NCBI RefSeq assembly: GCF_964213995.1
Contig: NW_027590121.1
Span: 806,001 to 870,000, forward strand
From: Mustelus asterias
Taxonomy: Eukaryota
Direction of reading: 5' to 3'
DNA length: 64,000 nucleotides
Shown: positions 1 through 64,000 of the stretch, in pieces
Layout of the letters: each line of letters starts with the position of its first letter
Position numbering within the stretch: position 1 is the first letter of the stretch
The notes under the pieces: generated by a model
What the model was told of the DNA's origin: nothing
Seen by the model: the letters and a program-made list of their open reading frames with translations, nothing else
Databases searched by the model: none
Translations under genes and position numbers: made by a program

Positions 1-180
1 TGTTAATCCTATCCATGACTGTAATGTGTTAATTGGATTTTTGCTGATAATGAACTCCAGCCAGTTGTGTGGTTTAATATTCTGAATAGAAGTCAAAATA
101 AACCAGCTTTGTGTTTAATACTGTGTTGAATCTTTTTCACATCATCAACATATCTGAATTCCTTTTTGAAGTGCTCTCTC
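1..180 (+). other. 3'UTR of a further plus-strand ZF paralog whose CDS lies upstream of the window
   Basis: Matches the reverse complement of the ZF2 3'UTR (7320-7540) and the ZF7 3'UTR (39625-39800), e.g. tgttaatcctatcca..actgtaat and tttaatattctgaata.aagtcaaa. Confidence 0.75.
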
Positions 181-1027
181 ATGTCGGAATACTTTTAAAC
201 TTTAGGTTGAAATTGCGATTGGGAAATTAGATTAAATGTGTTTATTCCACAATTGCTTCTCTGAAATTCCCCAGAACACCCAACTTCTGCCTTCCCGCAT
301 TGTTGCTGTACGTTCTGTAAAAGGGAAGATGAAACAGAGGAGTCTCAATCTAATCCGCACTCTCATTAATCTGTTCTAGTGTCATTGCATTCTCTCACGT
401 CATTTACATGTTTCCCAATGTTGGAGACCTGCCTTTCAGTGAGCAGAAATATCCCAATCTGGGATTTAATCAATGTGCCCATTAGGAAAATCACTTTATT
501 GTTAAGGGCACGGGTGGGAATGAATTCCCTGGTCTTGTTATTGTCAGGCGGAAGCCCTGGCTTACGAATTGTGTCAGAAAACATTTCACAGATATACAAA
601 ATGAGAATGAACATTGATGGTAACTTGTTCCCAGGGATTGTTTTAAATAGCACAATGGCAACCTTGCGAAATGCATATGTTCTATAAACTGTCCGTTAGG
701 CAGCAAAATACTCTGACCAAACAGACCCTTTGAGCAAAGCGACCTCGAAACGGACAGTCAAGATGGGGAAAGTGCTACACAGTAATTACACGAGCAAGGA
801 AATATCATCAAAGGACTGAGCATGAGTGAACGAAGCATAACTGTATTTTTAGTATAGTTGCAAGTTAAAAACCCAACTGCGGCACAGCTGTTCAGGTTGA
901 GTGTTCTGTTTTGATTTGATATTTCATTTATGATCTTGTGACTCTTTCTGTGGACACGATATAATTGTTTCTGTTTATCGGTGCGGGAGCGCCCTCTGCT
1001 GATCTCTAACCGGAACCCCCAGTCTGG

Positions 1028-1067
1028 GGTTTTTGGGCGGAGTTCGCTGTATTTCTGCACCAGTGTG
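1028..1067 (-). promoter_or_regulatory. V(D)J recombination signal sequence, 23-type (24-nt spacer)
   Basis: Heptamer CACACTG (1067-1061) directly after the V coding end, 24-nt spacer, nonamer CCAAAAACC (1036-1028). Confidence 0.8.
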
Positions 1068-1371
1068 AACTCCATGGCACAGAAATACACGGCGCTGTCA
1101 GGCAGAAGAGCCCTGGCGATTTTTAAAGGAACAGTGTTGTTTCCTTTGTGCAAAGCAGCCGAGAACCTATCTGACAAATCCGGAGACGTATCGGTATTGC
1201 CCGAGCTATGTATCTTCATCAAATATCTCAGAGCTTGCCCGGGATAGTGGATGCACCAGAACACAGTTTGAAAAGCAGCTGTCGAGTATTTACAGTCCAA
1301 CAATATGCTCTGTCCTTCCAGAACGCTTCATTTAGATCGATCTTGAAACACTGAAGCTTCAACATTTATCC
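1068..1371 (-). pseudogene. T-cell receptor alpha/delta-type V gene segment (pseudogene)
   Basis: Acceptor ttgttacag|GG, then GINVEASVFQDRSK*SVLEGQSILLDCKYST..VFWCIHYPGQALRYL..DRFSA..DSAVYFCAME. Canonical V-domain Cys/Trp/YxC are present. In-frame TGA at 1328-1330; WY>WC. Confidence 0.85.
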
Positions 1372-1479
1372 CTGTAACAAAACACAGAAGATATCAAATA
1401 TCTCAGAGCGAAGAGAGCCCATGGAACAGACACTGATCATTCAAACATCGGCTTAATGCTGGAAATTTTCAGTCACATC

Positions 1480-1725
1480 AACACTTCAATGAAGTTAATG
1501 TGAAAATCCCCTAGTCGCCATACTCTGGCGCCTGTTCGGATACACTTAGGGAAACTTTAGCATGGCCAATGCACATTACCAGCACATCTTTCGGACTGCG
1601 GGAGGAAACCGGAGCACCCGGAGGAAACTCACACAGACACAGGGAGAATTTTCAGACTCCACACAGACAGTGACTGAACCCAGGTCCCCAGCGCTGTAAC
1701 GCAGCACGGCTAACCACTGTGCCAC
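1480..1725 (-). mobile_element. HE1/V-SINE (tail type 2)
   Basis: tRNA-like head, V-domain gggtttcctccgggtgctccggtttcctcc, gactaggggattttcac tail. Confidence 0.85.
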
Positions 1726-2754
1726 GATGTCGGATTATTCTTGCAGTACTTTTACTATTGCAATGTAATTTGATGCAGTTGAACGTATGCATGAGAGATA
1801 ATCCCAACTTTATTTTGTTGCTGGCGATTCGCTTTATTCAATTAATAGTGGTTATAAACGCCCATTTTAAACAAGAAGGAGCCACCAAGATTCCGATAAG
1901 ATGCCTAGTCTAAAATAACAACACAAGATGCAAACATGACCCTGGATTCACATTCATTTCCTATATTCTTTAGTTATTTGCATTTAAATCTTTCCATCGT
2001 AATGTTACCCCTTAAGTTCTGGTTATTAACGTTATCAATTATTGCTGCGATAATATAATGAGTAATTGAGTGGACTCGTTGAAATGAGAGAGTGGAAGAA
2101 ATCGGATTGTCTCAACCCTGAACTTTAGGGAAAAGGGGAGAAACAGAAGAACATAGAGCCAGTGTGAAGACAGAGACGGTCAGAAGCAGGACAAAGGGAG
2201 ATAGAGAAACCAAGGCGGAATGACAGAACGAGATACATCGGTCCCAAACAAAAAGAGAACCGGAGAACCCGACAAATACAATCCTTTTAGTACTGGATAT
2301 CAGACAAGTCAGGATTGTGTGCGAGTTGGGGGAGAGAAACTCGGAGGTGATGGCGTTCACATCTACCTGCTACCTTGGTCCTTCTAGGTGGTGGAGGTTG
2401 AGGATTTGGGAGATGCTGTCAAAGTTCTCATTGAGTTCTAGATGTATAAAATCCCTCTCCTTCACCCCGGCCCCTTCTACTTCTCGCTGTCTCCACTCTA
2501 GACCAGGTGTCAGATTTCCTTTCTTGACAGACATCAGCATACCACTTAGGTTTTTATGACAATTCAGCAGCTTTCCTCCATGTCTGTGTGGGTTCAAAGA
2601 CAAATCAAATCAAATCAAAGACAAATTATTTGATTTTTGTCCAGAATATTAGCCTCTATAACTGACCTGAAGTTTATTAACATCAGCAGAATCAGATCCT
2701 AATGGATATAGCTCAGTTCTCAATCTGATTGACAACACAATCCAATCTCTGGAG

Positions 2755-3456
2755 TTAATTGTGAATTTGCTGGTGTCTCAGCAGGTTGGATGTCTGAGTA
2801 AATCCCATCCCACACTCAGAACACGTGAATGGTTTCTTCCCAGTGTGAACTCGCTGGTGTGTCAGCAGGTTGGATGACTGAGTGAATCTCTTCCCACAAT
2901 CATTGCAGATGAACAGTCTCTCCCCAGTGTGAACTCGCTGGTGTCTGAGCAGTGCTGATGATTGAGTGAATCTCTTCCCACACCTAGAGCAAGTGAATGG
3001 TCTCTGTCCAGTGTGAACTCGCTGGTGTGTCAGCAGGGTGGATTGGTGAGTGAATCCCTGCCCACAGTCAGAGCAGGTGAATGGCCTCTCCCCAGTGTGA
3101 ATTTGCTGGTGTGTTAGCAGCGTGGGTGACTGAGTGAATCCCATCCCACACATAGAGCAGGTGAATGGCCTCTGCCCAGTGTGTGTGCGCTGGTGTGTCA
3201 GCAGGGTGGATGACTTAATGAATCCTTTCCCGCAGTCCGAGCAGGTGAACGGCCTCTCCCTGGTGTGACCACGCTGATGAGTTTCCAGCTGGGATGGGTA
3301 ATTGAATCCCTTCCCACAGTCCTCACATTTCCACAGCTTGTCCCCATCATAACTGCATTTATGTTTTGACAGGTCAGATGATCGATTGAATCCCTGACCA
3401 CACACAGAACACGAGTAGGGTTTCTCTCCGCTGTGAACGGTGCTTTTTTCTTCCAT
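2755..3456 (-). CDS. ZF1: C2H2 zinc-finger protein, 233 aa, 7 canonical + 1 degenerate finger
   Basis: Open ORF with TGERPF linkers; splice acceptor tttcacag|g at 3566/3565 upstream of the ATG. Confidence 0.85.
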
Positions 3457-3754
3457 GTTTAAAATATGGCAATATTCAGGTTACGATAAATTAGCCGACT
3501 GTATCATTCCCTGATGTGATGTTTGGTTTCAGTTTCCCAACTGCAAATCGTCCCCTTCTAAAATCCTGTGAAATTGATTTAAAACAGAAAAAAGGGAGTG
3601 AGAGAGAACCCACAAAAGCACAAAGACAGGTTGTGAAATTGAGCTGAATGAATCTGGTCATTTGTGGGGCCGGCACCAGGAAAAAGTGACCATGAAAACT
3701 GCTGGATTCAATTGATTCACTCATGGTCCTTCAGGGAAAGAAACCTGCCAACTT

Positions 3755-4010
3755 ATCTGGACTCTGCACCCAGGTCCTATCCCCGGAGCCCCACATATCC
3801 TGTTACTTCCCGAACCTACACATCTTGGGGCACTAAGGGGCAATTTATCATGGCCAATCCACCAAGCCTGTACGTCATTGGACTGTGAGAGGAAACAGGA
3901 GCACCCAGATGAAAACCCTCACAGACACGGGGAGACACAGTCACCCGAGGCTCGAGTTGAACCTGGGTCACTGGAGCTGTGAGGCAGCAGTGCTAACCAC
4001 TGTGCTACCC
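3755..4010 (-). mobile_element. HE1/V-SINE, degraded
   Basis: gaggcagcagtgctaaccactgtgc head and V-domain. Confidence 0.75.
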
Positions 4011-4214
4011 TTTTTCAAAGAACTGGAACAATTTTGTGAAATGTCTGGGACTATTTTATTTTGTTAAAGACACAGTATGAATACAAATTATCTTCGCTGC
4101 CCTGATTTTGTTGTTCTGCTCATCAGTAAGAAATTGGAAGTGAAAGAGTGAAGCAGTTTGATGGACAAGATGTTCAAATTCTGTCACTGGGAAGAATTTC
4201 AAAACATTGCCCCT

Positions 4215-4340
4215 CACAAACATGGCGGCTACGCATGCGCCCTACTGTTCCACCTCTTTCTCCAATTCCTCTCCGATCTCCCATCCGCCAAGGAACAGCG
4301 GCCGGGCCGGAGCGGGCAAGAGGTGACACCAGCGAGAGCA
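4215..4340. promoter_or_regulatory. CpG-rich putative promoter for ZF1 (NRF1-like gcatgcgc)
   Basis: Local CpG enrichment; acgcatgcgc at 4231. Confidence 0.5.
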
Positions 4341-4484
4341 GCAGCCGAGAGGGTTACAGCGAACCCTGGTGGACTGGAGGGGAAACAGCAGCAGCACAGT
4401 CTCTGCACGAAGGCTTCCGCAGTTCAGCTGCTCAAAGACTCTGAGAACCTCTTCAAATGTAAACTTCAGCTTCTCACATTCACC

Positions 4485-4605
4485 TATCCATCCCTTCCTC
4501 CATCCATCTCACCATCCCTCCCTCTCTCCATCCATCCCTCTCCCTCCATCCACCCCTCCTTCCATCCATCTCACCATCCCTCCCTCTCTCCATCCATCCT
4601 TCCCG
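4485..4605. repeat. Pyrimidine-rich (ccat/ccct) simple repeat
   Basis: Seen directly. Confidence 0.8.
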
Positions 4606-4891
4606 ACACCAAGAACCATTCACTCTGCACAGCAGTTTCACCCTCATTCCTCCAGTCTGTATTCCAGCCTTCATCACATCCACGCTGCTCCCAGATATTT
4701 TAGACCAATAGATATTACAATTCAAACTTCACAGTCTCTACAATTTAATATTTGTTCAGTAACCTTATAGACAGCAGAGAAATCATCAATTCCAAACCAA
4801 CCCGAGCGAGAGGATATATTTATACATTTTCTCATTTCACAATAAAACCCACGCACTGAGTTTCAAATTTGCTTCTGTCATTATTTTAGTG

Positions 4892-6151
4892 ATGATGTGG
4901 AGATGCCGGTGTTGGACTGGGGTAAACACAGTAAGAAGTCTCACAACACCAGGTTAAAGTCCAACAGGTTTATTTGGTAGCAAAAGCCATTTGCTTTCGG
5001 AGCACTGCCCCTTCATCAGGTGAGTGGGAGTTCTGTTCACAAAGAGGGCATATAAAGACACAAACTCAATTTACAAAATAATGGTTGGAATGCGAGTCTT
5101 TACAGGTAATCAAGTCTTAAAGGTACAGGCAATGTGAGTGGAGAGAGGGTTAAGCACAGGTTAAAGAGATGTGTATTGTCTCCAGCCAGGACAGTTAGCG
5201 AGATTTTACAAGCCCAGGCAAGTCATGGGGGTCACGGATAGTGTGACATGAACCCAAGATCCCAGTTGAGGCCATCCTCATGTGTGCGGAACTTGGCTAT
5301 CAGTCTCTGCTCAGCGACTCTGCACTGCCGTGTGTCTTGAAGGCCACCTTGGAGAACGCTTACCCAAAGATCAGAGGCCGAATGCCCATGACCGCTGAAG
5401 TGCTCCCCAACAGGAACAGAAAACTCTTGCCTGGTGATTGTCAAGCGGTGTTCATTCATCCATTGTTGTAGCGTCTGCATGGTTTCCCCAATGTACCATG
5501 CCTCGGGACATCCTTCCCTGCAGCGTATCAGGTAGACAACGTTGGCCGAGTTGCAAGTGTATGTATCGTGCACCTGGTGGATGGTGTTCTCACGTGAGAT
5601 GATGGCATCCGTGTCGATGATCCGGCACGTTGTGCAGAGGTTGCTGTGGCAGGGTTGTGTGGTGTCGTGGTCACTGTTCTCCTGAAGGCTGGGTAGTTTG
5701 CTGCGGACAATGGTCTGTTTGAGATTGTGCGGTTGTTTGAAGGCAAGAAATGAGGGTGTGCGGATGGCCTTGGCGAGATGTTCGTCTTCATCAATGACAT
5801 GTTGAAGGCTCCGGATACGATGTCGTAGCTTCTCTGCTCCAGAGAAGTACTGGACGATGAAGGGTACTCTTTCCACAATGTCCTGTGTTTGTCTTCTGAG
5901 GAGGTGGGTGCGGTTTTTCGCTGTGGCGCGTCAGAACTGTCGATCGTTGAGTCGAGCACCATATCCTGCTCTTATGAACAGGATTATGTAAATTATGTAA
6001 ATTATTTTGTAAATTGAGTTTGTGTCTTTATATGCCCTGTTTGTGAACAGAACTCCCAGTCACCTGATGAAGGAGCAGTGCTCCGAAAGCTAGTAGCTTG
6101 TGCTACCAAATAAACCTGTTGGACTTTAACCTGGTGTTGTGAGACTTCTCA
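4892..6151 (-). mobile_element. Penelope-like retroelement, 5'-truncated, with GIY-YIG endonuclease and inverted pseudo-LTRs
   Basis: ORF 5232-5876 has NVVYLIRC..YIGET..HF GIY-YIG motifs. 4932-5085 and 6000-6150 are inverted copies. 13-bp TSD cattattttagtg at 4879-4891 and 6152-6164. Confidence 0.9.
6064..6100 (+). ncRNA. Hammerhead ribozyme core in Penelope pLTR (mirror copy on - strand near 4985-5020)
   Basis: CTGATGA-a-GGAGC-agt-GCTCC-GAAA; PLE pLTRs are known to carry hammerheads. Confidence 0.6.
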
Positions 6152-6571
6152 CATTATTTTAGTGCCCAGCAGATTATTTGGACTGAAATTGGTCTCAGCC
6201 TGTCTCTGTGTTGTGAGTGTGTGTGTATTTGTGAAGTCAGAGTGTTTTTTTGTCTGCATGTCTGTGTGTGCGAGTTTGCCTGTGTCTGTCTGAGAGTGCA
6301 TTTCTGTGAATGTGTTTGTCTTCGAGTTCGCCTGTTGCTATTTCTGAGGCAAGTTTCAATTCTCTAAATAGATTTGTCTGCGTTAATATGAAAAAAATAG
6401 GAACAAGAAAAATCCAGCAGCACAATCCTCCAACGTTTCTATGTTTGAAAATTACCCTTCAGTAGCCTGAGGATTCAGTGATCTCCCAGGCAGAGGCCAT
6501 TTACCTCACTTCGCCACTGTGATTGTGTGGAATGAAGGAATCTTGTGTTATTGTCAGTATTTTCATGTCCG

Positions 6572-6641
6572 CCCTCTCTGCTCCATCCGGGAAGATGGCC
6601 AAGCGCACCAAGAAGGTGGGGATCGTGGGGAAAGTTACGGT
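6572..6641 (+). pseudogene. rpl37a: Processed 5' fragment of ribosomal protein L37a
   Basis: ATG at 6595 encodes MAKRTKKVGIVGK, the RPL37A N-terminus, preceded by a pyrimidine-rich UTR. Confidence 0.8.
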
Positions 6642-7558
6642 CAATTGAGCCAGGGTTTTATTCTGGGACCTTCCTGCCCAGAAGTAACATCAGCTGAGAT
6701 TGTAACTTAGCAGCAGAAACCCATCTTCTGTTCTATTCCCCCAATTCCCACAAAATAGTTTTTAGATTTGGGTGAGTTTGTATAAAATTGACAAAGGTGG
6801 AGATTCAAACACTTAACAAGTGAATAAAGGCAAAAGATTCCACAGATTCTGCACAAACAAATTAAACTTTACTACACACAGTGAGAAAGGGAAAACAAGT
6901 TACAATATGTGGAAGGTAAAACATTCAAGGACTTTAGAGAGGAAAGGGAGATGGGATGGTAGTTTACAAGGGCATGTGTCAAAGATATTTTATTGAGAAG
7001 TGGGTGATGATATCGGATTTGAAGGAGAGGAAGATATTGACAATATCAGCTGATATGGAGAAGTTGTGCTGTCAGTAGCTCAGTGGGAATAGGATTGAGG
7101 GATCAAGAGATGGGTCTCATGGGCAAGATGAGCTCTAAGAGGACATGAGGGGAGGCAGGAGAGAAACTGCAGAAAGATGAGAGTTCAGAGCTCAGACAAA
7201 GGGCAGCGTTAGAGGAGGTTTGTTCCAGTGAGTTAGGGGAAGGAGAGAAGCAGTAGAGGCAGCTGATTGGATTGTCTCAAACTTAGTGACAAAGAAGATT
7301 GTGAGTTTTATTCCCAATGAGCACTTGCGGGGAGGTGAAGATGGGAGAGGGACAAAGGGAGAGCAACTCAGAAGGAATTCAGTTGTGCTGATGATATTAA
7401 AAATATTCACAGTACTGAACACAAAGATAATTTATTTGACTTTTATTCAGAATATTAAACCGTATAACTGGCTGGAGTTCATTAACATCAACAAAAACAA
7501 ACGCAATGAACATATTACAGTCCTGGATAGGATTAACAGCAGATTCCAATCACTGTGG

Positions 7559-8512
7559 TTACTGGTGAATTCTTTGGTGTCTAAGCAGGTAGGATGACTG
7601 AGTGAATCTCTTCCCACTCTCAGAGCAGCTGAATGGTCTCTCCCCAGCATGAGCTCGCTTGTGTCTCAGCAGACTGGAGGACTGAATGAATCCCTTCCCA
7701 TATTCAGAGCAGGTGAATGGCCTTTCCCCAGTGTGGGTGCGCTGGTGTAGAATGAGATCATATGATCGCCTGAACCCAGTCCCACAGTGAGAGCACCTGA
7801 ACGGTCTCTCATCAGTGTGAACACGTTGATGGGGCATCAGTTCACCAGAACTTTTATAGCACTTCACACAGTCAGAGCATTTAAAAGGTCTCTCCCCATT
7901 GTGAATACGCTGGTGTATCAATAGTTGGGATGACCGAGTGAATCCTTTTCCACACTCGGAGCAGGTGAATGGCCTCTCCCCAGTGTGAATTCGCTGGTGT
8001 ACAGTAAGGTTATGTGAATGCTGGAACCCAATTCCACAGTGAGAGCACCTGAACGGTCTCTCATCAGTGTGAACACGTTGATGGGACATCAGTCCCCAAG
8101 AACTTTTGAAGCACTTCCCACAGTCTGAGCATTTAAAAGGTCTCTCATCAGTGTGAACACGTTGATGGGACATCAGTTCCCAAGAACTTTTGAAGCACTT
8201 CCCACAGTCTGAGCATTTAAAAGGTCTCTCATCAGTGTGAACTCGCTGATGAGTAAGTAGGTTGGATGACTGAGTGAATCTCTTCCCACACTCAGAGCAG
8301 GTGAACGGTCTCTCCCCAGTGTGACTGCGCCGATGAGTTTCCAGCTGGGATGGGTAATTAAATTCCTTCCCACAGTCCACACATTTCCACAGTTTTTCCA
8401 TGGAGTGGCTGCACTTATGTTTTGCCAGACCAGAGGATCGGCTGAAGCCTCGTCCACACACAGAACCCGTGTACGGTTTCTCTCCACTGTGAACGGTGCT
8501 TTTTCCTTCCAT
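7559..8512 (-). CDS. ZF2: C2H2 zinc-finger protein, 317 aa, 11 fingers (8 canonical)
   Basis: Open ORF; first and last two fingers lack a Cys; internal 84-bp duplication. Confidence 0.8.
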
Positions 8513-9039
8513 GTTCAAAATCCACTGATATTCAGTTATGATGGCAGTTCCTGATATGATATTTACTTTCAGTTTCCTGACTGCAAATCGTCCCCTTCTA
8601 GTCCCTGTGAAACTGATTTAAAACAGAAAAAAGGGGATTGAGAGAGAACCTATAGAGACAGATGATGAACAGAGTCCAGACCGAAGCAACAGTAAAAAAA
8701 AACACGCAGGAGGCCAGGAACTGAGTTCTGCATCCAACACGCAGCCTGATTCAAACCGGCTCCTAACTGTGTTTCCAAATTCGAAGCTATAAAACAATAA
8801 CACAGGAAACTCTGTAGAGACTGTATCTGGGACAAAAAGAACAAATCCTCGAGATATTCAACAGGCCAGGCAACCTGTCAGAGTCACAAACAGAATTGAG
8901 GGCTCAGTTTGCTGACTTGCCCTCAGTCTATAATGAAACATCTAGAGTCAGGCATTGACTAATGGCGGTCACATTTCCCACAATGCTCTGCGCCTCAGAA
9001 ATCCCTCCATTCAAAAGTTGTTCACCGTAATTCACTAAT

Positions 9040-9305
9040 CATAGAATCCTTCCAGTGCAGAAAGAGGCCATTTTACCCATCGAGTCTCTGCTGACTCTGA
9101 GAGCATCTTTCCCAGGCTCACCTCCTATCCCAGTAACCCCACGCACTTACTCTGCTAATCCCCATCCTGACCTTTTTCTTCATCCTGCCTGCAACCGCAA
9201 CAATATATTCTGTACCCTTACTGTGCAAACTCCACACAGACAGTCACACACCCACGGCTGGAGTCGAACCCTGGCGCTGTGAGGCAGCAGTGCTAACCGC
9301 TGTGT
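9040..9305 (-). mobile_element. HE1/V-SINE, degraded
   Basis: catagaatc tail and gaggcagcagtgctaacc head. Confidence 0.7.
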
Positions 9306-9943
9306 CACAGTGAAGGGAGTTTGCCGCAAATTTCGGGTGATAACAATGGACTGGATGCTGCTCAGAATGTGGAGCACTGCAGCAAAGTACAGAGAGACAG
9401 AGACAGAGCAGCAGACTGGACTGAGAAATGGAGTCTGCAGACTGGAACTGGCAGCATGAGGAGAGGTTATTTAGTCTAACACTCACAGCAATCTACAACC
9501 CACCCCCATTACCGAGACAGTGAGACAGAGATTACAAACACTCACCAACACAGCTCCACTGAAACGTCCCAGGAAAAAGAGGGAATCTGTGGCAGTTCCT
9601 GTCCTGAAATAGCCCCAGGACTGTCACTCAAACCCCCAACCCGGCCCAGTTCACAGCTCAGCCTCTCAGCTTGCAGCTTCCTGCACCTTGAGCCAACCTT
9701 GCCCAGGTGTGGGAGGGATGTGGAACCCCAGAGTGGGGGGAGGGGTGACCTCCTGCTGTGTCCCAAATAGTTTCTCCTTCCCCTCCCCCTTGGCGCTCTA
9801 AGGTCTGAATGTGCATGTGTTGATGGACATTGCAGAGCCTCACTGAGCTGCGCCTGTACCTTATCCTCGGTCACCCCCTCTCCCTGGGTTCAGTGTGTTC
9901 AGTTCGGTGCTTCTTTCCCTGCTGAGCTGAACCTTCAGTTAAT

Positions 9944-10100
9944 CAAAAACAGAAAGTGCTGGAAAACCTCAGCAGGTCTGACAGCATCTGTGATCATCCA
10001 GACTGGAAGCATTAACTCTATTCTCTCCACAGACGCTGAGATTTCCAGCATTTTCTGTTTCTGTTTCAGATTCCAGCATCTGCAGTATTTTGCTTTTATC
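9944..10100. mobile_element. Short palindromic Penelope-type element
   Basis: aaacagaaa..gctggaaaa.ctcagcaggtctgacagcatctg with an inverted counterpart. Confidence 0.65.
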
Positions 10101-10584
10101 TTCATTTGAACAAACATTCTTTCATGGCCTTTACCCCCATTGCTCCTTTCCAGAGCTTCCCACCTTCTGCTATTGTCCCTGACTCCCACATTAACCCTGT
10201 CATTCCTCCCCTTTACCCCGCTCACCCTGTCTGAAGTCAGGCTCAGAGTTTTCCCGCCATCTCCCCCTCCCCCAGCCTCCACATCCCAACACCCGGAATC
10301 TCTAACCCAGCGGTTCCAGTTTGTCTGGTTTGAGTTCAGATTTGCCGCAGCACCGACAGGATTTCACTTCAAACCAGCCGGAACTGACTGCTCACAAATC
10401 CCTAAATGTTTCTCCAGCAGCCCGGACTTGTTAACGTTGTTTAAAGTCAGCGCCCAAATGCAGTTACTTTCCTCAGTTTAAAAAGCTTCTCCGGTTAATC
10501 CCCCAAGACCCGAGCTGGGGTGTCCTGTGTAAGAGACATCTGTTCCAGATGTGACAATTCTTACACATTCTCTGCTTGACATAA

Positions 10585-11262
10585 AACGGAAAACGCTGGA
10601 AATACTCATGAATGAAAGCAAGTTGTTGCTTTCGTCAAAAGGGTCACCTGGACTCGAAACGTCAGCTCTTTTTGTCTCCTTACAGATGCTGCCAAACCTG
10701 CTGAGATTTTCCAGCGTTTTCTCTTTTGGCTGGAAATACTCAACAAGTCAGGCAGCCTCTGTGGAGAGAGAAACAGACTGAATGTGACCTGTCATCGGAA
10801 CTGGGAAATATATTATTATTTCTCGCAACTGAAAGAGACACTTTACCGCCTTCAGAACAAAACTGAGCTCAACAATTTTACACCACAATCTCTGCCCCCA
10901 TTGTGTTCTGTGTTTCGTTGTTGCTTTTTTCACCTCATTTCCCTCTTGTTTACTTTACATTCAGACTATTGCTCACCAGCTATTCACACCTCATCCAGAA
11001 CATCTTTTGTGTCTTTACTTGTCCCATTACCACTCGCTTTGGTCTTGGGCCGTGAATCATTTTGTCAGTTTGCGGATCTTACATTTTGTTCTTCTCCACC
11101 TCCCTCTCTCAATTCTTCAGAGGTCAGTCTTTGACAAAGTGTCATCTGGACTCGAAACGTCAGCTCTTTTCTCTCCTGACAGATGCTGCCAGACCTGCTG
11201 AGATTTTCCAGCATTTTCTCTTTTGGTTTCAGATTCCAGCATTCACTGTAATTTGCTTTTAT
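10585..11262. mobile_element. Nested Penelope-type short elements / pLTR fragments with decayed hammerhead cores
   Basis: gggtcacctggactcgaaacgtcagctc (~10641) and gtcatctggactcgaaacgtcagctc (~11141). Confidence 0.6.
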
Positions 11263-11707
11263 CCTGATTTTCTTTGTGTGGCTCTGGGGAGCGCATTGGA
11301 CTTGAGACGTTAGGGACAGAGAGAACTAGATTTTTCTCTCTCTCTCAGGGGGTCTTTGGTCTGTGGAATTCTCTTCGCCAGAGAGCAGTGTAGACAGAGT
11401 CATTGAATATTTTTAAGGCTGAATAAATGGATTCCTGATTGACAAGAGAGTCAGAGGATTTGGGGGTGGGGGGAGGGGAGAGGGGACGGGGGGGGGGGGG
11501 GGGCGGAGACAGAAAAATGGAGTTCTGGCCACAATCAGATCAGTCGGGATCTTGTCAAATGCTGCAGCAGAGGGGCCCAATGGTCCACTGCTGCTCCTCA
11601 TTCATATGGATGTTTGGCTGTATGTTTCACTCTGTTTCTGCCTTCATAGAAGCTGCTGGGCCTGTTGACTATTTGTGGCATTGACTGTTTTATTTCAGAT
11701 TTTAAGA

Positions 11708-11875
11708 CTCTGTAACATGTCACTGTGTAATCCAACAATTAATCCAGTTCTCCTGGATTTCTACTCTGTAACATATCACTGTGTAATCCAACAATTAATC
11801 CAGTTCCCCTGGATTTCTGCTCTGTAACATGTCACTGTGTAATCCAACAATTACTCCAGTTCTCCTCGATTACTA
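11708..11875. repeat. 56-bp tandem repeat, 3 copies
   Basis: ctctgtaacatgtcactgtgtaatccaacaatt.. units start at 11708, 11764 and 11820. Confidence 0.9.
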
Positions 11876-12198
11876 CACTGTGGCATAGTGGTTAGCACTG
11901 CTGCCTCACAGCGCCAGGGACCTGGGTTCGATTCAAGTTTTGGGTCACTGTCTGTGTTGAGTTTGCACATTCTCCCCGTGTCTGCATGTGTTTCCTCTGG
12001 GTGCTCCAGTTTCCTCCCACAGTCCAAAGATGGGCGGGTTATGTGGATTGGCCATACTAAATTGCCCCTTAGTTTCAGGGGGAATTAGCTAGGGTAAATG
12101 CATGGCATTAAGGGGGTGGGGCCTGGATAGGATTGTGGTCGGTGCAGACTCAATGGGCCGAATGGCCTCCTTCTGCACTGTTGGATTCTATGATTCTA
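11876..12198 (+). mobile_element. HE1/V-SINE (CR1-type tail)
   Basis: Head, V-domain and ctgcactg..ctatgatt tail. Confidence 0.9.
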
Positions 12199-12464
12199 GT
12201 TAGAAGTCTCACAACACCGGGTTAAAATCCAACAGGTTTATTTGGTATCACGGGCTTTCGGGACGCACGCGCATGCGCGCACGCACGCACCCACACACAC
12301 GGGTTGATGTCAGTCTCAGTCTAATCCAACTGCTGGGCACCAAAATAATAACAGAAGCCAATCTGAAACTCAGTGTGTGTGTTTTATTGTGAAATGAGAT
12401 AATGTATAAATACATCCCCATAGCTCCGGGTGGGAGTGGAATTGATGATTTCTTGACTGTCTGT

Positions 12465-12720
12465 CTGCACTGCTGCCTCATAGTGCCAGGGACCTGATTT
12501 AATTCCCGGCTTGGGTCACTGTCTGTGCAGAGACTGCATGTTCTCCCCGTGTCTGTGTGGGTTCCCTCCAGGTGCTCTGGTTTCCTCCCATGGTCTGAAA
12601 AATGCACTGTTTAGGTGCATTGACCCGAACAGTTGCCAGACTGTGGTGACAAGGGGAATTTCACAGTGTTAATTGCAGTGTTAATGTAAGCCTTACTTGT
12701 GACTAATAAATAAACTTTAA
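12465..12720 (+). mobile_element. HE1/V-SINE (tail type 2)
   Basis: V-domain; ends gtgactaataaataaac. Confidence 0.85.
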
Positions 12721-12744
12721 CTTTTAACTTGAATTTTGTGATCT

Positions 12745-13072
12745 CATAGAAACGTAGAATCTTACAGTGCAGAAGAAGGACATTCAGCCCATCGAGTCTG
12801 CACCAACCACAATCCCACCCAGGCCCTATCCCCGTGACTCCACATATTTAACCTGCTAATCCTCCTGACACTAAGGTCAATTTTGCATGGCCAGTCAACC
12901 TAAGCAGCACATCTTTGGACTGTGGAAGGAAACCGGAGCACCCGGAGGAAACCCACACAGACACGGGGAGAATGTGCAGACTCTGCACAGACAGTGACCC
13001 AAGCCGGGAATTGAACTCAGGTCCCTGGCGCTGTGAGGCAGTAGTGCTAACCACTGTGCCACCATGCCGCCC
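12745..13072 (-). mobile_element. HE1/V-SINE (CR1-type tail)
   Basis: Full-length match to other copies. Confidence 0.9.
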
Positions 13073-13579
13073 TCATCTTCTAGAACAAATAGTAAATTGT
13101 TGAGATTATAAAGTTTGAATTGTAATATCTAATGGTGTAAAGTATCTGGGAGCAGAGTGGATGTGATAAAGGCTGGAATACAGACTGTGGGAATGAGGCT
13201 GAAACTGCTGTGCTCAGTGAATGGTTCTTATTGGAGGGAGGGATGGGAGGAGGGATGGATGGTGAGAGGGAGGGATGGAGAAAGGGAGGGAGTGTGAGGT
13301 GGATGGAGGGTGAGAGGGATGAATGGGGGTGAATGTGAAAAGCTGAAGTTTACATTTGAGGAGGTTCCCAGTCTCTCTGATCAGCTGAACTGGGGAAGCT
13401 TTTGCACAGACTGTGCTGCTGCTGTTTCGCCGCCGGTCCACCAGGGGTCGCTATATGCCTCCCAGCTGCTGCTCCTCCCAGTGTCACCACTTGCCCACTC
13501 CAGCCCCTCCAGTACACCTCACTGGAGCCCCGGGCCATTCTTGCCATCCTGCCAGGTCTCGGGTACTGAGGCCAATAGT

Positions 13580-13868
13580 AAAGTTTATTTATGTGTCACA
13601 ACTCGGTTTACATTCACACTGTAATGAAGTCACTGTGAAAATCACTTTGTTGCCACACTCCGGCACCTGTTCGGGTACACTGAGGGAGAATTCAGCATGG
13701 CCAATGCACCTAACCAGCCTGTCTTTTGAACTGTGGGAGGAAACTGGAGCAAATCCACACAGACACGTGGAAAATGTGCAAACTCCACACAGTGACCCAG
13801 CCGGGAATCGAATCCAAACCCCTGGTGCTGTGAGGCAGCAGTGCTAACCACTGGGCCACTGTACCACC
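13580..13868 (-). mobile_element. HE1/V-SINE (tail type 2)
   Basis: Full-length match to other copies. Confidence 0.85.
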
Positions 13869-14474
13869 CAGTGCTCTAAGGTTAAGTTTCTTCTTCAAAT
13901 CAAAGAAGATTCAGTGTCACATCAGGACGGGGAAAAAGGAGTCCATTGGCTTCAGATGGATAATGATAAAAGTGAATATCCCAATTTATTCACTTCATTC
14001 CTTCAAGCTGAGGTTTACAAAGTGAAAATTCCGCTGTTTATAGCAGTGACTAAATAAGCAATGACCCACCACATAGCTAGTAATGCAGAATTTATCCCAT
14101 AGGCAGCTCCTTGGCTCATTGTCTGCTGATGTGTCATCCAGAGCTGTTTCCCTGGCAGTTTGTGTCAGTAGTAGGCTGCCGTTACCATCCACTCTTGGGC
14201 AGGGTGAGGAGACGGCTCCAACACCGACCTCAGCTGGAATGGGGATTGAACCAGACATTAGTCCGCAGGCCAGCAATGCTGCAAGAATTGCAAAGGGGCT
14301 CCACAGAGGCCCAGAATTAGAAGAGGGGGTTGTGAAGATGGAGGAAGTGTCTGCAAGACATGAGGACATTTTGGATTATCTCAAAATTACAGAATATGGG
14401 AGACCAGTCAGAAATGTGTTGAAATTGTCAAGTCTGGCAGTAATGTGTGGATGTGCGATTCAGCAGCAGATGAA

Positions 14475-14800
14475 GGGCTGCACGGTGGAACAGTGGTTAG
14501 CACTGCTGCCTAACAGCACCGGGTTTGAATCCAGTCTTGGGTTTCTGTGTGGAGTTTGCACCTTCTCCCTGCGTCTGAGTTTCCTCTGGGTGCTTCAGTT
14601 TCCTCCTACAATCCAAAGATGTGCAGGTTAGGTGGATTGGCCATGTTAAATTATCTGTTTGCGTCCAAAGATGTGTAGGTTGGGGGGGGGTTAGCAGGGT
14701 AAATGCACAAGGGTACAGGGCCCATCGAGTCTGCACCGACTCTCCAACAGAGCATCTCACCCAGGCCCTATTCCCGTAGCCCCACATATTTATCCCGCTA
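14475..14800 (+). mobile_element. HE1/V-SINE with inverted 3' fragment
   Basis: Head at 14475; reverse-oriented tail piece from ~14718. Confidence 0.7.
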
Positions 14801-15287
14801 TTCCACTGTGTTACTTATTCATTACAATAGGGACCAGAGTCTGAGGTTATAAATGGGTGAGTTTACTCCAATAGTAATTCTTTCGACATCTGACAAGTTT
14901 ACAGCTATTAACATCCTGCCTATCAAATAGCTCCAGCCGACATATGAGAGGACCAACATTCAGAGCTTTCACATCCTCATCCTGAAGTTACAAAACAGAC
15001 TTTGGTCATCGGCCTGCTGATACATCGGCACATTCACACAGGGGTGGATTGGACTGTGATCTATTTATTATTCATCCTTAGTTCAATACAGTTTCTGAGT
15101 GATTTAAATTTAAAACAAGGTCTGCAGGCGTGAAGATTTATTGACACATGAATGAGAGATGCTGTGGGGCATTCTACGAGTCTAACAGGGCTGATTTACA
15201 TCAGATAAACTCCAACTATCAGTATAAACATTATTTAGTTGGGATGTAATTAACAGCAGCAATAACAGCAGAATCACACCCCTGTGA

Positions 15288-16493
15288 TCACTGGTGAACT
15301 CGCTGGTGTCTCACCAGGTTGTATGACTGGGTGAATCTCTTTCCACACTTTGAACAAGTGAACGGCTTCTCCTCACTGTGAACTTGTTGGTGCCTCAGCA
15401 GAATGGATGACCGGGTGAATCCTTTCCCACACTCAGTACAGGTGAACGATCTCTCCTCAGAGTGATTTCGCTGGTGTGCGAGCAGAAGTTTTCTGCTTTT
15501 AAAGCTCTTCTCACAGTCAGAACATCTGAACGGTCTCTCATTTGTGTGAACAAGTTGGTGTGAAGTGAGAGAGGATAAACAAGTGAATCCCTTCCCACAC
15601 ACAGGGCAGGTGAACGGCCTCTCCCCAGTGTGAATTCGCTGGTGTACAGTGAGGTCGCCTGATCGCCTGAAGCCAGTCCCGCAGTGAGAGCACATGAATG
15701 GTCTGTCGTCAGAGTGAACACGTTGATGGTGACGCAGTTCCTCAGAACTTTTATAGCCCTTCCCGCAGTCTGGACATTTAAACGGTCTCTCTTCACTGTG
15801 AACTCGTTGGTGTTTCTGCAGGTTGGATGATCGGTTAAATCCCTTCCCACATTCAGAGCAGGTGAATGGCCTCTCTCCAGTGTGAATGCGCTCATGTGCC
15901 ACAAGGTGGAATGATGTCCTGAACCCTTTCTGGCAGTGGGAGCAGCTGAACGGTGTGGAACCGGTGTGAATGTACTGGTGCTCCCGCAGTGTGCGTGGAG
16001 TTTTAAAACTCTTTCCACACTCAGTGCATTTAAACTCTCTCCTGTCGGTGTGAACTCGCTGGTGTCTCTGCAGGGCAGAGAAATCTGTGAATCCCTTCCC
16101 ACACACGGAGCAGGTGAATGTCCTCTCCCCTGTGTGAATGTGCCAATGCATCAGCAGGGCCGATGACTGAGTAAATCCTTTTCCACATTCGGAGCAGGTG
16201 AACTGCCTGTCCCTGCTGTGAATGCGCTGGTGTATCAACAGGCCAGCTGACTGAGTGAATCCCTTCCCACACACAGGGCAGCTAAAAGGTCTCTCTCCAC
16301 TGTGAGTGCGTCGGTGATTTTCCAGGTCAACTGGGTAATTGAATCCTTTCCCACAGTCTCCACATTTATACGGTCTCTCCCTGATGTGACTGCGCTTGTG
16401 TCTTGACAGGCCAGACGATCGTTTGAAGCCTTGTCCACACACAGAACATGTGTATGGTTTCTCCCCACTGTGAATGGTGCTTTTTTCTTCCAT
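15288..16493 (-). CDS. ZF3: C2H2 zinc-finger protein, ~401 aa, 14 canonical fingers
   Basis: Open ORF from [10 protein letters not shown] (same ATG as ZF1/ZF2); acceptor near 16600; the longer 508-aa ORF runs into intron sequence. Confidence 0.9.
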
Positions 16494-17859
16494 GTTTAAT
16501 GGCCTATGATATTTCGATCCTGATGAATCGAGGCACTCTGTCTGATCTTGATGTGATCCTTGATTTACAATTGTCTGTAATTCCTCACCTTCTAATCCCC
16601 TGAAAAATGAATTGAAAACAGAAAGAGGGAAACATAAGAGACAAGCCATTATAACACAAAGGCAAGATGTGAAATTGAGCTGAATGAATCTGGTAAATTG
16701 TGGGATTGGGAATAGGAAAAAAGATATGAAAGCTGCTGGATTGTCATAAAGCTTCAAACTGTTCACCAGTGCACTGAGGGAAAGGAACCCTTCACCCTTC
16801 AGAGCCCACAACAAAAATCCAGCCTTTCTGTGTGAAGAGGAAGAGGTCAGGGAGGAGGGTGATGGAAAGAGATTTTATACATCAGCAACTCAACCAGCAT
16901 TTTGGCAGAATCTCCTCAGCCCACAATCTTCCCCACCTGGAAGTACCAGAGCAGCTGGGACATGGGAAAACCACACAACTCCCTGACTTGGACAAATATC
17001 ACTGTCCCTTCAACGTGACTGGGTTAAAATCCTAATACTGTTGCATTGTGGGAGCACCTTTACTATATGGACTGCAGAGGTTTAAGAAAAAGGCCAACTA
17101 TCACCATCACAAAGGATAACTGGTGATTGGTAACATATCACTGTCAGTGCAGGATAGTAATTCAGGACAGTAACCTGGGCCTTGTGAGTAATGTCCACAT
17201 CCTAAGAAGTTTTATTTTTTTGCAAATCTATATGAAACTTGCAATGAAACAAAACCCACGACCACTACAATCTACAAGGACAGTGGACAGATGGGAAACC
17301 ACCATTTGGAATTCCCCCTCCAAGCCACTCACCATCCTGATTTGGAAATATGTCGCTTTCCTTCACTGTCATTGGATCAAAATCTTGGAATTCCCTCCCT
17401 AACAGCACTGTAGGTGTACCTACCACATGGATTGCAGCGATTCAAGAAGGCAGCTCACCAACAACTTTTCAAGGACAATTAGGGATGGGAAATAAGTGCT
17501 GGTCTAATCAATGACACCCACCTCCATTGAATGATTTTGAGAAATGACCTGGAATATCCACAAGAATACAATCCTGACAATTACTCAGTGAAATACTTCA
17601 CTCAGTCACACCATTTTCTGAGTTTACATTTGACTGGAGCTCTTGGATTCCGCTGTAATTGCTGCTGCTTGTGGAAGACTTTGGGACATTTACAATTCTC
17701 CACCAATTACCACTCCCTTTCTTTCTGATGGATAATGAAAGATCTATGCATAGATTTCAGTATAACTTGGTTCCTCTTTTAATTAATTTATCGAACCCGC
17801 CCCCGTCCCCCAATCTACACACAATAGTAAAAACATCACGAGCTACTAATAATGACTTT

Positions 17860-18360
17860 CAATGGCAGAGTCCTGACCCAGCATTCCCCGCGGTGCTGAA
17901 TGTCCCCTATTCACACCAGAGGCAGGCACCGCACAGGCGCATTAACCCCCCATATTGGAGCGTGCGCACTGTCAGTAATGGCGATGAGGTTGGGCTGTTT
18001 TTGCCTCTTTGCAGCGGGAAAGAAAGAGAAAACTCTGATGGAGCGGGCTCTGGATAGGGAAAGTTTCTAAACAATTGGTGAGTGCCTCAAACCGCGATTA
18101 AGACTCTGCCGCTCCCGTGTTTGCAGCTCTGGGTCTTTTCCTCTCCGAGGCCCAAGCCCAGGCTGACGGCCGCCATCTTGGTTCCACGAGGAGCGCATGC
18201 GGCAGGGTATTCTTGACGCAACAGTATGGGGGCGGGGCTAAGGTTATTCTCTTCCCACTGGGTCCTAGTGTCCGATACAGCCACCAGAGTATGAGTTTGT
18301 TCAACATTTTCACCCACTCTCAAGCTGCAGCTGATGTTTTGCAGCCGCGAGGAGTCCATG
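17860..18360. promoter_or_regulatory. CpG-island bidirectional promoter between ZF3(-) and ZF4(+)
   Basis: YY1 ccgccatctt 18170, NRF1-like gcgcatgcg 18194, GC box ggggcgggg ~18229, candidate donor g|gtgagt ~18078. Confidence 0.65.
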
Positions 18361-18429
18361 AACCATGTTTATATTCAGTGTGAGAGGTTGCAGACCTTGA
18401 AGGAGCTGCCTCTCCACTTTTAATTTTAA

Positions 18430-18765
18430 GGGTGGCACGGTGGCACAATGGTTAGCACTGCTGCTTCACAGCTCCAGGGGCCTGGGTTCGATTCCCGGCT
18501 TGGGTCACTGTCTGTGCGGAGTTTGCACATTCTCCTCGTGTCTGCGTGGGTTTCCTCCGGGTGCTCCGGTTTCCTCCCACAGTCCAAAGATGTGCGGGTT
18601 AGGTTGATTGGCCGTGCTAAAATTGCCCCTTAGTGTCCTGAGATGCGTAGGTTAGAGGGATTAGCGGGTAAATATGTAGGGATATGGGGTGGGATTGTGG
18701 TCGGTGCAGACTCGATGGGCCAGATGGCCTCTTTCTGCACTGTAGGGTTTCTATGATTCTATGAT
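18430..18765 (+). mobile_element. HE1/V-SINE, young (CR1-type tail)
   Basis: Near-identical to 31047-31390 and 57243-57585. Confidence 0.9.
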
Positions 18766-19429
18766 TCTTCTTTAATTACACTTCTTTTCTGCCCCACACT
18801 CCTATTCGTTGGCTGCCCAGTGTGGAGCAGGCTAGGGAGGTCAGAGGATCTTTTCCTGGACCTGCTCTTGGGGCTAGTTAAAACAGTAATTTGTAGATCA
18901 GCAGGAGGTAACTTGGCTGTCGGCTGCTCTTCCGTGGTCTTGTCCATGCTCGAATGGTCCTGGAGAGGGAGTGTGCGGTGTCAACTGGAACACTCGATAC
19001 CTTCCACAACTCAGGGTACAGAGTGTCTCATAGACACTGGAAACAAATTTCTGGTTTAGTTGAGATGGAAGTTTGATTGGACCACAAGATTGGAGAAACA
19101 AGAGAGAAAATAATGTTCTGTGGAAACTAGAAATGCTTGTTCTGAATTTCTATCCTGTACTGACAGTGATACTGACTCTGCCAATGTCTTTTACAAGGTA
19201 CACAGGCGGGAAACTGAAACCAAACATCACATCAAAATCTGAAAAAGTCACTCCATTCATCACAACACGAATATCATCGACCTTTAAATGTGAAAGATTT
19301 CAAACATCAGTGTGACTGGAAAAACACCGAACAAACGTACACCCAAGTTCCAGTGACCTGACTGTGGAAACAGCTTTAACCAGTTACACAGCCTGAAAAA
19401 ACATCACACTATTCACAGCAGCGAGCCAA

Positions 19430-19570
19430 AGGATGGGAAGACCTAGGATCAGAGTTAGGCCATTGGGCCCATCGAGTCTGCTCCACCATTCAATGAGATC
19501 ATGGTTGATCTGATATAATCCTCAACTCCACTTTCCTGCCTTATCCCCATGACCCTTGATTCCCTTACTG
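19430..19570 (-). mobile_element. CR1 3'-end fragment in the ZF4 leader
   Basis: ggccatt.ggcccatcgagtctgctcc tail interrupting HSGEK sequence. Confidence 0.75.
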
Positions 19571-19650
19571 AGAAAGAATACACAAGTTCTTTGTGTGGAC
19601 AAGGCTTGAACAGATCATTTAACCAAGAGAGACACAAGGATACTGGCACC

Positions 19651-21135
19651 ATGGAGAAACCATGGAACAAAGAACAAAGAAAACTACAGCACAGGAACAG
19701 GCCCTTCGGCCCTCCAAGCCTGCACCAACAATGCTGCCCAACTAAACTAAAACCCCCTACCCTTCCGGGGACCATATCCCTCTATTCCCATCCTATTCAT
19801 GTATTTGTCCAGATGCCCCTTAAAACTCACTATCATATCTGCTTCCACTACCTCCCCCGGCATCGAGTTCCAGGCACCCACCACCCTCTGTGTAAAAAAA
19901 CTTGAAAATGTGGTGACTGTGGGAAGGGATTCAATTATCCATCTCTGCTGGAAATGCATCGCCGCGGTCACATTGGGGAGAGACCATTCACCTGCTCTGT
20001 GTGCAGGAAGGGATTCATTCAATCATCCCACCTGCTGACCCACCAGCAAGTTCACATTGAAGAGAGGTGTTGACAGTGATAACAATTCTAAAAGCTCTGA
20101 GGACCTGTGAAGCACCAGGTCATTCACATTGTGAGACAGTTCAGTTGCTCGCATTGTGGGAAGCTATTTAAACAATCACAGAACCTCACTGAACACGAAC
20201 ACACTCACACTGGGGAGAGGCTGTTCACCTGCTCTGTGTGAGGGAACGGATTCACATGATCATCCCACCTCGCTACACACCGACTGGTTCGCATTTATAA
20301 CAGACCTTTCAAATGTACGGAATGTGAGAAGCGTTATAAAACCACAAGTGATCTGCTGATACACCAGTGAGTTCACAATGAGGAGAGGCCATTCAGATGT
20401 AAAGTGTGTGGGAAGGAATTCACTCTGTTATCCAGCCTCCAGAAACATCAGCGAGTTCACACTGGGGAGAGGTCGTTCACCTGCTCCTTGTGTGGAAAAG
20501 GATTCATTTATTTAACCAGCCTCAGATCACACCAACTCGTTCACTTGGATAAGAAACCTTTCAAATGTTCCGAATGTGAGAAGAGTTATAAAACCACAAG
20601 TGATCTGCTGATACACCAGCGAGTTCACAATGAGGAGAGGCCATTCAGATGTACAGTGTGTGGGAAGGGATTCACTCTGTTATCCAGCCTCCAGAAACAC
20701 CGTGAGTTCACACTGGGCAGAGGTCATTCACCTGTTCCTTGTGTGGAAAAGGATTCATTTATTTAACCAGCCTCAGATCACACCAACTCGTTCACTTGGA
20801 TAAGAAACCTTTCAAATGTTCTGAATGTGAGAAGAGCTTTAAGACCTCCAGTATTCTGCTGAGACACCAACAAGTTCAGACCAGGGAGAGACTGTTCACC
20901 TGCTCCAACTGTGCAAAGGGATTCACTCGCTCATCCAACCTGCGAACACACCAGCACATTCACACCGGGGAGAAATAGTACACTTGCTCTGAATACGGGA
21001 AGGGATTTTCTCACTCATTCCACCTGCTGAGACACCAACACACTCATAATGGAGAGAGACCGTTCACCTTCTCTGAGTATGAGATGGATTCACTCAGTCA
21101 ACCCACCATCTTACCCACCAGAAAGTTGACAAGTG
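19651..21135 (+). pseudogene. ZF4: C2H2 zinc-finger pseudogene
   Basis: MEKPW interrupted by a CR1 3' insertion; several stops and frameshifts; 252-bp three-finger duplication. Confidence 0.85.
19668..19903 (-). mobile_element. HER1/CR1 3'-end fragment inside the ZF4 first finger
   Basis: FFTQRVVGAWNS.. RT C-terminus and (aacaaag)n tail. Confidence 0.85.
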
Positions 21136-21984
21136 TCTGCAGGGATTGGATTCTGCTGTTATTGCTGCTGGTAATGACATCCAGGACTGAACCATGTTCA
21201 TTCTGAACATCGCTATAACTGGGCTGGAGATTAATACTCTGGATAAATGTCAGATTAACTAATATTGTTTCAGATGCAAAGCGGGGATCTTCATTTCTTC
21301 AGGATAAGAACAGATTAATCAATGTCTTGTTACCAATTGCTGCTTTTTTGTGGCCTTTGTCTTTTCTAACTCTCAATTATTTCAAGTTCTCATACCTTCA
21401 GTTACTCTCATGGACAAGTTCCAGCTCTCATCCCTTCCAGAGTGTCTTTCCTGGTCTTGGAATCCAAGGAACATATCAATAACATATCTGTGATCACTAA
21501 AGACAAAACAGATATTTGCACTGATCCGCTTCTTTCCCCAGTCACTGAGGATGGGGATATCTGTGGAGCTTTCTCTCTCTGTGATTTGTTTAATTGTCCC
21601 TCACCATTCACGACTGGATGTGGGGGGACTGCAGCTCTGATCTGATCCGTTGTTTGTGGATTGTTTGGTCCTGCCTAGAACTTGCCGCTTCTGTTGCTTA
21701 GTGTGCTTATAGTCCCGTGTTACCAGTCACCAGATTGGAATCTCAGCTTTAGGGTGCCTGGTGCTGCTGCTGACACGTCCTCCTACACTCCATGTTGAAC
21801 CAGAATGATCCCTTGGCTTGATGGTAATGGTAGAGTGAGGGATATACCGGGCCATGAGTTTACAGATTGTGGTTGAATATTGAGCTGCTGATGACCCACA
21901 GCACCTCATGGATGTGCAGTTTTGATCTATGTCTATTCTGAATCTATCCCGTGCCACACGAGATGATGGAGGGTATCAGATCAC

Positions 21985-23580
21985 AAGAATTAGGAGCAGG
22001 TGTCGGCCATTTGGCCCCTCAAACTTGCTCCACAATTCAATAAGAATCATGACTGATCTGACTGTGGCCTTCACTCCACTTCCTGCTGCTCCAGAGTCCT
22101 TGACTCCTTGTTGATTAATACTCTGTCTAACTCAGCCTTGAATATGTTCAATGAACCACAGCCTCCATTGCTCTCTGGGGAAGAAAATTCCACAAACTAA
22201 TGACCCTCAGAAAAGAAATTTCCCCTGATATCTGCCTGAAATGGGAGAGTCCTTATCTTTAAAGTGTGACTCCTGCTTCTAGATTCCTCACAAAAACAAA
22301 ACATTCTCTCAGCATCCACCCTGACAAGATCCCTCAGAATCTCATGTTTCAGTCAGGTCACCTCTCATTCTTCTAAATTCCATTGAGTATAGACCCAACT
22401 TGCTCAACTTTCCCCAGAAGACAAACTCCTTCATCCAAGCAATCAGTCTAGTGAATCTCCCCTGAACTGTCTCCAATGCACCCGTATCACTGTTCAAGCA
22501 AGGAGACCAAATCTGTACACAGTACTCTCGGTGCAGTTTCACCAATTCTTTGTATGATTGTAGCAAGACTTTATTACTTATATATTCCATCTCCCTTACA
22601 GAAAACCTTCCTAACAACTTGCTGTTCCTGCTTGTTACTTTTCTGTGATTCTTTTAGAAGTTCACCCAGATCCCTCAGTCCTGCAGCATTCTACACTATA
22701 TTTAGATTATATTGTTTTTTCCTATTCTTCCTGCTAAAGTCAATATCCTTATATTTTCCCATATCATACTCCATCTGCTAAGATTTTTCCTACTCACTTA
22801 CCTATTTATATACCTTTGCAGATTCTTTGTATCCTCCTCACAACATGCTTTCCTATCTATCTCCGTGTCAACCTGTTGCTTGATTGGACTGTGAGACTGT
22901 AGGAAAGGTCAGTTTGTAGTTTAGTGATGTGTAATGATCAAATAATTGAATTATATTAATCATTTAACCTGATGTGATATTCAGCTTAATTGTAATCAGT
23001 GTAAGATATGAGAATCTTGTGACTGGCTCTTTGTCTGTAGCTGCATCCTTATTTGACAAGTGAAATACATCACATACCCTTGGATAATTACAGAGCAAGT
23101 ACTGTGAAACCCATCAAGTCTTGGTGAGTTAAGGTCTGGAGCCATTAGCATCCCAGCCATTGACAACTGACAGTTATATTTGAGTTAGAGGCCCTGTTAC
23201 ATTGAAACATACATAGAAACTAGACGCAGGAATAGACCATTCAGCCCTTCAAGCCTGCTCCGCCATTTATTATGATCATGGCTGATCATCACATTCAATA
23301 TCCCGGTCCCCCCCACAAATATGCCTTTAGGCCCAAGAGCTATATCTAATTCCTTCTTCAAATCACAAAATATTTTAGCCTCAATTATTTTCTGTGGTAG
23401 TGAATTCTACAGATGCACCACCCTCTGGGTGAAGAAATTTCTCAACTCAGTCCTAAAAGGTTTACCCCTTATCCTCAAACTATGACCCCTAATTCTGGAC
23501 TCACCCACCATTGGGAACATTCTTTCTGAATCTACCCTGTTTAACCCTGTTAGATTTTTATAAGTTTCTATGAGATCCCC
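21985..23580 (-). mobile_element. CR1-clade LINE 3' fragments
   Basis: ORF 22342-22617 LQSYKELVK.H.EYCVQIWSP..RRMRGDLTET; second tail at 23200-23580. Confidence 0.75.
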
Positions 23581-24568
23581 TGTCAATAAACCATCACACC
23601 TGCAATACTTTGTTTTAAATTTATATCATTTAGAAACTCTGCTGAAATAAAGATGAACAATAAACAGATCACAGTCCAATGCTGCAGCTCTACATTGACA
23701 GGAGAAAGTCTGTTCTGTAACTCCAGGATCAGACAGTGTCAGCTCTGAATGTTGGGAATCACAGGCAGGCTTGAGCTGTTTGATAGATGAGTTGTTCATA
23801 GCTGTTAACTTGCAGATATTGAAGGAATTACTCTGAACCTTCCATAGGCACCAGTTATGGACATCAACATAGTGCTAATTTACAGTGAATCACTGAGTAT
23901 CCTGGGATCTTTGTTACTTGTTTTGTGAAATATCTCTCCCCATTAGTGTTGAACTGCTGGATAACTCTGATTGCATTTAGACATGTCTAGAAAGAGACAA
24001 TTTGCCCAGATTTAACTGCAATTTATAACCAATAAACAATGTTTATATTCTGACTTGTAGATTGGTGTCTTGGTGATTTGTGAAGAAAGATTTAATTCAC
24101 TCACTCAGCAGTTTGAGGGGAACCAGACAGAGGTTTAATGTAATAAGAAATAGGAGCAGGAAGAGGCCATTCAGCCCTTTGAGTTTGTTCAGCTATTCAC
24201 TGAGATCAAGGTTGATAATCTACCTCAACCCCACCTCCCCGCACTGTCCCCATATCGCTTAACTTCTCTTTATACCCAAATATTTATCAATCTTTGTCTT
24301 AATTACACCCAATGCCGAGCATCCACTGCTCCCTGGGGTAGAGAATTCCAGACATTCACAACTGAGTGAAGAATTTTCTCCTCAATTCAATCTAAATAAT
24401 TGACCCCTTATTCTGAGACTGTGATCCAGTGTTCCAGGTTCCGCAGTCAGGGGAAACATTTTCACACCATCGAACCTCTCAGGCCCATGAAGAATCATAT
24501 ACTCTGATTAGATCACCTCTCATTTTTCTCACCACCATTAATTAGATCCTAATCTGATTTTATCGGTA

Positions 24569-24795
24569 AAAGCAAAATACTGCGGATGCTGGAATCTGAA
24601 ACAAAAATAGAAAATGCTGGAAAATCTCAGCAGATCTGACAGCATCTGTGGGGAGTGAACAGAGCCAATATGTCGAGTCTGGATGACTGTCTGTCAGAGC
24701 TGACGAAGGGTCATCCAGACTTGAAACGTTGGCTCTATTCTCTCTCCACAGGTGCTATCAGACCTGCTGAGATTTTCCAGCATTTTCTGTTTTTG
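24569..24795. mobile_element. Palindromic Penelope-type short element with hammerhead core
   Basis: Inverted arms centred ~24697; CTGACGA-agggtc-atcca-gactt-GAAA-CGTT at 24700-24730. Confidence 0.75.
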
Positions 24796-26414
24796 ATTTT
24801 ATAAGTACCCTGTTACCAAGTCCCAAACAATAAGATTTCTAATATTTCACCTACAACTGATGTTAACTGGTCTATATTCCCCATTTTCTCTCCTACTTTC
24901 TGGACTAGTTAATGTTTGCTGACTTCCGATCCTTGGGAACGGTTCGAGGGTTTAAGGAATTCTGGAAGATCAAACTAATGCATCCACTATTTCTGAAGCT
25001 CCCTCTTTTAAACCCCCAAGATGCAGGTTGTCTGGTCCGGGGAATTTGTCACCATTTAGTCCCATTAATTTCTCAAGTCTCTATTTCTATAAGACCCTCA
25101 TTCTTATTGGACAAGGGACTGTGTAACCGGTCTCCAAAGCCACCACAGCTTTGGACTTGTGCAGCTCCCACCATTGATCAATCAAACCCATTTTGATGGG
25201 AATTAAATGGCTAGTTTCATTTTTTTAAACTTTTATTCACATTGCACTTGTCAGAAAGGATCATTTAATTAACAACTTTTCTGTAAAGTTCCATAAAATG
25301 AGGTTGGAACATGTCTGTCTAGTTTTTCATTATTATTGACATTTGATGAACAGCATTACAACTCAAACGATATTGTATTGGTGACTAATGTTTAAAAATG
25401 GCTCTTCCTTGTATTAAAGTTCCCGCCCCCTTGCACTAACCCCTTGGTTCCCCAATATTATAATTTTTCTTTTGTCTTCTACCATGAAGACAGATAGATA
25501 CAAAGTATTTGTTGCATTTCTCTGCCATTTCCTTGTTCCCCATTATATGTTGACTTTTATCTGCCTCTCATAGAGAATGTTTACTTTCACTCGCTTCTTC
25601 CTATCCACATACCTACAGAAACATTTAAAAATCTACTTTCTAAACTCTTACTGGTCTGCACCCAAAAAGGGAATTGAGCTCAGAAGCGATTTTAAAACAG
25701 TTTATTGAGAAGCAACAGTTAAAACAAGATGTGTGAGTTAAATAGATAGGAAAAGCACCTGACCTGTGACAGGTGAGAGTGGTTTACAGATCCCAGAGGA
25801 CAAGCAGACGGATGAAGCCAAGTGAATGTTGATGTCCATAACTGGTGCCTATGGAAGGTTCACTTCAATGAGCCTGATTGTGGGTGTTGGGGAGAAGACA
25901 GTCAATTTGAAATCTCCTTGCTCTTGAGGGCCTGTTTTAACCTTTACATGTAGTTAGTTACTATAAGAGCCAATGGTATCAGGATTAAAAATGTCTTGCT
26001 TCAGGGCCTGTGCTAGAGACAGGTCCTTGGCAGGGAGAAAGGCTTGTCCTGTGTTTGTCAGCCAGCAAGCTTTCTTCCGAAGACAGAGGGAAAGCTCTTT
26101 CTATAATATTCCATCAGTATCCAAAGATTTTATAAGGCTATTAGATGGTGATTTCTTACAATCTGTTACTTGGATTTGACTTTTCTCCATTCCTGAGCTG
26201 AGGGAATTTCTGTTCCAGACGGGATGGGTGACATTTGGAGACTCTCGATTCTCCACCAATTCCCATTCCCCTTCTTTCTGGGGGATACTGGAGGTGTCAC
26301 TGTGTGTAGGTCAGTAAGAATTCTCAGCAAGGATTAATCAGCACTTTCTAATTGGAGATGTTCATCAGTGGAACCTCTCAGACACTGAATTGTAGAATTC
26401 GGGCCAAAGATCAA

Positions 26415-26710
26415 TAGGGCGGCAGAGTGGTTCGCACTGCTGCCTCACAGCGCCAGGACCCGGGTTCGATTCCTGATTTAGGTCACTATCTGTGCGGACT
26501 CTGCACGTTCTCCCCGTGTCTGCATGGGTTTCCTCCAGGTGCTCTGGTTTCCTCACAGTCCGAAAGATGTGCTGGTTAGGTGCATTGGCCATGCTGAATT
26601 CTCCCTCAGTGTAACCCGGACAGGCGACTAGTGTGGCGACTAGGGGATTTTCACAGTAACTTCATTGCAGTGTTAATGTAAGCCTACTTGTGACACTAAT
26701 AAATAAACTT
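26415..26710 (+). mobile_element. HE1/V-SINE (tail type 2)
   Basis: Full length; ends gacactaataaataaactt. Confidence 0.9.
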
Positions 26711-26938
26711 CACTTAAATAATTTAAGATTGAAGTAAAAGTTCTGAATCTTGTTGTGAACTAATTTCAGATGGACCGCGGTAACTGCAGCCCCAGGAACA
26801 CAATCACCTCGAGATCCAGAATATTAAACTCCAGCCCAGTTACCGGCTGTATTAACATCAGCAGAAACAAACTCCAGCTGTCAGAATGAAAGGGCCTGGT
26901 TGTCATTAACAGCAGCAATAACGGCAGAATCCAATCCC

Positions 26939-27640
26939 TCACTTGTGAACTCGCTGGTGTTTCAGCAGCTGAGATGAATCAATGAATCCCTTCCCACACT
27001 CGGAGCAGGTGAACGGCCTCTCCCCGGTGTGAACTCGTTCATGTCTCAGCAGTTGGCATGAATCAGTGAATCCCTTCCCACACATGGAGCAGGTGAATGG
27101 CCTCTCCCCAGTGTGAGCTCGCTGGTGGACAGTGAGACTGCCTGAGTGTCTGAAGCTCTTTCCACAGTCAGTGCAGCTGAATGGCCTCTCCCCAGTGTGA
27201 ACTCGCTGGTGTTTCAGCAGGGTAGATGAAAGCCTAAAGCTCATTCCACAGTCAGTGCAGCTGAATGGTTTCTCCCCCGAGTGAACTCGCTGGTGTGCCA
27301 CTAGGTTAGAGGAATTAATGAATCCCTTCCCACACACGGAGCAGGTGAATGGCCTCTCCCCAGTGTGAACCCGCCGGTGTAACGCTAGATTGTATGACTG
27401 AATGAATCTTTTCCCACACAGAGGGCAGCTAAACGGCCTCTCCCCAGTGTGAACTCACTGATGTAATGCTAGGTTGGATGACTGAGTGAAATCCTTCCCA
27501 CATATGGAGCAGGTGAAGGGTCTCTCCCCAGTGTGGGTGCGTCGATGTGTTTCCAGTTTGGATGGGCAAGTGAATGCTTTCCCACAGTCCCCACATATCC
27601 ACGGTTTCTCTGTAGTGTCGGTGTCATCATGTCTCTCCAT
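26939..27640 (-). pseudogene. ZF5: 8-finger C2H2 gene with a single nonsense codon
   Basis: [16 protein letters not shown].. stays in frame throughout except HQ*VH (TGA at 27455-27457). Confidence 0.85.
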
Positions 27641-28439
27641 GTTGATGATCAGTTGAAGCTTCGTCCACACACACAACACGTGTATAGTTTCTCCTCACTG
27701 TGAATGGTGATGTTTTTTCAGGCTGTGTAACTGGTTAAAGCTCTTTCCACAGTCAGTTCACTGGAACACTCTCACTCGGGTGTGCGTGTGTCTTGGTGCT
27801 TTTCCAGTCACACTGATGTTTGAAATCTTTTCCCACAGACAAAACAAACAAACATTTCTCCTTCCACTTTCCAAGTACGATGATATCCAGGTCCTATGAA
27901 TCGAGTGATTCTGTCAGATCTTCATGTGATGTCTGGTTTGAGATTCCCGACTGCAATCCTCAACTTCTAATAGCTGTAAAAACCATCAATAAAAGTCATC
28001 ACTGACAGTCCAGGATAGAAATTCTGAACAGACAATTCTAGTTTCTCTGGAACTTTTTCCTCTCGAACCCCCAAAGTTGCAGATCCCCATCCCACACACT
28101 CTCCCTCCTCCCTGAACTGAAATCCAAATAAATTGACAGATAATTATTTCAGTTTCCTCTTAAAAAATGTGTACAACTAGAGATGGTATTTTTGATGATT
28201 CACTTCATTCATAACACATGAGAAAACATTAATCTGAATCACCCTGACCCGATGAGTCAGAATAGCAGATGTTAACTTTGTGTCCAGAACTGACTGTTTC
28301 GAGATTTGATGAGAAATTGTGAAGGGGGTTTCTCTAAACCGCCCTCTCTAACTAAGTTAAACCTGGTTTCAGTCTCAGGGCCCATTCTGCTTTCTGGTTC
28401 TCTTCCTGCTGACTAATTAACCTCAATTAAATATCAAGA

Positions 28440-29130
28440 GTACTGAAGCCACTGCTTTTGGTCCCCCTTCCAAGTCTTGTTCCTTTGCAATCCACTCAAT
28501 CCCTCTTCCTGGCAAATATCTGAAATTAAGCCGGTTTGTTCATAACCTCGGTGTCCCATTTGATCCCAAGTTTCTGGGACGGCCTATTTCCACCTCAGTA
28601 ACATCACATGACCTCAGCTCTACCTCAGTGCATCTGCTGCTCAAACCCTCATTCAGGCCATTGTTACCGCCAAACTCAACTATTCCATTGCACTTGACGT
28701 TTTACCCGTGGAAATGTGAAGTCATCCAAAAGTCTGCTACTCCTTTCCTAATTAACAGCAAGTCCCTGATCACCCCTGTCCTCCGTGACTTGCCTTGGCT
28801 CCCAGTCATGCAATACCTTGATTGTAAAATTCTCATCTTTGTTTTCAAATCGTTCCATGGCTTCAGCCCTCCTGATCTCTGTAATCTTCCCACAAACATC
28901 CGAGATATCAGTGCTGCTCTTGTACATTCCCTACTGTAATTGCTCCATGACTGGTGGTTGTGCCTTCAGTTCTTCAGCCCCAGGATCTGAATTTCCTTCC
29001 TACACCTCTCAGTCTCTACCTCACTTTCCTCCTTTAAGCCTCTCTTTAAAACTCACCTCTTTGTCCAAGTTTTTGGTCATCTGTCCTAATATCTCCTGAT
29101 GTATCTGGGAATCTCACTTTGTTTTATAAT
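28440..29130 (+). mobile_element. L2-clade LINE 3' fragment
   Basis: ITPVLRDLPWLPV..KILIFVFKSFHG..P.L resembles the L2 ORF2 C-terminus. Confidence 0.7.
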
Positions 29131-29137
29131 GTTCCTT

Positions 29138-29403
29138 AAAGTTTATTTATCAGTCACAAGTAAGACTTACATTAACACTGCAATGAAGTTACTGTGAAAT
29201 TCCCCTAGTCGTCACACTCCAGCACCTGTTTGGGTCAATGCACCTAACCAGCACATCTTTCCGACTGTGGGAGGAAACCATAGTACCCGAAGGAAACCCA
29301 CACACACACAGGGGAGAATGTACAAACTCCACACAGTGACCCAAGCCGGGAATTGAATCCTGGCGCTGTGAGGCAGCAGTGTTAACCACTGTGCCACCGT
29401 GCC
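29138..29403 (-). mobile_element. HE1/V-SINE (tail type 2)
   Basis: Match to other copies. Confidence 0.85.
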
Positions 29404-29616
29404 ACTTGTGTGAAGTGCACTGGGATGATTTATGATGTTATAAATAGAAGTTGCTGTTGGCTATAATTCTGACCTCCTGTTTTACAACAACCCACTGATT
29501 TCACAACAAACTCTATCTCTGATGTTTTGTTTGTTGAGGATTATCCATTTGGTTTTGCCCTTAATAAAGATGGCCGATGTTAACGTCTGAGGATTTTGCC
29601 TCGCAAATTGAGGGAT

Positions 29617-29915
29617 TAAAGTTTAATTATTAGTGTCACAAGTAGGTTTACATTAACACTGCAATGAAGTTACTGTGAGAATCCCCTAGTCGCCACACTC
29701 CGGCAGCTGTTCGGGTACACCGAGGGAAAATTTAGCACGGCCAATGCACCCGAACCAGCACGTCTTTCAGACTGTGGGAGGAAACCGGAGCACCCGGAGG
29801 AAACCCACGCAGACACGGGGAGAATGTGCAGACTCCACACAGACACTGACCCAGGCTGGGAATTGAACCCGGCTCCCTGGCGCTGTGAAGCAGCAGTGTT
29901 AACCACTGTGTCACC
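29617..29915 (-). mobile_element. HE1/V-SINE (tail type 2)
   Basis: Match to other copies. Confidence 0.85.
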
Positions 29916-29929
29916 CTGACCCGAGATCC

Positions 29930-30830
29930 GGCACCTGACCGACACCGGGTGTTTATGAAGCCTCACCGCCCGGATCCATTTATGTTTCCGGTTTTCTTTC
30001 GGGCTCTGGATCCGCGCCATTTAAAATTCCCATTGAAAACCCGCCGGCTCGAGCTCCTTCCCGCCTGCGGATCCACAAAGTGTTTCCAAATCCTCCCAGC
30101 CACCGCCTAACGCTGACTCCGCTTCTCCGGGACAAACAAGCGCCAAGGACAGCAATGACACTGCGCATGCACCACATCACAATGCCCGGGGACTGATTGA
30201 CGGCAGCTCCGGACCAATAGGAAGAGGGGGCGGGACTGGAGGACCGAGCGGGGGCGGCTGGTCCTCCAACCAATCGGAGTAAATGAGAGGCGGGTCCAGG
30301 CTGGGAGTGGAGCATGCGCAAAGATGATCAGGCGCCGGGGAGCCTGGGAACGCACTGCGCAGGTGTGGTGAGCACAGTAAGAAGTCACAACACCAGGTGA
30401 AAGTCCAACAGGTTTATTTGGAATCAGGAGCTTTCGGAGCGCCGCCCCTTCATCAGGTGACTCACCCAGTCCAACACCGGCACCTCCACATCAGGTGGTG
30501 TGGGTGCACGGTCTGAGCATGCTCAGTGTCAGTCATGGTGTTGGGCAGGGTTCGGGAGGAGATTGTGAGCACAGGGTGGGAATGGAAACCACGGCTGCAC
30601 TGGAAACAGCACCAACTTCTGGCCCAGGTTTTACCGTGGGGACAGGCCCGAGGAGAGCGCTGAGCTGGTGGCTGGACATTGGGGAGGATTTGGAAACACT
30701 TTGTGGATCCGCAAACCCTTCAGAATCATTGTCAGCTCCCTGGTTTGCAGCTGCGGGGCTTCTCCCTCCCTCCCTCCCGGGAACAGGCCCAGGTTAACGG
30801 CCCCATCCTGGCTCAGCCACTGGAGGATGG
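29930..30830. promoter_or_regulatory. CpG-island bidirectional promoter / first exons between ZF5(-) and ZF6(+)
   Basis: NRF1 tgcgcatgc 30162 and ~30313; CCAAT ~30214 and ~30270; GC box; paralogous to 44593-44910; Penelope fragment at ~30372-30492. Confidence 0.7.
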
Positions 30831-31046
30831 TTCACATCAGAGGATGGGGGAGGGGGACAATAAATAAGAGGTTACACTTTGGCCTCAAATCAATGAGGAC
30901 TCTGATCTCTGGGAAGGAAGGAAACCCTGGGAGGTGGGCGGGGAGGATTCACAAACACCCGCTGGAGGCCCCAACACCCCCAATAAGACCCATTGGTTTT
31001 ATTGTCAGTCTGCAGACAGCAGCTGGAGAACTGAACCCAGACAGAT

Positions 31047-31390
31047 CATAGAATAGAATCCCTACAGTGCAGAAAGAGGCCATTTGGCCCATCGAGTCTG
31101 CACCGACCACAATCCCACCCAGGCCCTACTCCCTTATCCCTACATATTTTACCCGCTAATCCCTCTAAACTACGCATCTCAGGACATTGAGGGGCAATTT
31201 TAGCATGGCCAATCAACCTAACCCGCACATCTTTGGACTGTGGGAGGAAACCGGAGCACCCGGAGGAAACCCACGCAGACACGAGGAGAATGTGCAAACT
31301 CCACACAGACAGTGACCCAAGCCGGGAATCGAACCCAGGACCCTGGAGCTGTGAAGCAGCAGTGCTAACCACTGTGCTACCGTGCCGCCC
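31047..31390 (-). mobile_element. HE1/V-SINE, young
   Basis: Full length. Confidence 0.9.
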
Positions 31391-32374
31391 ACAGAGGAGA
31401 GGGAGGGAGAAAACTGGGAGTGGAGGAAAGAGTTCAGCATTTCTATTGTGGACTGACACTGATAGATGTTTGAAAACTGCTTTTACACACGGTTACAAGT
31501 CGACGAATTTCACACAACCCCAAATCACACAATCTCTCTGTGATTTCTATTCTGCATTGACTGTGATGTTTTTTGTAAACAGAGATGACAGCTTTCAGGA
31601 AAGATTAAATGGATTGAAGTTTTTTCCTGTAGAGCAGTGACCTGATAAAAGTCTTTAAAATTATTCGTGGCTTGGACAGGGGAAATGTGGGGAGAATGTT
31701 CCACTTGTGACAGAGTCTAAAAGAAGGAACGATCAATAAACAAAGAGTCATAAATACAAGATTGTTACTAATAAATCCAAGAAGGCAATAAGGACAAATT
31801 TCTTCACTCACAGGTTTAGAAACACCATAGAAATGAGTTGAGGAAAGTGCTGAGATTGTTTCAAAAGGAAACGGGAGAAGCACACGAGAGAAAAAGAAAT
31901 AGAAAAATCAACTGAAAGGCTGAGATGAGGTCTATGGGACAGGAGAAGATGTGTCAAGTATAAAGAATTAAACTGAATGGCTTGTTTGTGTCTTGTATAT
32001 TCAAAGTAATTCAATGTAAACTCCTTTTCCAGAATATCTGCAGACGGGCGATTCAAACCAATCATCTCAGGATCTGACAGTGTCACATGGTTCTTCAGGA
32101 TCTGAATATCAAAGGCCCATGAATGTGGAAGGAGAAACGTTTGCCTATTTTGTCTTTGGGAAATTATTCAACATCAGTGTGACTGGAAAAGCCCCGAGAC
32201 ACAGACATCTCAGTTATTTTTCCACAGTCAGCTGGAACGGAGCTTTAACCAGTCACACAGCGTGAAAAGAAATAGCACATTTACATCAGGTAGACACCGT
32301 ACTCGTGTTCTTTGTGTGGACCTGGTTTCAACTGATTATATAACCTAGAGAGACAGGAGGACACCTGCACCATG

Positions 32375-32499
32375 TGAACAAGGAGCAGCAATAGGCCATT
32401 CGGCCCCACGGGCCAGTTCCGCCATTTAATAACATCATGGCTGATCTGATAGTGAACTCAAATCTGCATCCCGCCTACACCCGATAGCCTGTCAATAAT
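32375..32499 (-). mobile_element. CR1 3'-end fragment inserted at the ZF6 start codon
   Basis: TSD catg at 32371-32374 and 32500-32503. Confidence 0.8.
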
Positions 32500-32500
32500 C

Positions 32501-33568
32501 ATGGAGAAACCGTGGAAATGTGCGGACTGTGGGACAGGATTCAATTACCCATCTGAATTGGAAACCCATCGACGTATTCACACTGGGGAGAGACCATTCA
32601 CCTGCTGTGTGTGTGGGAAGGGATTCACTCAGTCATCCAGCCTGTACACACACCAGCATGTCCATACTGGTGAGAGGCCATTCACCTGTCTTCAATGTGG
32701 GAAGGGATTTAATGCTTTATCAAACCTCCGGACTCACCACCAGGTTCACTCTGATCAGAGACCGTTTAAATGTTGTGAGTGTGGGAAGAGCTTTAAAAGC
32801 AGAAAAGATTTGTTGATTCACCAACGCACTCACACTGGGGAGAGGCCATTCATCTGCAACATGTGTGGTAAGGGATTCACTCAGTCATCCCACCTCCTGA
32901 CACACCAAACTGTTCACACTGATCAGAGACCATTTAAATGTTCTGATTGCGAGAAGAACTTTAAAAGTACAAAGGATTTACTGATTCACCAACGCACTCA
33001 CAGTGGAGAGAGGCCGTTCATCTGCTCCGTGTGTGGGAAGGGATTCACTTGTTCATCCCAGCTCCTGAAACATCGATTTGTTCACACTGATCAGAGACCT
33101 ATCAATTGTCCTGAATGTGAGAAAACATTTAAAAGCAAAAAGGATCTTCTGAAACACCAGCACACTCACACTGGGGAGAGGCCGTTCACCTGCTCTCTCT
33201 GTGGGAAGGGATTCACTCGGTTACCTCACCTTCTGAGACACCATCGAGTTCACACTGGGGAGAGGCCGTTCACCTGCCCTGTGTGTTGTCAGGAATTCAT
33301 TGATACATCCGACCTTCTGATACACCGGCGAGTTCACACTGGAGAGAGACCTTACACTTGCCTCCTGTGCGGCAAGAGATTCACTCAGTCATCCCACCTG
33401 ACTACACACCAACTTGTTCACACTGATCAGAGACCTTTTGAATGTTCTGATTGTGAGAAGAGATTTAAAAGTAAACAGAATCTGCTGAAACACCAGCGAG
33501 TTCACACTGGGGAAAGGCCGTTCAACTGCTCCATGTGTGGGAAGGGATTCGCTCAAACAACCTGCTGA
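32501..33568 (+). CDS. ZF6: C2H2 zinc-finger protein, 355 aa, 12 intact fingers, 13th broken by a small deletion
   Basis: Open ORF from MEKPWKC; alternating TGERP/TDQRP fingers. Confidence 0.85.
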   Translation: MEKPWKCADCGTGFNYPSELETHRRIHTGERPFTCCVCGKGFTQSSSLYTHQHVHTGERPFTCLQCGKGFNALSNLRTHHQVHSDQRPFKCCECGKSFKSRKDLLIHQRTHTGERPFICNMCGKGFTQSSHLLTHQTVHTDQRPFKCSDCEKNFKSTKDLLIHQRTHSGERPFICSVCGKGFTCSSQLLKHRFVHTDQRPINCPECEKTFKSKKDLLKHQHTHTGERPFTCSLCGKGFTRLPHLLRHHRVHTGERPFTCPVCCQEFIDTSDLLIHRRVHTGERPYTCLLCGKRFTQSSHLTTHQLVHTDQRPFECSDCEKRFKSKQNLLKHQRVHTGERPFNCSMCGKGFAQTTC

Positions 33569-33649
33569 AACACCAGCAAGTTCACAGGCGACAGCAGGGG
33601 TTGGATTCTGCTGTTATTGCTGCTGTTAATCACACCCAGGACTGAATAG

Positions 33650-35170
33650 TGTCTGGTTACCAGTGAGGTTCCACAGTTTTGTGGTATATATCAATGACTT
33701 AGACTTAAATGTAAGGGTCATGATTCAGTTTGCAGATGATACAACAATTGTATTTGTGTTTAACAATCCAGAAGAAAGCCGTGGACTGCAGGAAGATATC
33801 AGTGGGCTGGTCAGATGGGCAGAAAAATGGCACATGGAATTCGATCTGGAGCAGTGAGAGAGAATGAATTTGGGACATTAGACAAGACAAGGGAATGAAC
33901 AGTAAAGGGATGATGCTGAGAATTATAGAGGATCAGAGAGAACCTGGAGCCAACATCCAGGCATCCGTGAAGGAGGCTGGACAGGTAGATCATAAGACCG
34001 GAAGATGTAGGAGCAGAATTAGGCCATTCAGCCCATTGAGTCTGTTCTGCCATTCAATCAAGGCTGATACGTTTCTCAATCAGGTGGTCAAGAAGACATT
34101 TGGCCCAAGCCTAGTGTATAAGAGGAGGGAGATTATGCTCAAACTGAAGCAGAGAGTGGGAGTCAATGGATCCTTTTCAGAGTGGGAAGCAGTGACTAGT
34201 GGGTCCGGCAGGTTCAGTGCTGCAACCCCAGCTGTTCATGATATACATTAATGATTTGGATGAAGGAATTGAATGCAATCTCTCCAATTTTCAGCCGACA
34301 CTAAGCTGGGTGGCAGTGTGTGCTGTGAGGAGGATCCTGAGAGGCTACAGGGGGGCTTGGACAGGCTGAGTGGGCAGATACTTGGCAAATGCAATATAAT
34401 GTGGATAAATGTGAGGTTATCAACTTTGGTGGCAAAAACAGGAAGAAAGATTATTATCTGAATGGTGGCAGTTTAGGAAAAGGGGAAGTGCATCGTGACC
34501 TGGATGTCATGGTGGGACAGTTGCTGAAGGTTGGCATGCAGGTACAGCAGGCAGTGAGGAAAGCTAATGGCATGCTGGCCTTCATAGCGAGAGGATTTGA
34601 GTATAGGAGTAAAGAGGTTTTGCTCAGTTGTACAGGGCCTTGGTAAAGCCACACCTTGAGTATTGTGTGCGTTTTTGGTCTCCTAGTCTGAGGAAGGACA
34701 TTCTTGCTATTGAGGGAGTCCAGCTAAGGTTCACCAGACTGATTTCTGGAATGGCAGGACTGACATATGAAGAGAGACTGGATCGACTGGGCTTTTACTC
34801 ACTGGAATTTAGAATGAGAGGGGATCTCAGAGAAACATTTAAAATCCTGATGGGACTGGACAGGCTCGATGCTGTCCCAACATGTTCCCAATGTTGGGGA
34901 AGTCCAGAACTAGGGGTTACAATCTTAGACTGAGATGAGGAAGAACTTCTTGTTGTGAACCTGTGGAAGTCTCTACCACAGAAAGCTGTTGGGGCCAGTT
35001 CATTAAATATGTTCAAGAGGGAGCTGGATGTGACTCTTGTGACTAAAGGGACCACAAGGGGTATGGAGAGAAAGTGGGACTGTGATACTGAAAGTGCATG
35101 ATCTGCCATGATCATATTGAATGGTGGTGAAGGCTCGAAGGGCCGAATAGCCGACTCCACCTATTTTCTA
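33650..35170 (+). mobile_element. Nested CR1 LINE RT fragments inserted in the ZF6 3'UTR
   Basis: YINDLD, FADDT, YRALVKPHLEYCV motifs; conserved ZF 3'UTR resumes ~35735. Confidence 0.85.
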
Positions 35171-36799
35171 TGTTTATAAAATGCTTCATAAAACGTTCTG
35201 CAGAAGGATCATTTAGATCCAAAAGATTAACTCTGTTTCTCCCCACAGATGCTGCCAGACCTGCTGAGGTTACCCAGCATAGTTTGTTTATATTTATAAA
35301 ATGCTAGTTAGAGCAAGCTGGAGTACTGAGCTCTGTTCTCGTTACCAGATTAATCAGTTATAAAAGTATATGTCTAGTAAAGCTGTGTGGCAGAAAGCTG
35401 AAGCCAGTTGGCGATTTTTTAATATAATTACAATCTGTTCAATTTTCAAATCTAGTGAATAAAGGATTGAAGGATTGGGAGGGTTCGTGGAGGAATCATT
35501 TCACCCGGAGAGTGATGGGGATCTGGAACTCACTGCCTGAAAGGACGGGAGAGGCAGAAACCCTCATCACATTAAACAGGAACTCAGATACACAGCTGAG
35601 ATTCTGTAACACACAGAGGGACAGATCAAGAGCTGGAAAGTAGGGTGAAACTGGACAGTAGTTTCCCAGCCAGCACAGACCTGATGGGCTGAATGGCCTC
35701 CTGCTGTTCAGTGAATTTTCTATATTTCAGTTCTGACAGTTGGAGTTTGTTTCTGCTGATGTTAACTCCTCGAACTGGGCTGTAGTGTAATATTCTGGAT
35801 AAATGTGAAATCAGCTTGATTAAAACATCAGAGTAGATTTTTTGTCTTTCCCACCTGTGTTACCTGATTGTATTCTGATTTTCTTATCAGTAACACAACT
35901 AACCTCAGCCGCCCCAATCTGCGAATGACTTAGTAAATCCCTTCCCTAACAGCACTGCGAGTGTCCCTCAAACCACAGGGACTGCAGCGGTTCAGGAAGG
36001 CAGCTCACCACCACCTCAAGGGCAATAAGGAATAGGCAATAAAAATACTGGTCCAGCCAGTGACACCCACACCCCGTGAAAAGAAAATGTCTGTTCAAAC
36101 AAGACTTAATTAAGGCAGGACAGGATTCTTTGGATAATAAATTTTACAACATTAAATTAACATTAAAATTATTTTTAAAGGAAAGAGATTTGCATATCAA
36201 TTCAGGAAAACTTCCAAGATGGTGCTGGAGTGAGGCGACTTCTTGCAAGCTGCGCCCAGCATACCCTCTAATTCTATCTTCTACTCGTTCGATGCTTCTA
36301 AAACTTTATTCTAACTCTTATGACTGCAACACTACATTCTGCATCCTCTCCTTCTCTATGTATGGTACTCTTTGTATAGCACACAAGGAACAATGCTTTT
36401 CACTGTATGCTAATACATGTGACAATAATAAATCAAATCAAATCAGACAATGATTTTTGCAACTTTATCGAGGTGTTGATCCATCACAGCGTTCCCCTCT
36501 CAAGACTCTTGTCTCAGATACAGTCCCACTTGCTGAGATGTACATGTGATTCTTGCCTCGAGTGAGTGTCTTCAGTAATCAGCCAGCCACAAATCATTAC
36601 GGAGCCCTGACTTTTCACCCCTGAGTGGCCAGCTCCCTGTGTCAGAGTCAAGCTTTCCCTCAGTGAATAATTACCTCAAGCTGCTGCTCGGGTTAATCCA
36701 ATTAGTTCTTAGGCACAGTGGCCACCCAACCTCAGTACATCAGACAAGAATACAAAAGAGCTAAAATCTCTTGACTTTCAAGTACTTCGCTATCCACTA

Positions 36800-37590
36800 T
36801 TTAAGGTGAGAGGGGAGAAATACAAAAGTGTCCAGAGGGGCAATTTTTTCACACAGAGGGTGGTGAGTGTCTGGAACAAGCTGCCAGAGGTAGTAGTAGA
36901 GACGGGTTCAATTTTAGCTTTTAAAAAGCATTTAGAAAGCTACATGGGTACGATGGGTATAGAGGGATATGGGCCAAATGTGGGCAATTGGGATTCGTTT
37001 AGGGGTTTTTAAAAAAAAAGGGCGGCATGGACAAGTTGGGCTGAAGGGCCTGTTTCCATGCAGTAAACCTCTATGACTCTATGACACTGGATCAAACTAA
37101 ACATTATAATGTACCATTCCTTGGGACCTTTATCTAGGATCCTTCATTATTAGAACAGTTTGTCTGAAATTACTGTTTCTCACACAGAGAGACATGCAAT
37201 AATTCAACGTAACGAGTTTTGAATGAAAATCCAGTCTTTCCAATATGATTATTGATTCATTATTTATAACTTAATCAAGGTTCATCAATTGTACAATCAT
37301 CTGTTTCATGACTGGTTACTCCCTTCAGAATTTGATTAATACAGAAAATAAAATGAGCTCTTTCATCACATAGAGTCAGAGTGTCTGCAACAAGCTGCCA
37401 GAGGTAGTAGTAGAGGTGGGTACAATTTTGTCTTTTAAAAAGCATTTAGATAGTTACATGGGTACAATGGGTATAGAGGGATACGGGCCAAATGCATGCA
37501 ATTGGGATTAGCTTAGGGGTTTCAAAAAAGGCCAGCATGGACAAGTTGGGCCGAAGGGCCTGTTTCCATGCTGTAAACCTCTATGACTCT
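36800..37590 (+). mobile_element. Two HER1/CR1 3'-end fragments
   Basis: FFTQRVVSVWNKLP..ctatgactctat tails at 36800-37085 and 37375-37590. Confidence 0.8.
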
Positions 37591-37934
37591 ATTTGTTACA
37601 TGGTCAGTGCATTCTGACTGGTGAGAGGCTGCTTTAATGTGTGTTAGATAAGATTCATTAATTCAATCACTTGAGCTAGCAATTCCTGAATGGGCTCACA
37701 TTTAACTATAGGGTTAGTTTCTAATGTAGCTGCTGCTGTTGATCATAGTAAGGAGTTTAACAACACCAGGTTAAAGTTGATCATATCTAGGACAGCACTA
37801 TGGCAGATAACTAATTAAGTGCAGTTTTTGAAGAAAAAATGATAATTGTATATCTAGATCATTGGATGCAATCGCAAACGGATCAGAAAACATCATTACC
37901 AAAATTGTCATTTAATGGTGGAGTGATTACCCAT

Positions 37935-38285
37935 CATTCTCCGCGGGTCAGAAAGTGCTCTATCCTCACTATAGGGAGAGACTGCGCAGGCGTGGGGGAA
38001 ATGCTGTGATTGGAGCATGCGCGGTCCGGGTGTCGGTCTGTTCGATCAACATCGGGTGAGAAGCAACTGGAGAGGAATGGGGCTGGGGAAGAAATGGAAC
38101 CGTCTTGTGGGGCCGGGGGAGCGGGGAAACTCATTAGTAAAACATGCTCATGCCTCAGAGCCCGAATCCCAAACTCCCGGGTCCCGCGGGAGGCGCCGCC
38201 GACACTTTTGTTCATCCCGGGTTAACGGCCGCCATCTTTCCCGGGGCAATGGGCAGCAGGGCGCATGCGCAGGGAGCCCAGTCCC
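37935..38285. promoter_or_regulatory. CpG-rich promoter of ZF7
   Basis: attgg ~38009, NRF1 gcgcatgcgca 38261, YY1 ccgccatctt 38229. Confidence 0.65.
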
Positions 38286-38339
38286 TCTGAAGCTTTGTTA
38301 CCTTTTCTCCTTCATCCCTTTTCCCAGTCCCAGGCTGCA

Positions 38340-38671
38340 GGCTCCAGTTGGCAATGTGTGCATCCAGTGTGGAGGAGGCTCCAGCTGGCAATGTGTGCAT
38401 CCAGTGTGGAGGAGGCTCCAGCTGGCAATGTGTGCATCCAGTGTGGAGGAGGCTCCAGCTGGCAATGTGTGCATCCAGTGTGGAGGAGGCTCCAGCTGGC
38501 AATGTGTGCATCCAGTGTGGAGGAGGCTCCAGCTGGCAATGATGTGCTTCCAGTGTGGAGGAGGCTCCAGTTGGCAATGTGTGTATCCAGTGTGGAGGAA
38601 GCTCCAGTTGGCAATGTGTGCATCCAGTGTGGAGGTGGCTCCAGTTGGCAATGATGTGCATCCAGTGTGGA
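38340..38671. repeat. 37-bp minisatellite, 9 copies
   Basis: Unit ggctccagctggcaatgtgtgcatccagtgtggagga. Confidence 0.95.
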
Positions 38672-39014
38672 CATGGCGACAGCTGCCAGGGTCACTTTCA
38701 CCTTGTGCCGGTCCCACCCATTCCCAGGTTCATTCAGCTCAATTTCACAACCTGCCTTTTTGTTTCTGTAGGTTCTCTCTCACTCCTTTTTTTCTGTTTT
38801 AAATTCTTTCCACAGAGTATCGGGAGGGGAGGATTTACAGTCCGGAAACAACCTCATCATCGCATCAAAGTCTGACAGCCGCTGAATGCATCCTGAATAT
38901 CGTCAGATTTTGAACACAGAACTGAAAAGCTCCATTCACAGTGGAGAGAAACTGTACATGTGTTCTGCGTGTGGACAAGGCTTCAGCCTGTCGAAACGTT
39001 AGTGCAGTCACTCC

Positions 39015-39605
39015 ATGGAGAAACCGTGGAAATGTGTGGACTGTGGGAAGGGATTCCGTTACCCATCCAAACTGGAAATCCATCGTCGTAGTCACACTGG
39101 GGAGAGACCATTCTCCTGCTCTGAGTGTGAGAAGGGGTTCGTTAGGTCCTCCCACTTGCTGACACACCAGCAAATTCACACTGGGAAGAGACAATTCACC
39201 TGCACCGAATGTGGGAAGGGATTCACTCAGTCATCCAAACTGCTGTCACACCAGCGAGTTCACACTGGGGAGAGACCATTCACCTGCTCCGAATGTGGGA
39301 AAGGATTCACTGCTTCATCTTACCTGCTGACACATCAACGTGTTCACACTGATGAGAGACCTTTTAAATGCTCAGACTGTGGGAAGTGCTTTAAAAGATC
39401 TGGTGTACTGATGCGCCATCAATGTGCTCTCACTGACGAGAGGCCATTCAGATGCATACACTGTGGGACTGGATTCAGACAATCATATAACCTCACTGTA
39501 CATCAGCGAATTCACACTGGGGAGAGGCCATTCACCTGCTCTGATTGTGGCAAGGGATTCTCTCAGTCATCCAACCTTCTGAAACACCAACGAATCCACA
39601 ATTAA
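39015..39605 (+). CDS. ZF7: C2H2 zinc-finger protein, 196 aa, 7 fingers (one lacking the second His)
   Basis: Open ORF from MEKPWKC; finger types and 3' flank are closest to ZF2. Confidence 0.8.
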
Positions 39606-39812
39606 CCATAGTGATCGGATTCTGCTGTTAATCACATTCAGAACGTAAATGTGTTCAATAGGTCTGTTTCTGCTGGAATTGATGGAATCCAACCCAGTTA
39701 TAGGGGTTAATATTCTGGATAAAAGTCAAATAAATTAGCTTTGTGTTCAATACTGTGCATTGAATCTTTTCAATAACATCAACATAAATGAATTCCTTTT
39801 GAAATATATGGA

Positions 39813-40038
39813 TAAAAGCAAATTACTGCAGCTGCTAGAATCTGAAACCAAAAGAGAAAATACTGGAAAATCTCAGCAGGTCAGGCAGCATCTGTAAGGA
39901 GAGAAAAGAGCTGATGTTTCAAGTCCAGATGACCCTTTTGTCAAAGCTCAAAACACCAGCTTTGACAAAGGGTCATCTGGACTCAAAACATCAGCTCTTT
40001 TCTCTCCTTACAGATGCTGCCAGACCTGCTGAGATTTC
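39813..40038. mobile_element. Palindromic Penelope-type short element (decayed hammerheads)
   Basis: Near-perfect inverted arms centred ~39952. Confidence 0.75.
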
Positions 40039-40194
40039 TCCTTTGGTTCCTTTTGAAATACCTCCCTTTGTTCTTCCTCCATCTTCACCTCCCACAAATG
40101 CTCATGGAGGAGAAACTCATGATCTTCTTTGTTGCTAAGTTTGAGACAATTCAATCAGCTGCCTCTGCTGCTTCCCTCCCTTTCCATATTCCTT

Positions 40195-40550
40195 CAGGTG
40201 CAGAAAGAGGCCATTCAGCCCAGCAAGTCTGCACCAATGCTCTGAAAGAACATCTTACCCAGCCCCCTTTACCACACCGCCCCCCCCCCCCTCCGCCTCC
40301 CATCATGTCCCAATAACCCCAGGCGCATTTTCCATGCCTACTGCACCTAAGCTACACATCTTGGGACAACAGGCAATTGAACATGGCCAATCCACCTGAC
40401 CTGCACATCATTAGCTTGTGGGAGGAAACTGGACATCCGAAGGAAACGCATGCAGACCTGGGGAGAACATGCAAACTCCACACAGACAGTGACCCAAGCT
40501 GGGAATCGAACCTGGGTCCTTGACACTTTGAGGCAGCAAGCTAATTGACT
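40195..40550 (-). mobile_element. HE1/V-SINE, degraded
   Basis: V-domain and head. Confidence 0.75.
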
Positions 40551-41119
40551 AGACAAAATCTCCTTTAAGGTTCCCCTTTATCTTAGCTCTGAACTCACAT
40601 CTTACTCTAGTTTCTCTCACCTTCTCTCATGTCCTCTTAGACCTCAGGGTGGTGCAAGCAGGCATTTAAGACGCATTTAGATGAACACCTGAAATGCTAT
40701 AGCATAAAAGGGTACAGACCAAGTGAAGTGCTGGGTGATGGGATTGGAATGGAATGGTGTTTGATGACCAATGCAGACACGATTGGCTGAAAGGCCTCTT
40801 TCTGTGCTATCAAACTCTATGAGGAAGGAGGGTTGTTGATGTGCTGTCTGGGTGGGTGATATTTGGAGGAGCTGTCTCCCTAGGACTGAACTAAAGCATT
40901 TCATAGCAATGTGAGCCTTGTAAGGAGCTCTTGGCGGCACATAAAATCTCCCCACTCTGCTGAGTGACACTTTTGTATGTATTTCAGGCAGTGTGGGGAA
41001 AGATCCTAAGTGCACAGCTCAGGAATTTAACAGCCAGGCACTGTGAACTCACTCACAAATCACATATGCCACATTGGAAGTTGAGATACATTTGTCCATG
41101 TTCAAATTTTAACTACTGT

Positions 41120-41400
41120 TCATAGAATCATGGAATCTCTACAGTTCAGAAGAGGCTATTCGGCCCATCAAGTCTGCATTGACTCTCTGACAGAGTATCT
41201 CACCCAGACCCTCTCCTCTGCTCTATCCCTCCAACCCCACACATTACCATGGCTAATCCATCTAACCTACACATCTTTGGACCGTAGTAGGAAATCAGAG
41301 CACCCAAAGGGAACCCACACTGACGTGGGGAGAGCATGACAGACAGACAGACAGACAGTCACCCAAGCTGGATTTGAACCCGGGTCCCTGGAGCTGTGTG
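41120..41400 (-). mobile_element. HE1/V-SINE, degraded
   Basis: catagaatc tail and V-domain. Confidence 0.75.
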
Positions 41401-43232
41401 GCATAACTGCCGTTCCACTCTTTTTGCTGCTGAACACTCAGTGACAACATATGGAAGCCCTGGTCAGAGCTGATTGTGGAGTGAGGTTATCAATGGGTTT
41501 TGAATGTAAATTCACACACAATGAAGATCAGAATCATGTGCGTTTTTTCCTGCTCCACCGTCTGAACCAATAACCGTCTGCACCTATTTACCAAATATAA
41601 AAATGCTTTATGAAATGAGCAGTTTCCAATAAAATGAGTAAAACCCGAAACCAAAGACCACCAGCATCTCATTCACTTCATTTAACAAAGTGGGGTGTGT
41701 TTAATCTACTTTGATGACTGTTTTTATCCAGAACGTCATTGACACAGAATATTAGAACATGTTTTTATTTGATGGTGGGCTAATATAACTATCAGGGGAT
41801 TTGATATAAACCCTGTCAAACATTACATTTTCAATCCAGCTTTTCAAAGAGAGAATACAGTCGGCAGCAGCTTCGACTTATCGACAGTCAGTGAAAACAG
41901 AATGTCAGTGAGGCAGTCACACACTGAGAGACCACACACGAGTCAGAGCCTTTCTACAATATGCTTATTTTAGAAATAAAGAACTTATAAACTTCCCAAG
42001 GCAGCTTCTCCTGCAAGTGCAGGAGATGTAACAGCTGCACTTTCACCTCCTCCCTACTCACCATCCAGGGGTTACACATATGTGCCTCAATCCCAAATGT
42101 GTCAAATAGTTTGAAATTACATTTTGGAAATGGAGGAAGGGAGATTTATTTAAAATAAATTGACACAATACATTTTATATATAGATTCTAAGTTAAAAGA
42201 TTTAATATCTCCACTGTATGTGGCATCTGTGCTATCTTACCCATGTAATGAAGTAAACACGACAAAATTCAACAAAATACAAAAGGTATTGTTACTGAGA
42301 GAATACATCATCAATATTTGATTTAATTTATTATTGTTGCATGTACTGGGATACAGTGAAAAGTATTGTTTCTTATGTACTAGACAAACAAAGCATACTG
42401 TTCATCGAGTACAGAAGGGAAAAGGAAAGGATACGGTGCAGAATATAGTGCTGTGGTTACAGATATGGTGAATGGAAAGATCAGCATATATGGTAGGTCC
42501 ATTCAAAATTCTGATGCAGCAAGGAAGTTGTTCTTGAGTCAGTTGGCAGGTGTTTTCAGACTTTTGTATCTTTTTCTTGACAGAAGCAGGTGGAAGAGAG
42601 AAGGTCCGGGGTGTGAGGAGTTCTTGATTATGCTGGCTGCTTTCTGAGGCAGTGCGAAGTGTAGAGAGAGTCAATGGATGGGAGACTGGTTTGCGTGATG
42701 GACTGGGCTACATTCAGAACCCACAACCCTTTGTAATATTACTATGTGAATACATCACGAATAAAAGAGTTAGTGAGAGTGAAACAGAAGGCTCTGAAAA
42801 TCAAAGAGTAGCTCTTGAGAAAATCTCAAACCAGTCATTTAAAAATATATATTTTGATGCCTGAAGTAGAACCTTTCAGGCACAGAATTGTAGATTTTCC
42901 ACCAAAGATCAATTTAGGATTAAAGTAAAAGTTTATAATTTTATTGTAACAGAGTTCCTGTTGAAAGTTCTTGAATTAAGAGAAAAGATCACAAATGGTG
43001 TTGTCAAAAATGGACACTGAAGCCCTGAAAATTGGTGACATCGCCAGAATATTAAACCCCAGCCAGTCATAATATCAGCAGGAACAAAACTACGTATCAA
43101 TACTAAACAAGATAAACAGCAGCAGTAACAGCAGAATCCAACCCCTGCAGTCACTAATGAACTTGCTGATGTCTCAGGAACCATTGTGACTGAGTGAATC
43201 CCTTCCCACACACAGAGCAGTTAAATGGTCTC

Positions 43233-44150
43233 TTAGTGTGAGTGCATTGGTGAGCCAGCAGGTTGAAAAACGTTGTGAACCCCACGCACGGAGCAAGTAA
43301 ACGGCCTCTGCCCAGTGTGAACTCGCTGGTGAGCAGTGAGGTTGGATGACCGATTGAATCCTTTCCCACACACAGAGCAGATGAATGGCCTCTCTCCAGT
43401 GTGAACTCGCTGGTGTAAAACAAGATTGGATGACTGCCTGAAACTCTTTCCACAGTCAGTGCAGCTGAATGGCTTCTCCTCAGTGTGAATTCGTTGGTGC
43501 CTCAGCAGGGTGGGTAAAACTGTGAATCCCTTCCCACACATGGAACAAGTAAATGGTCTCTCCCCAGTGTGAATCCGTTGGTGTGCAACGAGAGAGGTTG
43601 CCTGTCTGAAACTCTTTCCACAGGAAGTGCAGCTGAATGGCTTTTGAGTGTGAATCCGCTGGTGTGACAGCAGGTGGGATGACCCAGTGAATCCCTCCCC
43701 ACACATGGAGCAGGTGAAAGGCCTCTCCCCAGTGTGAACTCGCTGGTGTAATGTGAAGTTGGATGACTGAGTGAATCTCTTTCCACACTCAGGGCAGGTG
43801 AACAGTCCCTCCCCAGTGTGAGTGCGTTGGTGTGCCGTGTGTGCTGAAGAATGCCTGAACCTCTTTCCACAGGGAGTGCAGCTGAATGGCTTCTCCTCGG
43901 TGTGAATTCGCTGGTGTGACAAAAGGCCAGATAACTGAGTGAAAGCCTTCCCACACACAGAGCAGGTGAATGCCCTCTTCCCCGTGTGAACTCGCTGGTG
44001 TAATGATAGGTTGGATGACTGAGTGAATCCTTTCCCACATATAGAACAGGTGAATGGCCTCTCCCCAGTGTGACTGCGTTGATGGTTTTCCAGCAGGGAT
44101 GGATAATTGAATCCTTTCCCACAATCTTCACATTTCCACCGTTTCTCCAT
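43233..44150 (-). CDS. ZF8: C2H2 zinc-finger protein, 10 intact fingers; last two fingers (to 43154) lost by frameshift
   Basis: ORF from MEKRWKC; ~5-nt deletion at ~43280 between ggg microhomologies. Confidence 0.75.
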
Positions 44151-44584
44151 GGTACCGGTATCCGTGTGTCTCTCGAGGTTGGACAATCAGTTCAAGTCTT
44201 GTCCAAACATTGAACAAATGTATGGTTTTTCCTCACCTTGTATTTTGCAATGTTTTCTCAAGCTGAATAACTGGTTAAAGCTCTTTCCACAGTCAGTTCA
44301 CTGGAACACTCACTCGGGTGTGTGTGTCTCGGTGCTTTTCCAGTCACTGATGTTTGAAATCATAGAAACCCTACAGTGCAGAAGGAGGCCATTCGGCCCA
44401 TCGAGTCTGCACCGACCACAACCCCACCCAGGCCCTACCTGTTCTTTTAGAACAGTTGATCATTTATCCTTCCACATTCAAAGACCGATGATATTCAGAT
44501 CCTGATGGATGGAGTTACTCAACCAGAGCTTGATCTGACGTTTCACATCTGCAAATCCTTCGCTTCTGATCTCCTGTAGAAACA

Positions 44585-45200
44585 GTTCACAAACTCCGCT
44601 TCTCCGGGACAAACAAGCGCCAAGGCCAGCAATGACACTGCGCATGCTCCACATCACAACGCCCGGGGACTGATTGACGGCAGGTGCGGGCCAATAGGAA
44701 GAGGGGGCGGGGCTGGAGGACGGAGCGGGAGCGGCTGGTCCTCCAACCAATTAGAGTGAATGGGGGGGCGGCCAGGTCGGGAGTGGAGCATGCGCGGCAA
44801 TGGTAAGGCGGTTGTGAGCCTGGCAACGCAGCGTGCGGTCTGAGCATGCTCAGTGTCAGTCATAGTGTCGGGGAGGGTGAGGAATGGAAACCACGGCTGC
44901 GCTGGAAACGGCCTCGGGCCCCGCCTTCCCCGCGGGGACAAGCCCAAGGGCGGCGGGCTCGCGAGCTGCCATCTTACGAGTGTGAATGAGGGCGCTCAGA
45001 GAGGCGGAGCTTCCTCCCCGGTAATGGGCCTGGGTTACCTAGGCAACTATCTTGGGAGACGAAGTGGGTCTGGTTCAGCTGTCCTGCAAGGGTGGCCATC
45101 TTGGTGAGGGTATAGGGAGTGGGCGGAGCTTCTCCCCGTTGCAAGGTGCGGGTTTCCCAGGCAACCGGCCGCGGCCATCTTGGAGCGGGACAGAGACTGG
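44585..45200. promoter_or_regulatory. CpG-island bidirectional promoter between ZF8(-) and ZF9(+)
   Basis: Paralog of 30116-30610; NRF1, CCAAT and GC boxes; three gccatctt YY1 cores. Confidence 0.7.
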
Positions 45201-45632
45201 GATTGACAAATTGGGGGAGAGAATATTCCAGAGAAACGAGATTTGTCTGCTCTGAATTTCTATCCTGTACTCATTGTGAGCACTCTTTTCAAACCATTTT
45301 CCAGGGGAGGATTTACACAAATTAAAATAAACATCAAAATCTGACAGAGATTCATTAGGAGCTGAATATCATCGACCTCTGCATGAGGAAGGAGAAATGT
45401 TTGTTTGGTCTGTGGGAAAAGATTTCAAACATCAGTGTGACTGGAAAAGCACCGAGACACACACATGAGTGAGAGTGTTCGAGTGAGCTAACTATGGAAA
45501 GAGCTTCAACCAGTTACTCAGCCTGAAAAACATCACACCATTCACAGCGAGGAGAAACTGTACATGTGTTGTGTGTGTGAACGAGGCTTCAACTGATTGT
45601 CCAACCCGGAGAGACACAAGGGCACCGGCACC

Positions 45633-46900
45633 ATGAAGAAACCATGGAAATGTGGGGACTGTGAGAAGGGATTCAATTATCCATCCCGCCTGGAAATCCA
45701 TCAGCACAGTCACACTGGGAACAGCATCACAGAGAGACCGCGGAAATGTGAGGATTGTGGTGAAGGATTCTATTATCCATGTCTGCTGGAAGTCCATTGA
45801 CACAGTCACGCTGGGGAGAAGCTATTCACCTCTTGTGTGTGGAAAAGGATTTATTACGGCAGCGAGCCTCATGTCACACCTGCAAATTCACACTGAGGAA
45901 AGACCGTATGGCTGCACATACTGTGAAAGGAGGTTTAAACAGTCATCTACCCTCACTGCACATCAGCAAATTCACACTGGGATGAGACCATTCAGCTTCT
46001 CCGTGGAAAGAGATTCACCCAGTCCTCCATCCTGTTAATATACCAACCACTCACACGAGGGAGAAGCAATTCATCTGCTCCATATGTGAGAAAGGATTTA
46101 CTCAGTCATCTGGCCTTTGGTCACACCACAGAGTTCACACTGAGGAGAGGCCATACCCTTGCTCTGTCTGTGGGAAGGAATTTACTCAGTTATCTCACCC
46201 TGCTAACATACCAGAGAAATCACACTGGGAAGAAGCCACACAGCTGCACTTCCTGTGGGAAGAGCTTCAGGTCTTCATCCAACCTCAGTACACAGAAGCG
46301 TGTTCACACTGGGGAGAAATCATTCACCTGCTCCGAGTGTGGGATGGAATTCACTCAGTCAGCCAACCTGGAAATACACAAGAGAATTCACACTGAGGAG
46401 AAACCATTCAGCTGCACCTCCTGTGGAAAGAGTTTCAGGCAGTTATCCACACTCACTGAACACCAATGCACTCACACTGGGGAGAGGCCATTCACCTGCG
46501 CTGTGTGGGGGAAGGGATTCACTCAGTCAGCCAGCCTCATGTTAAACCAGCAAGTTCACACTGAGGAGAGTCTGTTCAACTGCACTCACTATAGAAAGAA
46601 ATTCAGGCAGTCTTCCGCGCTCACTGCACACCAGCGAATTCACATTGGGGAAAAATCATTCAACTGCTCCGTATGTGGGAAGCGCTTCACTCGATCATCT
46701 GGGCTTTGGTCACACCAGCGAGTTCGCACTGGGGAGAAGCCATTCGGCTGAACTCATTGTGAAAAGAGTTTCAGATCTTCATCTGATCTGAACGTACAAA
46801 GCGAGTTCACACTGGGGAGAGGTTGTTTACCTGCTGTGTGTGTGGAAAGGGTTTCACTCGGTCAGCCAATCTGCAGACACACCAGAGCGTTCACAAGTGA
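45633..46900 (+). pseudogene. ZF9: C2H2 zinc-finger pseudogene
   Basis: Duplicated first finger, TGA at 45798, multiple frameshifts. Confidence 0.85.
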
Positions 46901-47329
46901 CTGCAGGAGTTGGATTATATTGTTATTTGCTGTTAAGCACACCGAGGATTGTTAGTCTATTTTTTATTTGGTTTGTTTCTGCTGGTGTTAACAGCCCTAT
47001 TGCAGACAGAACTGTGATATTGTGGATATCCCTTGATTTTTGGGGCTGCTGAGTCCCTATTTAAAAGCACCATCTGTGATCTTTCTCTCTAACTCAAGAA
47101 CTCTCGACAGGTACTACTTCACAATAAAATTATCAACCTCCACTTGAATTCCATGTTGATCGTTAATGCAAAATCTACAATTCAGTGTTGAAATGTTCCA
47201 TCTCCAATTATTAAATGCTGATTAATCTTTGCTGACGATTCTCACTGACTTAAATATTCTTTACAATGGGAACTCCAGTACATTATCAAGGTACATTGAA
47301 CAAAACAGAAAAATATTTCACAGTCACAT

Positions 47330-47740
47330 CAGTAAAATCTTCATCAATCAACACTGATACTGATGAAACTTGGAAGTTGCTGAGTTCATTCATTTCTGAC
47401 ACAGCAGCGGCAACATTTGGTAAAAGTTGCAAAGATGGTTTGAGACCCACTCAGCAGAGATGACATCTGTCATTGAAGCAAAAAGCAAAACCTACCTGAT
47501 GTACAACATCAACCCAAAAGCTGGAACACTGTGTCACTTGAATGTAGCCAGGACAGATGTGTAAAAAGCAGAGAGAGGTTGTGCAAATAATCATTGGATC
47601 AGCCTATTTCAAGAAATGCAAATTGTCTGTGGCAACAGAAATCTCTGTGCTGTGTATGATGGGATCAGGAGAGTAGTTGGCCTTCCCATCATCAAAGTTG
47701 CTCCCCTGAAATTGTCACTTGAGCTGGAAAAGGCTATTGA
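47330..47740 (+). mobile_element. Probable RTE-clade LINE fragment
   Basis: TAAATFGK..WF..SAEMTSVIEAK-like remnants. Confidence 0.45.
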
Positions 47741-49922
47741 TTGCAGACCTACCTCAGTTGATCTTTCTCTACACCCTAGCTATGACTGTATCATGACATT
47801 CTGCACTCTCTCCTTCCCAATGTACAGTATGCTTTGTCTGTATAGCGCACAAGAAACAATATTTTTCACTGTATACTAATACATGTGACAATAATAAATC
47901 AAACAGACCCCACAGAGAAACTAACTTTATAACAATCAGGATAGAATTAAACACACTGGTATGTTGGGATGCCCTGTGGTTGTGAAAGGCTCTGTAGAAA
48001 TGTAAGTTTATAAATTGAAGATTTCTGTTCTCTGATCTTGTTATCTGGAACTGAATTGATTTCAGCCACCCCCAACTTGCCATTTATTAAATTCACTTTG
48101 GTTCAGACAAGACTTTAACCAATTAAGACAAAGGCAGAATTCTCTGGATAGTAAATTTAAAAAGTTTATTCAATGAAAAAGGTTCACTGAACCACTTTAA
48201 GACATTGGCTTTTATAACTTGATGTGGGTGATCAGTCTGGAAGGTTAACCCTCTCTGGCTCCTTCTTTGACAGGAATTTCCTTAAAACTCAGCCTCGGGA
48301 CTCTTCAGTATTTGGTTCACAGGGAAGACCTTTGGAACCTCTACTTTTATCCCCCTACATCAGAGTTGGGCCTGTTTAACATGCCAATTGGTCAATTTGA
48401 TGAGATTAATTCAATTGAATCCCCAATATTTACACCACCGTTTCCCTTCATCTTAGTCAGGAATACAACATAATTGTTTCAGACTATCCCTTTACCCGAT
48501 TCCATACAATCCCTTGTTCATACAGTTTCAAATATTGAAGAGTTTGAAGGTCCCTCTCGCCAGTACATTTATCTTCATTGCACATTCTTTACATACACAG
48601 CAATAAACTTTTACATTTTTACAGTAAATAAAACCCAGCCTTTTACTATAACTACTGATTCATTAATTGTAACTTAATACAATCATCTGTTACTGACTGG
48701 TAGCTAATTAATACAGGATTCTTTAATTCATTTGGTTAATACAAGATTCACTGGTTCAAAAAGACACACGATGGAAGACAATAGGTTTCTTTCTTATTCA
48801 CCTTGATCAGACTGAACAATCGACCTTATTCTTGAGCCAGATTTGATGGAATATAATGTCCTGTATCTTATCAAAATGACAGAAGAAATTCTTAGTTTAA
48901 ACAATTTCTGCTGGTTATGCAGTTTCCACAAGCATTTGGGTGAATACAGCATTCATTTTAAAAATAAAGCTTCATTCACATGTCAGAGTTTAAGATTGTT
49001 TCCTTGACCTTGTTACTTAGAATGTTCAAGGAACAATTCAGCACAGTAACAGGCACTTGGGCCCACCGAGCCTGTGCCAATAGAGCTTCAATCCCTCTGT
49101 TCACCTCCTGTCTGTCTATCAAGATACACCTTGAACATTGCTAAAGTGCCTGCTTCCACCCGCTTCACAGGCAGTGCATTCCAGGCACCCAGCACCTCTA
49201 CAGAGTCATAGAGGTTAACAGCATGGAAACAGGCCCTTTGGCTCAACTTGTCCATGCCACCCCTTTTTTTAAATGACTAAGCGAGTCCGAATTGCCCGCA
49301 TTTAGCCCATATCCCTCAATAGCAATCTTACTCGGAACTGTCTAAATGTTTATCAAAAGACAAAATTGTACCCGCCTCTACTACTACCTCTGGCAGCTTG
49401 TTTCAGACACTCGCCACCCTTTGTGTGAAAAAATTGCCCCTCTGGACCCTTTTGTATCTCTCCCCTCTCACCTTAAACCTATGGCCTCTAGTTTTAGACT
49501 TCCCTACCTTTGGGAATAGATATTGGCTATCTAGCTGATCTATACCCCTCATTATTTTATAGACTTCTATAGGATCACCCGTAAGCCTCCTATGCTCCAG
49601 AGAAAAAAGTCCCAGTCTATCCAGCCTCTCCTTATAACTCAAACCATCAAGTCCTGGTAGCATCCTAATAAATCTTTTCTGCATTCTTTCCAGCTTAGTA
49701 ATATCCTTTCTATAATAGGGTGACCAGAACTGTATACGGTATTACAAGTGTGGCCTTAACAATGTCTTGTGCAACTTCAACAAGACGTCCCAACTCCTGT
49801 ATTCAATGTTCTGACCAATGAAACCAAGCATGCCGAATGCCTTCTTCACCGCTCTGTCCATCTGTGACTCCACTTTCAATGTATACTGGTATACATTGTA
49901 AGACTGTATTCAATGTAATACT

Positions 49923-50004
49923 GGTAGCGTGGCTGAGCGGTCTAAAGCACTAGATTTAAGCTTCAGTCTTTCCGGAGGCATAGGTTCAAATCCCACTACT
50001 ACCA
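49923..50004 (+). pseudogene. tRNA-Leu pseudogene (Leu-TAG-like body, anticodon reads TAA)
   Basis: 82 nt GGTAGCGTGG..CTACCA; many transitions versus the vertebrate Leu-TAG/AAG consensus. Confidence 0.85.
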
Positions 50005-50022
50005 GAATTGATGTCTGTTTAA

Positions 50023-50093
50023 GCATTGGTGGTTCAGTGGTAGAATTCTCGCCTGCCACGCGGGAGGCCCGGGTTCTATTCCCGGCAAATGCA
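50023..50093 (+). tRNA. tRNA-Gly(GCC), probably non-functional copy
   Basis: Matches the vertebrate Gly-GCC sequence as I recall it except B-box GTTCT and one acceptor-stem mismatch; T5 terminator at 50104. Confidence 0.8.
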
Positions 50094-53044
50094 AAGCCCC
50101 TTCTTTTTGAAGGGCCTGTTTCCTGTGCTGTACTATAATGAGCTATGAACATGTACATCCTAGAAATCTTTGTTCTATAACTCTCCCCGATGCCTACCAT
50201 TAACTGGTTCAATCAACCAAAATGCATCACCTCGCACTTATCTAAATTAAACTCCATCTGCCATTCGTTAGCCCACTGGCTCAATTGATCAAGAACCCAT
50301 TGCAATCCGAGCTAACCTTCTTCACTATCCACAACGTCACCCACCTTGGTGTCATCTGCAAACTTACTAATCATGCCTCCTAAATTCTCATCCAAATCAT
50401 TAATATAAATGACAAATAACAGTGGACGCAGCACCGATCCCTGAGGCACACCACTGGTCACAGGCCTCCAGTTTGAAAAACAACCACCCACAATCACCCT
50501 CTGTCTTCTGTCATCAAGCAATTTTGTATCCATTTGGCTGCCTCACCCTGGCTCCTGTGAGATTTAATCTTATGCAACAACCTACCATGTGGTACCTTGT
50601 CAAAGGCCTTGCTAAAGTCCATGTAGACAACATCAACTGCACTGCCCTCATCTACCTTCTTGGTTACCCCTTCAAAAAACTCAATCAAATTTGTGAGATA
50701 TGATTTTCCACTCACAAAGCCATGCTGACTGTCCCTAATCAGTCCTTGCCTCTCTAAATGCCTGTACATCCTGTCTCTCAGAATACCTTCGACCAGCGTA
50801 CCCACTACAGATGTGAGGCTCACCAGCCTGTAGTTCCCAGGCTTTTCTCTGCAGCCCTTTCTAAACAAAGGCACAACATTTGCCACCCTCCAATCTTCAG
50901 GCACCTCACCTGTGGCTGTCAATTCAAATATCTCTGCGAGGGGACTCGCAATTTCCTTCCTAGCCTCCCGCAACATCCTGGGACACACTTCATCAGGTCC
51001 TGGGGATTTATCTACCTTGATGCGCTTTAAAACTTCGAGCACATCCTTCACTGTTATATGCACACTCCTCAAGACATCACTATTTATTTTCCCAAGTTCC
51101 CCAACATCCATGCCTTAACAGTAATTACTGATGAGAAATATTCATTTAGGATCTCACACATCTCTTGTGGATCTGCACGTAGATGACTTTGTTGATCCTT
51201 AAAAGGCCCTACTCTCTATACTCTGCATTTGTAGAATCTCTGGATTCTCCTTTGCCTTATCTGCCAAAGCAATCTCATGTCTCCTTTTTGCCCTCCTGAT
51301 TTCTCTTAACTCTACTCCTACACCCTGTATACTCTTCAAGGGATCCGCTTGATCCCAGCTGCCTATGCATGCCATGTGCCTACTTCTTCTTCTTGACCAG
51401 GGCCTCAATATCCCAAGTCATCCAGGGTTCCCTACTTCTACTAGCCTTGCCCTTCACTCTAAGAGGAATGTGCTTATCCTGAACACTGGTTAACACACTT
51501 TTGAAAGTCTCCCACTGACCAGACGCCCGTTTGCCTTCCCACAGACTCCCCCAATTAACTTTTGAAAGTTCCTGCCTGATACCATCAAAATTGGCCTTGC
51601 CCCAATTTAAAATTTTAACCTTTGGGCCAGACCTATCATTCTCCATAGCTATCTTAAAACTAATAGAATTATGGTCACTGGTCCCAAAGTGATCCCTCAC
51701 TAACACTTCTGTCACCTGCCCTTCCTTATTTCCCAAGAGGAGGTCAAGTTTTGCCCCTCTCTAGTCGGGCCATCCACATACTGAATGAGAAATTCCTCCT
51801 GAATACACTCAACAAATTTCTCTCCATCCAAACCTCTAATACTATGGCTGTCCCAGTCAATGTTGGGAAAGTTAAAATCCCCTACTATTACCACCCTATT
51901 TTTTTGGAGCTATCTGTCATCTCCTTACATATTTGCTCCTCAATTTCCCACCGACTATTTGGAGGCCTATAGTACAACCCTATCAAAGTGACTTCCCCTT
52001 CTTATTACTCAATTCTACCCATACAGACTCAGTGGGTGAACCCTCGGATATATCCCCTCTCAGTACTGCTGTGGTGTTTTCCCTCATCAAAAGTGCAGCT
52101 CCCCCTCCTCTCTCACCTCCTGTTCTATCTTTCCTATAGCATCTGTACCCTGAAACATTGAGCTGCCAGTCCTGTCCCTCCCTCAGCCATGTTTCAGTAA
52201 TAGCTATAATATCCCAGTCCCATGTACCCCTCCATGCCCTGAGTTCATCTGCCTTGCCTGCCAGGCCTCTTGCATTGAAATAAGTGCACTTTAATCTGGA
52301 CCTCCCTTTCTCTCTGCTCTGCTTTTGACTGACCTGTCTAGTACTAGAATTATTGACACTGTCTTTACTATTTAATGTGCTCTCTTTAACTTCTGTCCTC
52401 AATCTTCTCTTCTGTCTTCCTATTGCTTTGGGTCCCACCACCCCCTCCCCGCCCACCCCACCCCGCCAAACTAGTTTAAACCCCCCCGACTCGCTCTCAC
52501 AAATCTCTCCGTCAGGATATTAGTCCCCCTCCAGTTCAGGTGTAACCCATCCCTCTTGAACAGGTCATCCCTTCCCCAGAAGAGATCCCAATGATCCACA
52601 AATCTAAATCCCTGCCCACCTGCACCAGCTCTCAAGCCACATATTCATCTGCCTCATCTTCCTGTTCCTACTCTCACTAACACGTGGCACCGGCAGTAGT
52701 CCAGAAATTACCATCTTCGAGGTCCTGCACTTTAGTCTGCTGCCTAACTCTCTAAATTCACTCTTCAGGACCTCATCCCTTTTCACCATGTATGTGAAAA
52801 CTTTCCCCACATGTTTCCCCAAACCTCATCACCTCTCACCTTGTGCCCTCTTGTAGTCGACCCTTCTCCCCTGGGGAAAAGCCTCTGACAATCCACCCTA
52901 CATTTGCTTCTCATAGTTTTGTAGTTTCTCATAGTTTCTCATAGCATCCGTCTTTCCAGTGAAAACAATCTGAACTTGTCCAACCTCTTCTTGTACCTTA
53001 AATCCTCCAGACCAGCAACATACCCTTTGACCCTCAGGAAAGGC

Positions 53045-53370
53045 TAGGGCTGTTTTTCTCTAGGACAGAGAAGACTGAAGGGTGACCTGATGCAACTCTT
53101 TAAGATTATGAAGGGGTTCAATAATCCAATAGGTATTTCAGGAGAAACCTCTTTACCAGCGAGTGGTGAGAATGTGGAACTCACTACCACAGCGAGTGGT
53201 TGAGGTGAACAGCGCGAATACATTGAAGGGGAAGCTAGATACATACATGAGGGAGAGAGGAATAGAAGGATATGCTGATGGGGGAGATGAAGAGGGGTGG
53301 GTGGAGGCTCATGTGGAGCATAAATACTGACACAGACCAATTGAGCCGACTGGCCTGGCCCTGTGCTGTA
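53045..53370 (+). mobile_element. CR1 3' fragment
   Basis: LFSL..RRLKGDL motif and tail. Confidence 0.7.
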
Positions 53371-53658
53371 GACTCAATGGAACAGAGACAAATGTATCTA
53401 CCTGTAGTATAGAAAAAACACTATTTACTACCCAGGATAAAATAAATGTCCTTCATCAACTTTTGTGGATCGTTTCAGTGGAGATGTACACTCCCAGGCT
53501 CAAACAGCATCAGCCCACTGGAAGCAAAGGTGTGAGAACGGCCAGTTCAGCAGAAAGAAACCCTCCGACCCTCCCACTTCACAAACAGTCAGAGTGAACA
53601 TGGTTCAGTCCTGGATGTGATTAACAGCAGCAATAACAGTAGAATCCAACCACTGTAA

Positions 53659-54612
53659 TCAATTGTGAACTCGCTGGTGTCTCAGCAGGGTAGATGACTG
53701 AGTGAATTCTTTCCCACAGTCAGAGCAGGCGAATGGTCTCTCCCCAGTGTGGACTCGCTGGTGTCTTCTCAGGTTGGACAAATCTCGGAACTGCTTCCCA
53801 CAATCAGAGCAGGGAAATGGTCTCTCCCCAGTGTGGACTCGCTGGTGTTTTTGCAGAGTGGATGAATCTTTGAATTTCTTCGCACACACTGTGCAGATGA
53901 ACGGCCTCTCCTCAGTGTGAATTCGGTGGTGTGTCAGCAGATGGGTTGAATTTTTGAATCCCTTCCCACAGTCAGAACAGATGAATGACCTCTCCTCGGT
54001 GTGAACCTGTCGGTGTCGTATCAGGTTGGATAACCATCTAAACCTTCTTGCGCAGTGAGAGCAGCTGAATTGTTTCTGCTCAGTGTGAACTCGCTGGTGT
54101 GTCTGCAGGTTGGATGACTGACTGAATCCCTTCCCACACTGAGAGCAGGTAAATGGCCTCTCCCCAGTGTGAGCTCGCTGGTGTGTCAGCAGATCGGAGA
54201 ACTGATTGAATCTCTTCCCACACTCAGAGCAGCTGAATGGCCTCTCCCCAGTGTGAATTCGCTGGTGTGTCAGCAGGTTGGATAACTGAGTGAATCCCTT
54301 CCCACACTCAGAGCAAACAAATGGCCTCTCCCCAGAGTGAACTCGCTGATGTATCTTCAGGGTGGATGAATGTTTGAAACCTTTCCCACATGCAGTGCAG
54401 ATGAATGGCCTTTCCTTAGTGTGAATTCGCTGGTGTGTCAGCAGGTGGGATGAATTTGTGAATCCCTTCCCACAATCAGAGCAGGTAAACGGCCGCTCCC
54501 CAGTGTGAATGCGTCGGTGAGTTTCTAGTTTTGAGGGGGTTATGAATCTCTTTCCGCAGTCCTCACATTTCCATGGTTTCTCCGTGGTGCAGGTGTCCTT
54601 GTGTCTCTCCAT
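53659..54612 (-). CDS. ZF10: C2H2 zinc-finger protein, 317 aa, 11 canonical fingers
   Basis: Open ORF from MERHKDTCTTEKPWKC. Confidence 0.9.
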   Translation of the reverse strand: MERHKDTCTTEKPWKCEDCGKRFITPSKLETHRRIHTGERPFTCSDCGKGFTNSSHLLTHQRIHTKERPFICTACGKGFKHSSTLKIHQRVHSGERPFVCSECGKGFTQLSNLLTHQRIHTGERPFSCSECGKRFNQFSDLLTHQRAHTGERPFTCSQCGKGFSQSSNLQTHQRVHTEQKQFSCSHCARRFRWLSNLIRHRQVHTEERSFICSDCGKGFKNSTHLLTHHRIHTEERPFICTVCAKKFKDSSTLQKHQRVHTGERPFPCSDCGKQFRDLSNLRRHQRVHTGERPFACSDCGKEFTQSSTLLRHQRVHN

Positions 54613-55036
54613 GTTCAACAATCAAATTAGGTTTCTGCACACAGGACACCCGGCTCCAAATGGGAATGTTTTTTCAAGCTGTGTAACTGGTTAAAACTGG
54701 AACACTCAGTTCAGAGTGTGTGTGTTGATGCTTTTCTGGTCACACTGATAGTTAATAACTGCTGAAGCTGATAGAGCAGACAATTATTTCTCCATCTAGA
54801 TTCAGAGGCCACTGATGTTCACTTTGCAATGAATCAACTAAATCTTTCAGATCCTGATGCGACGTTTGATTTAAGATTTCTGGCTTAAATCCTCACTTCT
54901 AACATCTGTAAAAGAAGTTGACAAAAGTAATCAGCGTTAGTACAGGATAGAAATTCAGAACAGACAATTCTAGTTCCTCTGGAGCACGTTTTCCTCTCTC
55001 ATTCCCCAAAATCTGTAAATTTCATTCGCACACATT

Positions 55037-55420
55037 GGGAGGCAATGCCCGAGTGGTATTATCACGAGATTATTCATCCAAAACTCAGCTAATGTTCTGG
55101 GGACCCAGGTTCGAATGACGCCACGGCAGTCGGTAGAATTTGAATTCAATAAAAAAAATATGGAATTAAGAATCTACTGATGATTGTGAAACCATTGTTG
55201 ATTGTCAGAAAACCCCATCTGGTTCACTAATGCCCTTCAGGGAAGGAAATCTGCCATCCTCACCTGTCCTGGCCTACATGTGACACCATAGCCACAGAAA
55301 TGTGTTGGTTCTCAACTGTCCTCTGAAACAGCCCAGTGAGCCAATCAGTTCAAGGGCAATGAGGGATGGGCAATAAATGCTGGCCAGCCAGTGATGCCCA
55401 TGTCTCATGAATGAAGAAAA
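55037..55420 (+). mobile_element. Second SINE family (SacSINE-like)
   Basis: tRNA-like head with ggttcgaat B-box, ggttcactaatgcccttcagggaaggaaatctgcc core, ccca..tgaatgaa tail. Confidence 0.55.
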
Positions 55421-55497
55421 AAGAACTCTCCCTCCATTCCCATTCTGCTGGATCTAATATTCACCCTCCCAATTTTCCTGAAGAGGCTGATTGACAG

Positions 55498-56300
55498 ACC
55501 TGGGCCAAACTTTCCAGAGTCTGCAGCCTCCCTGGATTCACTTCCTTTCCCTTCAGTTGCTGCAAGTCAACAATTCCCCCAGAAATGAGAAAAGAAATGG
55601 AAAGGGGAAGAAAAGAAAGTGTTTTACTCACAGATTTTGGCCTCTTTTAAGGCGACAGGAGAAAGTTTCAGTCTGTGTGAAGTTCAACCTGCATTGTCAC
55701 AAAGCCCGCGCCCTGGATTGTCTGGAGGGCCACAGTCCTTCCGGTCCTCCAACACTTCCCATGGGTCAACAATTCAGCATGAACGTCAGAGGGTGGGCTC
55801 TCCCCCGGAACATTCGCAGCTTCCCCTCGCCATTAGACATGCGCAGTCCCGGACTTGGGGGGGGAGGGGCAGATCACCGAGCGGCTTCTCGCTCTGACCG
55901 GAGCCGTCAGCCGGTTGCCTGGAAACCTTGGCTCGATGTGTTGCAGGGGTACGGGAACAATGGATGGGGGCGGGGCTCCCGGGTCCGCGCACCCGGGCTT
56001 GCGCATTGGAACCCGGAGACGTCACCGCGTAGCAGAGTGATTCTTATTGGCTGATTCAGGCAGGGCTCCATTGTGACGTCAGAATACGGAAGTTGTCCAA
56101 TGAGCTTCAGAGTGAAACTTCCTCCTCTGGACAACATCTGGGAGGAAATCAATGTTTCCCCCTTTCCATTTCTTTTCTCATTCTGGGGGAAATTGGGGAC
56201 TTGCAGCAACTGAAGGGAACGGAAGTGAATCCAGGAAGGCTGCAGACTCTGAAAAGCTTACAGACGAACATCGGAATTAGGAGCAGGACTAGGCCCAGGT
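55498..56300. promoter_or_regulatory. Bidirectional promoter with mirror-image first exons, ZF10(-)/ZF11(+)
   Basis: Inverted arms 55511-55608 / 56154-56254; CRE TGACGTCA 56074; CCAAT 56046; ETS cggaagt 56087; donors ggcccag|gt on both strands. Confidence 0.7.
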
Positions 56301-57242
56301 ATCTTTTTCTTTCTCTCTCAAAGATATTGACATCCTTTAGCCCCCTCAGTTTGACACATTTATTTATGTGGCTAATAGGATGGCCTCTTACCCAATGTTC
56401 ACAATTAAAGGGGGAATTTTCCCAGGAGAAAGCTAACATTAAAATGAACAGAAAATTTGTGTGGGACAGAGATATATATAATGTAGTTATATTGCATCTA
56501 CTACGTTATTTATGATCCCTTATTTCTTGTCTTGAAATATATAGCAATGTGGCTACTTTACTTATTTCCAGTGATGGAGACGTTACAACATAGAAGGAAT
56601 CAGTTTGGCAATACAGATCCATGCCAACTCTCTGTGGAGCAATTCAGTCAGTCCCATTCCCTCTCTATATTCCCATTCCCCTGAGTTTCACGTCACAATG
56701 GAATGGGTGAGAGTGCCAGATAATCTGGGACTGGGGTGGAGTTGTGCGATGTCACTGAGGAGGAACAAAACGGTCTTGATGATGATGTGGATATGTGGCT
56801 GGAAGCTCATCTTGGGGTGAAATATTTCACCATGATTGTGAACAGCCTTGTTCAGCCTCAGACAGTTGCCAGGAAGAGGGAGAGAGTTTTTTTTTTAAAG
56901 ATTATTTATTAGTCGCAAGTAAGGCTTACATTAACATTGCAATGAAGTTACTGTGAAATTCCCCTAGTCGCCCCACTCCGACGCCTGTTCGGGTCAATGC
57001 ACTTTTTTAACCAGCACATCTTTCAGTTGCTGGCGAGGGAGTGGAGTTTGTAGTCAGACTGAAGACAATGGGTTCAGTTTTCCCAGTATTTATGCAAAAG
57101 AAATTTCTGTTCTTTTAGTACTGGAAGTCAGATAAGTCAGGATGGTGTGTGAGTTGGAGGAACTTGGAGGTGATGGTGTTTATATCCACCTGCTACCTTG
57201 GTCCTTCTAGATGCTGGAGGTTGAGGGTTTAGGAGATTAGGA

Positions 57243-57585
57243 GGGGCGGCACGGTAGCACAGTGGTTAGCACTGCTGCTTCACAGCTCCAGGGTCCCGGG
57301 TTCGATTCCCGGCTCGGGTCACTGTCTGTGTGGAGTTTGCACGTTCTCCTCGTGTCTGCGTGGGGTTTCCTCCGGGTGCTCTGGTTTCCTCCCACAGTCC
57401 AAAGATGTGCAGGTTAGGTTGATTGGCCAGGTTAAAAATTGCCCCTTAGAATCCTAAAATGCGTAGGTTAGAGGGATTAGCAGGTAAATATGTGGGGGTA
57501 GGGCCTGGGTGGGATTGTGGTCGGTGCAGACTCGATGGGCCGAATGGCCTCCTTCTGCACTGTAGGGTTTCTATGATTTCTATGA
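57243..57585 (+). mobile_element. HE1/V-SINE, young, TSD gagatt
   Basis: Full length; absent from the paralogous intron at ~62650. Confidence 0.9.
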
Positions 57586-58020
57586 GATTCTGTCAAAGTT
57601 CTTGTCAAGATGCAGATGTATAAATCCCTCTCTTTCACCCCAGCCACTCCTACTTCTCTCCATCTCCTCCCACAGTGCCACAGTGGGTCTTGTGTAGACC
57701 CAGACTGTGTGGCACGTTTCCTTCCCTGAAGGACATCAATAAACCAGTTGGGTTTTTATGACAATTCAGCAGCTTTCATGGTTACCTTTTCCTCACGCTG
57801 ACCCCATAAATTACCAGATTACCAGATTCATTCAACTCAAATTCACAACCCACCTTTGCATTTTTGTGGGTTCTTTTTCACTCTGTTTTCTGTTTTAAAT
57901 CAATTTTGCACTGTTTTAGAAGAGGGGGATTTGAAGTTGAGAAACTGAAACCAAACATGACATCAGAACCTGATGGAGTCGGCCAATTTACTGTAACCTG
58001 AATATCATTGTATTTTGAAC

Positions 58021-58978
58021 ATGGAAGAAAAAAGCACCATTCACAGTGGAGAGAAAATGTACACGTGTTCTTTGTGTGGAGAATCATCTGGCCTTGAGGA
58101 ACATAGTTGCAGTCACAACAGGGAAATAGCATGTGAGGATTGTGGGAAGGAATTCAATTACCCATCCCTGCTGGAAATTCATCGACGTAGTCACACTGGG
58201 GAGAGGCCATTCACCTGTTCCCAGTGTGGGAAGGGATTCACTCAGTTATCCAGCTTTCATATACACCAGAGGACTCATGCTGAGGAGAGGCCATTCACCT
58301 GCTCCCAATGTGGGAAAGGATTCAATTAGTCATCCAACCTCGCAACACACCAGCAAGTTCAACACTGGGGAGAAACCGTTCACCTGCTCTGAATGTGGGA
58401 TGGGATTCGCTCACTCATCCACTCTGTTGATACACCAGTGAACTCACACTCAGGAGAAGCCATTCACTTGCTCCCAGTGTGGGAAGGGATTTGCTGACTT
58501 AACCAATTTGTTGAAACACCAGCAAGTTCACACTGGGGAGAGGCCATTCACCTGTTCCCAGTGTGGAAAGGGATTTGTTCAGTCAGCCACTTTGTTCACA
58601 CACCAGCGAATTCACACTGGGGAAAGGCCATTCACCTGTTCTGTGTGTGGGAAAGGATTCAGTCGGTCATCAACTCTCCTGAGACACCAGCGAGTTCACA
58701 CTGGGGAGAAACCATTCATCTGCTCTGTGTGCGGGAAAGGATTCAATCACTCATCCAACCTAGCAATACACCAGCGAATCCACACAGAGGAGAAGGCATT
58801 CATCTGTTCTGTGTGTGGGAAAGGATTCAATCAGTCATCTAAACTAGCAATACATCAGCAGGTTCACAATGTGGAGAGGCCATTCACCTGCTTGCAGTGT
58901 GGGAAGGCATATGTTACCTCATTGAATCTTCTGACGCACCAGCGAATTCACAACTATTGTGATTGGATTTCAAATTAG
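58021..58978 (+). pseudogene. ZF11: C2H2 zinc-finger pseudogene
   Basis: TAG at 58327, +1 frameshift ~58361, TGA at 58439. Confidence 0.85.
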
Positions 58979-59409
58979 GGAGAAACAGTGAAAATGTGGA
59001 GACTGTGAGGAGAGTTTCAGTTATCCGTCAGAGCTGGAAGCTCAATGAGGATTCTTTGTTGATAGAGGTTTTCTACAAGCTACTCTGAGACTTGTCATCT
59101 CTCTGGAAGTTTCAAGGCAGTCTATACTCATTATAGCAAGTATATTAATGGTTGCTAACTATTTAAAGTGGGTTTTACATTGGTAAGAGGAATGTTGCTT
59201 ATTTGGAACTGAAATTGTGATAAGTTAGAAATTAAAGTTCTTTCCTTTCACTTTTAAATATTATTCAACTGAAATAAAAACAGAAAATTGGAAAAACTCA
59301 GCAGGCCTGGCAGCTTCTGTGGAGAGAGAAACAGAGTTAATGTTCGAGTCCGAATGTCTGTTCTTTAGTTGAAGAGGGGTAGAAATGGTGAGTGAGATAG
59401 TGACACTGA

Positions 59410-60170
59410 ATCGTTTTGTCAAGCACAATTTCCCTTTCTTAAATCCATGCTGACTCTGTGCGATCCTGCCACTGTTTTTCAAGTGTTTTGCTATAAAATC
59501 CTTTAAAATTGATTCTTGAATATTCCCCACTAACAGTGTCAGGCTTACTGGTCTATAATTCCTTACTTTCTCCCTCCCCTCCCTTTTTAAATAGTGGGGC
59601 TACATTAGCTATCCTCCAACCTGTAGGAACTGTTCCAGAGTTTATAGAATCTTAGAAGTTGACCACCAGTTAATCGACTATTTCTCAGGCATCTTCCTCA
59701 TGTACTCTGGGATGCAAATGATCAGGTCCTGAGGATTTATAGGCCTTCAATCCCATCAGTTTCCCCAACACTAATTCTCGACTAATACTGATCTCCATCA
59801 GTTCCTTCCTCTCACTAAACCCTGTGTTCCCCAACATTTTTGTGTCCTCCTTTGTGAAGACAGAACCAAAGTAAGTAGTCAGTTGGTCAGCCATTTCTTT
59901 GTTTTCCATTATAAATTCCCCTGTTTCTGACTGTAAGGGACCTACATTTGTCTTCATCAATCTTTCTCTCTTCATACACCTGTAGAAATTTTTCCAGTCA
60001 GTTTTTATGTTCTCTGCAAGCTTACTCTCATATTCCATTTTCCTCTTCTTAATCAATCCCTTGGTCCTCTGTTGCTGAATTCTAAACTGCTCCCAATCCT
60101 CAGGTCTGTTGTTTTCCTTGGCCAAATTGTATGTCTCTATCTTGGATCTAATGCTATCTCTAATTTCTCA
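59410..60170 (-). mobile_element. CR1 LINE ORF2 fragment
   Basis: YESKLAENIKTD..YFGSVFTKED..GPDHLHPRV. Confidence 0.85.
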
Positions 60171-60299
60171 GAATTCTCTGTGTTGTGTCTCACTGCAAAA
60201 TCCCTAAGTTCATCACATGATGATATTTTGAGTCAGACCTGAAGCACTCGTTAATTGTTCCCCAGTCATTCCTGGGGTTCATTTGTTTATTAATGCTGT

Positions 60300-61020
60300 T
60301 CCAATCTGTCTTTTGTTGTGATATCCAGATCTGCTATAGCTGCTTTCACCCCCTACAAAACCTGTCAAAGTCTAACCATGTTTCATAACCATCCAGTAGA
60401 TCATCTATCTTGTCAATCTCATCATTGAACCCAAACAGAAGATCCAAACCTTTATCAGTGTCCAACTGACGGACATCCAGCTCACAAAATACTTTGCTTC
60501 TGATTTTCCTTTCGCTGGGAAGTGACAATGCCAAGGCCAGACCTTGGTTCCCCCTTGGTAGGGATGTAACCAGTATCCACATCTCCACTTTCACATGGTT
60601 CAGACTCTGAGAGCAGCAGCGGGTAATCTGACCCTGACAATTCCCACTCACTTTCAGCCATTTCTCACAAAAGCTGCTGGGATTGCAAAACTTCTGTCTG
60701 AAAAATATTTCCCTTTAGCTTCCAATCTCCACCATTAGAAAACATTCCCTCTGACCATGTTACAATCCTGACAGTCTTATGGTGAAAGAAGAAGTTGGAG
60801 CCAATCTTTATTTGGTACAGATTTATTTAGAGTGAAACTTCACAGGTATTTCCCTCCTAACTTCACACTATGTCAGTACATGTCTCTTTATTTGCATTCA
60901 TAATCATCCAATCAATGCCCTCAATTTGTATATACTTAATCTCAAATGATTTGTTATCCCCAAGAGTGGGAGCAGATAATAAGTCTAATCGGAGTGACTG
61001 CTGCGATGTCTCAACAGAGG
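60300..61020 (-). mobile_element. Probable LTR retrotransposon gag fragment (Copia/GalEa-like) with PBS-like site
   Basis: QGLALALSLPSERKIRSKVFCEL..DDLLDGYETWLDFDRF; taaca-tggtcagag at ~60750. Confidence 0.45.
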
Positions 61021-61067
61021 CTGAATCATTCAACGAATATGATTAACAGAAAAATCCCATCACAATA

Positions 61068-62023
61068 GTTACTTGTGAACTCGCTGGTGTGTCTACAGAG
61101 TGGATGACTGAGTGAATCCCTTCCCACATGTGGAGCAGATGAAAGGTCTCTCCCCAGTGTGAACTCGCTGGTGTAACCGCAGGTTGGATGAGCGAGCAAA
61201 ACCTTTCCCACAAACGGAGCAAATGAATGGCCTCTCCCCAGTGTGAACTCTCTGGTGTTTCAGCAGATTGGCTGAATGAGCAAATCCCTTCCCACACTGG
61301 GAGCAGGTGAACGGTCTCTCCCCGGTGTGCCCTTCCTTGTGTATTGCTAGGTTGGATGACTGATTGAATCCCTTCCCACATACAGAGCAGGTGTATGGTC
61401 TTTCCCCAGTGTGAATTCGCTGGTGCGTCCGCAATGTGTGAGAGTGAGCAAATCCCTTCCCACACTGGGAGCAGGTGAACGGCCTCTCCCCAGTGTGAAC
61501 AGTCTGGTGTGTCAGCAAATTTGATGACCGACTGAATCCCTTCCCACATTGGGAGCAGTTGAACGGCTTCTCCTCAGTGTGAATTTGCTTGTGCAATGCA
61601 AGGTTGGATGACTGAGTGAATCCCTTCCCACACACAGAGCAGGTGAACGGTCTCTCTCCAGTGTGCATTCGCTGATGTTTCAGCAGATTGGATGAGTGAG
61701 CAAATCGCTTCCCGCACTGGGAGCAGGTGAATGGTCTCTCCCCAGTGTGAATTCACTGGTGTTTTACTAGGGTGGATGGGTGAGCAAAACCCTTCCCACA
61801 CTGGGAGCAGGTGAATGGCCTCTCCCCAGTGTGACTGCGTCGATGAGTTTCCAGCAGGGATGGGTAATCGAATTCCTTCCCACAGTCTCTACATTTCCAT
61901 GCCATCTCCCTGTTGTGACTGCAATTGTGCTCCGAAAGGCCAGATGATTGGTTGAAGTCTTGTCCACACAGAGAACATATATGTATAGTTTCTCTCCACT
62001 GTGAACGGTGCTATTTTTTCCAT
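61068..62023 (-). pseudogene. ZF12: C2H2 zinc-finger pseudogene, inverted paralog of ZF11
   Basis: 5' frameshifts, TGA at 61753-61755, TAG at 61093-61095. Confidence 0.85.
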
Positions 62024-62270
62024 GTTCAAAATACAATGATATTCAGGTTACAATAAATTGGCCGATTCCATCAGGTTCTGATATATTGTTTGAATCCTCA
62101 TCTTCTAAAACCCTGTGAAATTGATTAAAACAGAAAGAAGAGAGTCAGGGAACCCACAAAAATACAATGGTTGTGAAATTGAGCTGAATGAATCTGGGGC
62201 CAGCACTAGGGAAAAGTGACCATGAAAGCTGTTGGATTGTCATGAAAAACCCAACTGATTCACTAAGATC

Positions 62271-62490
62271 AAAGCAAAATACTGCGGATGCTGGAATCTG
62301 AAACAAAAACAGAAAATGCTGGAGAAACTCAGCAGGTCTGACAGCATCTGTAGAGAGAGAATGGGGCCAACGTTCTGAGTCTGGAAGACCCATTGTCGAC
62401 AAGTGTCATCCAGACTCAAAACATTGGCTCTATTCTCTCTCCACAGACACTGTCAGACCTGCTGAGTTTCTCCAGCATTTTCTGTTTTTG
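62271..62490. mobile_element. Palindromic Penelope-type short element
   Basis: Same family as 24569-24795. Confidence 0.75.
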
Positions 62491-63010
62491 TTCCAACTGA
62501 TTCACTAATGTCCTTCACGAAAAGAAACTTGTCATCCAGGCTGGGTCTACACAAGACTCTGGGCACTGTGGGAGGAGACAGAGAGAAGTAGGAGAGGTCA
62601 GGGGTGAAGGAGAGGGATTTTATACATCAACAACTCAATGAGAACTTTGACAGAATCTCCCAAACCCTCAACCTCCATCATTAAGAAGGACTAAGATAGC
62701 AGGTAGACGTGAACACCATCACCTCCAAGTTCCCCTCCAACTCACACACCATCCTGACTTGTCTGACGTCCAGGACTAAGATAATTATTTTCCAAATCAA
62801 TACTGGGAAGTCTGAACCCATTGTCTTCAGTCCCCACTACAAACTCCACTCCCTCACCAGCAACTCTATCCCTCTTCCTGGGAACTGTCTGAGGCTGAAC
62901 CAGGCTGTTCACAATCCTGGTGAAACAGTTCATTTTAAGATGAGGTTCCAGCCACATATCCACATCATCATCAAGACCGCCTACTTCCACCTCAGTGACA
63001 TCGCCCGACT

Positions 63011-63850
63011 CAGTGGCAGGTTACAGAGGGACATAGATACGCTGCAGAGCTGGGCTCTGGAGTTTAATGCGGAAAAGTGTGAGGTGATTCACTTTGGAAG
63101 GAGTAACAGGAATACAGAGTACTGGGCTAATGGTAAGATACTTGGTAGTGTGGATGAACAGAGGGATCTGGGTGTCCATGTGCATAGATCCCTGAAAGTT
63201 GGCACCCAGGTTGATAGGGTTGTTAAGAAGGCATACGGTCTGTCAGCTTTTATTGGTAGAGGGATTGAGTTTCGGAGCCAGGAGGTCATGCTGCAACTGT
63301 ACAAAACTCTGGTGCGGCCGCATTTGGAGTATTGCGTACAGTTCTGGTCGCCGTATTATAGGAAAGATGTGGAAGTGTTGGAAAGGGTGCAGAGGAGATT
63401 TACCAGGATGTTGCCTGGTATGGTGGGAAAATCGTATGAGGAAAGGCTGAGGGGCTTGAGGTTGTTTTCGTTAGAGAGAAGAAGGTTAAGAGGTGACTTA
63501 ATAGAGGCATACAAGATGATCAGAGGATTAGATAGGGTGGATAGTGAGAGCCTTTTTCCTCAGATGGTGTTGGCTAGCACGAGGGGACATAGTTTTAAAT
63601 TGAGGGGTGAGAGATACAGGACAGATGTTAGAGGTAGGTTCTTTACTCAGAGAGTAGTAAGGGTGTGGAATGCCCTGCCTGCAGCAGTGGTGGACTCGTC
63701 AACGTTGAGAGCGTTCAAGTGGTTATTGGATAAACATATGGATAATATTGGAATAGTGTAGATTAGAGGGGCTTTAGATTGGTACCACTGGTCGGCGCAA
63801 CATCGAGGGACGAAGGGCCTGTACTGCGCTGTAATGTTCTATGTTCTATG
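63011..63850 (+). mobile_element. Young 5'-truncated CR1 LINE inserted in an old L2 fragment, TSD gactc
   Basis: Uninterrupted RT C-terminal ORF; (tgttcta)n tail. Confidence 0.9.
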
Positions 63851-63920
63851 ACTCCGCCCCAGTCTCAGCTTATCTGGAACCCTCATCCATTCTATTGTGA
63901 CGTCACACTCACTCTCCATT

Positions 63921-64000
63921 GAACAAAGAACAAAGAACAGTACAGCACAGGAAACAGGCCCTTCGGCCCTCCAAGCCTGTGCCGCCCCTTGGTCCAACTA
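63921..64000 (-). mobile_element. HER1/CR1 3' end
   Basis: (aacaaag)n tail followed by acagcacaggaaacaggcccttcgg. Confidence 0.8.

Follow-up and report, generated by a model that had tools for sequence, protein, structure and literature searches.

Organization of the locus

The window, that is, the whole stretch of 64,000 nucleotides of Mustelus asterias DNA analysed here, was enumerated in six frames for C2H2 zinc-finger arrays, and 12 were found, ZF1 to ZF12 (Table 1). One finger per array, at or near its front, has Pro at helix position +1 and Glu at +5; ZF9 has two. Here, we will call this the lead finger. A preliminary description of this DNA had a finger of the type W-K-C-x-D-C...P(+1)...E(+5) fronting every paralog and ZF9 carrying it twice. 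The six-frame scan found it in 12/12 arrays and confirmed the two lead-type copies in ZF9, and the sequences and coordinates quoted, including the ATG and lead finger of ZF6, were correct. P+1 and E+5 are present in 13/13 copies. The Trp of that consensus holds in 9 of the 12 leading copies, the exceptions being ZF3 (Tyr), ZF4 (stop codon), and ZF11 (deletion). Half of the genes (6/12: ZF1, ZF2, ZF3, ZF6, ZF7, and ZF10) passed the intactness filter.

Table 1. Zinc-finger features of the window, numbered from its first nucleotide
Feature	Position	Strand	Remarks
ZF1 lead finger	3265..3333	-	Met 41 codons upstream; one pre-finger, partly decayed
ZF2 lead finger	8321..8389	-	Six-frame scan
ZF3 lead finger, Tyr variant	16302..16370	-	Finger no. 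2 of an intact 14-finger gene
ZF4 lead finger	19903..19971	+	Pseudogene; insertion, then stop at the Trp codon
ZF5 lead finger	27533..27601	-	Next finger holds a stop
ZF5/ZF6 intergenic CpG-rich region, putative divergent promoter	29600..30735	.	Candidate non-coding first exons
ZF6 leader, likely 5' UTR	32033..32500	+	Predicted splice acceptor, first exon base 32033; decayed "ghost" fingers
ZF6 likely start codon	32501..32503	+	A at -3, G at +4; gives M-E-K-P-W-K-C
ZF6 coding region	32501..33568	+	355 aa; 12 complete fingers, ends within the 13th
ZF6 lead (W/P/E) finger WKCADCGTGFNYPSELETHRRIH	32513..32581	+	Six-frame scan
ZF7 lead finger	39027..39095	+	Six-frame scan
ZF8 lead finger	44070..44138	-	Frameshift close to gene end
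ZF9 tandem pair of lead-type fingers	45645..45809	+	Pseudogene
ZF10 lead finger	54505..54573	-	Met 13 codons upstream; intact 11-finger gene
ZF11 lead finger, Trp deleted	58126..58194	+	Downstream stops and frameshift
ZF12 lead finger	61831..61899	-	Next finger holds a stop

The leader of ZF6 contains TGA codons at 32180–32182 and 32333–32335, which are common family-wide, and an insertion of approximately 125 nt (about 32375–32499, +) that abuts the start codon. At this insertion CATG is duplicated, and a minimal upstream ORF (ATG-TGA) is left behind. The open frame of ZF6 is 370 aa here versus 393–397 aa in most near-identical copies elsewhere.

Head-to-head gene pairs have CpG-rich promoter cassettes in common (29600–30735, 44400–45200, 55500–56260, and 17800–18400). 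These contain GCGCATGCGC-like and AAGATGGCGGC motifs, presumably NRF1-like and YY1-like, respectively; one cassette had 51 matches within the fetched loci. An ORF in the region between ZF5 and ZF6 had no Pfam match.

Other elements are interspersed with the arrays. An immunoglobulin V-set exon (758–1327, -; Pfam V-set, E 4e-12) resembles a T-cell receptor V segment and is followed by a heptamer, a 23–24 nt spacer, and a nonamer-like sequence; there is an in-frame stop after the likely acceptor, and the exon looks like a dead V orphon within the ZNF cluster. A tRNA-Leu(TAA) adjoins a tRNA-Gly(GCC) at 49922–50093 (+). ORF fragments at 5232–5930 (-), 50494–52519 (-), 59261–60167 (-), and 62700–63761 (+) resemble GIY-YIG (Penelope-type) endonuclease and CR1/L2-type LINE proteins.

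Size and composition of the family

The lead finger marks a large family. In this 3.68-Gb genome, a tight DNA pattern for the lead-finger hairpin matches 1,160 times, which sets a minimum for the number of copies, and the reversed control 0 times. Since the pattern fits only 9 of 45 untargeted lead fingers, a total of several thousand is plausible, with assembly duplicates counted in. Identical copies of the ZF6 N-terminus (35 residues) were located at 31 of the 150 places scored, and many of these have another family member approximately 17.5 kb off, which points to block duplications. The block, a ZF6 copy plus the second gene, is repeated many times with identical N-termini on G000 contigs C71, C158, C160, C187, and others, indicating either very recent segmental amplification or assembly duplication.

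For the family sample, 160 tiles were fetched, of which 40 were contiguous and untargeted, 40 were partly targeted, and 80 were centred on pattern or similarity hits; 11/160 arrays lay at tile edges and were dropped, leaving 149. The lead finger was present in 26/29 arrays of the contiguous untargeted tiles and in 14/19 of the partly targeted ones. The eight arrays without it comprise six with a decayed remnant (judged by eye), one deletion, and one apparently from another family. L012 holds, from 742 on (+), a long and intact array that lacks the lead finger and seems to belong to another ZNF family within the cluster.

Of the 149 non-edge arrays, 143 have a single lead finger and 6 have two; the copies are adjacent in five of the six, and one (L134) is internal. 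These six arrays qualify the earlier claim that this finger type never recurs inside arrays. Positional restriction, proposed at the same time as a check, was borne out, with the lead finger confined to array fronts and L134 the exception. Residue counts over the 149 arrays are W 143, K 142, D 142, P+1 138, S+2 134, E+5 130, and R+9 124, and over 39 untargeted arrays W 35, P 38, and E 34; P+1 and E+5, described as invariant, are so in the window and not outside it. The residue at -1 is mostly Tyr, Phe, Ser, or Ala, not the usual base reader. Glu+5 is no rarer a loss in intact than in broken genes (missing in 14/88 and 5/55, respectively), and Lys is often the substitute (10/149 arrays). None of the 413 downstream fingers in the first sample has Trp at the lead position, and the signature is far beyond chance; Pro+1 by itself is found in some ordinary downstream fingers (31/1,082). 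The 11-finger frame of L005 is still open although a Cys ligand is missing from its lead finger. The family is clustered, with gene birth, gene death, and diversifying base-reading residues, as in KRAB-ZFPs.

Gene structure and start codons

A recognisable splice acceptor and leader are common to all paralogues. Read from the acceptor to the finger, the frame stays open in 2 intact genes and is closed in 46, and the phases are scattered (20/16/12); this count covers 48 of 92 intact genes, the 44 without an acceptor above the score cut-off having been left out. In 60 of 88 intact single-copy genes, the furthest in-frame Met lies four codons before the Trp (M-E-K-P-W). In 19/88 it lies approximately 41 codons upstream and is followed by one translated pre-finger, which retains all four ligands in 13 of the 19; in most of the remaining genes the Met is 9 or 13 codons upstream. 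The context A..ATGG surrounds the start in 60/68, and translation likely starts at M-E-K-P-W in the main class. At the other end, the tail after the last His is a single residue in 62/88 intact genes.

Upstream of the start codon, the main class has TGA fixed at one former finger codon (35/35 matches), and the Cys-Cys-His register of the fossil fingers is kept in only 6/42 genes. The 200 nt preceding the ATG carry 2.8 indels per sequence (42 genes), against 0 in the lead-finger region. The three codon positions of the ghost finger adjoining the ATG are about equally conserved (0.77/0.72/0.73 identity, 42 genes). In the main class, then, upstream fingers decay neutrally as 5' UTR; the preliminary description had called them mostly degenerate. 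An ATG frequently precedes the fossil finger with the fixed TGA (e.g., 27784–27852, -), which could act as an upstream ORF; Glu at +5 is present in it too.

Candidate first exons show frame-breaking indels among paralogues, and one public model has an N-terminal extension whose exon-1 frame is broken in the corresponding paralogue of the window. Pfam analysis of 4/4 window ZF proteins gave only zinc-binding families, and no KRAB, among the matches listed (at most 25 each). A genome search with PF01352 (KRAB) gave 0 matches among 76 candidates, in a setting where the control genomes gave no match either. With the frame closed in all but two genes, neither a KRAB on an in-frame upstream coding exon, the arrangement of KRAB-ZFPs, nor a separate FiNZ-type upstream coding exon was found, the latter judged by frame. 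Because of the frame, start, fossil-finger, tail, and first-exon evidence, all of it read from DNA, we infer that the proteins consist of fingers only. The earlier statement that no KRAB/SCAN/BTB-like sequence is visible thus holds in the sense that this genome has no in-frame upstream effector exon.

Contigs of four presumed-RNA runs, from four other organisms, partly cover ZF10 at about 97–99% identity. One contig piece ends at the predicted ZF10 acceptor (54905); a joint to an upstream exon was not among the matches listed.

Selection on the lead finger

Selection tests were limited to intact, regularly spaced genes, 81 in one and 62 (M-E-K-P-W) in the other. For the site-class likelihood of the 62 genes, the tree was built from UTR and third positions. 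In the 81-gene test, the omega values of the 5- and 15-codon linker partitions, left unoptimised by IQ-TREE, were discarded.

The lead finger is conserved at the protein level, with a split pattern of selection. Its three codon positions show identities of 0.92/0.86/0.73, and indels are absent (42 genes). Over 81 genes, dN/dS is 0.35–0.39 in the lead finger versus 0.49–0.56 in fingers 2–4, hairpin values being biased low because 80/160 tiles were centred on hits; constraint by finger position had been put forward as a check, and the difference has the expected direction.

The two sides of the helix behave differently. In 40 independent pairs, dN/dS at -1/+3/+6 is 1.84 (bootstrap 1.35–2.59) versus 1.9–2.3 in fingers 2–4, although recombination among paralogues can push such values above 1, and at +1/+5/+8 it is 0.42 (0.24–0.61) versus 0.87–0.96, where the lead-finger class was set by a profile trained on P/E fingers and the later fingers mix subtypes. 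The 62 genes give 2.05 at -1/+3/+6 (2dL = 28 against neutrality), with 2.13 in finger 2. Single positions of the lead finger fall at 0.0 (+1), 0.20 (+2), 0.20 (+5), and 0.07 (+9), versus 1.21, 0.47, 2.53, and 1.14 in finger 2; +8 is mildly constrained (0.65). The TGERP linker has a dN/dS of 0.08 after the lead finger versus 0.42 for finger 2 (62 genes). Other finger subtypes and array positions of the same genes lack such constraint at +5 (0.9 against 2.2–2.9 bits). Departures from the signature number 18/133 in genes with a translated pre-finger versus 19/441 in those without (p = 0.0004).

The preliminary description had spoken of a constant module. P+1, E+5, R+9, and the linker are constrained (0.0–0.2); since -1, +3, and +6 evolve as fast as in finger 2, a constant module is unsupported. 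Nor would inheritance suffice, that is, a common founder whose edge units escape shuffling, which explains the origin and not the maintenance of the finger: although the family is partly young (the identical ZF6 N-termini) and its non-coding upstream region is also recognisably common, synonymous divergence in the lead finger is like that of other fingers (0.30 vs 0.31–0.41 in fingers 2–4) and third positions match neutral UTR while amino-acid change is suppressed, which contradicts the idea and leaves it hardly credible.

Structure of the lead finger

By its sequence and predicted fold, the lead finger is a classical C2H2 finger, with C-x2-C-x12-H-x3-H spacing, a beta-beta-alpha fold, and a TGE(K/R)P linker. 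An AlphaFold2 model from a 57-sequence alignment has two ordinary beta-beta-alpha fingers (mean pLDDT 85), the first helix spanning 17–28 and starting at the Pro. In an ideal helix, +1, +2, +5, +8, and +9 share one arc and +3, +6, and +10 another, so that the conserved residues would form a single exposed face, going by helical-wheel arithmetic and the usual fold of such fingers. A PDB sequence search returned generic finger proteins, and the ESM Atlas generic C2H2 clusters only. Pro+1 is present in DNA-binding fingers of ZFP568 (PDB sequence search) and is therefore compatible with DNA binding.

Taxonomic distribution and N-terminal extensions

The closest named relatives are shark proteins. 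The lead finger was found in named proteins of Scyliorhinus, Mustelus, Cetorhinus, Heterodontus, Chiloscyllium, and Hemiscyllium, and also in Heptranchias, Pristiophorus, the skate Rhinoraja, and the sawfish Pristis, 10 elasmobranch genera in all. A word-restricted protein search returned 10/10 hits, nine from named elasmobranchs and one without a name. In a sample of 4,075 fingers from 224 proteins that are non-elasmobranch or unnamed, taken from ranked lists rather than a survey, Trp occurs in 1, Pro in 27, and both in 0. The longer-protein profile search (best 120 of 7,999 matches) is dominated by long arrays and therefore is no taxon survey. Chimaera proteins were not among the protein matches listed, and ranked lists do not imply absence. 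"Shark-specific", as the finger had been called, is thus right in that one lineage holds it as far as sampled, and too narrow in that skate and sawfish have it too.

Several public gene models have doubtful N-termini or fused neighbouring genes. In long Heterodontus models, internal copies mostly follow gaps of hundreds of residues and so look like fused neighbours. Two batoid models, P0024 (skate) and P0249 (sawfish), have a common 21-residue N-terminal segment (20 identities), after which come a decayed pre-finger and the lead finger. It contains P-R-V-V-L-R-R-L, which is like PxVxL, the HP1-binding consensus described in PMC11245307. The segment was not found in this genome with that query; it is possibly the hallmark of a batoid subfamily that has an HP1-type motif or effector on an upstream exon. 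At L161 (G000:C3153, about 36150–36500, -), an acidic-repeat exon matches the N-terminal extension of the catshark model P0033, and no finger exon was found within approximately 20 kb downstream of it.

What the lead finger may do

We tentatively favour the reading that the lead finger reads DNA and presents a conserved outer face to a partner protein shared family-wide, because the motif is kept across the 10 elasmobranch genera and its constraint is unlike that of other fingers. The diversifying side would read DNA in step with the rest of the array; across from it, the conserved side would be the docking site for the common partner. Diversification at -1/+3/+6 together with a tight TGERP linker is as expected of a finger docking on DNA, and the closed frame, one-residue tail, and zinc-binding-only Pfam matches leave no other place for an effector. 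A precedent for a partner-docking finger is the fourth finger of Kipferl, which binds the Rhino chromodomain (PMC11245307). By analogy, a chromatin corepressor would be the most plausible partner, and transposons would be the targets. A wider proposal, which we regard as doubtful, is that in sharks and rays the outer face of the first DNA-reading finger became the corepressor handle of thousands of transposon-targeting proteins, the ancestral upstream fingers then being silenced into 5' UTR.

Several observations count against docking to a partner. Glu+5 departs at least as often in intact as in broken genes, Pro+1 is shared with the DNA-binding fingers of ZFP568, and the open L005 array with its broken lead finger counts against strict indispensability. 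The looser signature in genes with a translated pre-finger fits a structural role of the first position equally well, and this leads to the main rival, in our judgement a rather unlikely one: packing of Trp and Pro and salt bridges among Glu, Arg, Lys, and Asp would stabilise or nucleate folding of the first finger, and the proteins would simply bind DNA, as steric blockers or competitors, and would lack a dedicated effector. The Pro at the first helical turn of the AlphaFold2 model suits such a cap, as does the pairing of Lys(b-1) and Asp(x2) in an internal finger subtype as well (87%/85%). Canonical C2H2 fingers, however, fold without the Trp-Pro signature; of the 19 genes with a pre-finger, 16 keep the Trp and 16 the Pro; and Trp with Pro in 0/4,075 fingers elsewhere, first fingers included, argues that the first position does not generally require them. 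ZNF146/OZF, a finger-only LINE-1 binder reported to have no silencing effect in HEK293 (PMC8896011), also speaks for the cap and against docking to a partner.

It is improbable that the conserved face instead mediates homo- or heterodimerisation among family members. Ikaros-family C-terminal fingers mediate dimerisation, and one copy per protein in most arrays and a conserved outer face would suit this, but HX3H spacing, a canonical linker, and diversifying base readers are unlike the usual dedicated dimerisation fingers. We give still less weight to a fixed anchor, in which the conserved residues would contact the DNA backbone, RNA, or a histone surface and set the array end. Constraint on Lys, Arg+9, Ser+2, and the linker and the Tyr/Phe/Ser/Ala at -1 speak for it, whereas Trp, Pro, Asp, and Glu would suit nucleic acid poorly and most should lie off the DNA-facing arc.

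A missed upstream coding exon carrying the real effector is very unlikely. The near-identical batoid segments with their PxVxL-like motif and the catshark acidic extension, part of which is matched in this genome, are what one would cite for it; the closed frame, the broken exon-1 frame of the annotated model, the batoid segment missed by its query in this genome, and the lack of a finger exon near the acidic exon all weigh the other way.

Significance and comparison with known systems

Cartilaginous fishes have large ZNF repertoires, with 1,223–3,586 ZNF ORFs in chromosome-level skate, white shark, and catshark (supplement of PMC10547256), and KRAB families are reported lost in them (PMC8455134). 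Sharks are treated as lacking KRAB-ZNFs in PMC11603059 and PMC8455134. Across animals, the number of ZNFs correlates with that of retroelements (Wells et al. 2023, PMC10547256); chondrichthyan terms had no match in the main text of that paper, and the rest of its supplement could hold shark ZNF sequences or annotations. By term, sharks are not mentioned in PMC13709654 or PMC10602909, nor was anything on shark ZNFs found in PMC10380595. We found no description of the lead finger in a literature search with thin coverage of subscription papers; the expansion of shark ZNFs is already known as counts, and the lead finger itself is apparently undescribed. As a diagnostic feature, it defines the family and gives a start site for re-annotation, and mutation of Trp, Asp, Pro+1, Glu+5, and Arg+9 would make the effector question directly testable.

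There are four known systems to keep in mind. The KRAB-ZFP clusters of tetrapods and sarcopterygians are alike in clustered birth and death, a single-exon tandem array, and fast base-reading positions (PMC10547256, PMC11603059), but the shark family is without a KRAB exon and its protein begins at the finger. Human ZNF146/OZF is also finger-only, with about 10 fingers and no KRAB, and its loss brings no derepression of the LINE-1 elements that it binds (PMC8896011); it is a single conserved gene, in contrast to a shark family of thousands, and is likened here by architecture. Cyprinid FiNZ-ZNFs are lineage-restricted, number hundreds to thousands, and combine one common N-terminal feature with adaptive fingers (PMC10547256). 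That feature is a 28-aa acidic non-finger domain on its own upstream exon, whereas in sharks it is one face of a true C2H2 finger; knockdown of FiNZ-ZNFs derepresses young TEs (PMC10547256), and a role in TE silencing is proposed for the shark family by analogy. In Drosophila Kipferl, one finger of a DNA-binding array serves to recruit a chromatin protein (PMC11245307). Kipferl is one gene with a ZAD domain and an established partner, and the likeness to the shark lead finger would be one of function.

Follow-up and report, generated by a model that had tools for sequence, protein, structure and literature searches.

Introduction

Chimeras between small RNAs and LINEs are already known, U6 being the established passenger. 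U6-L2, U6-Mon-1 (platypus) and U6-AnolisSINE2 (anole) are described as products of stringent LINEs (PMC4476161), whereas human U6/L1 chimeras, with 180 loci given in PMC13174262, are attributed to RNA ligation by RtcB (PMC6789731). Human tRNA/L1 chimeras are also on record (n = 21; PMC13174262), as are human pre-tRNA retropseudogenes (Schmitz et al. 2004, as cited in PMC4476161). For the 5' extensions of SINEU, a template switch was proposed as the origin of new SINE heads (PMC4494074), and template jumping by the R2 reverse transcriptase (RT), with both 'extra template' and 'snap-back' junctions, is recorded in accounts of the R2 PRINT system (PMC11371274, PMC11204384).

Two old questions, both argued mostly from U6, bear on such fusions, namely how a tRNA head is joined to a LINE tail when a SINE is founded, and whether small RNAs and LINEs are combined through template switching or RNA ligation. 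R2's end-to-end jumping between templates was reportedly described by Bibillo and Eickbush in 2004. Here, an insert is described in which two tRNA copies precede a CR1 tail, and which belongs to a class found throughout the genome.

Results

Two tRNA copies and a CR1 tail occupy one insertion site

At positions 49882-50136 of the window (the whole 64,000-nt stretch of DNA that was analysed) a 255-nt insert interrupts a LINE and is flanked by a 4-bp target-site duplication (TSD; Table 1). A sequence-only reading of this DNA had proposed that the LINE is split by a leader, a tRNA-Leu, an 18-nt spacer, a tRNA-Gly(GCC), a T5 run and a 26-mer matching a LINE tail. Both tRNAs were confirmed with Rfam and ARAGORN, the 18-nt spacer and the T5 run are present, and positions 50109-50134 are indeed the exact reverse complement of 63939-63964; the leader, however, is 41 nt long rather than 43 nt.

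The host LINE retains matches to Pfam RVT_1 (E = 1.8e-12; 50497-51114) and Exo_endo_phos (E = 3.5e-7; 51986-52519), the latter being the remnant of an APE-type endonuclease, and from its tail and domains we take it to be a CR1 element. Insert-free paralogs are 94-97% identical, and the 11 insert-free copies at the target show the AAT form in four cases and AAG in seven. Since paralogs without the interruption run on across the site and have AATG there only once, the LINE flanks are contiguous and the TSD, previously offered as a possibility, is real. Together, the TSD and the empty paralogs show that the whole Leu-Gly-tail unit was inserted at one site, which upholds the earlier view of a LINE-made chimera of unprocessed tRNA and LINE tail arising in one event.

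Table 1. Features of the insert, its host element and a related tail (window coordinates)
Feature	Position	Strand	Basis or remark
Host LINE, decayed, interrupted at 49881/50137	49200..52519 (outer limits approximate)	-	Pfam domains, empty paralogs
TSD, left copy AATG	49878..49881	+	Single AATG at empty site in loci L064, L065, L071, L072
5'-junction filler, 41 nt	49882..49922	+	Locally templated pieces
tRNA-Leu copy, decayed gene, TAG family, now TAA	49923..50004	+	Rfam 37.3 bits; ARAGORN 49922-50005
tRNA-Leu 3' trailer, ends within T run, plus 2 nt	50005..50022	+	14/16 nt match trailers of L035 and L037
tRNA-Gly(GCC) copy	50023..50093	+	Rfam 58.1 bits
tRNA-Gly 3' trailer ending in T5 (50104-50108)	50094..50108	+	Similarity to array genes stops there
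CR1 3' tail, 26 nt, plus 2 nt	50109..50136	+	Begins at terminal hairpin loop; 3' arm only
TSD, right copy AATG	50137..50140	+	Empty-site comparison
Donor-type CR1 tail, separate copy, complete hairpin	63920..64000	-	Not necessarily the donor

The filler at the 5' junction combines a perfect inverted repeat of 10 bp (49877-49898) with 13 nt copied from the LINE flank at 49797-49809 and two direct repeats of 9 nt. The 13-nt flank match was equalled in 5 of 4911 random windows; among 1278 tiled windows a single one, probably that spanning the insert site itself, had a 10-bp inverted repeat.

The tRNA-Leu copy shows 14 differences from the intact gene L043. G-to-A hypermutation as the main cause of these changes was rejected, because seven of the 14 are common to the native-flanked gene L035. 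In the trailers of L035 and L037 the T run goes on into native flank, and the two nucleotides that follow the Leu trailer in the insert may be either a leader remnant or untemplated. The tRNA-Gly copy is without CCA, carries one B-box substitution and, together with its trailer, is 96.5% (83/86 nt) identical to the genes of 1.8-kb arrays; beyond the T5, the Pol III terminator, the array genes are followed by flank unrelated to the insert. For both tRNAs, similarity to the source gene ends in the terminator T run, i.e. each junction lies at a natural 3' end. Both copies are full length and lie 5' of, and in sense with, the LINE part. The A and B boxes of a putative internal Pol III promoter are recognisable by reading in the Leu copy, the Gly B box being substituted.

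The inserted tail belongs to a family different from the tail of the host LINE itself. The fold of a donor-type tail is a long stem-loop (z = -3.19); the inserted tail starts at the first loop base and lacks the 5' arm of the hairpin. The identical 26-mer terminates two other CR1 tails in the 758 kb of loci examined, a recurrence that marks a common tail family; a special link between the insert and the tail at 63939 was rejected on this ground. The tRNA-Gly trailer can pair with the tail (-11.3 kcal/mol), although in this one case the fold z is only -2.06. Many tRNA trailers are AT-rich, which bears on trailer-partner base pairing as a general rule.

The insert belongs to a genome-wide class

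In this genome 77 pre-tRNA chimeras were seen, nine of them carrying two or three tRNAs, and the genome total is estimated at ~10^3. A search with the tRNA-Gly 3' end plus trailer, a pattern that made no demand on downstream sequence, gave 32 dispersed copies. All 32 run straight into a sense element (26 into a SINE, two into a second tRNA and then a SINE, four into a truncated CR1), and none stands alone. By chance, an exact sense SINE head would fall within 30 nt with a probability of 0.0005; conversely, unselected SINE heads had a tRNA upstream in 0 of 23 cases, with no obvious T run there. The sibling junctions and partners are unlike each other, apart from L188, a duplicate of L182, and the siblings are of independent origin. 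In most cases the partner is a SINE, joined at its first base or no more than a few bases from it, and many junctions contain 1-2 extra bases. The nine chains fall into eight combinations: Leu-Gly, the reverse order Gly-Leu (two), Gln-Leu, Asn-Glu, Gly-Glu, Gly-Val, Leu-Val and Leu-Arg-Lys. Membership in this large class had escaped the sequence-only reading.

Precursor features are widespread in the class. About 3 nt of leader are retained (positions -1 to -3 in 16, 15 and 16 of 26; no more than 7/26 further out), terminal T runs measure 1-6 with a mode of 3, introns persist in L106, L127, L132 and L146, and CCA is absent. All four deeply truncated copies start at positions 56-58, A58 being position 56, a pattern spotted post hoc at n = 4 which a stop of the RT at the T-arm could also give; copies in other sets are clipped elsewhere (L081, L114, L127, L143). 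Deposition of m1A58 on precursors is reported in a preprint (10.64898/2026.05.17.725798).

With regard to strand, 18 sense cases among the 100 matches listed were tRNA, against 0/94 for an antisense pattern that would miss 5' tRNA halves. Of these 100, with 38 more beyond those listed, 70 were non-tRNA (27 examined in loci, 43 classed by matched string). A TSD survey of 49 chimeras gave a mean of 4.9 against 4.4 in shuffled pairs, a weak excess. Single-site insertion in a host repeat was demonstrable for 9 of 50 chimeras, most of the 50 being flanked by unique sequence and ~5 having repeats on both sides that were not joined; complete chains at one such site were found here and at L038 and L125. 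From a pattern set of 17, eight members were discarded as SINEs lying within antisense SINEs. A set of 12 held two tRNA-plus-tail chimeras and ten matches with SINE heads before the tail, mostly short CR1 tails inserted into SINEs. For U6, the same genome has 27 dispersed copies; a SINE or CR1 follows 24 of them, three are full length and most are 5'-truncated. In public runs, two of the 22 matches listed contain half of the words. A literature search found neither pre-tRNA dominance nor pre-tRNA chaining in such chimeras.

Discussion

The locus probably records a single, later duplicated, insertion in which two separate pre-tRNAs came to stand head to tail before a CR1 tail, the likely means being end-to-end jumps by a CR1-group RT. 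The observed basis is one site with a TSD, a terminator T run of its own at the end of each tRNA, no source pair and many independent siblings, and from the arrangement we infer an order of steps. A CR1-group RT would prime on a CR1 tail and, at the 5' end of that template, would jump to the oligo-U 3' end of a nascent pre-tRNA-Gly. A second jump would lead onto a pre-tRNA-Leu transcribed from a decayed gene, and snap-back or repair synthesis would then write the 41-nt filler and seal the 5' junction. To start, the RT likely depends on a 3' tail of its own, so that pre-tRNAs would enter the genome only as 5' passengers. Segmental duplication of a zinc-finger cluster may later have raised the insert to four copies.

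For the genome as a whole the case is evenly poised. A CR1-group RT may make serial end-to-end jumps onto germline nascent pre-tRNAs, with ~1/1,000 SINE insertions gaining a pre-tRNA and ~7% of those another, leaving about a thousand fossils and giving a steady supply of proto-SINEs without RNA ligation. The second pick-up, at a rate roughly hundredfold higher, would point to copying beside active tRNA genes. If this is true, the fossil pre-tRNAs preserve start sites and terminators as well as introns and stops at m1A58, and the proto-SINEs with a tRNA head and CR1 tail include L153 and L266.

A lesser but real chance attaches to RNA ligation, in which pre-tRNAs and SINE or LINE RNA are fused first and then copied in one pass. 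Candidate enzymes are RtcB, by analogy with U6/L1, and a 3'-OH/5'-phosphate ligase. The RNA ends of the partners are assumed from the general behaviour of Pol III transcripts: a SINE joined at or near its first base, and a tRNA that keeps its leader, are expected to carry a 5'-triphosphate. Pre-tRNA tails, moreover, are described as ending in 3'-OH (PMC5737608). This sits poorly with RtcB, which is reported to require a cyclic phosphate and a 5'-OH and to fail on 3'-OH or 5'-triphosphate, full-length products being 0/26 with 5'-triphosphate and 4/43 with 3'-OH (PMC6789731). The 1-2 extra bases at many junctions also speak against ligation. Nevertheless, the route is proven for human U6/L1 (PMC6789731), U6 is captured in this genome as well, and in this one case the exact start of the tail at the hairpin loop, together with its possible pairing with the Gly trailer, also fits cleavage plus splinted ligation. 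Genomic sequence alone cannot fully separate jumping from ligation.

It is very improbable, and already largely refuted, that the chimeras began as tRNA genes or stand-alone pre-tRNA retrocopies, into whose T runs SINEs or LINE tails were inserted later. T runs could be preferred targets and the TSD statistics are weak; against this, no stand-alone copy was seen among the 32, no copy has source-gene upstream flank past ~3 nt, unselected SINE heads are without an obvious upstream T run or tRNA, complete chains occupy one host-repeat site at three loci, and every chimera is sense.

Slimmer still is the prospect, raised by the sequence-only reading, that closely linked genes gave a dicistronic Leu-Gly precursor onto which the RT switched once. 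The 18-nt spacing, with just T3 between the tRNAs, would suit it, and arrays may be missing from the assembly. The spacer, however, is the trailer of the tRNA-Leu itself, the nine chains include Gly-Leu, and the tRNA-Gly source arrays contain no Leu and differ from the insert upstream of Gly. Genome searches by exact pattern on one assembly, which a diverged or missing source would escape, returned no native Leu-Gly pair with the same spacer: a Leu-3'/Gly-5' pattern matched only the four duplicates of this insert, and a B-box-then-Leu pattern gave one match, itself inside a chimera. Least credible is an undescribed dimeric tRNA SINE family, the other earlier suggestion, which has the anatomy of head plus LINE tail and four copies in its favour, but all four lie in collinear 10-kb blocks of ~95-99% identity with insertion site and flanks in common, the insert junctions were found at no unrelated site, siblings have other junctions and partners, and the terminator precedes the tail.

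The four copies are duplicates of one insertion event, so that the count proposed to tell a family from a single chimera came out as the latter. As a SINE 'caught at birth' the insert has fitting anatomy, but for this copy a dead end is predicted: Pol III transcription would terminate at T5, ahead of the tail, and by sequence and fold no transcript is predicted to reach an intact LINE-recognition tail, only the half-hairpin being present. The class shows that the step by which a tRNA SINE is proposed to be born occurs repeatedly in this genome, and the retained terminator and clipped tail suggest why most products die. Because the partners are predicted to be without RtcB-compatible ends, the two routes can be tested against each other in this large natural sample. 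The chimeras further keep a record of precursor ends and of tRNA-gene trailers in older variants; in annotation they will push up the count of tRNA genes and pass for 'dicistronic' tRNAs.

Comparison with known systems

Like the human pre-tRNA retropseudogenes and the SINEU extensions, the present chimeras point to nuclear precursor RNAs reaching LINE machinery; neither system, as cited (PMC4476161, PMC4494074), describes chains of pre-tRNAs fused to SINE or CR1 ends. Human tRNA/L1 chimeras likewise have a tRNA co-inserted with a LINE, but as reported (PMC13174262) these are mostly half-length and antisense, as in twin priming, whereas full-length precursors, all sense, are found here. Human U6/L1 chimeras share the 5' small RNA, the 3' LINE, the oligo-U junction and the single event, yet their cyclic phosphate and 5'-OH (PMC6789731) differ from the 3'-OH and 5'-triphosphate expected here, and U6/Alu, described as very rare in human, contrasts with the predominance of SINE partners.

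In the 5' junctions of R2 PRINT, non-coding RNA is copied after the main template, as here, and self-primed filler before 5' joining resembles the 41-nt leader; that system, as described, is engineered, with an extra template that is almost always U6 and a single jump (PMC11371274, PMC11204384), which is not so here. Closest are U6-L2, U6-Mon-1 and U6-AnolisSINE2, in which the U tail of a sense Pol III RNA is fused to a SINE or a short piece of a LINE, with 1-9 bp TSDs and no stand-alone copies in the account given (PMC4476161), and the present chimeras are of the same kind. The U6 copies of this genome resemble that set as well. The driver here is of the CR1 group, for which that account has one uncertain turkey case. 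Unlike that set, the passengers here are pre-tRNAs, which cover many isotypes, are full length in most cases, seem to outnumber U6 copies by far and occur in chains of two to three RNAs.

A single insertion built from separate precursors

The tRNA-Leu and tRNA-Gly pair proposed by the sequence-only reading was recovered by both ARAGORN and Rfam, which found exactly two tRNAs in the window, and sequence comparison confirmed the reverse-complement relationship between the adjoining 26-mer and a second CR1 tail. The insert is 255 nt long with a 4 bp target-site duplication (TSD), and its tail belongs to a different family from the host LINE; SINE and CR1 labels here rest on tRNA-like heads and tails read by eye and on Pfam domains. 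Among 15 loci fetched by the left flank, 4 bear the insert and 11 are empty. The right-flank sequence follows directly in all 11 empty loci, 4 of which carry a single copy of the AATG that is duplicated around the insert, so that the suggested TSD and contiguous LINE flanks were upheld. Contig C89 of the 3.68-Gb genome, whose repeat types point to a shark or ray, contains the window, which falls within a cluster of 84-nt zinc-finger repeats. At least 12 arrays of this period, on both strands, occupy 2760-61834, and three other contigs carry duplicates of the region surrounding the insert.

The whole insert has four genome-wide matches, embedded in blocks that stay collinear with the window for 10 kb at ∼95-99% identity. 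Because they have a common insertion site and collinear flanks, these copies are segmental duplicates of one event, which disposes of the proposed dimeric tRNA SINE family; the closest copy may be an allelic contig. A T5 run stands before the CR1 tail, and the donor tail folds as a long hairpin (z = -3.19) of which only the loop and 3' arm are present in the insert. For these two reasons the insert is predicted to be a dead end; taken alone, the locus is an unexceptional chimera of a type already known. Its 41-nt leader is a patchwork containing a 10-bp perfect inverted repeat, two 9-nt repeats and a 13-nt stretch repeated from the flank 80 nt upstream; a match this good occurred in 5 of 4911 random windows. 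This resembles the 'snap-back' junctions of R2 insertions (PMC11371274 and PMC11204384), and we infer that the filler was written by repair synthesis.

A dicistronic Leu-Gly precursor from tightly linked genes had also been suggested, but no source pair was found: a genome-wide search with the Leu-3'/Gly-5' pattern returned only the four insert duplicates, and the tRNA-Gly genes occur as pairs within 1.8-kb tandem arrays that lack Leu genes. These genes match the insert across the gene and 15-nt trailer, stopping at the terminator, and their upstream sequence is unlike the insert's 18-nt spacer. The arrays (L005-L030; contig C2058 and C1:82.9-83.1 Mb; two tRNA-Gly(GCC) genes per unit) differ in their trailers from the variant shared by 32 Gly retrocopies, not one of them a gene; the retrocopies may record older array sequence. 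Native Leu trailers agree with the spacer at 14 of 16 positions. Other Leu-like loci (26 examined of 36 matches) have native gene flanks in 15 cases and a SINE directly downstream in 11. The nearest relative, L035, has 7 of 14 changes from the intact gene in common with the insert Leu, which together with the spacer match indicates that the Leu template was the transcript of a decayed Leu gene. L035, L036, L037, L048, L052 and L057, all on small contigs, form a decayed tRNA-Leu family with common flanks of 1.4-1.8 kb, one gene of which apparently still gave a transcript.

Features of the insert, multi-tRNA chains and single-tRNA hairpin fusions (L, loci elsewhere in the genome; C, contigs)
Feature	Position	Composition	Remarks
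tRNA-Leu(TAA)	49923-50004		ARAGORN, Rfam
tRNA-Gly(GCC)	50023-50093		ARAGORN, Rfam
CR1-tail 26-mer	50109-50134		reverse complement of 63939-63964
Insert locus		Leu-Gly-CR1	
L038		Gly-Leu, SINE end	
L047		Gln-Leu, SINE end	
L107		Asn-Glu, SINE end	
L145		Gly-Glu, SINE end	
L169		Gly-Leu, SINE end	second tRNA partly deleted, called by reading
L177		Gly-Val, SINE end	
L271		deleted Leu-Val, SINE end	
L125		Leu-Arg-Lys, SINE end	
L153	C1:75.25 Mb	Gly, CR1 hairpin	T3; 12-nt TSD partly overlapping tRNA start
L266	C16:39.26 Mb	Glu, CR1 hairpin	T4

Precursor tRNAs fused to SINEs

A Gly-3'-end plus trailer pattern, blind to downstream sequence, gave 32 matches, all examined (L188 duplicates L182). Downstream lies a SINE head in 26, a further tRNA that itself leads into a SINE in 2 and a 5'-truncated CR1 in 4; none stands alone or has a gene flank. 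With exact SINE heads numbering 115,353 genome-wide, the chance of a sense head within 30 nt is 0.0005, and no tRNA lay upstream of 23 unselected heads (30 were retrieved, and the 7 belonging to one tandem cluster were excluded). With a generic B-box-to-SINE-head pattern, 138 matches were obtained; among the 100 listed were 30 tRNAs (Gly, Glu, Leu, Arg, Ser, Ala and Lys), none with a CCA end, 25 exceeding the Rfam cut-off and the remainder called by relaxed ARAGORN or reading. An antisense control yielded 94 matches with no tRNA in the matched strings as read, against 18 for the same B box in sense. Distinct chimeras number 77 in all. The generic pattern, with ∼41 tRNA matches expected, catches 1 of ∼24 SINE-headed Gly chimeras, which implies, as a rough figure, about 10^3 loci and no fewer than some 200; roughly 1 in 1,000 SINE insertions would carry a pre-tRNA. 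SINE heads or bodies have grown into tandem repeats after insertion at L170, L182/L188, L158 and C1:1.3477-1.3492 Mb. Very short CR1 tails, mostly within SINEs (L260-L265, L267-L270), show that tail-only insertions are common in this genome.

Nine of the 77 chimeras contain several tRNAs, the isotypes of decayed members being called by reading, and a SINE terminates every one except the insert locus. With four found via a chain or distal tRNA excluded, a further tRNA is present in 5 of 73. A single site in a host repeat was demonstrable for 9 of 50 chimeras, L038 and L125 included. TSD lengths scarcely exceed those of shuffled pairs, a weak excess being expected since stringent LINEs make TSDs of 1-9 bp (PMC4476161).

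Evidence for RNA templates, and a probable mechanism

The Gly source leader is retained at -1 to -3 in 16, 15 and 16 of 26 full-length copies, and beyond -3 at most 7 of 26 match. Junction T runs in 30 Gly copies are 1-6 long (mode 3), and two are trimmed; four Arg copies retain introns. Copies that begin at the start site, stop at the terminator and lie strictly in sense argue for RNA templates rather than DNA capture. All four deeply truncated Gly copies start at positions 56-58, A58 being position 56, a pattern spotted post hoc, with copies in other sets clipped at other positions. m1A58 stalls reverse transcriptases (RTs), and the truncations are likely a modification stop; A58 is mismatched in none of the 26 full-length Gly copies. 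Precursors receive m1A58 (10.64898/2026.05.17.725798). Two tRNA-Arg(TCG) copies, L106 (C2:164.46 Mb) and L127 (C7:105.78 Mb), carry different inserts of ∼17-19 nt right after the anticodon, apparently introns. Vertebrate tRNA introns usually occur in Arg-TCT, Ile-TAT, Leu-CAA and Tyr-GTA.

At the sequence level, single events, separate precursors, RNA-end junctions and sense order are established. End-to-end RT jumping probably made the chimeras: the enzyme would begin on a LINE or SINE tail, jump on reaching the template 5' end to a free oligo-U 3' end, and sometimes repeat the jump to give chains. That the RNAs were instead ligated before copying is rather unlikely, even though the insert tail starts at the hairpin loop and is predicted to pair with the Gly trailer, and ligases other than RtcB exist. 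From general Pol III knowledge, pre-tRNAs and intact SINE RNAs are expected to have 3'-OH and 5'-triphosphate ends. Such ends largely fail with RtcB, which requires a cyclic phosphate and a 5'-OH (PMC6789731), and ligation by RtcB is thus disfavoured relative to RT jumping.

Comparison with known chimeras

Searches of the mostly open-access literature brought up no description of pre-tRNAs fused to SINEs or of pre-tRNA chains; such cases may appear in tables belonging to PMC4476161 and PMC13174262. Distinctive of the class are the probable predominance of precursor tRNAs among the passengers, the attachment of SINE partners at their first bases, chains with as many as three tRNAs and, likely, the modification stop. 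In L153 and L266, closer siblings of the insert and each found once, a single tRNA is joined to a CR1 hairpin that is complete; their short T runs could permit read-through, and they are better proto-SINE candidates than the insert locus.

A U6 3'-motif gave 40 matches (L219-L258), 13 genes and 27 dispersed copies; U6 genes are clustered at C13:66.08-66.12 Mb. The dispersed copies, mostly 5'-truncated (3 of 27 full-length), are followed by a full SINE head (14), a truncated SINE (5), a CR1 fragment (5) or unassigned sequence (3), matching the platypus U6 pattern (PMC4476161). Because a single trailer variant of one tRNA yields as many chimeras as U6, pre-tRNAs likely outnumber U6 as passengers here, the reverse of the human genome, for which PMC13174262 gives 180 U6 against 21 tRNA chimera loci.
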